The notes under the pieces are model-generated. The model did no database searches. It saw only the letters and a program-made list of their open reading frames with translations, and had not been told where the DNA came from. Below are positions 1 through 35,807 of a stretch of DNA of 35,807 nt, one piece after another. The DNA lies in IMG/VR virus record IMGVR_UViG_3300046778_000250, positions 1 to 35,807 of that record. One strand, written 5' to 3'. The position numbers and the translations under genes were made by a program. Origin of the DNA: a virus (taxonomy: Duplodnaviria; Caudoviricetes). Within the stretch, counting starts at the first letter, position 1, and every line of letters begins with the position of its first letter.

Positions 1-40
1 GGTCAAATTTTGGTAGGGGTGGGGGTCAAAATTTGACCCC
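1..40. repeat. Iteron-like repeat/palindrome inside the replication gene (possible origin)
   Basis: GGTCAAATTTTG at 1-12, GGTCAAAATTTG at 24-35; inverted repeat GGGGTCAAA-A-TTTGACCCC at 22-40. Confidence 0.5.
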
Positions 41-878
41 AAATAAGATCCCCTTAACTAGATCCAAAGAAAAAGATCTAAGAAAAGATCCTATTACAAG
101 CGCAGATCCGTACCGCGCGGACGCGAAAAAATCTGCTGACGCGGAGCGCGTGTGCGAGAAGCCAAATTTTCAAAAATGGGCTTCAGATCCGGAACCGCGC
201 CAAGACCCAAGAATTTCATCTTTGCCAGCAGAAGAGTTGGTTAGTACTAACAACCTTTCTGGAAAGGGGGAATTTTCCGGCGGCGTAGTATCTCAATCTA
301 CACAAAATTTCAATGATAGATGGAACTACTCCGCCGATATTGCCCCTATAACCGATGAATTAATCCGCTTATACAACAATGGTAAACCCGACAACTGGAC
401 GGGGATTGTGGGCGATTCTAGACGTGCTAGACGAAAGATTCAGGACATGACTCTCAAGTATCAGGGGATGGGAGGCAAATTAGCCGAGCTGCCAGAAATC
501 ATGAAGAATGCGCTTCTGTGGTATCGATCAAGCGACTTTCACACCAAAAAAGAGTTTGGGAGTGGGGATATTTTCTGGTTGTGCGAGCAAGAGCGGGTAG
601 AAATTGCAGCCGCGAAGTGGGCGGGAAGTGGTGAGAGTGCCAAGCGGAAGGTGGCGACGGCGATTTTAGAGCGCGAGAATGGGGTTCGGCATTGGGTAGA
701 TGGGCATGTGATGTCTGATTTTGAACTGAGAAGCGAACGCCGCGCACTTCCCAAAATGCGACTAGATCATCCTCAGTTACCACCCTTGGAATGGGTGAGA
801 AAAAACTTACCAGAAATACTAGACAAATTGAGTTCAAATTATCCAGAATACCCACAAAAAATCCATGCTTATAACTAG
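3..878 (+). CDS. Probable phage replication initiator, 5'-truncated by the window edge
   Basis: Frame is open from nt 3; low-complexity charged linker follows iteron-like repeats; overlaps a loader-like gene. Call is from layout, no diagnostic motif. Confidence 0.55.
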   Translation, partial: SNFGRGGGQNLTPNKIPLTRSKEKDLRKDPITSADPYRADAKKSADAERVCEKPNFQKWASDPEPRQDPRISSLPAEELVSTNNLSGKGEFSGGVVSQSTQNFNDRWNYSADIAPITDELIRLYNNGKPDNWTGIVGDSRRARRKIQDMTLKYQGMGGKLAELPEIMKNALLWYRSSDFHTKKEFGSGDIFWLCEQERVEIAAAKWAGSGESAKRKVATAILERENGVRHWVDGHVMSDFELRSERRALPKMRLDHPQLPPLEWVRKNLPEILDKLSSNYPEYPQKIHAYN

Positions 879-1572
879 GGAAATATTAGCTGATTCTCTC
901 AATCTTTTGGCTGCTGTTAGTACAAAAAAGATTGAAGTTACTGAATCAATGACTCAAATGTGTTGGGAAGATGTAATGAATCTAGAAAAAGAAGACTTTG
1001 ATCGAGCAATCAAGCACTTTTATAATTGTCGAATTTTCCCAGTTGCTAGAGACATTTTAGAGATCGCGATCTCTGCTGACTTTGGAGAAGATTGGAATAA
1101 GATTGCTTCAGTGGCACGACAATCGAGCAAAGAAGAGGCTATTTCAGGATTGAGTCATTCAGCACTTTTAAAAATTACTGGTACCAATGGATCGAGATCG
1201 GCATTGATGACTATCGCTCGTGCAGACAATTATCAGTTAGCTGCCTACGGTCGAGACTGGCGACAGGCAATTCAAAAAATCGGTCTGACTGGATTGCCAC
1301 CAAGCGACGAAATTATCAGCTTGGAGGATATAACCACTAAATCGTTAGATTACCCAGTTGACACTGACTATTCCGTTAGGACAGCATCACTGATTAGGCT
1401 ACTCAATAAGAGGGAAATTAAAACCAGTACTGCTATAGCAATGTGCAGCAGGTTCCCAGCAGTAAAAAAGGCTGAGGTGATGGCAATTGTAGAGGAGATT
1501 GAGGGTAAATCGGGAGTTGAATCTTCACCATCCAAGACAGGTATGTCAATTGATTTTGCAGGGATTATCTAA
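865..1572 (+). CDS. Putative helicase loader/inhibitor-like replication protein
   Basis: N-terminal W..(F)..AI.......FP...DI pattern typical of genes following phage initiators; overlaps the upstream gene. Confidence 0.45.
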   Translation: MLITREILADSLNLLAAVSTKKIEVTESMTQMCWEDVMNLEKEDFDRAIKHFYNCRIFPVARDILEIAISADFGEDWNKIASVARQSSKEEAISGLSHSALLKITGTNGSRSALMTIARADNYQLAAYGRDWRQAIQKIGLTGLPPSDEIISLEDITTKSLDYPVDTDYSVRTASLIRLLNKREIKTSTAIAMCSRFPAVKKAEVMAIVEEIEGKSGVESSPSKTGMSIDFAGII

Positions 1573-1574
1573 AT

Positions 1575-1922
1575 ATGCGAAACCAAAAGCCTATCAAAGG
1601 AACCAAGAAAGTATCCAGATCTCGTGATGGTCACCCAAGAACTCCACTAACACTCGCAATAGATCCGAGGGTCGAGAAGGCGCTGCTATTGTATTGCGAC
1701 ATCAATAAGCTCAGTAAATCTGCTGCTGTAGAGTCTGTTTTAGCTGATTTTTTTAAAATTGACTTGTCTGTAGATGCAAGTTCGGCAATCTTAATCGAAG
1801 CAAAAAATATTGAAATCGCTAAATTAAAGGCACAAATTGAACTGGCAAATAAGAAGAATGAGTCAATGCTACGAGAATTGCTAAAAAGCCAGTCTGATTT
1901 ATTCTCGATGGAGGAAGGCTGA
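1575..1922 (+). CDS. Ribbon-helix-helix-like DNA-binding protein with C-terminal coiled coil
   Basis: LTLAIDPRVEKALLLYC...SKSAAVESVLADFF resembles a CopG/RHH pattern. Confidence 0.55.
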   Translation: MRNQKPIKGTKKVSRSRDGHPRTPLTLAIDPRVEKALLLYCDINKLSKSAAVESVLADFFKIDLSVDASSAILIEAKNIEIAKLKAQIELANKKNESMLRELLKSQSDLFSMEEG

Positions 1923-1925
1923 TTA

Positions 1926-2186
1926 ATGCTTAGAACCCAAAAATCAGCCGATGCTCGTTCTCGATCGCCTCAAAGAATTGCCGATATTCATGATCGTATC
2001 CTCACTGTTCTGGAAACTTACCAATGGCGACCAACTGCCTCGATGCTCTATTTTTCCATCAGTCTGGGTATAAGTGAAAGCTACCTCAGAATTAAGCTCA
2101 AGGAACTGGAAAAATTAGGATTAATCGAATCATTTGTAGCAGGGAAAGAGCGGGGCAAATTAGTAATTAACTATCGAATCAAATGA
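1926..2186 (+). CDS. Winged-helix DNA-binding protein
   Basis: LGISESYLRIKLKELEKLGLIES HTH-wing pattern. Confidence 0.6.
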   Translation: MLRTQKSADARSRSPQRIADIHDRILTVLETYQWRPTASMLYFSISLGISESYLRIKLKELEKLGLIESFVAGKERGKLVINYRIK

Positions 2187-2365
2187 TGAAGATTGAATTT
2201 TATCAATGCGGATACTCCGTCTGGAGTAAGGGCAAAGAATACCGCCTCAAAATCTGGTGGTTAGTTATCCATAAGTGGATGATATGTTTCGATTTCAATC
2301 GGGTTGAGATAGGGGACAAGGTGTATTTTCCAAAGTTTATTAGTGTTTTTGAAAGTGAGTTTTAG
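2183..2365 (+). CDS. Hypothetical protein
   Basis: 60-aa ORF with ATGA overlap to the upstream gene, fills the operon. Confidence 0.5.
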   Translation: MMKIEFYQCGYSVWSKGKEYRLKIWWLVIHKWMICFDFNRVEIGDKVYFPKFISVFESEF

Positions 2366-2367
2366 AA

Positions 2368-2604
2368 ATGAATTATGAATCAAGAGTGATAAAGGTTATT
2401 GTCGCGCCAAAAGGAGACCCAATATTTTCGGAACTAGCCACATTTGTTGAGATAGACGATGAAGCGGCTGGTGAATATGTCAGGATAACTCAACCATCAC
2501 GGCATGAAGATGGGACTGTTTGTTTTGACGGTAATGAGTGGGAGCTAATTAAATTAGAGATAGACAAGGCATTTGCAAATTGTAGGAAAAATAAAAAGGA
2601 GTGA
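2368..2604 (+). CDS. Conserved-looking small phage protein
   Basis: IFSE.AT.VEIDDEAAGEYV motif; tight operon packing. Confidence 0.65.
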   Translation: MNYESRVIKVIVAPKGDPIFSELATFVEIDDEAAGEYVRITQPSRHEDGTVCFDGNEWELIKLEIDKAFANCRKNKKE

Positions 2605-2894
2605 ATAAAATGCAGCACCGTTTTTACAATCTCAGAGGAGTCGAATACATGCTGGCGATCGCCACTTTTAAACAAAATACACTACCTCAAATGCTCGAAG
2701 AGTTTGACATGTCAAAGCAAACATCCAGCAAGTTCACGCCACAGAATTTGGGCGATCTCTGCAATAAGTACCGGATACCAGTGACCACAGCATCTCAACT
2801 GTTGGAGGAATGTGGACGACTGCCGACAGGTACTTGGGAACGATTACAAGAGCGAGGATGTACAGCTCGCTCGATTGGGGTAGTGTGGTCTTGA
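2601..2894 (+). CDS. Hypothetical protein next to attP
   Basis: GTGA overlap with the upstream stop, AAGGAG ribosome-binding site; start may be 2610. Confidence 0.6.
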   Translation: MNKMQHRFYNLRGVEYMLAIATFKQNTLPQMLEEFDMSKQTSSKFTPQNLGDLCNKYRIPVTTASQLLEECGRLPTGTWERLQERGCTARSIGVVWS

Positions 2895-2962
2895 TTTTGG
2901 GGGTAAAGCTGGGGTAAGACTAATATTTAGCACCTCAAATCTTCACCAATAAACACTCTCTT

Positions 2963-3009
2963 TTTCATTGGTAATGAAGAGGTCATGAGTTCAAGCCTCA
3001 TTGAGGGCT
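2963..3009 (+). other. attP: attP core: 3' half of tRNA-Thr(GGT)
   Basis: Anticodon arm TTCA-TTGGTAA-TGAA, variable loop AGGTC, T arm ATGAG-TTCAAGC-CTCAT, acceptor 3' strand TGAGGGC-T; no D arm or 5' acceptor strand; lies just upstream of the integrase. Confidence 0.85.
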
Positions 3010-3016
3010 TACCATC

Positions 3017-3042
3017 AAACCCAGTTCTAGGACTGGGTTTTC
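3017..3042 (+). terminator. Hairpin after the tRNA fragment (replacement terminator)
   Basis: AAACCCAGT-TCTAGG-ACTGGGTTT followed by T. Confidence 0.6.
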
Positions 3043-3140
3043 TGCTTTCAAGGTGATGAATATCATTACAAAACTGGGGTAAATAAGTCTGAAACAGTAG
3101 GGTTTAGTGGTAAAGTTGGGGTAAACGGTGGGGGTAAAAA

Positions 3141-4256
3141 TTGATGCCCAAAACTCCAAAAGGCAGTGTGGCGATCAAGGTTAGTAATGATCGGCTGCAA
3201 CTAGTCTACAGATATCTGGGTAGGCGGACTTACCTTTCGCTCGGACTGCCAGACAGCAAGACAAATCGCACCTATGCTCAGTCGATTGCATCTAAAATCC
3301 AAATGGATATGCTCAGTGGCAACTATGACACCACTCAGAGTAACTATAAAGAATTTCAATCTGAGCCTAAAGCAGAGAGATTCAAGCGAATTGAATTGCT
3401 CGAATTATGGGACAAATATGTGGAGTATAAACGCCCTCAGGTATCGCTAAATACCATTGCCAATACTTACCGACAAGTCGAACGATGGCTCAAGAGGATG
3501 CCATATAAATCGGTGGATGATGCGGTCAAAGTTCGGGATTACTTACTGAAGGAAAGCACCCCATATTCGACGCGCAGAATCATCAATCAGCTAAATGGTT
3601 GCTGTCAGTGGGCGATTAAATCCAAGCTACTAGATTGCAATCCTTTCGCAGGATTAGCGAAAGGATTGATTGTGAAACAAAAGGGTGAAATCGAATATTT
3701 CACCGAATCCGAACGTTCCCGCATCATTGAATATTTCAAGCTTCACAACATGCATTACGCACCATTCGTAGAGTTCATGTTTCGGACTGGGTGCCGACCT
3801 TCAGAAGCCCTGGCGTTGCAGTGGGGTGATATTTCGGATGGATGCGACCGAATCTTGTTCAGTCGATCGCTCACTGCCAACGAGTACGGTAGTAAAGTCA
3901 CTGTCAAAGAAGGTCTTAAAACCCAATCAAGTCGATCGATTAGCTGTGGTAAAACACTGATAGTATTTCTGAAATTGATTAGGCATGAGGATTGGGAAGC
4001 TCAAGATTTACTATTCCCCAGTCCTCATGGCAAGCATATCAATCTGCCCAACTTCACCGATCGCCACTGGAAACCAGCACTCAAACAGTTAGCACTCAAG
4101 TATCGCTCTTTTTACAAAGTTCGCCACACCGCCATTACCCATGCACTAGACACCCTCGATGCTAAGGATGTAGCTGCGTTGGTGGGGAATTCAGCAGATG
4201 TGATTTATAGAAATTATGCTGGGATAAAAGAGGGATTGACTACCCCAGATTTCTAA
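3141..4256 (+). CDS. int: Tyrosine recombinase / phage integrase with N-terminal arm-binding domain (ATG at 3144)
   Basis: RLQLVY...LSLGLPD arm domain; TGCRPSEALAL, LKT, YKVRHT, LVGNS...IYRNY catalytic motifs. Confidence 0.95.
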   Translation: MMPKTPKGSVAIKVSNDRLQLVYRYLGRRTYLSLGLPDSKTNRTYAQSIASKIQMDMLSGNYDTTQSNYKEFQSEPKAERFKRIELLELWDKYVEYKRPQVSLNTIANTYRQVERWLKRMPYKSVDDAVKVRDYLLKESTPYSTRRIINQLNGCCQWAIKSKLLDCNPFAGLAKGLIVKQKGEIEYFTESERSRIIEYFKLHNMHYAPFVEFMFRTGCRPSEALALQWGDISDGCDRILFSRSLTANEYGSKVTVKEGLKTQSSRSISCGKTLIVFLKLIRHEDWEAQDLLFPSPHGKHINLPNFTDRHWKPALKQLALKYRSFYKVRHTAITHALDTLDAKDVAALVGNSADVIYRNYAGIKEGLTTPDF

Positions 4257-5008
4257 CCTTCCAGAGCTTTTTGGATTGTCCCACCGATCGCTCGTTGCCA
4301 CTTTTGATCGGCAACCTTTTGGAGTCGATCAAACCGCTCGATCGTTTTGTCAGCAATCTTCAATTCTGCTACGGTGAATACTCCCGCTTTCTTTTGGTCT
4401 TGGATGTCTTGGGGTACACGAGCATTTCGCAGAGTCATGTACAGTTTGACATATTGGTCGTTGGTCAACGCACCGATTTTCGCTACTAGTGTTGGACTGA
4501 TACCATCGGTCAAAACTGCAAATTCGGCAGTCGATACACTGCCAGGATTGATCAGTGCATCCCGAATTTCTGATAATTGCTTGCTGTGCAGCGAGTCAAA
4601 GCTATCAGCCGCGATAACTTGTGCTTCTGCGGTGATAACTTCCGCTTCTCGTGCTTTGGTGGCAAAGTAGTGTTTTGCCGCCTTAACCTCTGGTTTACCG
4701 CGACTATCGCAAGCTAACGCAATATGATAGCAAGCAATCCGAGATAATTTGTAATCTTGTAATGGGACTGGATTCCTTGCTGTGGACAATTTACTAGTAG
4801 AAGTAAGGTGTCCTGTAATATCTTCGATGGCTGATTCCAGATTTTCAACGCCGATTTCAATAGCATTCTCGAACATCTGCCACTTGCTGTATCCGAGAAT
4901 CTTCTGCAATTCTCGCGCAAACCAGTATTCTTGCCCGTTTTCATTCGTGTGACGTATAGAATCGAACGGAGACTCACCGCTCGGAGCGGCTTTGGTGATA
5001 GTATTCAT
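4253..5008 (-). CDS. BRO-N/DinD-family DNA-binding protein (antirepressor-like)
   Basis: FDSIRH...EYWFARELQKILGY.KW..F...I...DYKLSR.ACY.IA...D..K.EV.AAK.YFA. Confidence 0.85.
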   Translation of the reverse strand: MNTITKAAPSGESPFDSIRHTNENGQEYWFARELQKILGYSKWQMFENAIEIGVENLESAIEDITGHLTSTSKLSTARNPVPLQDYKLSRIACYHIALACDSRGKPEVKAAKHYFATKAREAEVITAEAQVIAADSFDSLHSKQLSEIRDALINPGSVSTAEFAVLTDGISPTLVAKIGALTNDQYVKLYMTLRNARVPQDIQDQKKAGVFTVAELKIADKTIERFDRLQKVADQKWQRAIGGTIQKALEG

Positions 5009-5101
5009 ATTGTGTTGTCCTATTGATACTAGGTTGATACCGCCGATGGGGATTCGAGTGTTTCAGCACTCTCCCGCGATCGGCATAATATTATTGTATC
5101 A
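5009..5101 (-). promoter_or_regulatory. Extended -10 promoter plus structured 5' leader, copy A
   Basis: TGATACAAT, then GCCGAT-CGC-GGGA-GAGTG-CTGAAA-CACTC-GAA-TCCC-C-ATCGGC and CCTA-N7-TAGG; homologous to 14809-14896. Confidence 0.8.
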
Positions 5102-5145
5102 TTCTTGCTAATACCGTCTCTAGGCTGTTTAACACAGACTTCTAA

Positions 5146-5499
5146 TTATTTAGTAGGTGTACTGACGCTCGGTGAATAATTCGCACCAGGGCGGATGACT
5201 AATGGTACGACGACAGCCAAGATTGCGGCTAGTAACGAAGCCCAAACGATCCAGGTCTGAGAGTGGGTCATTTGCCTTTGTGCCAATCGCTCGTCTTTCT
5301 CCTCTTCGGCATCTTTATCGATTCGATCAAGACGAGAATGAATCACCATCAGCCGTCCTTCGATTGCCGCAACATTTTGGGATAATTCTTTAGTATCGAT
5401 CGTCGTCTCTTTCAGACCTTCAACAACGATCCTGATTAATTTTTCGTTAGTGGCGAGTAATGCGCGGATTTCGAGCAATGGATTGTCTGTATGGTTCAT
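5146..5499 (-). CDS. Coiled-coil protein with C-terminal transmembrane helix (possible lysis accessory)
   Basis: Heptad-rich N-terminus; WIVWASLLAAILAVVVPLVI hydrophobic segment. Confidence 0.6.
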   Translation of the reverse strand: MNHTDNPLLEIRALLATNEKLIRIVVEGLKETTIDTKELSQNVAAIEGRLMVIHSRLDRIDKDAEEEKDERLAQRQMTHSQTWIVWASLLAAILAVVVPLVIRPGANYSPSVSTPTK

Positions 5500-5690
5500 T
5501 TATCTTGGTTAGACGATCGATTGCTCTGATTGCTAGTGTGTATTGCTGCTCAGATATTGCCAACAGTGATTCAATTTTACTAGATAGTTGGGTGATAGGG
5601 GATGAAGACATTTCGCTATAGCCATTACGATGTCTTCAGTCTATGTCTGTATAGCAACTATTTCTGTTTGTTTAACAAAGATTTTACCGA

Positions 5691-7112
5691 TTATATCCAC
5701 CCACGCATTTGGCTACCAGTATTTACCCTACTATTGCTGGCACGTACCTCGATTTCTACTACAGGGGTAATAGCGGCGTTGCAAGCTAGCAGGAATGCCC
5801 AAACAACGTCGCCATGCCCAGAATTGTCTCTAGCCGCTTGAAAGCGAACGTTACCACCCGCTGAGACTACCCGTTGCAGCTTCCTGAAATCCGCACCAAT
5901 TTCTGGGTGATCTTGAGGTAACAACACCCGCCGCTCGGTCATCAGTTCTAAGCCAAGTGTAGCCATATTGCCCTTGGTATCGGTGGTGAAATTCACGCCC
6001 TCTACTTTTGAGCCATAGAGATTTTGATATTCTTCTGTAGACCTTTCTCCCATGCCAGTCCTGTCGATCGCCATGCGGATTACGTTATATTTTGCGAATA
6101 GTCGAGCGATTTGTCGATCGTGTTCTGCGAAGGACGATCGATCTAACACCACCACCTCACGGGTAATTAGTTCACCAGTGTAGTAGCTAATCTTTTGACC
6201 GTTCGCTCTCTCTTCGTAGTGGATGCCGAAATCTTCAGTGGCTTCTAATACGAATGCACACCACTTGTCATGCCTCAGCCCTACGTCATTCCCAATGAAG
6301 CAGCGACCACGATTGTAGCCATGACCCACGGCTGAGGCTCTAGCATCTTCGCAAGCAGCAATCAGTTCGGAGCTAAACCAGGTATTGGGAGAGTCGCTCC
6401 ATTCTAAGAGCATTTCGCTCTTAAAGCTGAATGGATCGGCAGCCGCGCGTTCTGATTCGAGGTCATATACCCTGCCATCAGCGATCGCGCGGTGGATGTC
6501 TGCCCAGTGGTGAGACCAAAGAGGTTTTCCCCGCACCACTGCGGTATTATGCATTATTTTGCGGAAGATGTTCTCGCTGCCTCCAATCGGAGTGCTAGCA
6601 ACAATCAATTTCAGTCGCCCACGAGTTGTGTGCTGCGCTGCGTTGAAGAACTCTTGACCTTGAGGGAAGAAGGCTAACTCGTCAAGGAAGCAATTGCTAG
6701 TGTACCCCCTTACAGCCGATGGAGATGCGGAGAGTGCGATTACCTGACTCGATCGACCTAACCTTAGTCTGTAACGGGTATAGCGAATTAAACCCTCCTC
6801 CGTCCGCACCTCCACTTCTTCCTCAATAATGTTGAGCGCAACCGCTGTTTGGTATATAACTTTAGACCATGCCTCGACTAGCCTGAGAGCTTCTTGAGCT
6901 TGCGGTGCAGATGCCGATACTATCAGCCAGTCCGATCGCTTGCCGTTCGCTTCATTGTCGAAAATGCCAAGAGCGATCTTGAGTGCGGTAATCTTTGACT
7001 TCCCACAGCCACGCGCCCAGCAAACTGCTATGAAGCGACTGTCATCCTTCAGATAATCTTTCTGGAATTGCCAAAAATTTACGCCTAGCGATGGGAGCGT
7101 GGTATTAGCCAT
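5691..7112 (-). CDS. terL: Terminase large subunit (Mu gp28-like)
   Basis: Walker A WARGCGKS, Walker B CFLDE, ASTP coupling motif, nuclease motifs IGNDVG, AIDRTGMG, GHGD. Confidence 0.93.
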   Translation of the reverse strand: MANTTLPSLGVNFWQFQKDYLKDDSRFIAVCWARGCGKSKITALKIALGIFDNEANGKRSDWLIVSASAPQAQEALRLVEAWSKVIYQTAVALNIIEEEVEVRTEEGLIRYTRYRLRLGRSSQVIALSASPSAVRGYTSNCFLDELAFFPQGQEFFNAAQHTTRGRLKLIVASTPIGGSENIFRKIMHNTAVVRGKPLWSHHWADIHRAIADGRVYDLESERAAADPFSFKSEMLLEWSDSPNTWFSSELIAACEDARASAVGHGYNRGRCFIGNDVGLRHDKWCAFVLEATEDFGIHYEERANGQKISYYTGELITREVVVLDRSSFAEHDRQIARLFAKYNVIRMAIDRTGMGERSTEEYQNLYGSKVEGVNFTTDTKGNMATLGLELMTERRVLLPQDHPEIGADFRKLQRVVSAGGNVRFQAARDNSGHGDVVWAFLLACNAAITPVVEIEVRASNSRVNTGSQMRGWI

Positions 7113-7758
7113 TTTTCGTGTTTGGAGTAGTGAACGCTTTTTCTACCGACCATCCGCGTTGAACTCTGTGCAATAAGCCAATATACTTTATTTTCAGTTT
7201 TGGCTCCAGAATTTCATGCCATGCAGAAAGGCATTTAGTCTCCCCCCTCCACTCTATGACAAGATTATCGGTTCTGTTCCGTTGATTCTCTTTATGCGTA
7301 GCCCATCGGCAATTATCAGGAGAATACCCTTTAGAGTTATCAATACGATCGATCTGATATTGAAAGCCTGGGGCTTCTCCCATGTCTGAGCGGAAGTTCT
7401 CGAAAGAAGCCAGCCATCGGTCGCAGATAACGACATTCTTATAGCAATCTTGTTTAGGTCGAGCAACCCTATCTTTCATGGTAATCCAAGCTCTGTACTC
7501 GCGAGGCATCTCCGATCGGCTTCTTTGTTTACTAACGCTTTGCCCGTGAGTTGTTAGCCGCTTTACATTGGTTTCAGGAATCAAACACCCGCATGATTTC
7601 GTTTTTCCCGATCTTAGACTGCTCGACTGAACAGTTGTTTTTTTGCCGCACTTGCATTGGCAATTCCATCTAACAGCTTGGTGGTTGCCGTTCTCCGCTC
7701 GATCTATCACAGTCAATCGACCAAAGGTGTTTCCCGTCAAGTCTACAAAAGTTCCCAT
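7105..7758 (-). CDS. Free-standing HNH-type homing endonuclease between terS and terL
   Basis: DLTG..FGRLTVI...W.CQC.CG...SCGC N-terminal domain; IDRIDNSKGYSPDNCRWAT..NQRNR nuclease motif. Confidence 0.85.
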   Translation of the reverse strand: MGTFVDLTGNTFGRLTVIDRAENGNHQAVRWNCQCKCGKKTTVQSSSLRSGKTKSCGCLIPETNVKRLTTHGQSVSKQRSRSEMPREYRAWITMKDRVARPKQDCYKNVVICDRWLASFENFRSDMGEAPGFQYQIDRIDNSKGYSPDNCRWATHKENQRNRTDNLVIEWRGETKCLSAWHEILEPKLKIKYIGLLHRVQRGWSVEKAFTTPNTKNG

Positions 7759-7800
7759 CGTGTTAAAATACCGTTGCTAGATTATTTGCTTAGTAACATT

Positions 7801-7849
7801 ATTCTAGCACGAAACCCACCCCATGATTCAGTCATACGGCGGGTTTCGT
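7801..7849 (-). promoter_or_regulatory. Hairpin plus extended -10 upstream of the HNH gene
   Basis: ACGAAACCC...GGGTTTCGT inverted repeat at 7809-7849; TGCTAGAAT at 7809-7801. Confidence 0.6.
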
Positions 7850-7860
7850 CGTTTGATCAG

Positions 7861-8418
7861 TTATTCCATCCCCAATACCTCACGTCTCATTCGATCCATA
7901 AATTCAGGCGAGATGCCTTGTCCAGTAGCCTCGGCTTGGAGTTCGTTCATCCGTGCCTCTTGTTTGGCTCGGATATCGGCTGCATGTTTGGCAATAGTGA
8001 GAGTAGCCACATCCGATCGACTGACACCACCTAGTATTCGGCTAACTGTCTCCAGTCGTCGGAGAAACCCATTTATGTCTGAGTCAGCATCTAATGTCTC
8101 GCTCTCACTGACGATCTGAACCAGAGCGCGATACGAAGCGACCTGAACTAATCCAGTCAGCATCTTAGCAACTGTGCCCTCGTCATCTGGCAGCTCATAT
8201 CCATAAGCGGTTGCAAAGTTATGGATAACTCTCAGTTTGCTGGTTTGAGCTTTGAGATTTTTGGAATAGTCACCGATCGCATCTTTGCTGACCGGATGCC
8301 CTTGTTCTGCTAGCCAATCGGCTAATATCTGATATCCACCGAACCCCTGTTCGATTAGCTTGCGATCGAACTCAGCTCTGATTTTCTTTGGTAGTAGATC
8401 GACTTTTAAAACTGCCAT
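7861..8418 (-). CDS. terS: Terminase small subunit (Mu gp27/DUF3486-like)
   Basis: KVDLLP...FGGYQ.LADWL...G..VSK.AI.DY and C-terminal GISPE...R.R.EVLG. Confidence 0.8.
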   Translation of the reverse strand: MAVLKVDLLPKKIRAEFDRKLIEQGFGGYQILADWLAEQGHPVSKDAIGDYSKNLKAQTSKLRVIHNFATAYGYELPDDEGTVAKMLTGLVQVASYRALVQIVSESETLDADSDINGFLRRLETVSRILGGVSRSDVATLTIAKHAADIRAKQEARMNELQAEATGQGISPEFMDRMRREVLGME

Positions 8419-8446
8419 TATGAGCCATTATGAGCTATTATGAGCC
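8417..8446. repeat. 3 x 10-bp tandem repeat ATTATGAGC(C/T)
   Basis: Units at 8417, 8427 and 8437 make up the whole holin-terS spacer. Confidence 0.9.
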
Positions 8447-8652
8447 TATTCCCCTTCCGTTGCATCACTTGCCCCTTCAGAGCTGTTGTAGCCGTCGCTG
8501 GGAGGCTTTAAGAAGTATCCCACTATTGCCATCATAAACCCCACATTACCCTTGTCAACATTGATGACCTTTGGGAGCATCGAACCCACTGCCAGATAGA
8601 GAAATGTGATGGTTCCAAACAATCTGGCAAAAAAGGCATTGCTAAGTTTCAT
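8446..8652 (-). CDS. Small two-TM membrane protein, holin candidate
   Basis: 68 aa, two hydrophobic segments, polar tail; upstream of terS. Confidence 0.55.
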   Translation of the reverse strand: MKLSNAFFARLFGTITFLYLAVGSMLPKVINVDKGNVGFMMAIVGYFLKPPSDGYNSSEGASDATEGE

Positions 8653-8741
8653 CCTTCCAAATAATCCCTGATAATGTCCACAATTTCAACCATATCATCA
8701 TCATCCACACCCAAGAACGGACGAGTAGATTGGTTGGGCTT
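8649..8741 (-). pseudogene. Displaced original 3' end of the gpG-like gene
   Basis: Reads KPNQSTRPFLGVDDDDMVEIVDIIRDYLEG*; 16/27 identical to the C-terminus of 9374..9814; its TGA overlaps the holin ATG. Confidence 0.9.
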
Positions 8742-8742
8742 A

Positions 8743-8836
8743 AAACCATAAAACCCGCTATCTGACTGAGTTCTAGACAACGGAATTATGATATAATTGA
8801 TGTATCTTACGCAAACAATTATATAGAGATTCTATC
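8743..8836 (+). promoter_or_regulatory. Conserved 94-bp HNH-cassette end with promoter, copy 1
   Basis: 87/94 ungapped identity to 11621-11714; extended -10 TGATATAAT at 8789-8797. Confidence 0.85.
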
Positions 8837-9385
8837 ATGATGGTTGAAACTTGGCTTCCGGTAAATGGCTATGAGGGGATTTATGAGGTCAGTAACTTAG
8901 GTCGGGTGAGATCGCTCGATCGAATAGCTATTACTATCACTGGTCGCCCTAGCCCAAGAAAAGGGAGAAACCTAGTCCTTGCTTTGGGTAAACATGGGTA
9001 CCCAGTAGTAACTCTGTGCAACAAAACACAAAAAATGTTTTCAGTACATAGGTTGGTTGCGATAGCATTTATTCCTAATCCTGAGAACAAACCCAGCGTA
9101 AACCATATTGATGGGGATAAAGCAAATAACTCTGTAAATAACTTGGAATGGGTTACGGCATCAGAGAACACAAAACACGCATATGCCAACAACTTAATGG
9201 CTATACCGAAGGGTGAAAAGCATTACAACTCTAAGCTAACGCCAGAGCTTGTTCTGAGAATAAAGAGTTTGAGCAAAGCAGGCCATAGTTCGCCAGTCAT
9301 AGTGTCAATACTAGGTATTGACATAACCGAGCGCGGTATTCGCAAGGTTTTAAACGGTAAAAGTTGGAAACACTTATTGAACTAG
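8837..9385 (+). CDS. NUMOD4-HNH homing endonuclease, antisense to the head operon
   Basis: ETW.[17 protein letters not shown] (NUMOD4); VHRLVA.AFIPNP...[8 protein letters not shown].NN...NLEWVT..EN (HNH); C-terminal HTH ending GKSWKHL. Confidence 0.93.
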   Translation: [182 protein letters not shown]

Positions 9386-9814
9386 ATAGTCTTTGACAAT
9401 TTCTACTATCTCTTCTCTGTCCTCATCGTCCAGTCCTAAGAATGTCCGAGTGTTTTGGGCAAAGAAAGAGTAGAAAATATTAGTACCGATCGCCACACTT
9501 TGATTAGTGGCTTGATAAGTAATCGAGTCTCTTAGGGAAAAAGTATCCTTCAGGATAGCTGAAGGTTCGGCATTGGTGCGATATGGAACCCCCGTGCGTT
9601 TGCGGCGTGCCTTAGCCTTAATAGTAGCCTCTGAGAGACTTTTCCAGGCTGTACCATCAGGGGAAACTTCTTGATCGAACCTGCGTCGGACTTTGCGGAG
9701 TGAATACTCCCCGATGTCGTTGAAAGCAGGCTTTAAATTATTGAGCTTGGCAGTGAGTTCAGAAATGCCGCCTTGGAGTTGGGTATCATCGATGACGATT
9801 TTGATTTGAGTCAC
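9374..9814 (-). CDS. Phage virion morphogenesis protein (Mu gpG-like)
   Basis: RRFDQEVSPDGTAW..LS, IL.DT..LRDSI, IGTN..Y, R.FLG. Confidence 0.88.
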   Translation of the reverse strand: MTQIKIVIDDTQLQGGISELTAKLNNLKPAFNDIGEYSLRKVRRRFDQEVSPDGTAWKSLSEATIKAKARRKRTGVPYRTNAEPSAILKDTFSLRDSITYQATNQSVAIGTNIFYSFFAQNTRTFLGLDDEDREEIVEIVKDYLVQ

Positions 9815-10083
9815 GAGATCACACCTTCGGGTAGTGGTTTGATCGGTAGATCGAGGATCTCTTGTCCCTCGGTTACTCGATATTTTTTCTTACCTACAAT
9901 CAGAGCGTGAATCGCATCACATGGACATGGAGAATCGCCAACATAATGCCCAAACATTCCAAATTGGTTAGGTAGCCATTGAGCTAAATCCTGATAGTCT
10001 CCAGCCCATGTCGCGGCTCCATGTTTATCGGGTTTATCACTGTTGATCGATAGCACTGCATTCTCAATTTCGATTTTAATCAT
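9811..10083 (-). CDS. Small protein coupled to MuF, candidate immunity protein
   Basis: 90 aa; 4-nt overlaps with both neighbours; immunity role inferred from position only. Confidence 0.55.
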   Translation of the reverse strand: MIKIEIENAVLSINSDKPDKHGAATWAGDYQDLAQWLPNQFGMFGHYVGDSPCPCDAIHALIVGKKKYRVTEGQEILDLPIKPLPEGVIS

Positions 10084-11594
10084 TTTCGGATATATCTCAT
10101 TATTAATCTGAAGTGTTCTGGGTCTACTCTGTAGAGATCTACTAGTTTATCTGGATCCGCGAATGCTTGTAATCCCATTGAATAAACCTCGGTAATCCCT
10201 TGCCCGTATAACTTGCCAACGTAGGGATCAATAAAGCTATCAGGGTGAGCCTTTTCTTCGGCTCCATAACCATTATTACCAGTCAGTTGAGATAGCGGTG
10301 TGATTTCACCAGTAGCTCGATCTTTCACCCAGTTCTCAGCATCCACCCCTGCTGATTTGTCCTGGTATTCGCAATGGTGAGCCATCTCATGGAACTGGGT
10401 GATTTTCCTAAACACAGGCGATCGCCCATCGACCAAATGAACGATCCCATTTTTAAGGTCAGCATTAGCTCTGTCATCACCAAACTGGAAAGATTTAATC
10501 ATCGTTGGTTTATCCACAAGCTGACAGAAATCGATCGCAGATTTAAACGTTGCATCCCGATCGGTCGAGCTTGCCTTCTCAACCATCATTCCCGCCACTT
10601 CTTTTTCAGCTCGATCTCGATCGCCCATTTGAGTCAAATCGTGGATAAACTTTTCGGCAACATCTTTATAAGTTGCCGAGCCAAATTCCATGTCATGCTC
10701 AAATTGTTGAGTGAGTTCATAGATATCGCTAGCACGTTCCAGCCGTGATTTAGTCACTGGTGCGTCCTGTTTGTCCGCTCGATGCCAGCGACTGTTTTGC
10801 AGGATCTGATTGCTCCCGTTGCGACGGCGAGTAGTGCCCTCAGGTAGCTTAAATTCAGCCTGTGAGTCGCCCTCTACTAATTTACGGATATCTGGGTCTA
10901 AATTCTTGAGTAGCTCCTCTCGTCGCTCTTTGGTGAGCTTTCCAGGTTTCCAGTCGAAGCCAGGGTCAGGCTCTAACTTTGATACTATTGGCTGTCCAGT
11001 CCTCGGATCGACCATCTCGATCTCGTCGCCACGCTGGAGATCGCTAACCTCTAGATTCTCTCGGTTTAGGTCGCGATCGGACAAACTGAAAACGGTACAG
11101 CGACAGCCAAACCCGTGAGGCCAGAACGGTAATTTGTCTGCGGGAAACACCTTCCCATCTAAGGCAAGGTGAGTTGGTCGAGGCACAGAACTATTACCAT
11201 GCCTTATTTGCCAATATGGGCGAGATTTAAGCGTAGACGGTTCAGTCATCTGTGAGTATCGACCAAATTTATAACTCTGCCTAATATTCATGTCATAAAT
11301 AAGCTGACTTCTCCACGCCCGATCTCCTTTTAACTGCCAGTTATCAACATAAGCATCCGCAATGGCATTGAACCGTTTAGCAAAGTCAGCAATCGAAATT
11401 CCATCGTTAATCGCAGCATCAACCGCATCTCTGAGTTCCTGGAGAATTTGACCCTTTGCCCCTGCTGATGTAAATGCGACTTGAGAAATAAGCCCTTGCC
11501 CCTCTACCCACGAATCTGTGTCAATCCCGATTTTGTCGGCAAAGTATTCTATCGCTTCCTTAAACGGCAACTGAGTTGGGTTTACATCAGGCAT
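10080..11594 (-). CDS. MuF (gpF) head morphogenesis protein with C-terminal HExxH metallopeptidase-like extension
   Basis: LPFKEAIEYF, RPYWQ...RPTHLALDG...P.GFGCRCTV, PDPGFD (MuF); later FHEMAHHCE and TEVYSMG. Confidence 0.85.
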   Translation of the reverse strand: MPDVNPTQLPFKEAIEYFADKIGIDTDSWVEGQGLISQVAFTSAGAKGQILQELRDAVDAAINDGISIADFAKRFNAIADAYVDNWQLKGDRAWRSQLIYDMNIRQSYKFGRYSQMTEPSTLKSRPYWQIRHGNSSVPRPTHLALDGKVFPADKLPFWPHGFGCRCTVFSLSDRDLNRENLEVSDLQRGDEIEMVDPRTGQPIVSKLEPDPGFDWKPGKLTKERREELLKNLDPDIRKLVEGDSQAEFKLPEGTTRRRNGSNQILQNSRWHRADKQDAPVTKSRLERASDIYELTQQFEHDMEFGSATYKDVAEKFIHDLTQMGDRDRAEKEVAGMMVEKASSTDRDATFKSAIDFCQLVDKPTMIKSFQFGDDRANADLKNGIVHLVDGRSPVFRKITQFHEMAHHCEYQDKSAGVDAENWVKDRATGEITPLSQLTGNNGYGAEEKAHPDSFIDPYVGKLYGQGITEVYSMGLQAFADPDKLVDLYRVDPEHFRLIMRYIRK

Positions 11595-11620
11595 TTTGAC
11601 CTCTTATCTTAACTACCATT

Positions 11621-11714
11621 AAACCATAAAACCCGCTATCTGACTGAGGTCTAGACGACGGGATTATGATATAATCGATGTATCTTACGCAAACAATTAT
11701 ACAGAGATTTTAAC
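11621..11714 (+). promoter_or_regulatory. Conserved 94-bp HNH-cassette end with promoter, copy 2
   Basis: 87/94 identity to 8743-8836; TGATATAAT at 11667-11675. Confidence 0.85.
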
Positions 11715-12259
11715 ATGGCAAAGGAGATCTGGAAACCAGTCGTAGGGCTTGAAAATTCCTATCGAGTCAGCAATTTAGGAAGGGTTAAATCGATCAATCG
11801 CATGGTCGCCGCCAGTCAAGGAGGAGGGCAAACGCCAAAAGCTGGGCGTTTGCTTATACTCTCCGTAAACAGACAGGGATACAAGTATGTAGGCCTTTGT
11901 GAGAACGGGAAAAGAAGAACGCTCAAAGTTCATAGATTAGTTGCTATCGCTTTATCCCTAATAATGAAGGTAAGCCATACGTTAATCATATCGACGGGGT
12001 TAAGTCAAACAACAAGGTAGGCAATCTAGAATGGGTGACGGCTCAAGAAAATAGCCTTCATGCTTACAGGGCTGGGCTGTGCAAAGCCATTCAAGGAGTC
12101 GATCAACATGCGGCAAAACTAACGCCAGAGCTTATTCAAAAAGCGAAAGATCTACGGAAGTTAGGGCAATCCTACGAAAAAATAGGAAAGGCAATCGGAG
12201 TGAGCAATGCCGCCGCCCATTCCGCACTGACAGGCAAGACTTGGAAACACCTGCTTTAA
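11715..12259 (+). pseudogene. NUMOD4-HNH endonuclease with a 1-nt frameshift
   Basis: Adding one T to the run at 11951-11953 restores [42 protein letters not shown]...GKTWKHLL, collinear with 8837..9385. Confidence 0.88.
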
Positions 12260-12260
12260 C

Positions 12261-13937
12261 CTAGACACCATTCCTAGCTGCGAGGTATCCAGACATTCCA
12301 GCGACCGTGCTAGCGTCTAGCATAGCGGCTTTAAACTCGGTTGCCGATAAGTCTGGGTAAGAGTCACCTAGCTTCTCTCTGAATTCCATCAAATTCTTAG
12401 AATCGCTCAACAAATCCCTAATCGTGGTGAACCACTCAGTAAAGGTAGCATCGCCGATTGGTTTGAGTTGGGTGAGGATGGGATCGATTGGGTCGGGTTG
12501 CTCGGAGAATTGTGCCGCCACATCATCCAGTGATTGAGCTGATTGCTTTGAAGTCTGAGGGTTGGGAACTGGGGGTTCTCCTGGAACTTGACCTTCACCA
12601 CTTGTCGCATCTCCCAAATTACTAGTAATCGCCGCCACTGCTGTTTCAGTCAAGCTCGGCAGTGCGCCATTAATTAGTCCTGTGACTAGCTCAGAACTCC
12701 ACCCTCCAGCCTTGGCTTGACTAACGATGTTGATTAGCGCGTTTGCCTGTTCCCCATTCAACTGTGGGCTATCATCGCGCTCAGGAATTAGATAATCCTC
12801 ACCGTATCTAGCTGCAATCGCTTCGGGTTTGAGTGAGATTCCCAATCCTTGTAACTTAGTATCGGTATCTGCTAACACTCCCAAGTCAGGAGCGGCTTCA
12901 AGTTTTCGGCGCACCTGGGGATAAGCCGCCCCTGGATAATTCCAGTCGGTCAGCCATCTTGCGACACTATTATTGAACGATTCACACAACAAATCAGCGT
13001 CGGATTCAATGATAGAATCGGCTACGTTTTCGTGTACTTCTGCTTGAGAACGACTGCTGCCATTGTCGGTAGTCATTGTTTGGGACAAGATGATTTTAGC
13101 GATCGACGCATCCATCTGGTCGCACAGTGATTTATAGTCAACTGTGCCATTACGAGCGGATTCTAGGAACTCAATCACCAGCCCTTCTGGAATCATAAAC
13201 CTGTCATCTTGCCCAAAGTTACCGAGGGCATCCCACAAGACGTTTTTCTGCTCATTGGAGGTACCAGCGGGATAGGTGCCCTTACGTGCGGGTGAGGCGA
13301 ATAGTTCCAAGAATCGCATCCACCAGCGGATACCGTTGCGCTTGAAGAATGTGGGCCAATACAGCCAGTGACCCAACCCGCGACCGTATGGCTCATCATC
13401 GTGATCTGCACCAACGGAGAAGTGCCAAAACTTGCGCTCTGGCAATGCTTCACCCAGCGGCTCGTTGAAGGTTTTGAGCCTTAGCTTTTGGTCGATATCA
13501 AAATGGAACCGCCGTCTATCCCGCACCTTGATGTCAGCAATACAAACTTTCCCATCTTGCCTCTCCCAGATTACCTCAGCCGCACTAAACCCATATAGCA
13601 GACCCCACAACATTTTCTCATTACAGTCGTCCCAAGCAATGTTTTTAAGCTGTTCTGAGAGGTGATCGGCTGCTTGTTTGTCGATGCGCTTTTCACCACC
13701 TGGAACTACTTCCCACTCCTTAGAAGTAACCGCACGGAATCGCTGCTGAAGACAAGACTTAACCTGGTCATCCTGAGCAACTTGTTCATAGAGAATGAGG
13801 TCTCCACCACTTTTGAGGTTGAGCAGGCTGTCTTGGGGAGGGAGATAGTTGGCGAGTGCAGTTACCCAGCCACGGGTATAATCTCGACCAGATTTTATAC
13901 CCGCGTATTCTATTAGTGAAACTTTGGTGTCTGGCAA
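12261..13937 (-). CDS. Portal protein (Mu gp29/DUF935-like)
   Basis: LYEQV..D..V.SCLQQR, GFSAAEVIW, PYGRGLG..LYWP.FFK, W..FLE.F..P, SRSQAEVHE. Confidence 0.93.
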   Translation of the reverse strand: MPDTKVSLIEYAGIKSGRDYTRGWVTALANYLPPQDSLLNLKSGGDLILYEQVAQDDQVKSCLQQRFRAVTSKEWEVVPGGEKRIDKQAADHLSEQLKNIAWDDCNEKMLWGLLYGFSAAEVIWERQDGKVCIADIKVRDRRRFHFDIDQKLRLKTFNEPLGEALPERKFWHFSVGADHDDEPYGRGLGHWLYWPTFFKRNGIRWWMRFLELFASPARKGTYPAGTSNEQKNVLWDALGNFGQDDRFMIPEGLVIEFLESARNGTVDYKSLCDQMDASIAKIILSQTMTTDNGSSRSQAEVHENVADSIIESDADLLCESFNNSVARWLTDWNYPGAAYPQVRRKLEAAPDLGVLADTDTKLQGLGISLKPEAIAARYGEDYLIPERDDSPQLNGEQANALINIVSQAKAGGWSSELVTGLINGALPSLTETAVAAITSNLGDATSGEGQVPGEPPVPNPQTSKQSAQSLDDVAAQFSEQPDPIDPILTQLKPIGDATFTEWFTTIRDLLSDSKNLMEFREKLGDSYPDLSATEFKAAMLDASTVAGMSGYLAARNGV

Positions 13938-13953
13938 TGTTGTTATTCTCTGA

Positions 13954-14808
13954 TTAGTTTTTGAGTGAAAGTAATCCTTTCAAATAGGTTTTAACTGCAC
14001 TCCATTGAACGAATGTAACCATATCGCTATCGACCGCTTTGTTGAAAGCTTCGATACCTCTTGATGCCATTGTCCCGATGTGATTGCCGACTAAAACTAC
14101 TGGCAGTTGATATTCAGCGCAATAATCGATCGCTTGGCAGACATCATCACCTGTTACCTTGCCTCGCTTTAGCTCAATAAAACATTTACCAGGAACCCAG
14201 AGATCCATCCGGTGCTTGATTGTCAAGACTTGATTCTCAGCATCAATGCCCATTGAGTGCATCCAGCGCAAAAGATCTTGTTCTAGGTCTTTCTCTTGCA
14301 CCATCTTTTTCTTGACTGGCTTGGGCTTGGGCTGCTCAAAAGGAGGTACATAAGGTCGCGATACTAGCTGAACGTATTCCAGAGGCTGGCTAATAATATT
14401 CTCTTCCCAAACGTCTACGTACTCTTCATCGTATTCCCAGCGAATCACTAAAGTTAGCTTGCCAAGCTTCTCAGCTAAATTAATATATTCAGCTATCCCT
14501 CGGTCTTCGGAGAAATAGATGCGCCCATGCTGTTGCAAGAGTTCGTTGTTCAACTTAGCGACATCAGCTAGTTTTTGTGTAGACCACACCGTCTTAACAT
14601 TATCCTCTCCAGCACAAATAACACGGCAAAGCACAAATTCAAATGGCTTGACCAAGCCAAAATTACTAGCAACTTCGACCCAATCATGCTCGACAATATA
14701 TTTTCCACAAGCTTCTTCGTTCTTGATCTGTTTTTGCCGCCAAGCAGAAAGGCTGCTTACGAGATCGTCACGCTCTTTCTGTAATTCTTCAATGGTGATA
14801 TTATTCAT
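13954..14808 (-). CDS. Accessory gene with C-terminal PD-(D/E)xK restriction-endonuclease-like domain
   Basis: EKDLE...ENQV...RMDLW....FIELK......VCQAIDY; has its own promoter and leader. Confidence 0.75.
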   Translation of the reverse strand: MNNITIEELQKERDDLVSSLSAWRQKQIKNEEACGKYIVEHDWVEVASNFGLVKPFEFVLCRVICAGEDNVKTVWSTQKLADVAKLNNELLQQHGRIYFSEDRGIAEYINLAEKLGKLTLVIRWEYDEEYVDVWEENIISQPLEYVQLVSRPYVPPFEQPKPKPVKKKMVQEKDLEQDLLRWMHSMGIDAENQVLTIKHRMDLWVPGKCFIELKRGKVTGDDVCQAIDYCAEYQLPVVLVGNHIGTMASRGIEAFNKAVDSDMVTFVQWSAVKTYLKGLLSLKN

Positions 14809-14896
14809 TTGTGTTGCCTATGTGTGTAGGTGATACTGCCCCTGGAGATCCGAGTGTTGAACGCACTCCCTCGCGAGGGGCTTTAATATTGTAACA
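14809..14896 (-). promoter_or_regulatory. Extended -10 promoter plus structured 5' leader, copy B
   Basis: TGTTACAAT, then GCCCCT-CGC-GAGG-GAGTG-CGTTCAA-CACTC-GGA-TCTC-C-AGGGGC and CCTA-N6-TAGG. Confidence 0.8.
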
Positions 14897-14943
14897 TTTT
14901 TAGCTAGCATACTTAGTTACTTTAGGGGTGAGTTGGCATTAAC

Positions 14944-15369
14944 CTATCCGCCATAATCCCAGCGGCGGCGGGTGCCTAGGTCTAAATGGGTAAAGGATGG
15001 GCTATCACCTACACCACCATTCCAAGTCTCTGAGAGTTTGCTAGTAACTTCGCGAGGATCGAGGTCGCCAATCAGAATATCGACAGCATGACCTTCGATG
15101 TGTTTGCTGAATCTGGCACCACCTACAGCGCGATTGATTGCGGGTGGACGATACCAACTGGTGATGGTGATCGATCGACCGCCAAACGAGTCACGAACGC
15201 CTTCTAATGCCTTGGCAATTCTGATAATCGATGCAGTCACCTCCTCATCTTCAGGGATTCTGGCACCGCTTTTGGTGGCTTCATACCAGGAAAAATGTGG
15301 GGATTGCAAGCAGATTGGCGCGTCCAAGGCTACGGGCTTGCTGATTCCAGGAACTTTAATTGTTTGCAT
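14944..15369 (-). CDS. Endolysin, peptidase M15A family (start 15369 or 15378)
   Basis: ITSWYRPPAINRAVGGA..SKH..G.AVDI...FTHLD. Confidence 0.9.
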   Translation of the reverse strand: MQTIKVPGISKPVALDAPICLQSPHFSWYEATKSGARIPEDEEVTASIIRIAKALEGVRDSFGGRSITITSWYRPPAINRAVGGARFSKHIEGHAVDILIGDLDPREVTSKLSETWNGGVGDSPSFTHLDLGTRRRWDYGG

Positions 15370-15376
15370 TGACAGC

Positions 15377-15445
15377 ACGCTATTAATAGCGTATTAACGT
15401 TACTATAATCTTATCACTACGCTATTGATAGCATGATAAGATTAT
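15377..15445. promoter_or_regulatory. Divergent late control region with paired palindromic sites
   Basis: ACGCTATTAATAGCGT (15377-15392), ACGCTATTGATAGCAT (15419-15434); ATAATCTTATCA...TGATAAGATTAT (15405-15445). Confidence 0.7.
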
Positions 15446-15449
15446 TCGC

Positions 15450-16376
15450 ATGGCACAAACACTAGACCACCCGATCGAGATTTTTTACCCTGGCAATCAC
15501 ATCGATAGCCAGGGTAAAAAAGTGCGCGTCACTGATGAGCAAGTTGCGGGAATGGTGGCTGATTTTAATGCTGGTAGTCAGCGGGTGCCGTTGGTGCCTG
15601 GACATCCCAGTAATGACAATCCAGCTCTGGGATACGCGACTAAGTTGGCGTTGCGTAATGGTCGGGCGATTGTCACTGAGGTAGATGAGCTAAACCCCGC
15701 ATTTATGGCGATCGTCAATAGTGGCGAACTCAATCGGGTATCGGTCAAGCTGATACTACCAGGGCATCACAGCAATCCTGGTAAAGGACACCAACTCAAG
15801 CATATCGGCTTTTTGGGACGCTCTAGACCAGCTTTAGACCAACTCAAATCGGTTCAGTTCAGCAAGGATGATGGAGAAATAGTACTGATGGCAGATGAGC
15901 GAGATTATGAGGCGGAATTTGCCCAGAAAGAGGCGGAATTTAGCCGTAGGCAACAGGAATTAGAGGCGAAGGAAGCAAAGTTTGCAGCAATGGCTAAGTA
16001 CGAGCCATTTGTAGAGGGCTTAGTAAGGGAAGGGAAAATTACTCCAGCTCAGAAGACCAATATGGTGGGACTGTTCACATCGCTACCGGATGAAGCGGAG
16101 TTTGCTGCTGCTGATGGTACGAAGCAGTCTGGAGCGGATTTTCTCAAAACGTTTTTAGGTGCTTTGCCTAAGCAAATTGATTATAGCGAGGTCGCTAAAA
16201 CGGAAAGCACGGGCGCGACTGAGGCGGCGTTTAAGACGATGGGCAGTAATTGTGATGCAGACTCAGAAGAGTCAGAAATGCACGACAAAATCGTCGCATC
16301 TGGAGTAGATCCCACCAAAGACCCTGAAGGCTATCGAGCCGCAGTGAAAAAAGCTATGGCTAAAGGAGGTAAGTAA
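15450..16376 (+). CDS. Prohead protease/scaffold (Mu gpI-like)
   Basis: IEIF.PG.H.D..G, PLV.GHP....PA.G, RVSV, LKHIGFLG...PA. Confidence 0.88.
   Translation: MAQTLDHPIEIFYPGNHIDSQGKKVRVTDEQVAGMVADFNAGSQRVPLVPGHPSNDNPALGYATKLALRNGRAIVTEVDELNPAFMAIVNSGELNRVSVKLILPGHHSNPGKGHQLKHIGFLGRSRPALDQLKSVQFSKDDGEIVLMADERDYEAEFAQKEAEFSRRQQELEAKEAKFAAMAKYEPFVEGLVREGKITPAQKTNMVGLFTSLPDEAEFAAADGTKQSGADFLKTFLGALPKQIDYSEVAKTESTGATEAAFKTMGSNCDADSEESEMHDKIVASGVDPTKDPEGYRAAVKKAMAKGGK
15888..16376 (+). CDS. Probable in-frame internal scaffold protein
   Basis: GGAG at 15873-15876 precedes an in-frame ATG where the coiled-coil region begins; analogous to Mu I/Z. Confidence 0.5.
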   Translation: MADERDYEAEFAQKEAEFSRRQQELEAKEAKFAAMAKYEPFVEGLVREGKITPAQKTNMVGLFTSLPDEAEFAAADGTKQSGADFLKTFLGALPKQIDYSEVAKTESTGATEAAFKTMGSNCDADSEESEMHDKIVASGVDPTKDPEGYRAAVKKAMAKGGK

Positions 16377-16753
16377 TGCCAGCACCTATCAATACTGGAT
16401 TGCCAGTAAATGTAGTTCAGAGTTTATCGATTAATTACGCCAGTGCAGCGGCAGCTTCAGCCGGACAGTTGGTAGATTTTACTGGCAACTTAGTTACTGT
16501 CGCCACTACCGTTCCTTTTGGCGTGTTGCGAGAGGATGCAACGCAAAACCGAGTAGTTTCGGTTGCGACAGTTGGCATGGTGGAAATGATTGCTGGTGCA
16601 GCGGTGGCGATTGGGGCGGCGATTACCGCAGATGCTACTGGGCGCGGTATCACTGCGGCTGCGGGGAACCAAATCTTCGCGCGTGCCATGTCCGCAACTA
16701 CCGCAGCCGGACAAAGATTTCAAGCTCTAATCACTCGTGAGGGGACAACTTAA
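16376..16753 (+). CDS. Capsid cement/decoration protein (DUF2190-like)
   Basis: Ala/Gly-rich, AGAAVAIGAAITADATGRGI...ARAMSA; between protease and capsid genes. Confidence 0.75.
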   Translation: MPAPINTGLPVNVVQSLSINYASAAAASAGQLVDFTGNLVTVATTVPFGVLREDATQNRVVSVATVGMVEMIAGAAVAIGAAITADATGRGITAAAGNQIFARAMSATTAAGQRFQALITREGTT

Positions 16754-17769
16754 TGGCGATTTTATCTCTACAACAGGCGCGGGTTAATAGCCCAATCCTG
16801 ACTTCGATGGCTTACGGTATCCCGATTCAGGGATTTGTCGGAACGTCGATTATGCCAATGGTACCTGTGATGAAACGGGCGACCAAAATCATCACTTTTG
16901 CTAACAACCAGCAGAAGTACCTCTACGCTACTCGCCGCGCTCCTGGGGACAATATCACTAGGATTCAGACTAGTTATGGCGATACTGAGGTGAGTCTGTA
17001 TCAGGACGCACTTGAGGCTGAATTGCCGATTGAAATTGATGAAGAAGCCGAGGGTATTGTTGACCTTCAGACTGAGGCAATTAGCAACGTCAAGATTGGG
17101 CTAGCGACACGACTAGAAGCTGATATTTTCTCGTTGGTGAATAACTTTGCTGGTTATCCGGTGGCGAACCGCACTGCTTTGACCGCACTCACTCAATTTA
17201 GTGTAGGAACTGTTAATCCTACCCTTGCTTTCGATATTGCCAATCAAGCAGTATTGGCGGGGATTAGTAGGCTGCCTAATACGATTATTTACGGGGGTTT
17301 GAAGGCATTTAATGCAGTCAAAAATAATCCATTTATTCGCGACCAAGTTAAGTACACTACCTCTACTACTCCCAATCTCAATACCCTCAATGGGATTTTG
17401 GGTTATCCGTTTGGTAAAATCGCCACGGCAACCTATGTCAATCCGCTTGACCCAACTACCCAAATCCCATTTTTCGATAACTCGATTTGGGTTGGGTATG
17501 TACCTGGCAATGGCGAGATGACAACTAATCCCTACGACACTAGCAGCACTTTACAAGTGCTATCGGGAGCCAACAAGCGTGTACCGAGCTGGGGATATAC
17601 CTACACCCGCATGGCTGCAAAAGTGGCGGACAGAGAAACAGGATTAGTAATGGATATGCCTTACTACGGTGAGAATAATCGTACTTGGTATTTCCCAGGT
17701 GTAATCGATCGCCTCCCTGTCGTTACGGGTATGGCTGCTGGTTATTTAATCACGAACGTTGCTGCATAG
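16753..17769 (+). CDS. Major capsid protein
   Basis: 338 aa; AR...PILT..A.G....FVG....P.VPV, T.RAPG, PNTII, PSWGYTY, AGYLI.N. Confidence 0.88.
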   Translation: MAILSLQQARVNSPILTSMAYGIPIQGFVGTSIMPMVPVMKRATKIITFANNQQKYLYATRRAPGDNITRIQTSYGDTEVSLYQDALEAELPIEIDEEAEGIVDLQTEAISNVKIGLATRLEADIFSLVNNFAGYPVANRTALTALTQFSVGTVNPTLAFDIANQAVLAGISRLPNTIIYGGLKAFNAVKNNPFIRDQVKYTTSTTPNLNTLNGILGYPFGKIATATYVNPLDPTTQIPFFDNSIWVGYVPGNGEMTTNPYDTSSTLQVLSGANKRVPSWGYTYTRMAAKVADRETGLVMDMPYYGENNRTWYFPGVIDRLPVVTGMAAGYLITNVAA

Positions 17770-17776
17770 GAGATAC

Positions 17777-18049
17777 ATGAGTTTAATTATTTGTTACGTG
17801 TTGGCAGGCCCAATCGCTATGTCAGCAACAGAAATGGCTAATACTGGCGATTTGATTGAGCTGGAACAAGGTGATTTAGACCAACTCTCCCGCTGGGGAA
17901 TTGTGCGAGAAGCAACACAGGAAGAGATTGAGGCCTCTAAGCCTGCACCAACTGAGCCGGAGCCGCCAGCTCCAGAAGTACAAGAACCCGCACCCTCTCG
18001 TTCAAAATCTAAGCCTGCACCAACTGAGCCGGAGCCGCCAGTAACCTAG
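17777..18049 (+). CDS. Small post-capsid protein with Pro-rich tail
   Basis: AGGAG ribosome-binding site before ATG 17777; abuts the next gene. Confidence 0.7.
   Translation: MSLIICYVLAGPIAMSATEMANTGDLIELEQGDLDQLSRWGIVREATQEEIEASKPAPTEPEPPAPEVQEPAPSRSKSKPAPTEPEPPVT
17936..18041 (+). repeat. Perfect 34-bp direct repeat (SKPAPTEPEPP x2)
   Basis: 17936-17969 equals 18008-18041. Confidence 0.9.
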
Positions 18050-18478
18050 ATGTACGCCACACCCCAAGATTTTATCGATGCGTTTGGCGAGCCAGAGACA
18101 ATCCAGCTCACTAATCTTGATAATCCCGACACTAGTATTGTCAATCTGGTACCGCTAAACAAGGCTCTAGTCGATGCGAGTGGGATTATCGATATGTACG
18201 TGGCTAATCGCTATGTAACGCCCTTGGTGGTGGTATCGACGGTGATAAATGGCTATTGCTTGGACATTGCTCGGTATCGGCTTGATCGCATTAATCCCCG
18301 CGATGATGTCAGGCTGCGATATGAGGATGCGCTCAAGCAATTGCAGTTAGTTACCAAGGGGATGATTAGCCTGGGAACTGACACGTTGGGACAGAGCATC
18401 GATGCAACCGCAATCGATTTTGATAGTTCCGGCGCACGCAGTTATTCGGCTCCCTGTATCGATATGGGAGGGTTTTAG
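18050..18478 (+). CDS. Head-tail adaptor (Mu gp36/DUF1320-like)
   Basis: MYAT..D....FG..E..QLT, AL.DAS..ID.Y...RY..PL, C.DIARYRL, RYEDA...L. Confidence 0.9.
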   Translation: MYATPQDFIDAFGEPETIQLTNLDNPDTSIVNLVPLNKALVDASGIIDMYVANRYVTPLVVVSTVINGYCLDIARYRLDRINPRDDVRLRYEDALKQLQLVTKGMISLGTDTLGQSIDATAIDFDSSGARSYSAPCIDMGGF

Positions 18479-18542
18479 GTGGCGATGATGTACAAAGACA
18501 GAGAAATTATTAGCTTAGACAAGATCTTACTAAGAGAAAAAA

Positions 18543-18731
18543 GTGACTACAACTACTACCAAATACTTTGCTTACGCGCACCTTCCACCACAACTACAAG
18601 AGGTGTCAAAGCCAATAGGGGAACTAGCAGAGCTGATGGATGCTTCGCTACCCGATGGTCCAGAAAAATCAGCCGGAATGCGAAAGCTTCTAGAGGCGAA
18701 AGATTGCTTTGTTCGAGCCAAATTAGGGTAA
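18543..18731 (+). CDS. Small helical-hairpin protein, possibly Acb2/Tad1-like
   Basis: YFAYAHLP..LQ.VSKP..ELA......LPDGPEKSAGMRKLLEAKDC.VRA; functional call is tentative. Confidence 0.6.
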   Translation: MTTTTTKYFAYAHLPPQLQEVSKPIGELAELMDASLPDGPEKSAGMRKLLEAKDCFVRAKLG

Positions 18732-18735
18732 GCCA

Positions 18736-19251
18736 GTGGCGAACATCTTACAGCTAGAGGAGGCGATAATCGATCGCCTGGAAACCAAGTTAAAGCAGTA
18801 CACAGATACTCTCAATGCTCAGAATCCACCAGAACAAGCAGTATCGGTCAATGTGCGGGAACTGCCTGTCAATCCTGAAGAAATCAACGGGGTGGTGACG
18901 GGGACACAAGTATGGGTGGCATTCAGAAAGGAAACTTTCGAGACTCCCTCCAGAAGCGGTGTATCTAATCCGCTCAAACCACCATCACAGGAAAGAGAGA
19001 TTACGTTTGAATTAATCGTTCGAGCGCAGGCGTTGAGGGTGAAGGGGCATCAACGGATTTATCCAATCCTGGATGTGATTCGGGATGCTCTAACTGGATT
19101 TATGCCATGTGCTTTACACGTTGGCAATGGGATGACTAAACCACTCTATCCCGTACAGGCGGGGTTTACCAATATGGGTCAAGCTCTCTGGGTTTACTCG
19201 ATGACATTTGCTTGTCACGCAATCTATTCCGCACCAATTAAGGAGGTCTAA
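18736..19251 (+). CDS. Tail terminator / neck protein (Mu gp37-like)
   Basis: LEEAI..RL, Q.REI.FEL......LR, Y.ILD.IR.AL.GF.P, LWVY...F; position. Confidence 0.75.
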   Translation: MANILQLEEAIIDRLETKLKQYTDTLNAQNPPEQAVSVNVRELPVNPEEINGVVTGTQVWVAFRKETFETPSRSGVSNPLKPPSQEREITFELIVRAQALRVKGHQRIYPILDVIRDALTGFMPCALHVGNGMTKPLYPVQAGFTNMGQALWVYSMTFACHAIYSAPIKEV

Positions 19252-20034
19252 GTGAGTCAGTTATATTCGGGCATTGGTAAGATCGTCTTACTCGATCTTA
19301 ATCAGACAATTCCAGGCTTTCTATTCGCCGAACCAGTGGCGTTTAAAATCAACGCTAACAGCTCTGAAATCGTCTCTTATAAGATGGTTTGTGGTCGAAA
19401 AGTCCCAGCCGGAGCCAAAGAGGGACTAGTTGAGCGGACTTGTGCAATGACGATCGAAGCGGTCAATCGGGCTGCTTTGGAGATAGCCCTCGGTATTCGA
19501 TCAGCTATTTCTGCATCACTCGATCTAGTCGAACTCCGTAACAAAGGTGTCCCCACTACGGGTGCTTTTGAAATCACCGACCTCGATATCGGTGCAGCGT
19601 TGGGAGTACAAGCCTATGTGATTGAGAAGGGTGCTTGGGGTGACGCTGGCCCACTAACTCTACTCGCGACAGGTTCCCCAGCTACAGGGCAATATCGAGT
19701 TGATGGAACTAACAATAAAATCATCTTTAATGCCGCTCAAGCTGGTGCGCCGATTGCCTACACGCTAATCAAAAACTATGCGGGTTTGCGGACGATTGGC
19801 AAGGAACAAGGGGCGGCACAGCTCAATAATATCGGCTTACAGGGGGTATTATTTACCGATTCTGGCACCGAATATACGAAGATTGTCATCCCTAAAATGA
19901 TTCGCACCAAAGCCACTAGCCTCGACTTTGGTGAGAAACTCTCGCTCGAATTAGAGTATCGAATGGTAGTCGCATCTGGGCAGGAAAATGACCATTACTT
20001 AGTTGAGATGCCTGCTGGTTACGTCGCTTGTTAA
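19252..20034 (+). CDS. Major tail tube protein
   Basis: 260 aa, beta-rich; between terminator and chaperone/tape measure; no sheath gene seen. Confidence 0.65.
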   Translation: MSQLYSGIGKIVLLDLNQTIPGFLFAEPVAFKINANSSEIVSYKMVCGRKVPAGAKEGLVERTCAMTIEAVNRAALEIALGIRSAISASLDLVELRNKGVPTTGAFEITDLDIGAALGVQAYVIEKGAWGDAGPLTLLATGSPATGQYRVDGTNNKIIFNAAQAGAPIAYTLIKNYAGLRTIGKEQGAAQLNNIGLQGVLFTDSGTEYTKIVIPKMIRTKATSLDFGEKLSLELEYRMVVASGQENDHYLVEMPAGYVAC

Positions 20035-20037
20035 CTT

Positions 20038-20613
20038 ATGCAGTGGCTTGATTTTCCCGCACTAGCAGAGTTTGGCGATAGACATGGCATCGTCCGACCT
20101 ATCTATGGGATGACGGTGTTTGGGCGGTTTGAGTTTGCAGATCGACTATGCGATTTGCAAACTATTCTCGAAGAATCACCTGATAACTTATCGTGGGCAC
20201 AGCTCTATATTGATGACACCAGATTCCGTAACCTGATTGCCAAAGCCTTGGGCTGTTGGGGGATTGATGTCGAATGGTTGGCACTATCCCAAATCGAACA
20301 GTTACTATTTGCGCGAGGTGAGGAATGTGGCTGGTTAATCGAACTATCCCAACCCAAAGAATCATCGTCAGAGGGTAAAGCAGTAGGAACACTGGCGGAG
20401 ACGATTGCGATTATCTCCAGTCACTGCCAATCGCTCACTGAGGCTCTGGAGTTGGCGAATACTGTACCCTCTGACTTACTAGTGGAAATCACCAAGGCAC
20501 GAGCAAACATGAGCGAGGCACAGGAACAGGGGAAGAATCCTCAACAACAAGACAAAGAGCGGCATCTGAAGGAAAACTACAACAAGATAATGTCAGCGTT
20601 TGACAAGCAGTAG
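20038..20613 (+). CDS. Putative tail assembly chaperone
   Basis: Acidic helical protein directly after the tube gene; positional call. Confidence 0.45.
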   Translation: MQWLDFPALAEFGDRHGIVRPIYGMTVFGRFEFADRLCDLQTILEESPDNLSWAQLYIDDTRFRNLIAKALGCWGIDVEWLALSQIEQLLFARGEECGWLIELSQPKESSSEGKAVGTLAETIAIISSHCQSLTEALELANTVPSDLLVEITKARANMSEAQEQGKNPQQQDKERHLKENYNKIMSAFDKQ

Positions 20614-20627
20614 CGAGGTTTTAAAAT

Positions 20628-20954
20628 ATGCTCCAGAAAATCAAGCTGATAATCGAGACTGGTAATGGGAATGTGGCGATCGCTGCCGATAGCGGTCAGA
20701 TCGATGTAGTTTGGCAGCCGTTACTCGATATTGCCTTTCGTGGTCAGGTAATCGGTGATTTTAATAGGGTTCCTGCTGGTGATATGGGTAAAAACCTAAA
20801 CGATGCGATCGATTCACTCCGCAACGATCGCGGCTCTTATGCGAGTTTAACACCAGCACAATTAGGGCTAAGACCGAGGATTTTGGAGTTTTTGACCAAC
20901 TGGCGAGAAGATTGTCGCGAACACCCAGCAACCTTCATATCGATCGAACCATAA
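20628..20954 (+). CDS. Hypothetical tail-region protein
   Basis: GAGG ribosome-binding site, 108-aa ORF in operon. Confidence 0.6.
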   Translation: MLQKIKLIIETGNGNVAIAADSGQIDVVWQPLLDIAFRGQVIGDFNRVPAGDMGKNLNDAIDSLRNDRGSYASLTPAQLGLRPRILEFLTNWREDCREHPATFISIEP

Positions 20955-20964
20955 GGCAAATTTA

Positions 20965-21288
20965 ATGGTTAAAAATTTAGTAGTTTCGGAATCAGAACAA
21001 TATCCAGAAGAACCTAAAAAACACTACTTGTATAATCTTGTTCCTATTTCAGTAAAAATTAAAGTCTTTAAAATTTTAGAGTCTGGCATAGATCCAATTC
21101 TTTTCGATAAAGAGCAACAGGAATTGTTAGACGATCTGTTGTCTGATGCTGATATCTTGCTTTTTCCAGACAAAAAGAACTTTCCCAAGGTTAAGGAAAT
21201 TTACGACGCACTTACAGATGCTATTGCTAAACTAGCTTTTGTACCATGTGGAGTAGAGATTTTTGGATATAGATACGAGGTGATTTGA
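20965..21288 (+). CDS. Hypothetical protein in an AT-rich insert
   Basis: 107 aa, ends LAFVPCGVEIFG; visibly more AT-rich than the flanks. Confidence 0.65.
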   Translation: MVKNLVVSESEQYPEEPKKHYLYNLVPISVKIKVFKILESGIDPILFDKEQQELLDDLLSDADILLFPDKKNFPKVKEIYDALTDAIAKLAFVPCGVEIFGYRYEVI

Positions 21289-22136
21289 TGCGCCCTAGTC
21301 CAGATATTATTGGCAATAAATTTGGGATGCTCTTGTGTGCCGGATCGAGACAAGAATTAACTGGTAAAACCCGTAAAACATATACAAAAATATGGCAATT
21401 TCAGTGTGATTGCGGTAAATTAGTCGATTTATGCAGGCATGATGTAGAGAGAAACGGACAAAGATCGTGCGGCTGTTTGGGGCGCGATCGCAAGGGTAGA
21501 GTAGACAATAAGCGTCGTCCTGATAATATTCAGGGGCAAAGATTCGGTAATTTGGTCGCGATCGAGATGTTGCCAGAGGTACGCGAATGGAATTCAGCAA
21601 TTTGGAGATGCCAGTGTGATTGCGGAAATATTGTCAACTTCAACCGCAAGCGATTAAACAAGGGCATTAGGCTCAACTGTGGGGATAAGAAAAACCATAA
21701 ATTCTATTTAAAAAAATACCCTGAATCACCAAGCACCTTACCAGAAGAAGTGTGGAAAATTGTTGAGCAATATCTAATTTTCACCAAAGCAGAATATAAG
21801 GCTGATTTTCAATCACAAGCAATTGAAGACGAAAAATTTAATCGTTTGCTCCGAGCAGCGTTTATTCTATACTGGCGGCGATCTCAGGGTGAGGATTTAG
21901 ATAAACTATTTGAGCGGCGATACATTCACAAGTATTTAAGATATGCAAGGATTTCTATTAGGGTAAAAGCAATTCGTGAAAGGCATGGAATTAGGGATAT
22001 AATTAGAGATGATTTAAGCCAAATAGGTAAGTACATGACCAACGCAACAATGTCCGTTGACTCAGAAGGAAATCTTCGTGAGGGAAGTATTTTGATACCT
22101 AAAAAACCTAGAAGATTTAAGTTTAAAACCTGCTAA
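21285..22136 (+). CDS. Protein with two Cys-rich domains of the HNH-associated type but no nuclease motif
   Basis: G.KFG.L...WQFQCDCG...SCGC and GQRFG.L...WRCQCDCG...NCG; no IDRID/NCRWAT motif. Confidence 0.7.
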   Translation: MMRPSPDIIGNKFGMLLCAGSRQELTGKTRKTYTKIWQFQCDCGKLVDLCRHDVERNGQRSCGCLGRDRKGRVDNKRRPDNIQGQRFGNLVAIEMLPEVREWNSAIWRCQCDCGNIVNFNRKRLNKGIRLNCGDKKNHKFYLKKYPESPSTLPEEVWKIVEQYLIFTKAEYKADFQSQAIEDEKFNRLLRAAFILYWRRSQGEDLDKLFERRYIHKYLRYARISIRVKAIRERHGIRDIIRDDLSQIGKYMTNATMSVDSEGNLREGSILIPKKPRRFKFKTC

Positions 22137-22143
22137 TAAATAA

Positions 22144-25100
22144 ATGGCTAACAATCTCCGTCTACAGCTCGAAATTCTCACCAGCGGTGGTGCTGCTACT
22201 GTGGGTGAGTTGCGGCGGATTCGGGAAGCGGCGGCACAAGCGGCGGCGGAGAGTAGACAGCAATCAGCCACTCAACAACAGGGGAATACTCTTTTGGGTG
22301 GTGGAATTGCTGAACTAGCATTTCGATACAATACGGTGGTCGGTGCGCTCCAGAACCTCAGAGCCACTGCCCAACCAGTCTATGATGCGCTGATTGCCAG
22401 TAATGAGAAGCTTAATGCTCAGATTCTATCCTCTCAGACTAACCTAGCATCCTCAACAAGGCTGTTTAAATCGGGTGTAGAAGTTACTGACCCAACGGCT
22501 AAGATCCAAGCGTCGGCGGGGGCATTGAGAGCAGCAATTAAGCAGATTGAAATCGACACCCAATCACTCGTTGGGGTTACTTCTGCTCAAGTAAACGAAC
22601 TTTTCCAGATTACTCTCACTAATGCGGGGGCACTCAACAATCAATCTAAGCAATTTCCTGATGCGATCGCGGCTGCTACGTCTCTAACCAAGGGTTGGGC
22701 GGCATCGCTCAAGGTGGTAGGAATCCCACTGAACCAGGCGCGACAAGAGATTAACTCGATTATCAAGGGTCAAATTACCCAAGATTCGCTACTTGCAAAG
22801 AATCTGAATATCACCAATCAACAGGTGGAGGCTTGGCGGAGTCAGGGTAAATTAGTTGATGAGCTGAACAAGCGATTGGATGTTTTCGTGGCGGGGAATG
22901 CGATCGCAGCTCGGAGCATCGAAGGTATTAGCTCGAATATCTTGGACTTGAGCGAAAGAATTGCCCGTAATGTGGGTGAGCCATTACTAGAGCCGTTAAT
23001 CGACTCACTGGCTGAAGTTGAGAAATACCTTAAAGCTAGTGAGGATGCAATTATTGGCTTTTTCCGTCAACTGTCCGACGAAATCTTACGGCAAGGTGGA
23101 ACTATTGCTGAAGCGTTTAAACCTTTAGGGAAAACACTGCTCGAAATTGGCGCAGATTTGGGGCCGATCGCTCTCTCTGCCATCAAGGGGATATTAAATG
23201 TACTATCGGGGCTAGCTCAAGTCATCGCACCACTAGCCAATCAGTTGGCTAGTGTGGTTAAGTTATTGGCAGATTTTGCAGCTACCGATCTGGGCGGGGT
23301 AGTGGTGCAGACGGCGGCGGTTGTGCTGGTGTTGGGACAACTGAGTGCGATTATTAGTGGTTTGGCTGTGGCTGCGGTACCTGCTCTGGCGACTGCCGTT
23401 CTATCCTTAGCATCTAAAATGCTGCTACTAGAGGGTAGTATTGGCGCAGCAGGGCTAATTAGTGTTGTCTCTAGCGTGAGCATGGGTGCTTTGAGCGGAG
23501 TCCTTAAGCTATTGGCTGCTGATGCGATCGCGCTAAACCTAGCACTCATACCTCTGACAGCAGCGATTGGATTAGCGGTACTAGTTCGCACAACTAACGA
23601 CCTGAAGGATGCCAACGAGGCTTTAGAGGAATATGGCAAGCAGATTCTCACCACTGCTGATGGGGTATTCTCAATCTCCAGTGAACTCAATCGGTATAAC
23701 AAAATTGTCGAAGATGGCGGCGTACTCACTGATAAGCAAATTAGCCGCCAGAAACAACTTAGAGTATCGGCAAGCGCACAAGTAGAGGGGATCCAACTCC
23801 AGATTAAAGCACAGAAGGAACTCACCAAACTCAGCGACGACCAGGCACAGCAGCGCGATAGTAACATCAAGCAATTAGAGGCACTAGCTGAACGACTGGA
23901 AAAAGCAGCAGGTGGGCTGAAGTTGCAAGCGAAGGAACTGGAAGATTTAGGCACTACGTCTGAATTATTCGCAAAGAAGCTAGAGAACGCGAAGCGAAAC
24001 TTCAACAGTCCCGCTGATGCCGAACAGTTCAAGGAGGGCGCGAAGCAGATTCTTTCCCTCGTTAAATCAGGGGTAGATGCAAAGCTACTAAGTGTTGAGG
24101 CGGGACGGAAAGAGATAGAGGCTGTCAAGACCAATACTAAGGTGGAGTTAGAGACTCGTTTTGCTGCAAAGGAAGCGATCAATAAACTCTACGATAGTCG
24201 AATTTCTAAGGTCAAGGAATTAATCGAAGTTGATGCTTTACAAGCCGCGACTGGACTGGATGGGTTGAGTAAAAAGGTAAAGGGATCGGTTGAGGTTGAT
24301 ATCTTCCAATCTAGTACTGGCTTGGACGAGCTGGCTAAGATTCGAGATGACGCAACTTTGGAAGCCAGCACCAGGCAAAAGGCCGCGCAGCAAATTGTTG
24401 GCATTAGAAAAGAGCAGATCGATGCCGAATCAGTGGTTATCGCTGCGGGACAAGCCCGAATTGCGGCTCTCCAATCCCAGCGGCGGATTGGTGAAGCCAG
24501 GGCAGACGAAGAAGCTACCAAACTAAAAGTAGCTGAAATCAACAAGCGAATTCAAATTGCAAAGGTGGAGTTTGAGAATGCTACCAATAGCGATAAACGG
24601 GCAAAGTTTAAAGCGGAAGCTGAGAAGAGTGTGATCGAATTCGATAAGCTCGAAGCAGATCTGTTGGTTCGCCGACGGAAACGGGCAATTGAAGATTTCG
24701 ATGAGCGGCGGAACCTCATTAAGGCTCAGAACGACTTAGGATTGATTGATCGAGGTACATACAATCAGCAAATTTTAGCCAACGATCTGGCTCAGAATGA
24801 CGCAGCAATCAACCAACAGCGAAAAGCATTAGGGTTGCTCTCTGTCACTGATAAAGAGGGTAGAGAGGCAATTAACTCTCAAATTGCCCAACTCCAGAGC
24901 AAGCGAGTGGAGATTGCTGGAGCTTTCGATCAGGCAGATCTCAAGCGTCAGACCGAATTTTTCGACCAAGAGTTGACCGCACTGGAAACAGCTAAAAATG
25001 AACGGGTAATTACTGAGTCCGAATATGCCCAGCAACGCACTCAAAATCGTATCCAACAGGCGGATGCTGAGATTGCTGTGGCTCGACGTGAGTTGACGCG

Positions 25101-26868
25101 ACTGGGTGCCAATGATATTGAAGGACGGAATGCGATTAACGCCAGAATTAATGAGTTAGGCTCAAAACGGCTCAAAACACTAGAAGAGTTTTATGGTGCT
25201 GAATTGGCACTAGTGAAGGATGCTCAGGCGAAGGTGTTGGATTTGATTAATCAGTCTGAGCAGCAGAGATTAATCGACCTGCGAAAGTTGGTGAATCAGC
25301 GATTGATTCGCCAAGAGGATGCTGATAAAGCTCGGAACCGCTCGACTGTTGCCAAGCAACGGGCGGAACTTCAACAGGCACAAGATTTTGAGTCAGCATT
25401 GGCGCGAATATCGGGGGCGGTGCGGAGTCCTGAAGCTGAACGTGTCTATCAGCAACAAGTGAGGGATGCACGGTCTAAAACTCTGAGTGTGACATTGCAG
25501 TTGGCTCAGGCTGAGGGGAATGAGTTAGAACGGTTGCGGGGATTAGCTCTGAAGGGGATTGAGGATGAGGTTTCGGCTCGCGCTCGTTCTGTAGACTTGC
25601 AATTATCCCAAATCGCACAGGTGAGTGGGGAACGGGAACGGGCGAGTAAGGATGCTGAGGCTAGTGCTGGCCGCGAAGTTTTTGCGCTTGATTTGGTGAC
25701 TAAAACGCTGGAACGCCAGAATTCCCTGCTAATTGCGAGAAATAATCTCACAAAAGCCCGTTTTGATGCGGCAATTAGTGAGGGTGATTTGGAGTTAGCA
25801 CGGGTGAATCGAGCGATCGAACTCAAACGTCAACTCGACAGCAATCTACCAACCGAACAGCGAATCATTTTGATGCGGGAACTGGCGGATTTGACGCAGA
25901 ATAGTGGCGCGTCTGAATATCAACTGGTTCAGCAGAAATTAGCGATCGAGCAGCAGAATGCAGCGGTGAAGCGAGAGAGTGTGCTGTTTCAACAGGCAGG
26001 CGATAGGGCGGCTCTGAGCGTTGAACAGCAGAAAATAGACTTAGCTAACCAACGGGCGGTTATCGAGGCTAGAATCGCCGAATTGAAGGCGAAGCAGGCG
26101 GTTTTGGATGCTAAGTCGGTTGTTGACCAGACGGAGCTGAAGAGCAGGAAGTCGATTGATGCGGCGAATTTAGCACTTGAGCAGGCGAAGGCGTTACAGC
26201 CAGGACGGGAACGCGATAAGGCGATTGCGGATGCTAAGAATCGGCTGGCAATTGCGACTACGGAAGCGGAAACTAGTACGGCGAATGCCTTGCAGGGTGT
26301 AGATTTAGCAAAACAACAGGCTGAGTTTGCCAGTCAGACTACCTTGCAAGCAGTGGAGCAGGTGAAATCGTTTAGCAGTGTCAAGGATTTGCAGGCGGAG
26401 ACCCTCAAGACGCAGCAGAACATGGTGCTGGAACAGTTGAAAGCGGCGGAAGCAGCTAAAAAATACGCGGATGAGTTGGAACGGGCAAAGGCGGCATTGA
26501 CTCAGACTTCCACCACTTATAGCACTCCGCTGGTATTCCAAGCACGGGCGCGAGGTGGCTCGGTAAGTAGTGGGCAAGCTTATATCGTGGGAGAGAATAG
26601 TCCTGAATTATTCGTCCCTGGCGTGTCGGGAACGGTGCTAAATCGGGAGCAGATTTTAAAGAATCTAGGAGGTTTGGGTGAGCTGAGTTTAAATGTGGGA
26701 GGGGGGAAGGGGGTAGATAATCAGCAAGTTGTAGCGGCGGTACAGTCGCTAGAGCAAACAATTCGCAGCCGTCCGCCTGCGCCGATTGTGGCTAATTTTG
26801 CGGCTGCTGATGATGGGCAATTAGATAAAATGTTCGCGATTCAACGTTCGGCTTTGAGGATTACGTGA
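22144..26868 (+). CDS. Tape measure protein
   Basis: 1574 aa, Ala/Gln/Glu-rich coiled coil, central hydrophobic stretch, C-terminal RARGGSV..G..YIVGE.SPELFVP. Confidence 0.93.
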   Translation: MANNLRLQLEILTSGGAATVGELRRIREAAAQAAAESRQQSATQQQGNTLLGGGIAELAFRYNTVVGALQNLRATAQPVYDALIASNEKLNAQILSSQTNLASSTRLFKSGVEVTDPTAKIQASAGALRAAIKQIEIDTQSLVGVTSAQVNELFQITLTNAGALNNQSKQFPDAIAAATSLTKGWAASLKVVGIPLNQARQEINSIIKGQITQDSLLAKNLNITNQQVEAWRSQGKLVDELNKRLDVFVAGNAIAARSIEGISSNILDLSERIARNVGEPLLEPLIDSLAEVEKYLKASEDAIIGFFRQLSDEILRQGGTIAEAFKPLGKTLLEIGADLGPIALSAIKGILNVLSGLAQVIAPLANQLASVVKLLADFAATDLGGVVVQTAAVVLVLGQLSAIISGLAVAAVPALATAVLSLASKMLLLEGSIGAAGLISVVSSVSMGALSGVLKLLAADAIALNLALIPLTAAIGLAVLVRTTNDLKDANEALEEYGKQILTTADGVFSISSELNRYNKIVEDGGVLTDKQISRQKQLRVSASAQVEGIQLQIKAQKELTKLSDDQAQQRDSNIKQLEALAERLEKAAGGLKLQAKELEDLGTTSELFAKKLENAKRNFNSPADAEQFKEGAKQILSLVKSGVDAKLLSVEAGRKEIEAVKTNTKVELETRFAAKEAINKLYDSRISKVKELIEVDALQAATGLDGLSKKVKGSVEVDIFQSSTGLDELAKIRDDATLEASTRQKAAQQIVGIRKEQIDAESVVIAAGQARIAALQSQRRIGEARADEEATKLKVAEINKRIQIAKVEFENATNSDKRAKFKAEAEKSVIEFDKLEADLLVRRRKRAIEDFDERRNLIKAQNDLGLIDRGTYNQQILANDLAQNDAAINQQRKALGLLSVTDKEGREAINSQIAQLQSKRVEIAGAFDQADLKRQTEFFDQELTALETAKNERVITESEYAQQRTQNRIQQADAEIAVARRELTRLGANDIEGRNAINARINELGSKRLKTLEEFYGAELALVKDAQAKVLDLINQSEQQRLIDLRKLVNQRLIRQEDADKARNRSTVAKQRAELQQAQDFESALARISGAVRSPEAERVYQQQVRDARSKTLSVTLQLAQAEGNELERLRGLALKGIEDEVSARARSVDLQLSQIAQVSGERERASKDAEASAGREVFALDLVTKTLERQNSLLIARNNLTKARFDAAISEGDLELARVNRAIELKRQLDSNLPTEQRIILMRELADLTQNSGASEYQLVQQKLAIEQQNAAVKRESVLFQQAGDRAALSVEQQKIDLANQRAVIEARIAELKAKQAVLDAKSVVDQTELKSRKSIDAANLALEQAKALQPGRERDKAIADAKNRLAIATTEAETSTANALQGVDLAKQQAEFASQTTLQAVEQVKSFSSVKDLQAETLKTQQNMVLEQLKAAEAAKKYADELERAKAALTQTSTTYSTPLVFQARARGGSVSSGQAYIVGENSPELFVPGVSGTVLNREQILKNLGGLGELSLNVGGGKGVDNQQVVAAVQSLEQTIRSRPPAPIVANFAAADDGQLDKMFAIQRSALRIT

Positions 26869-26869
26869 A

Positions 26870-27307
26870 ATGTTTATCACTTTTGAAGGCAGTCAATCTA
26901 CTAATCAATATTTATCACCGCAGACTAGTCATTTAGAGCTATCGCATCCGAGTTTAAGTGATAAATTAATTCTGGCGGAATGGGATAATCAACCATACGA
27001 GAATTATCAGACGGGACAGACTCGATCGAATGGTCGCAGTCTCTTGGGAGCGATTCGACTCCAGGGGGATAACTGGAAGAAGGGGCAATGGGAAGGTAAT
27101 TTTTTGGTGAAGTCGGCTCAGTCAGTTTTGTTCGAGCAGTTATTACAGGCACAGCAAGATGATACTTTACCTTGCAATTTAATCGATCGCTGGTTTGAGG
27201 GGGTGGTGGTGACTAAGAATGTGTGGATTGATATCGATCGACAGTATTTGAGTTTGGTGGCGGCGAATAGTTGGTTCCGGCTTCAGTTTCAATTGTTGGA
27301 GGTGTAG
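26870..27307 (+). CDS. Putative distal tail protein
   Basis: 145 aa directly after the tape measure gene; positional call. Confidence 0.5.
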   Translation: MFITFEGSQSTNQYLSPQTSHLELSHPSLSDKLILAEWDNQPYENYQTGQTRSNGRSLLGAIRLQGDNWKKGQWEGNFLVKSAQSVLFEQLLQAQQDDTLPCNLIDRWFEGVVVTKNVWIDIDRQYLSLVAANSWFRLQFQLLEV

Positions 27308-27309
27308 CG

Positions 27310-28404
27310 GTGGAGCTTAGGATTGGGGATAGAAATCCGGTAACGGGTTTATATGATGTCATCTGGCCTGACGGTGGGGTGACACAAAATGGGGTGAAGA
27401 TTTTTAATTCTGAGCATCAGTTTGGGGATGTGGTTTTAGCTACCCAGCGAAGTGATGGGATGATGATTTTGGATGGGGTAAAAGCAACGTTGACAGTGGC
27501 TACCGAGCTTGGAATTCTGAAGTTTGGGGAGCAACCTGTGGGGTATCTGAACGGGCAGGTCTGGAACGAAGAAGAAGAGATACTTGGTACTTATGTGAAA
27601 ATCGAAGTCGTTGTTTTCCGGTCGCCGTACGTTGTAACGACGGGAGAGCCACAATCTCTGGGGAATTACCCTGTTTTTGTTGACCCACACTTATTTATTC
27701 CTGGCAGTGGCAGCGTGTTTACTGGCATACCTCCTGGTGCGACCGTGCCCAATATACTCCCCAATCCGTTTGCAGGGTATGACATTTTTGAGCCAGGTGT
27801 AACAACTGAATTCCTTTACCAATCGCTCCCTTACGAATTGGTGCTATACCGATACTATGCTGGGTTCTTTGAGCCGCCTGTTTTTGTAGACATGCTATAT
27901 GCGGACTTCGTAGCGGGGCAACGTCCGTCATGGTGGGTCGCTGACGATTTTCAATCCCAAGGTGGTACCAGTATCGTTAATGAATGGTTCCAAACTATCA
28001 GAACTACTACCGTTGTATCCCCCCCACCAACTGAGTTCGGCGCGATGGCTTTTTATGCGGAAGATGCTAGTGGCAGCTATTGGTCGAACTTACCTAATTT
28101 TCCTGGTAAGGTTTTCCCAATTACATCTGACGGGGTGCATGAGCTGCAACTAGACCCAAGCAAGTTTAGTGGGAATGAAATCATCATTCATTGTGTGCCG
28201 ATTTCGCCGCCGACTTCTGCTACTTTTGGGCTAAGGACTGAAACGATTAAACGCAGGCAACCTTACTCATTTACTGCTAGCTCTCCCACACCTTTAGCGG
28301 CAACATCAAATACACTGACTGAGGAGGTGCTGGGCGGTTCGCCAGCCAACTCTAAAACAGCATTCATTGTTAATTACAACAAGGGGACACGCCAACTTGC
28401 TTAA
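27310..28404 (+). CDS. Tail-tip protein with paralogous N-domain and aromatic/Pro-rich C-terminus
   Basis: In-frame GTG at 27310 just after the upstream stop; N-terminus resembles 28367..28642. Confidence 0.6.
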   Translation: MELRIGDRNPVTGLYDVIWPDGGVTQNGVKIFNSEHQFGDVVLATQRSDGMMILDGVKATLTVATELGILKFGEQPVGYLNGQVWNEEEEILGTYVKIEVVVFRSPYVVTTGEPQSLGNYPVFVDPHLFIPGSGSVFTGIPPGATVPNILPNPFAGYDIFEPGVTTEFLYQSLPYELVLYRYYAGFFEPPVFVDMLYADFVAGQRPSWWVADDFQSQGGTSIVNEWFQTIRTTTVVSPPPTEFGAMAFYAEDASGSYWSNLPNFPGKVFPITSDGVHELQLDPSKFSGNEIIIHCVPISPPTSATFGLRTETIKRRQPYSFTASSPTPLAATSNTLTEEVLGGSPANSKTAFIVNYNKGTRQLA

Positions 28405-28642
28405 TCAAATTCGTTATCGACAGCAATATCGACAAATTCAAGCTCGAATCGAACCTGGCGTGGGTAATATGGCTACTTACGGAGATAGGGATGTGGTGAC
28501 AGGGTATCGGCGTGTTCAGACTGCGGACGGAGGTGAGAGCATGGGGCAATATCTGAGTAATTCGGAGCCAGTCGGGGTGATGCCACTGGCTCGATTTAGT
28601 ACAATTGGATTGACGGGATATATTAGCCAGAAGCCTTATTGA
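28367..28642 (+). CDS. Small tail-tip protein (start uncertain)
   Basis: GDRDVVTG...V...DGG...G....NSE motif shared with the upstream gene. Confidence 0.65.
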   Translation: MLITTRGHANLLNQIRYRQQYRQIQARIEPGVGNMATYGDRDVVTGYRRVQTADGGESMGQYLSNSEPVGVMPLARFSTIGLTGYISQKPY

Positions 28643-30831
28643 TGCTCGATTATACAGTCCCACCATTTCAGTTCTTAGTCGGCGGGTTCGATGCTAGCGA
28701 GTATCTCGACAGTATTAGTCTGTCGGTACCGATGCATGAGCCTGGACAGCCGTTATTGTGGACGGGTCAATTCAAGGTGTCAAACAATCTTAGGGCTGTG
28801 GCTAATGGGCTGACTGAGGCATCGTTTAGTGAGTTTACTAATCCAAGCATCTGGCGACCGTTTCAGGCACCTGTACGGCTGAATATCAAGGGGTATCAAA
28901 GTCCGGTGTTGCGGATTGAGAATTATCGATACAACCGACAGACTAAGAGCGGTGAGGGGATTTTGACGCAGATTCCGGCGGCGGTTGCGGGGGATCGCCC
29001 TGGGGAAAGTGTGGTGTCGGGGACGATTGGGACGGCGATTGATAGTTTGTTGGTTGCGGCGTTTCGAGGGGCGACGGTGCAGCCTGGTAGGGCGGTGGCT
29101 GGGGATGGTGGGATGCTTGATGTGCCGCTGAGTACGCGGGATCCGTGGGGGGATGCGGTGCGATTGGCTGGTTTGAACTGGAATTGGTTGGGGGTCAATG
29201 GTGCGGAGGCGATTTTTAGTGTCAATGGTGCTGGCGGTGGGTTGGTATTTAATCGATCGATCGAGCAGGTAGAATTAGTGCCAGATTTGGCGGCGATTTA
29301 TCAGTCGGCTAGTCGGGTAATTGTGACGGGGGCAAGACAGGTTATCGATCGGGCGAACACGCAGGAGCAGTTACCTAGTGCGCCGCGCCCTAAATTCAAG
29401 ACGACGCGGGAGGAACGCCCATATAGTACGGTATTTCCAACTGTGCAAAGTACTGCACCGATTGTATTTGAAGAAAAAACGATTGTTTATCAGTATTGGG
29501 ATGATGATAGTTTTGCGGATTTACCTAGCCAGACCGCGCTGGTAAGCTTTTTATATGACATCCAAAGCCAGACGCAGACGGGAATTAATCCATATCAACG
29601 ACCGCCAGACTTAAATACACCGCTGCAAACCATGACCATGAAGCGGCAACCGATGGGATATCTGTTTCCCAGTGCGGGGGTGAATACTAGCTTGGTGGTA
29701 GCAGAACTAATTATTGAGTCAGGCTTGCGTAAACTAACGCTAAAACCACGCGGGGTGTTGTTTCCGACCGAAACAGCCAATACGACGCTGGCGATCGAGA
29801 AGCGGGAGACTTTGACTTCAGCAGCGATCCGACCTGGAGCGCAATTAACGCCAGTTAGTACGGACGCAAACGGGCAAGCGCAGGTATATGAGACTAGGCC
29901 AAAATTAGAACCGCCACAGCCGGTTGCTACTCGCCCACTGAAGACTGAGGTGCTGCGCGGTGAGGCTCAATTGAGTCCAATTGGTTGGGTTCCGGTATTG
30001 GCGAGACCGTTGGTGGTGGATTTTGGTTTCCTGCCAGATGCGGCGCGAGCGAGTTTCTTGGCGCAGAAACTCGCGATTCGGGAACAGCGCAGACGAGACC
30101 AGGTGCTGGTAGATATGCCGATTCCTGATGAGTGGCTGGCTAATGGTTGGCCATTATTGGGCCAGGCGGCGATTGGGGGTAGTGTCTATTTGATGGACGG
30201 CTGCGCGTTGTCGATTGCTGATGGAGAGGCGAAGTTTGGCTTTACAGGGGGATTGGTAAGTCGGGGTGCTGTTATTGATGTCGGGGGTGTTCCGACGGTG
30301 GTACAGCAGCCACAGTATCAATTCGAGACTAGCTTAGAAGGCTCGATCGTGCTTGAGCTGGATTTGACTGCTGCTATCGCCGCAGGAATCGAATCGACGA
30401 TTCGATTCGAGTTGGATTTGGCGAGTGGAATTCGGGTGGATCTACAGCCAGAAATTGCTGTTGATGGAGCTGTGTCTGTGGCTGGTGGGTTAATGGTGAT
30501 TTCAGAGATCGTCAATGAGATCGCCACCATCTCCGCTAGTGGACTAGTACTGACTCCAGAAGCTGTAAATCAGGCGGTGGTGTCAGTAGGAGTCGGTGCG
30601 ATGGCTGACGGAGTTGTGAGGCTGGAATCCTCCATCTCTACGGGGGTATTGCAGCGGTTGACGTTTACGGTTAGTCCTGCTTCTGAAGCAGAGGGTTCGA
30701 TTGCTGTGATACCCGTACAGACGCTGACGTTTACAGTTAGTCCTGCATCTGAAATAGAGGGTTCGCCTGCTCCAGTTCCAGTGCAGACTTTGACGTTTGC
30801 GGTTAGTCCAACTACTCAATTAGAAGGCTGA
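28639..30831 (+). CDS. Large tail-tip/hub protein ending in three Calx-beta first-strand repeats
   Basis: 730 aa in the tail module; C-terminal (Q.LTF.VSP....EG)x3. Confidence 0.7.
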   Translation: MMLDYTVPPFQFLVGGFDASEYLDSISLSVPMHEPGQPLLWTGQFKVSNNLRAVANGLTEASFSEFTNPSIWRPFQAPVRLNIKGYQSPVLRIENYRYNRQTKSGEGILTQIPAAVAGDRPGESVVSGTIGTAIDSLLVAAFRGATVQPGRAVAGDGGMLDVPLSTRDPWGDAVRLAGLNWNWLGVNGAEAIFSVNGAGGGLVFNRSIEQVELVPDLAAIYQSASRVIVTGARQVIDRANTQEQLPSAPRPKFKTTREERPYSTVFPTVQSTAPIVFEEKTIVYQYWDDDSFADLPSQTALVSFLYDIQSQTQTGINPYQRPPDLNTPLQTMTMKRQPMGYLFPSAGVNTSLVVAELIIESGLRKLTLKPRGVLFPTETANTTLAIEKRETLTSAAIRPGAQLTPVSTDANGQAQVYETRPKLEPPQPVATRPLKTEVLRGEAQLSPIGWVPVLARPLVVDFGFLPDAARASFLAQKLAIREQRRRDQVLVDMPIPDEWLANGWPLLGQAAIGGSVYLMDGCALSIADGEAKFGFTGGLVSRGAVIDVGGVPTVVQQPQYQFETSLEGSIVLELDLTAAIAAGIESTIRFELDLASGIRVDLQPEIAVDGAVSVAGGLMVISEIVNEIATISASGLVLTPEAVNQAVVSVGVGAMADGVVRLESSISTGVLQRLTFTVSPASEAEGSIAVIPVQTLTFTVSPASEIEGSPAPVPVQTLTFAVSPTTQLEG
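30652..30828 (+). repeat. Three 66-bp-period coding repeats
   Basis: Units start at 30652, 30718 and 30784 (CAG...TGACGTTT.C.GTTAGTCC...GA.GG). Confidence 0.9.
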
Positions 30832-30835
30832 TGAC

Positions 30836-31738
30836 ATGTTTACTTTTACAGTTACTCGAAATGCTGGCGACGATGTTAATTTGCCGATTACTGTTGACTT
30901 TACAGTTGGCGGCACGGCTACTTATCTGACTGACTATACCGTCAGCGGCGCGACTAGTTTCTCGGCGACGATGGGGTCGATTTTGTTGCCAGCGGGTCAG
31001 GCATCGGTATCGTTCACCGCCGCACCTGTACCGGACTCGGTTTTTGAGCCGAATGAAACAATTATCTTGACTCCACAGGCGCAACCGTCGGTGTTTGTAA
31101 CGGGGGCCGGATCGTCATGGACTGCGACGATTACGAATGATGACAGTAGCGTATCATTAGTTGCATCGTTACAGTTTGAGGGTGTTAACAATAGTACCAT
31201 CATGACCGATAGTACTGGTTTAAACACCTGGACTAGCAACAGCAGCGCGGCGATTTCGACAGTTCAGTTTCACGATGGATCGAGTAGTCTGTTATTAGAT
31301 AATGCTGCCAAAACAGTATCCTCACCTTGGTCTGCTAACTTGAGTTTTGTTGGTGATTTTGAGTGGTCTGGCTGGATCTATCCCACATCAACATCTGGCG
31401 CAAATAGAGTAATTTGCGGGACTGCGATGGGAGGCTCCAGCGGCAATGCTGGGCACTTTGTGGCAATAGATAACGGAAATTTGATTTTTCGTCACTGGAT
31501 TAATGGCACCACAAACGCGGTGTGCTCTGGTGTTGTGGCAAATACTTGGCAATCATTCAAAGCTGTGCGCGTTGGGACAGCTTTGACTCTGTACCTTAAT
31601 AACGTACAGGGATCTACTGGAACTGCTGGCGCGACTACGCCTGCTAACCAGTTTACGATTGGTGGTGTGCCGTCAAATGGCGGCTTTGTCTCGAATTTCT
31701 TGGGATACTTAGATAACTTATTACTGAAAAAACTTTAA
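30836..31738 (+). CDS. Receptor-binding/adhesin protein: Calx-beta (lacking first strand) plus LamG/ConA-like domain
   Basis: FTVTR...ITVDFTVGGTAT..TDY...D.VFE.NETI.LT...ATITNDD; then DF..SGWIYP, NTW.....VR.G..LTLYLN, FLGYLDNL. Confidence 0.85.
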   Translation: MFTFTVTRNAGDDVNLPITVDFTVGGTATYLTDYTVSGATSFSATMGSILLPAGQASVSFTAAPVPDSVFEPNETIILTPQAQPSVFVTGAGSSWTATITNDDSSVSLVASLQFEGVNNSTIMTDSTGLNTWTSNSSAAISTVQFHDGSSSLLLDNAAKTVSSPWSANLSFVGDFEWSGWIYPTSTSGANRVICGTAMGGSSGNAGHFVAIDNGNLIFRHWINGTTNAVCSGVVANTWQSFKAVRVGTALTLYLNNVQGSTGTAGATTPANQFTIGGVPSNGGFVSNFLGYLDNLLLKKL

Positions 31739-31741
31739 TGT

Positions 31742-32449
31742 ATGCCTACTACTGCTTTCTCGATCGATTCTTTAATCTCCAACTGCAATGATGCGTTCCC
31801 AAGTACGGGAACATGGGGCTATTTCACGCTACTGAAGGGGGATGTGGCGACTGCTTTGAGTTATACGGCAAATGCGACGACGAATGCACTGACGACGGCG
31901 ACGGCGCATGGGATGGTGACGGGTTCCCGATTGCGGATGGTAGGCGGTACTTTACCATCACCGTTGCTGACGAATACCGATTATTTTGCAATTGTCTCTA
32001 GCCCCACTGTATTGACGTTGGCGACGACATTGGCGAATGCACAGGCGAATACTCCTGTTGACCTCTCTGATGCGGGTAGCGGTGCTCTGACGCTGACTGA
32101 GCAGGTATTGACGGCGGCGGATCCGTTGTCGGTGTTGGTGAACAAGGAAGTGAGTCACCCATCTTGGACGGCGCGAACTATCATCGACAATCTGGGCGCG
32201 GCGGCGAATGTGTTGGGAATGGCGGAGAAACCACTAAAGACGTTTAGTGTGAATAATACGAGTCCGACGGTGGTATTGAGCTATCAGCACTATCTGTTTA
32301 TCGAGTCGGCGGTGGCGGCTGCGGGTGCGTTGGGAAATGTACCTGTTGGGGCGGGGTTTGTGCTGAGTAGTGAGTCAGCGGTCCAGGTAATTAATCCTGG
32401 TGATGCACCACGGGCGGTATTCTTTAAGCTACGGGCTAGGAACGTTTAA
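31742..32449 (+). CDS. Tail-associated structural protein
   Basis: AHGMVTG.R......LP.PL...TDYF......L.LATT..NA module seen in phage structural proteins. Confidence 0.65.
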   Translation: MPTTAFSIDSLISNCNDAFPSTGTWGYFTLLKGDVATALSYTANATTNALTTATAHGMVTGSRLRMVGGTLPSPLLTNTDYFAIVSSPTVLTLATTLANAQANTPVDLSDAGSGALTLTEQVLTAADPLSVLVNKEVSHPSWTARTIIDNLGAAANVLGMAEKPLKTFSVNNTSPTVVLSYQHYLFIESAVAAAGALGNVPVGAGFVLSSESAVQVINPGDAPRAVFFKLRARNV

Positions 32450-32453
32450 GTTA

Positions 32454-32503
32454 GGCGTTTCTTGTGCATGTTAGCGGTTCATGCACAAGAAACGCCATTT
32501 TTT
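32454..32503 (+). terminator. Long hairpin ending the late operon
   Basis: 17-bp perfect inverted repeat GGCGTTTCTTGTGCATG/CATGCACAAGAAACGCC followed by ATTTTTT. Confidence 0.75.
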
Positions 32504-32509
32504 GTGCAT

Positions 32510-32547
32510 AAAAAAGCGATCGATCCTAGTTGGATCGATCGCCTTTT
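32510..32547. terminator. Bidirectional terminator built from CGATCG palindromes
   Basis: AAAAAA-GCGATCGATCC-TAGTT-GGATCGATCGC-CTTTT. Confidence 0.75.
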
Positions 32548-32549
32548 GC

Positions 32550-32813
32550 TTAAGCGACTTCATTTTGGGTGCTGATTTCTGCTAAATATCGTTGATGCCA
32601 TCGCGTATTCCAACCGCGTTCTTGACATAGCTCCAGTAACTGTCTTTCGTCGTTGATATCGTTCTTAGTGACAATCTGGTGAGTATCTTTATTGACGATC
32701 AATCCATTCCAATAGCTAGTAGCAAGATTTGGATAAATGGAGCAACTACGAATGTGCGCAAATTCACTGGATGGCAGAAGAGGTACTTGAGTGAGTTCGT
32801 CTTGAGCGATCAA
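32550..32813 (-). CDS. Hypothetical protein (start uncertain)
   Basis: 87-aa ORF between two terminators. Confidence 0.45.
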   Translation of the reverse strand: MIAQDELTQVPLLPSSEFAHIRSCSIYPNLATSYWNGLIVNKDTHQIVTKNDINDERQLLELCQERGWNTRWHQRYLAEISTQNEVA

Positions 32814-32851
32814 CAGCCTGAAATCACTTGTTTCTAGGTATTTTGGAAAAT

Positions 32852-32882
32852 AAAAAAGCTACCTAATCTAGGTAGCTTTTTT
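32852..32882. terminator. Bidirectional intrinsic terminator
   Basis: AAAAAAGCTACCTA-ATC-TAGGTAGCTTTTTT. Confidence 0.8.
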
Positions 32883-32894
32883 GCGGGTATTTGG

Positions 32895-33137
32895 TCATTT
32901 GGCTTCTCCAGTGATGTGCTTCATGATGATATCAAATTTAGCATCCAGTGAATCGAGTCGTTGATTCACTTCATCGAACCTCTGATTCACTTGAGCAAAC
33001 TGGTCATCAATTCGATTAAATGCGCTGTTGAGTTCTCGCCATGTCACTTGGGTATCTTCAAGCCTACTAATTCTGCGGTCGAAGGCTCTCAATGTCCGAT
33101 CTAACGTTCTATCTTCTGGTTCTTGTGATTGAGTCAT
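32895..33137 (-). CDS. Small coiled-coil protein co-transcribed with the repressor candidate
   Basis: Heptads FNRIDDQ-FAQVNQR-FDEVNQR-LDSLDAK. Confidence 0.75.
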   Translation of the reverse strand: MTQSQEPEDRTLDRTLRAFDRRISRLEDTQVTWRELNSAFNRIDDQFAQVNQRFDEVNQRLDSLDAKFDIIMKHITGEAK

Positions 33138-33140
33138 ATT

Positions 33141-33395
33141 CTAAATTGCGATCGCTTCCTTTACTACCGATCCTCCATCACTGGACTCATCAGCAGAAAT
33201 GAGCGAATAGAAATACATTTTTGCCTGTGGAGGGAATTCTGAAACTAGCTTTTGCATGGTTTTGATTCTTAGATCCCTGTTGCCATGTCGAAAATCAGAA
33301 ATCGTACTTGGCGCGATCCCTGATTTATGGGCTATTTCTGACGGTTTGAGTTCAAACAACTTGATCGTCAAATTGAAGGCTGTTGCTGCATCCAT
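33141..33395 (-). CDS. XRE-family HTH regulator (repressor candidate)
   Basis: EIAHKSGIAPSTISDFRHGNRD. Confidence 0.85.
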   Translation of the reverse strand: MDAATAFNLTIKLFELKPSEIAHKSGIAPSTISDFRHGNRDLRIKTMQKLVSEFPPQAKMYFYSLISADESSDGGSVVKEAIAI

Positions 33396-33436
33396 AGAGA
33401 ATTTACGGACTTAAGGTAACTAACCTCAATCATAGC

Positions 33437-33514
33437 CAACTCTTTACTAAAGCGTAAAGAGTTGCGATCGCTAACTTTGTCAGTTAACCTGAATAAAGTT
33501 TACTAATACGTAAA
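33437..33514. promoter_or_regulatory. Operators TTTAC-N6-GTAAA in the divergent switch
   Basis: 33443-33458 (inside an 11-bp inverted repeat, 33437-33464) and 33499-33514. Confidence 0.8.
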
Positions 33515-33515
33515 T

Positions 33516-33755
33516 ATGAGTATCGAGGAATTTATAAACACACCAGCAACACAATTAAAGGAGCTAACAGACATCAGCGAGGCTCAGTGGAGCCATTACT
33601 TCAACGGTACGCGCTCTCCTTCGCTTAGAACCATTAGCAGCATTGCTGAAGCACTAGGGATGTCGCCTGGAGACATGACCGAGGCAATACTGCGAAGAAT
33701 GCAGCTTCACCCTATGTATCGCACTTTCTCACAGCGATATCCCCATGCGGCTTAG
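33516..33755 (+). CDS. XRE-family HTH regulator (Cro-like)
   Basis: LKELTDISEAQWSHYFNGTRSPSLRTISSIAEALGM; divergent from the other HTH gene. Confidence 0.85.
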   Translation: MSIEEFINTPATQLKELTDISEAQWSHYFNGTRSPSLRTISSIAEALGMSPGDMTEAILRRMQLHPMYRTFSQRYPHAA

Positions 33756-33786
33756 ACGCAGAAATCAATAAAACCCAACAACGCTA

Positions 33787-33844
33787 TTGACAAAAAGTTT
33801 ACGATTAAGTAAACTTGGGCAAGGGTTTACGATTAAGTAAACTT
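33787..33844 (+). promoter_or_regulatory. Sigma70-type early promoter overlapped by two identical operators
   Basis: TTGACA(33787)-N17-TAAACT(33810); GTTTACGATTAAGTAAACTT at 33797 and 33825. Confidence 0.85.
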
Positions 33845-33988
33845 TGTCTTATCCACTGCACCTAGAAAACCAAATAGCTAGCCTCCGCAATGCGCGTTGA
33901 TCGGCAAAGGCAAATCACCACTCGGTGGTCTACAGCTCAAGTACACGGCTGTACCCATCACATAACCATCACATAAAACGAGGTTTCA

Positions 33989-34321
33989 TTGACAAACGAA
34001 TTACCAGAACGACTACTCACAGTTATCGAAAATCTAAGCCAAGAGGTTCAGGAGTTGAAACAAGTTGTGAGGTACTTAACCAAAGAGGTTTGTCCTTGGC
34101 ACGACTACATCCAAACACCAGAAGAACTAGCCAGACGAAAAGCTAACGATGAATCGCTCAATCTGGCTTGTCAGGAATATCTGAACCGAGCTAAAGCGAA
34201 AAATCCAAATTTAACTCAGGAGGAAGAAAGCGAACTCATTGGCGACTTCTATATGGGTCTGATGAAAGAATTTGGCGACGAAGCTGAAATCGAAGAACTT
34301 GCAAAAAAACTACTTACCTAA
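33989..34321 (+). CDS. Hypothetical early protein
   Basis: GAGG ribosome-binding site before TTG; helical, acidic. Confidence 0.65.
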   Translation: MTNELPERLLTVIENLSQEVQELKQVVRYLTKEVCPWHDYIQTPEELARRKANDESLNLACQEYLNRAKAKNPNLTQEEESELIGDFYMGLMKEFGDEAEIEELAKKLLT

Positions 34322-34332
34322 AAAAACCAATC

Positions 34333-35028
34333 ATGTCTCAACTTACTTACAAAGAACATCAGATTGACCAGCGAGACGACAACTATGTCAACCTCACCCA
34401 GATGGCAAAAGCAAATAAAGTTCGGCTGAATAACTACTTTTTGTCACCAGAAACCAAAAAGTACCTGAAAGCCGCAGAGGAGAGCCAAAGACTAGATTCT
34501 AGTCAATGCCCACAAACCGCAGCAGAGAGCCAAAGACCCGAATCGGGTCAATGGGACTTGGTGCAGGTTGTAAGCACTAATCGAAGCAAATCGACTTGGG
34601 GACATCCACTAGTTGCGCTGCATTTCGGACAGTGGGTTAGCCCAGAATTTCATGTCTGGTGCAACCGAAACATTCACACATTGATGACAACGGGTAGCGT
34701 CAGCATCGATACCCACATCACACCAGCATCCAAACCATCACTACCATGGGCAAGCGTCGATCCCATCCCTGGTGAAATCGCCCCAATGACCGAACGGGCA
34801 CTCTGTAACCGATTAGTGCGGGAATACGTATTCAATCAATCGAGTGCCCAACCACTGAATGAGCAAGACACCTGGCGGTGGATGTACCGAGAGCTAAAGT
34901 ATCGCCACAAATACGATATCAATGCTCGACACGACGAAACCAAGTACAAAACCAAGCTCGCCCAAATTGAAGCTGACGGGTATCTACCGCAACTTCTCGC
35001 CATCTGCAATTACTTTCTCTCGAACTAA
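34333..35028 (+). CDS. KilA-N domain DNA-binding protein
   Basis: YVNLTQMAKA, TWGHP.VALHFGQWVSPEF.VW. Confidence 0.9.
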   Translation: MSQLTYKEHQIDQRDDNYVNLTQMAKANKVRLNNYFLSPETKKYLKAAEESQRLDSSQCPQTAAESQRPESGQWDLVQVVSTNRSKSTWGHPLVALHFGQWVSPEFHVWCNRNIHTLMTTGSVSIDTHITPASKPSLPWASVDPIPGEIAPMTERALCNRLVREYVFNQSSAQPLNEQDTWRWMYRELKYRHKYDINARHDETKYKTKLAQIEADGYLPQLLAICNYFLSN

Positions 35029-35085
35029 TTAACTATCGATCGAACTATTCACCATTCACCATCCACCATTCACTATCCCCTAACC

Positions 35086-35373
35086 ATGATGTACCTCAAC
35101 TTCTCCGCTCTCGAAACTGCCTTACTGCCTTACTTCCTATTCATCGTCTACGCTGCAATCCTCCTCTGGGTGCGCTCCGTCCGTGCAACCGATGAAATCT
35201 CCCCAGCAGCCGAACAGACTGATTTCGTCATCAGCGTCCCCAACCCCACCCCTGCTGACTCGTTGGCGGGTGAATTTGAACGGGAATTGGTGAATCGGGT
35301 AGTGGTACCAGTAGCTCGGAAACGGCGTTCAGTGTCGGACTTGATTGTCGGGGAATTTCAACGGGACGAATAA
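35086..35373 (+). CDS. Small membrane protein
   Basis: N-terminal hydrophobic segment LLPYFLFIVYAAILLWV. Confidence 0.55.
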   Translation: MMYLNFSALETALLPYFLFIVYAAILLWVRSVRATDEISPAAEQTDFVISVPNPTPADSLAGEFERELVNRVVVPVARKRRSVSDLIVGEFQRDE

Positions 35374-35426
35374 CTATCAGGATTCACCATCTACCATCCA
35401 TTGCCCACAATCTTTCCATTGAATCA

Positions 35427-35759
35427 ATGCTAATCAAAATCACCGAACCGACTCACACCGTATTTTTCCAAGTTGAAGATATCATCCGCGTCGTTCCAGT
35501 CTTTCTGTTTCGCGAAGTTGATTACTACCGCCTTGACCTCAAAGGCGGATTCCACATCAAACTATCTAACCGGCAGCTCGATCGCCTTATCCCCTTCCTT
35601 GGCTACATTGACCTCAGTATTGAGCTAGACGAACCACAGGAGTTAACCATCCCACCAGACGAGGAATTCGAGCAAACCATCAGCGAACTGTTGGATATGG
35701 CAATTAAATCGCCAAGCCCCTGTCCGAACTCCGACCCCTGGTTAGTCATCACCAAATAA
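35427..35759 (+). CDS. Hypothetical protein
   Basis: 110-aa ORF in the early operon. Confidence 0.55.
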   Translation: MLIKITEPTHTVFFQVEDIIRVVPVFLFREVDYYRLDLKGGFHIKLSNRQLDRLIPFLGYIDLSIELDEPQELTIPPDEEFEQTISELLDMAIKSPSPCPNSDPWLVITK

Positions 35760-35807
35760 TTATCCCTCTACTCTCCCACCCATCCACCCCCACCCTTTCC
35801 CCTCAAC

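What the first reader, a model, noticed from the sequence alone, without database searches (positions are those of the whole stretch)
4993..14896. Same covarying structured RNA leader and expression cassette on two unrelated accessory genes
Seen: the BRO/DinD gene (leader 5009-5101) and the PD-(D/E)xK nuclease gene (leader 14809-14896) share a minus-strand module. It runs extended -10 TGnTACAAT; stem P1 (GCCGAT/ATCGGC vs GCCCCT/AGGGGC, two compensatory pairs); invariant CGC/C internal loop; P2 (GGGA/TCCC vs GAGG/TCTC, compensatory); GRA bulge; invariant GAGTG/CACTC hairpin with variable loop; GTATCA linker; CCTA-loop-TAGG hairpin over the likely ribosome-binding site; CAACACAA; ATG. Similarity continues for five codons (MNTIT vs MNNIT) and then stops. 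Inference: structure is under selection, suggesting a cis-regulatory RNA (protein-, antisense- or ligand-controlled translation switch) that moves as a portable cassette and captures different ORFs. I do not recognise it as a named family.
Basis: partly seen in the sequence, partly recalled or inferred. Interest (0 to 1): 0.85.

Follow-up and report, generated by a model that had tools for sequence, protein, structure and literature searches.

The report
SymR-type antisense cassette in cyanobacterial phages
Two unrelated accessory genes of this phage start with the same ~110-base cassette, which recurs ahead of many swappable genes in cyanobacterial phages and plasmids and likely makes a small RNA from the opposite strand that would block the gene's ribosome site; published data show such an RNA at a related copy in the lab cyanobacterium Synechocystis.

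Summary
The repeat is real and covaries (24-copy alignment: 21 of 26 pairs with two-sided changes). It reads best on the opposite strand, not as a sensing leader. The five shared codons hide an extended -10 box on the + strand (4996-5004; 14796-14804). The 'linker' and 'CAACAC' form a G-U-rich hairpin that folds well only on that strand. The predicted products are ~77-nt two-hairpin antisense RNAs (5012-~5088; 14811-~14886) covering the ribosome site, the build of E. coli SymR and plasmid RepX. A model of the family finds a copy before Synechocystis sll7075. Published dRNA-seq shows the mRNA start there (68048; I predicted 68047) and an antisense RNA (67983-68044) that is anti-correlated with the mRNA over 10 conditions (rho -0.83). 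Its mapped 5' end lies 5-6 nt inside my predicted start. A sister phage (92% identical) keeps the cassette but carries another ORF, with identity ending at codon 5. Led genes are Bro-N, KilA-N, Rha, AntA, BstA-like and nuclease. No Rfam family matches. Repression is inferred by analogy to SymR, not shown. Verdict: new cyanobacterial variant of a known kind, testable in Synechocystis.

The parts
5093..5101 (-). Site 1 sense extended -10 box (TG-n-TACAAT); mRNA start predicted near 5086
   Evidence: sequence; start position inferred from spacing
5042..5084 (.). Site 1 long hairpin (P1, conserved internal loop, P2, apical stem-loop 5056-5071): 5' hairpin of the mRNA and predicted 3'/terminator hairpin of the antisense RNA
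5012..5040 (+). Site 1 5' hairpin of the predicted antisense RNA, complementary to the ribosome-binding region; its G-U pairs form only on the + strand
5012..5088 (+). Predicted antisense RNA 1 (~77 nt; ends approximate)
   Evidence: inferred and the Synechocystis copy
4996..5004 (+). Site 1 antisense extended -10 box (TG-n-TAGTAT) inside codons 2-5 of the Bro-N gene
   Evidence: sequence
4253..5008 (-). Bro-N (DinD-like) gene, 251 aa, convergent with the tyrosine integrase gene
   Evidence: PADLOC PDC-S13 E 2.3e-31
14888..14896 (-). Site 2 sense extended -10 box (TG-n-TACAAT); mRNA start predicted near 14882
   Evidence: sequence; start inferred
14838..14881 (.). Site 2 long hairpin (apical stem-loop 14852-14868)
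14811..14836 (+). Site 2 5' hairpin of the predicted antisense RNA (11 pairs, 4 of them G-U on + only)
14811..14886 (+). Predicted antisense RNA 2 (~76 nt; ends approximate)
   Evidence: inferred
14796..14804 (+). Site 2 antisense extended -10 box (TG-n-TATTAT) inside codons 2-5; identity to sister phage L120 ends at 14795
   Evidence: sequence
13954..14808 (-). Predicted PD-(D/E)xK (NucS-like fold) nuclease gene, 284 aa, between the M15 peptidase and portal genes; a Bro-N gene stands here in sister phage L120 (identity resumes at 13945)

Best explanation
Each copy is a portable cassette with two facing promoter-like boxes that likely makes, besides the mRNA, a ~77-nt two-hairpin antisense RNA of the SymR/RepX type, which would pair over the ribosome-binding site and keep the gene off. 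Shown in sequence: a sense -10 box, a long covarying hairpin, a second hairpin over the ribosome site that folds mainly on the opposite strand, and an opposite-strand -10 box in the first codons. Shown in a related copy (Synechocystis sll7075): both transcripts exist and their levels move in opposite directions. Inferred: the long hairpins of mRNA and antisense RNA meet loop to loop, a full duplex blocks ribosome entry and promotes decay, and the long hairpin with its U-rich tail ends the antisense RNA. Also inferred: when the sense promoter wins (growth or prophage induction) the antisense RNA falls and the protein is made. Because the antisense promoter sits in codons 2-5, ORF exchange has to keep those codons, which explains why similarity stops at codon 5. 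Sequence drift in stems and loops would keep each cassette largely private to its own gene.
For: Antisense TAnnnT in 23 of 24 aligned copies. It starts at ORF base +5 (10 copies), +7 (8) or +8 (2), or with no start codon (3), yet stays 6-7 nt before the first G of the antisense hairpin in 18 of 24 by script (20 of 24 reading the alignment). About 11 of 114 other ORFs in the same loci have such a box at +5..+8. 5' hairpin: 48 G-U cells on the antisense strand against 6 on the sense strand; more stable antisense in 24 of 24; shuffle z -3.3 against -1.2. Covariation: 21 of 26 pairs two-sided, 0 of 500 shuffles as high, slid controls 40-45% paired against 92%. Same anatomy as E. coli symE/symR. 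Model R2 hits pSYSA 67962-68058 at E 4e-9. Kopf 2014 Table S1 lists the mRNA TU7071 starting at 68048 (I had searched for 68047/68046) and the antisense TU7073 at 67983-68044, ending at the foot of the long hairpin. Spearman rho -0.83, p 0.003, 10 conditions. ORF swap at codon 5. Cognate pairing -102 and -105 kcal/mol against -25 and -36 crosswise. SymR acts mainly on protein level (PMC1891008 section 5).
Against: The mapped 5' end of TU7073 (67983/67984) is 5-6 nt inside my predicted start (67977/8), and from there the 5' hairpin does not fold; it may be a trimmed end or my start may be wrong. The long hairpin is strand-neutral (15 of 24 favour antisense, mean difference 0.0), so it cannot by itself place the RNA. 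Copies were found with models that include the promoter columns, and I drew the structure from the antisense strand, so these counts lean my way. In a model-independent test on 90 pattern hits the enrichment was modest (36 against 17 of 74; 6 against 7 of 16 in the comparison group; filter lax, rows redundant). In another RNA-seq set TU7073 had baseMean 158 against 3317 for the mRNA, so it is not always in excess. The anti-correlation is of start-site counts and also fits promoter interference. No repression has been measured for any member.
Confidence: 0.8

Rival explanations
1. The antisense promoter matters but the RNA does not: the two convergent promoters, about 90 bases apart, switch each other off by transcriptional interference, and the hairpins only end or stabilise the short transcript.
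For: Start-site counts are nearly mutually exclusive (antisense 0 when mRNA 2020; mRNA 0 when antisense 8511), as expected from promoter competition.
Against: Does not need a covarying apical hairpin or loops with a YUNR motif on at least one strand in 24 of 24 copies. In SymR the protein effect exceeds the mRNA effect.
Confidence: 0.1
2. A cis-acting 5' leader: a protein (for example the downstream product or a phage or host factor) or a ligand binds the invariant internal loop and opens the ribosome-site hairpin.
For: The internal loop is conserved beyond pairing needs (its 8 columns 22-24 of 24 identical). The long hairpin folds equally on the mRNA strand. The CCTA/TAGG stem partly covers the ribosome site in the mRNA.
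Against: Does not explain the opposite-strand -10 box that shifts register, the antisense-only hairpin or the mapped antisense RNA. The led proteins fall in at least 6 unrelated N-terminal groups, so autoregulation by the product is unlikely. A binding protein may still act on top of antisense control.
Confidence: 0.07
3. A DNA-level element (operator, cruciform or recombination site) that marks moron slots; RNA structure is incidental.
For: Sits at fixed slots in related phages and borders an ORF exchange. The apical loop is inverted in some copies, as DNA palindromes allow.
Against: G-U pairs conserved on one strand (22 of 24 at one pair) are an RNA feature. Stem sequences vary freely while pairing is kept. 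Transcripts are mapped at a related copy.
Confidence: 0.03

Closest known systems
SymR antisense RNA / symE of E. coli (Rfam RF01809; PMC1891008, passages and section 5 read)
   Same: 77-nt two-hairpin RNA over the 5' UTR and ribosome site; promoter embedded in the first codons; same apical GTGC-loop-AACAC core and a CTA/TAG stem over the ribosome site.
   Different: No Rfam symR hit on either window copy at E<=10; R2 scores SymR at only 7.5 bits, E 7.5. Different internal loop. Targets are Bro-N, KilA-N, Rha, AntA, BstA-like and nuclease genes, not SymE. The predicted start lies just upstream of the ATG rather than at +6. LexA control not tested.
RepX / R1162-like plasmid antisense RNA (Rfam RF00043; PMC8136791, passages read)
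   Same: 74-75-nt two-stem-loop RNA antisense to a ribosome-binding site of a mobile-element gene.
   Different: Controls plasmid replication genes and binds FinO; no match to the window copies; only a sub-threshold, opposite-strand hit on one look-alike (L037, E 0.013).
P22 sar RNA / ant moron (PMC2629481, passages read; mechanism details recalled)
   Same: Small antisense RNA controlling an antirepressor gene in an exchangeable moron slot inside the virion-gene region.
   Different: No sequence relation tested; sar works with the Arc and Mnt repressors, for which no counterpart was seen in these cassettes.
PeSL cassettes of T4-type phages RB49/phi1 (PMC2839356, abstract and section 14 read)
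   Same: Repeated promoter + stem-loop + Shine-Dalgarno cassettes at which genes are exchanged.
   Different: PeSL stem-loops are terminators placed around a strong early promoter; the section read describes no antisense promoter or antisense RNA.
Synechocystis TU7073 (PMC4195498 Table S1 rows) and possibly sll7075-as1 (PMC3516471 Table 1 passage)
   Same: Member of the same family by model (E 4e-9); mapped antisense transcript over the sll7075 5' UTR.
   Different: Listed only as a transcript; I found no functional study or family description. Whether sll7075-as1 (11th of the 40 most abundant units) is TU7073 or the other antisense unit TU7072 I could not tell, as no coordinates were seen.

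Membership tests
SymR (RF01809) | Score at or above Rfam gathering (61 bits) | tested here: not met
   No symR hit at E<=10 on either copy, none at E<=3 on 20 further loci; the control SymR scored 95.3 bits
SymR (RF01809) | Antisense to a symE (AbrB-fold toxin) gene | tested here: not met
   Led genes are Bro-N and a NucS-like fold; family genes Bro-N, KilA-N, Rha, AntA, BstA-like
SymR (RF01809) | Remote sequence and structure kinship | tested here: inconclusive
   R3, built from 15 non-cyanobacterial look-alikes without SymR or the window, gave window site 2 E 0.017, site 1 core 0.057, SymR 0.082, next background 0.95, all on the antisense strand. 14 of the 15 were picked by the window's own apical pattern, so the window hits are partly circular; E-values rough
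SymR/RepX-type cis-antisense RNA (works like) | Opposite-strand promoter in or at the first codons | tested here: met
   Box in 23 of 24 copies with conserved spacing; promoter activity itself not tested
SymR/RepX-type cis-antisense RNA (works like) | ~75-nt two-hairpin RNA with U-rich 3' tail covering the ribosome site | tested here: met
   at least 4 U in 8 nt after the hairpin in 21 of 24 antisense against 0 of 24 sense (this stretch is A/T-rich anyway next to the sense -10)
SymR/RepX-type cis-antisense RNA (works like) | The antisense RNA is expressed | tested here: inconclusive
   Shown for the Synechocystis copy, with a 5' end 5-6 nt off the prediction; not testable for the window's own copies with the runs listed
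SymR/RepX-type cis-antisense RNA (works like) | Represses translation of the target | not testable with these tools
   Only an anti-correlation of start-site counts
Type I toxin-antitoxin system | Target encodes a toxin whose expression inhibits growth | not testable with these tools
   Targets are 230-350-aa DNA-binding or nuclease proteins; PADLOC PDC-S13 and BstA matches hint at toxicity or defence, untested
Riboswitch / cis-regulatory leader | Functionally coherent downstream genes and structure specific to the mRNA strand | tested here: not met
   At least 6 unrelated protein groups; the strand-specific hairpin is on the antisense side; no Rfam hit
PeSL cassette | Gene exchange bounded by the cassette | tested here: met
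   L120 against the window; one close pair only
PeSL cassette | Stem-loop is a terminator for upstream sense transcription | tested here: not met
   The U-rich tail is on the antisense side, 0 of 24 on the sense side

The most novel reading that the evidence does not exclude
The cassettes form a set of mutually orthogonal RNA locks on phage defence and antirepressor morons, opened by a common trigger: a protein that binds the invariant internal loop, or a growth-state signal. ORF-less copies left beside attachment sites in host chromosomes (L310, L312, L314) keep the antisense promoter and would act in trans on matching cassettes of incoming phages, a small-RNA immunity system.
Probability: 0.12. 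Interest if true: 0.8.

Novelty: new variant of a known kind. Interest (0 to 1): 0.5.

Why it matters
It gives a mechanism and a family for an uncharacterised antisense RNA of the model cyanobacterium Synechocystis, so the claim can be tested with one silent promoter mutation. It shows how temperate phages may carry risky genes (antirepressors, BstA-like proteins, nucleases) in exchangeable slots with a built-in off switch, and why unrelated phage proteins share N-terminal motifs such as M-N-S/N-I: these codons spell an opposite-strand promoter. Naturally orthogonal antisense pairs could be useful parts for cyanobacterial engineering. The principle itself is known (SymR, RepX, sar), and this scan has already noted 33 similar cases elsewhere.

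Tried and rejected
Rfam: nothing at gathering in the window; only chance hits at E<=10 on both copies and on the Synechocystis copy. BLASTN of cassettes against plasmids and phages: no match. The 3'-half pattern in viral contigs gave 5 stretches, none a member by eye. Loose genome patterns were at background level. R2 across the phylum: 3 of 151 genomes, with only 25 candidates scored per genome, so not a measure of spread. R2 found nothing on 5 of 5 plasmids (Nostoc PCC 7120 alpha, beta, gamma; pSYSM; pSYSX) and matched 3 of 5. The model-free antisense -10 test was weak because its stem filter passed 74 of 90 hits. Many Bro-N homologues in Nostocales lack the cassette by eye and by model, so it is not tied to Bro-N. 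Sequence searches did not name the nuclease. Protein-level selection on the first codons was rejected because the box changes codon frame. Literature: searches found no description of this cyanobacterial family or of TU7073 function; subscription journals are mostly missing. Supplements not seen that may hold exact 5' ends: PMC10939160 (unreadable), file 1 of PMC4195498, files 13-16 of PMC3516471, and the cut part of PMC8682795. MsoT1/MsoA1 of Microcystis (PMC12390103, abstract and outline only) was not compared.
Full report
Setting. The window is a whole 35.8-kb virus record with a Mu-type portal, a terminase and a tyrosine integrase. The host is likely Chamaesiphon-like: a near-identical cassette lies in a Chamaesiphon genome (L222), and model R1 matched 9 of 39 genomes of that genome's family, one being the training genome.

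Observation. Both leaders are as described. The long hairpin spans 5042-5084 and 14838-14881. No Rfam family matches. Only two copies exist in the window.

The family. I collected relatives through the neighbouring and downstream proteins and built models R1 (6 copies) and R2 (24 copies). On the 24-copy alignment 92% of cells pair and 21 of 26 pairs change on both sides; 0 of 500 shuffles reach this and slid controls pair 40-45%. RNAalifold recovers 22 pairs on its own, 19 with two-sided changes. The alignment was fitted to the model and the sequences are related, so these are upper bounds. R2 also matches plasmids of Calothrix PCC 6303, Calothrix NIES-4101 and Gloeothece PCC 7424 and Synechocystis pSYSA. 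One Chamaesiphon prophage contig carries five copies.

It is a cassette. The led genes are Bro-N (two kinds), KilA-N, Rha, AntA, BstA-like and the nuclease; 21 led proteins fell into 6 groups by N-terminal BLASTP. Sister phage L120 is 92% identical to the window up to position 14795, carries a Bro-N gene where the window has the nuclease, and rejoins at the portal start, 13945. Phages L137, L138 and L309 have a cassette at the same slot, and L136 has one at the integrase-side slot. Four nuclease homologues carry a shorter two-hairpin variant. Many Bro-N homologues have none.

It reads on the opposite strand. First, the shared codons spell TG-n-TAGTAT and TG-n-TATTAT on the + strand. A TAnnnT box is present in 23 of 24 copies (13 of 24 with the TG extension). 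It begins at ORF base +5, +7 or +8, so in different codon frames, but stays 6-7 nt before the first G of a hairpin in 18 of 24 by script (two more by the alignment; two had no anchor, one gave 10 nt, one lacks the box). About 11 of 114 other ORFs have a box at these offsets. That is sigma-70 spacing (established knowledge) and is not explained by protein selection. The long hairpin is strand-neutral, as expected if both RNAs use it. Third, a U-rich tail follows the long hairpin on the antisense side only (21 against 0 of 24), though that stretch is A/T-rich in any case. Fourth, E. coli symE/symR has the same build and apical core, with its promoter inside the ORF (PMC1891008).

Transcript evidence from a relative. 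R2 matches the 5' end of Synechocystis sll7075. From the two boxes I predicted starts at 68047 (-) and 67977/8 (+) and searched for these numbers. Kopf 2014 Table S1 gives the mRNA start at 68048 and an antisense unit TU7073 at 67983-68044, whose 3' end is the foot of the long hairpin. Start-site counts over 10 conditions are anti-correlated (rho -0.83, p 0.003): antisense high in stationary phase, heat, darkness and low CO2, and 0 in exponential phase, when the mRNA peaks. Against my reading, the mapped 5' end is 5-6 nt inside the prediction and would lose the 5' hairpin, and in a second data set the antisense unit is far below the mRNA. An 'sll7075-as1' is among the 40 most abundant units in a microarray study, but I could not tie it to TU7073.

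Mechanism. Shown: anatomy, covariation, strand asymmetry, one close ORF exchange, and two opposed transcripts at a related copy. Inferred: loop-loop contact (a YUNR motif, recalled as typical of antisense loops, is on at least one strand in 24 of 24), full duplex over the ribosome site, translational block, and release when the sense promoter dominates. Cognate pairs are far more stable than crossed pairs in co-folding, so each gene would have its own lock. The invariant internal loop is not explained and may bind a protein.

Comparison. It works like SymR and RepX but is not an Rfam member of either. The apical core recurs in about 210 IMG/VR stretches by the tool's estimate, many by chance. 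Of 15 look-alikes that I picked by eye, two matched symR below threshold, and of 11 led ORFs scanned three are HNH and one LAGLIDADG endonucleases. A model from those 15 ranks the window copies and SymR above background, weakly. Earlier notes of this scan report 33 SymR-like cases in other genomes; these are unchecked and not independent support. None came up for this sequence or for Synechocystis sll7075.

Verdict. A real element: a cyanobacterial, uncatalogued variant of the SymR/RepX-type antisense cassette, directly testable in Synechocystis. Confidence 0.8, interest 0.5.

Noticed in passing
L310:156-262, L312:1501-1605, L314:1501-1605, L311:1501-1602, L318:1501-1602: Cassette copies with no long ORF behind them; they keep both hairpins and the antisense -10. 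In L310, L312 and L314 the copy lies about 150 nt before a stretch matching window 2961-3011. They may lead a gene only after excision, or act in trans.
   Followed up: partly
window 2960-3015: Looks like the 3' half of a tRNA-Thr(GGT) just before the integrase gene: likely attachment core. The matching stretch in L136 scores as a partial tRNA, E 1.9.
   Followed up: partly
L348:1437-2477 (Synechocystis sll7075): Called Cas6-2b in the literature, but it matches BstA-like and HTH profiles, no Cas6 family in Pfam or PHROGs, and is 47% identical to a prophage cassette-led protein over 178 aa. PADLOC notes its C-terminal HTH is often fused to Cas6. The label may be wrong.
   Followed up: partly
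window 8750-8836 and 11630-11714: The two NUMOD4/HNH-type genes share a second, different upstream module with an extended -10 box and a further opposite-strand box at the start codon; possibly another antisense cassette.
   Followed up: no
L136:1940-1955, L138:1940-1955; also L322, L315: The apical loop is inverted relative to the window copies, so the loop type sits on the mRNA in some copies and on the antisense RNA in others.
   Followed up: partly
window 11715-12259: The second NUMOD4/HNH-like gene is in two ORFs (11715-12020 and 12035-12259), probably a broken copy.
   Followed up: no
window 34333-35028: KilA-N gene without the cassette, translationally adjacent to the upstream ORF, although it has an opposite-strand TAnnnT at +8.
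   Followed up: partly
L334:2712-3746 (Calothrix PCC 6303 plasmid): The cassette leads a KilA-N/ParB fusion just after a parAB pair.
   Followed up: no
P0001-P0070, P0121-P0155: N-termini of both unrelated protein families often read N/D-S/N-I-x, consistent with an opposite-strand -10 box.
   Followed up: partly

Follow-up and report, generated by a model that had tools for sequence, protein, structure and literature searches.

In this study, we observed that a phage tail-tip hub gene carries at its 3' end three copies of a strand that the adhesin encoded directly downstream lacks at the start of its Calx-beta-like domain. Multivalent donor-strand docking of separately made adhesins on the hub copies is the best reading of this arrangement and, as predicted binding, probably the correct one. 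The split between the two genes is genuine and no assembly error. The features of the locus within the window (the whole 35,807-nt stretch of DNA analysed) are collected in Table 1.

Table 1. Positions of the hub, donor, junction and adhesin features in the window
Feature	Position	Strand	Remarks
Hub ORF (predicted baseplate hub/tail-tip protein)	28639..30831	+	730 aa; gp27/Mu gp44-like core ~residues 1-545; low-confidence beta-rich extension ~566-670; three C-terminal donor copies
Donor copy 1	30652..30696	+	Hub residues 672-686, first strand of Calx-beta-like domain; docking residues in model 671-685
Donor copy 2	30718..30762	+	Hub residues 694-708; docking residues in model 692-708
Donor copy 3	30784..30828	+	Hub residues 716-730, ends at stop codon; docking residues in model 713-730
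Junction	30823..30838	+	SD-like GAAGG in last Glu-Gly codons, two tandem TGA, 4-nt gap, ATG in +1 frame
Adhesin ORF	30836..31738	+	300 aa
Acceptor, Calx-beta-like domain without first strand	30836..31147	+	Adhesin residues 1-104; model positions 41-140 of 141
LamG/ConA-like head	31154..31738	+	Adhesin residues ~107-300

The junction between hub and adhesin genes

The junction reads TTA GAA GGC TGA TGAC ATG (30820-30838), identical to the first-pass annotation, and the +1 frame is open from 30824 only, as had also been stated there. Two contigs from other samples, X3 (30756-31198) and X4 (30701-30931), span the junction without an indel, the extra base at 30829 included, and show zero base changes relative to the window within 30800-30924, though they diverge elsewhere. 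Only these two are counted as bridging samples; X1 was left out as possibly the source sample, and X6 and X7 do not cover the junction. No RNA dataset was among the listed holders of the sequence. Because the junction is identical in two other samples, an assembly error does not account for the split. Two distinct junctions were observed as DNA, that of the window and that of a Chamaesiphon MAG locus (L002), which is a TGATG overlap with the split in the -1 instead of the +1 frame. Four more hub-adhesin pairs are inferred among the homologues, from matching lengths of their longest contigs. The GAAGG motif that had been proposed as a usable ribosome-binding site is present but weak (-3.8 kcal/mol); the Shine-Dalgarno sequence of L002 is strong (-9.8 kcal/mol).

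The hub and its proposed donor strands

The upstream gene follows the tape-measure gene and, judging by its modelled fold, is a gp27/Mu gp44-like baseplate hub. Foldseek matched the hub model with probability 1.0 to the Anabaena CIS baseplate (7b5h, E 2e-11), MuSo2 (3cdd, E 2e-9) and Mu gp44 (1wru, E 2e-6). The first-pass annotation had noted neither this identity nor the variation in copy number and head type among relatives. Model confidence was pLDDT 71 overall and below 50 across most of residues 566-730. The extension ahead of the donor repeats is also beta-repeat-like. Hubs of this family form a trimer at the tail tip, and therefore up to nine heads are possible at one tip. Trimeric hubs are described in PMC10966104 and PMC13252515.

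The donor copies recur every 22 codons (TRF period 66, 80% matches, score 190). With a first-strand matrix built from 320 distinct intact segments they rank 1st, 3rd and 4th of 39,323 six-frame contig windows, at modest scores (7.0, 2.7 and 2.6; the median of intact strands is 29). Both analyses bear out the original observation that the missing first strand ends the upstream gene in three copies. The donor register L.F.V.P.S..E agrees with V.V/L.V.P.S..E of intact strands, and a donor Gln/Glu sits where these have Val (73%). Pairwise, 5-10 of 15-16 codons differ between the window copies, 3-5 of these silently, so that they are not fresh duplicates. The two copies in L002 are identical across 46 nt, the pattern expected of a recent neutral duplication or of homogenisation.

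Among 50 hub homologues, 16 carry the donor strand: once in P0019, twice in ten, three times in four and four times in one, hence at least two copies in 15 of the 16. The Calx-beta-like domain body is absent from all 50; when homologues were checked for fusion or split, it was the split that recurred. Donor-bearing hubs terminate 15-16 residues past the start of the last copy in 15 of 16 cases, with variable ends (EG, EGN, EGS, EGT, EGD), and 20 of 21 spacers between copies measure 19-22 residues. At three positions outside the search pattern, Ser, Glu and Gly are retained in 21, 19 and 19 of 21 internal copies and in 14, 15 and 15 of 17 terminal copies (counts from the first pattern, which missed two copies). 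Internal copies thus appear, from these alignments, to be conserved as well as terminal ones; P0044 has three copies without Glu-Gly. On a quick tree of the hubs the cassette is scattered, with 9 changes, at least 4 of them forced by strong branches. In L001 the hub is fused directly to a head of the family that follows the truncated domain in P0060 (44% identity, E 1e-64).

The phage comes from freshwater. Searches for related loci returned none with the single hub sequence or the adhesin alignment, and one locus in each of three collections with the hub alignment. DNA-pattern searches for further junctions gave 2 unrelated matches and, in another search, 0. Neither the 50,697 phage records nor the 72,556 plasmid records yielded a tblastn match to the hub. 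In genome searches the close hub was detected in 1 of 401 genomes at the level of order and 1 of 39 at that of family; at that of class 6 of 401 gave a match, five of the six being distant.

The adhesin: proposed acceptor domain and head

A profile built from 513 domain matches in long relatives covers all of the domain but the first strand in the adhesin (104 bits, E 1e-32). The match begins at model position 41, in agreement with the earlier view that the protein starts at the second Calx-beta strand. Model positions 22-37 are missing from the adhesin and found on the hub, leaving an Ig-like fold one strand short. The acceptor shares ~35-51% identity with intact Calx-beta repeats. Pfam PF03160 does match the read-through product from model position 7, as expected of the seamless domain that had been claimed, but at 16.6 bits (E 0.008) the match stays under the cut-off of 27; the acceptor alone gives no match to this family. 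Homology to annotated Calx-beta domains was found (of 36 matches 31 are longer; not all of these are annotated, but most list PF03160). Sequence matches to NCX domains are weak (E 0.13-0.6), and fold searches of the two-domain adhesin model were filled by matches to the head.

Against 1.84 billion representatives, most matches were long proteins with intact Calx repeats, and only four of the best 150 were truncated adhesins. Nine of 14 adhesin matches, one of them 98% identical to the window protein, and the L002 protein start with Met at strand B. Of 429 anchored intact domains, 0 have Met in this column. The heads behind these Met-started domains are unrelated to one another. In the alignment of adhesin homologues D33, D67 and E71 are invariant and E74 is nearly so, making them candidate Ca2+-binding residues. 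At the position of the donor Glu, NCX1 has a conserved Glu that we take to be a Ca2+ ligand.

The head passes the PF13385 (LamG) cut-off (33.8 bits against 27.6). Its fold matches AbnA domain 4 (Z 19.2, rmsd 2.3, 176 residues aligned) and the tailspike of cyanopodophage Pan3 (Z 16.8, rmsd 3.0, 186 aligned), and it is likely glycan-binding. Fold matches to neurotoxin and NTNH proteins reflect the shared LamG jelly roll and have no bearing on toxicity.

Docking model and proposed mechanism

The hub repeat region was modelled with three acceptor domains. One acceptor docked per donor copy, and all three fitted the spacing of the window, with a score of 0.77 (median of three runs) against 0.00 for the best of 3 controls. 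Of 157 solved complexes 116 attain the pass mark, as do 2 of 215 mismatched pairs; a 1:3 job with its own alignments differs in kind from this calibration set. At least 89% of contacts agreed between runs, and partner pLDDT was at least 65. Acceptor pLDDT was 80-82 with the donor and 62 with unrelated partners. The pass may reflect likeness to, or memory of, solved Calx-beta folds.

Under the proposed mechanism, the adhesin would start at its own ATG, probably coupled to hub termination, and each donor copy would slot into the open groove of one separately made adhesin. The predicted partners of the donor strand in the adhesin are strand B (residues 1-9) and the final strands (84-102), and the donor would fill the core. 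The conserved Glu of the donor may complete the Ca2+ site, which would make docking calcium-stabilised. Three copies on each chain of a trimeric hub could present up to nine heads per tail tip. A fused hub-Calx-head gene may first have split, its strand then being duplicated in tandem, and the resulting cassette would let the phage vary head type and head number independently.

Weighing the explanations

Donor-strand complementation had been one of three options in the first-pass annotation, and it is favoured by the split, the copies, the fixed Met, the variable heads and copy numbers, and the 1:3 model. Points against it are the donor Gln/Glu in place of Val, the three P0044 copies without Glu-Gly, the identical L002 copies, the single copy of P0019, the weak Shine-Dalgarno sequence of the window, the natural linker length that both junctions would give if frameshifted, and the small number (two) of distinct junctions seen as DNA. 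It is rather unlikely that complementation in trans is real but uses one copy per hub chain, the others being neutral or spare tandem duplicates. The identical copies of L002 and the single copy with which P0019 manages would suit this idea, and spacers of 19-22 residues are short, so that nine heads on a trimer may crowd. However, the near-constant presence of at least two copies in donor-bearing homologues scattered over the tree, the conservation of internal copies and the accommodation of three domains in the model speak for use of more than one. Loss of any interaction between the two halves, with the truncated domain folding alone or self-associating and the repeats forming part of a beta-rich hub spike, is highly improbable. 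AlphaFold2 still builds a beta-sandwich from acceptor residues 1-100 alone (pLDDT 61-71), and the beta-repeat-like hub extension would fit such a spike. Yet the repeats retain the exact first-strand signature and terminate the protein, donor and acceptor co-occur at both loci seen and in the four inferred pairs, and acceptor confidence rises only with the donor.

Programmed ribosomal frameshifting at the stop as the main route, giving a fraction of hubs a covalent Calx-LamG extension in the manner of the Ig-like extensions known from structural proteins in SPP1, A118 and T3, is distinctly unlikely, because the L002 split lies in the -1 frame and the window codon cannot re-pair. Read-through does yield a seamless domain by the PF03160 match, with natural linkers (11 and 12 residues from Glu to Arg; in intact domains 12 in 307 of 317 and 11 in 3 of 317), and the P-site GGA of L002 could re-pair on GGG. 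According to PMC9022992 and PMC5009743, such frameshifts occur frequently in structural genes of phages and irrespective of direction. Against it, GGC moving to GCU in the window re-pairs at one of three positions and does not qualify as a shift site, and the A-site codon of L002 cannot re-pair. Met is fixed exactly at the split, hub ends vary, and an in-frame fusion occurs in 0 of 50 hubs and 0 of 181 long Calx matches; a fusion would moreover use the last copy only, leaving the others unexplained. The option of a programmed +1 shift, raised at the outset, is thereby weakened. The remaining option, a one-base insertion or assembly error, or else recent pseudogenisation of a fused gene, has a practically negligible chance of being right. 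Although skipping a single base restores the frame, hub homologues at 46-93% identity end at the same place, and the X3, X4 and L002 junctions, the last different yet equally split, rule it out.

Comparison with known systems

The proposed donor-strand docking resembles the donor-strand complementation and exchange of chaperone-usher pili described in PMC2500206: an Ig-like domain one strand short is completed in trans by a peptide of another chain, and a tip adhesin is held by a donor strand, as proposed for the phage adhesin. In those pili the C-terminal strand is missing and one N-terminal extension per subunit donates, whereas the phage domain lacks its first strand and would receive it from an array at the C-terminus of a scaffold protein. 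The phage acceptor carries no donor of its own and so would form no polymer, and the cassette encodes virion components synthesised in the cytoplasm, both unlike the pili. No chaperone or usher family was found among the 19 and 26 window proteins scanned, which are part of the ORFs.

The branched receptor-binding protein systems of KP32, K1-5, G7C and CBA120, as described in PMC13352976 (see also PMC8825819 and PMC6872550), likewise dock separately encoded, exchangeable proteins to a structural anchor via a short conserved module. In these systems the secondary receptor-binding protein bears the peptide and a complete T4gp10-like domain serves as socket; in the phage studied here a repeated peptide sits on the scaffold and constitutes the piece missing from the receptor-binding protein's own domain. 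No T4gp10-like/XD domain was among the hub fold matches listed, the C-terminal 165 residues of the hub being modelled at pLDDT below 50. Ig-like extensions made by programmed frameshift in SPP1 gp17.1*, A118 and T3 tail or capsid proteins also lie out of frame directly behind a structural gene (PMC9022992, PMC5009743). They append a whole domain, whereas in the window the cut falls behind the first strand of the domain, the strand is multiplied and the remainder has a fixed start of its own. The donor matches the first strand of Calx-beta repeats of bacterial surface proteins (PF03160; P0066-P0246) and of NCX Ca2+-binding domains. In the relatives examined such repeats are always single-chain, bar one probable fragment (P0201), and the phage acceptor falls below the Pfam cut-off. 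Cellulosome scaffoldins similarly collect several separately made modules on repeated docking sites of one scaffold, but cohesin and dockerin are both complete domains and phage docking would be fold completion instead. The term 'donor strand exchange' is used for eCIS sheath subunits in PMC13266070. No description of an adhesin docked by a donor strand to a phage hub turned up in the literature searched, which held few subscription papers.

Significance

It is tempting to speculate, and we lean slightly towards the view, that a temperate cyanophage family tunes the number of heads at its tail tip through the copy number (1-4) of a 15-residue strand at the hub end. Every copy would bind a single adhesin, translated separately and freely exchangeable, whose Calx-beta fold and Ca2+ site it completes. 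This would be a natural multivalent split-domain tag-and-catcher that arose at least twice in the hub family, the second time as a He_PIG-like split in L003. Pairwise alignment of each L003 half with the intact L008 He_PIG domain gave no significant score; 399 and 254 of 500 shuffles scored as high.

Known routes for exchangeable receptor-binding modules in phages are fusions, frameshift extensions and T4gp10-type branching. If the docking is true, completing a fold with a strand present in several copies would add another attachment route, in which head type is altered by a one-gene swap and avidity by duplicating ~60 nt. Docking pairs are then predicted among many of the short 'orphan' repeats at the C-termini of tail proteins and the Ig-like domains clipped at the N-terminus; such pairs, if real, have been overlooked by annotation or filed as frameshifts. 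The parts are small (a 15-residue strand and a 104-residue acceptor), and if they work as a pair, nature would have provided a multivalent connector for proteins.

Results

The hub folds like the baseplate hub T4 gp27 / Mu gp44 (Foldseek E 2e-11 to 2e-6; model pLDDT 71), and its last 165 residues, repeats included, are of low confidence in the model of the hub alone. In the adhesin, a Calx-beta-like domain comes first and a LamG head lies behind it. The domain is split at the junction of the two genes, with three copies of its first strand upstream, as the first-pass annotation had described. It is called Calx-beta-like because the read-through product matches PF03160 from position 7 with a score under the cut-off. 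The intact reference comprised 513 domain hits from 138 proteins among 181 long relatives (429 anchored by their strand-B motif, the other 84 set aside); being repeats and relatives, these do not count as independent samples. The first-strand sequence of these domains is V-S/T-V/L-A-V-S-P-A/S-S-V-x-E-D-G, and the hub copies, L-T-F-T-V-S-P-x-S-Q/E-L-E-G, keep the identical register, the one departure being Gln/Glu in place of Val. In the adhesin, and likewise in nine homologues, the intact-domain profile matches between position 41-42 and position 140 of 141, thus all except the first strand. None of the 429 intact domains has Met in the strand-B column. In the Chamaesiphon locus L002, the gene two upstream of the hub (3985-5175) encodes a Calx-beta-like domain in intact form (37 bits, model 19-136); its window counterpart lacks this domain, from which the split one may have come.

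Features of the window, with coordinates and strand
Feature	Position	Strand	Remark
HNH-type gene	7105-7758		between terminase subunits
Portal and gpF genes	10080-14808	-	transcribed away from the operon
Protease-capsid-tail operon	15450-32449	+	
Tail-tube-like ORF	19252		260 aa
HNH-type gene	21285-22136		between tail chaperone-sized ORFs and tape-measure gene
Counterpart of L002 3985-5175	27271-28404		
Hub	28639-30831	+	730 aa
Donor-strand copies	30652, 30718, 30784	+	
Adhesin	30836-31738	+	300 aa

The junction was covered in two of four runs compared. Contigs from two other samples, of separate studies, extend more than 31 bases to either side of it, with zero indels and zero substitutions at 30800-30924 and 8 and 11 differences at other places. 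Since two independent samples carry the junction unchanged while differing elsewhere, the previously suggested assembly error is excluded. Run X1 contains a further, diverged phage; its contig follows the hub as far as 30261 and resumes near 32120, with the repeat and adhesin region replaced (window 28628-32142 compared).

The split form recurs among relatives, which answers whether homologues are fused or split: the domain body was found on 0 of 50 hub homologues, at search lengths that would have admitted a 1030-aa fusion, and the hub was absent from all 181 long Calx proteins. Sixteen of the 50 hubs end in the donor strand, with one copy in one hub, two in ten, three in four and four in one (last copy short). 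Copies are spaced 19-22 residues apart in 20 of 21 intervals, and 15 of the 16 hubs end 15-16 residues past the start of the last copy. The remaining 34 have short tails, or LamG, RTX or PPC-like domains fused directly. Short conserved tails without the Calx strand are IEG repeats, FELII(S/E)(D/E) and GGGYGYGY; hubs with such other tails are P0030, P0038, P0041, P0043, P0048; P0008-P0013, P0021, P0036; and P0028, P0034. These tails may be other docking plugs. Of the 14 adhesin matches, nine have Met at strand B as their first residue (one of these shares 98% identity with the window's adhesin), one consists of the LamG head alone, and four are intact domains belonging to other proteins. The heads that follow the truncated domain are very diverse (overall identity 31-45%); one such head, in P0060, belongs to a family that is fused straight onto the hub in the related locus L001. 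In four hub-adhesin homologue pairs the longest contigs are equally long (14667, 5651, 22567, 13022), which suggests that the two genes are adjacent there. The tail end of the hub is an exchangeable module: when the strand is mapped on a quick hub-core tree, nine gains or losses are needed, at least four forced by strong branches.

A second, independent domain split is possible in L003 (IMGVR_UViG_3300037462_000386, 7790-7960), where a distant hub (31% identity) ends ...VTASGGNP and overlaps by TGATG the next gene, which starts MPYIYST... This junction falls within the A.GG..PY motif of He_PIG-like domains (atlas 0.84, a lead only); pairwise alignment tests of the two halves were not significant. 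In L008 (G584, 1690-2649), a distant hub has both an intact He_PIG domain (29.9 bits; cut-off, 24) and TIG domains within one chain, a fused equivalent of what L003 shows.

For the docking model, the C-terminal 63 residues of the hub were folded together with three adhesin domains (residues 1-104 each). The docking score was 0.77, against 0.00 for the best of three controls, with at least 89% contact agreement between runs and partner pLDDT of at least 65. Of 157 solved complexes, 116 reach the scoring mark, as do 2 of 215 mismatched pairs; given the likeness to solved Calx-beta domains, a pass was to be expected, and the 1:3 job is unlike the calibration. Each donor copy (hub 671-685, 692-708, 713-730) holds one acceptor in the model, contacted at residues 1-9, 16-20, 51, 64-66, 78-80 and 84-102. 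With the donor, the acceptor reaches a pLDDT of 80-82, compared with 62 beside unrelated partners and 61-71 alone in AlphaFold2. The contribution of the model is a predicted room for three acceptors on the 22-residue spacing.

The window is an entire virus record of 35.8 kb. It matched integrase, terminase, Mu-type portal, gpF, gp36 and gp37 in the protein family scan; protease, scaffold, major head protein, a 1574-aa ORF of tape-measure size and a series of tail genes were also recognised. The 260-aa ORF is similar to tail-tube clusters (atlas 0.96; 11-25% of cluster members carry YomU_Tube, a lead). Because of this ORF, and since no sheath family matched among the proteins scanned, the virus is likely a temperate siphovirus. 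The terminase genes, like portal and gpF, lie on the minus strand, an unusual, divergent head module. All listed holders of the window sequence are freshwater/aquatic metagenomes. A cyanobacterial host is suggested, as the closest locus available as DNA lies in a Chamaesiphon MAG (55% identity) and one hub homologue is labelled Chroococcidiopsis.

Discussion

Fusion of hub and adhesin by frameshifting may occur at a low level alongside docking in trans. A shift at either junction would yield a natural linker length, and for phage Ig-domain frameshifts, of which SPP1 offers an example (PMC9022992), direction is reported not to matter (PMC5009743). However, GGC re-pairs poorly in +1 at the window junction (1/3 positions), and for a -1 shift in L002 the P-site codon can re-pair but the A-site codon cannot; moreover, hub C-terminal ends vary between homologues. 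In the window the adhesin follows a 4-nt gap in the +1 frame, and in L002, with two donor copies, it lies in the -1 frame behind a TGATG overlap with a strong SD. Such near-frame spacing would equally result if a fused ancestor had undergone fission. The GAAGG proposed as ribosome-binding site is present but weak (-3.8 kcal/mol; other operon genes, +2.1 to -13.0 kcal/mol).

Whether the extra donor copies are used, and not only one per chain, can be argued both ways. At least two copies occur in 15 of 16 donor-bearing homologues, internal copies retain positions outside the search pattern (Ser in 21, Glu in 19 and Gly in 19 of 21), and the window copies have diverged from one another, silent sites included. 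On the other hand, the L002 copies show no difference across 46 nt, P0019 has a single copy and P0044 has lost Glu-Gly. Conservation of the terminal Glu-Gly may partly reflect its codons forming the SD, which is inapplicable to internal copies.

Docking of up to three adhesins by three strands, one of the original proposals, is favoured. Like others of its family, the hub is presumably a trimer. Trimeric hubs are described in PMC10966104 and PMC13252515. We consider it likely that the hub presents a C-terminal donor-strand array: the trimer would project it from the tail tip, and each strand would capture one adhesin by completing its fold, up to three per chain and nine per tip. Docking may be stabilised by calcium through the donor Glu, because this residue aligns, in a weak alignment, with a conserved Glu of NCX1 that we take to be a Ca2+ ligand.

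By fold completion the system works like chaperone-usher donor-strand complementation, but it falls outside that class (PMC2500206): the first strand is lacking, the donor is a C-terminal array, no chaperone or usher family matched among the window proteins scanned, and no polymer would form. With branched RBP systems (PMC13352976) it shares the purpose, whereas in the window the plug sits on the scaffold. No description of donor-strand array docking of an adhesin on a phage was found in the literature searched, subscription papers and supplements aside; PMC13370021 and PMC12977511 have no bearing on it. In summary, the split gene arrangement is real and is probably a variation on the known donor-strand principle, new for phages as far as the literature was searched.
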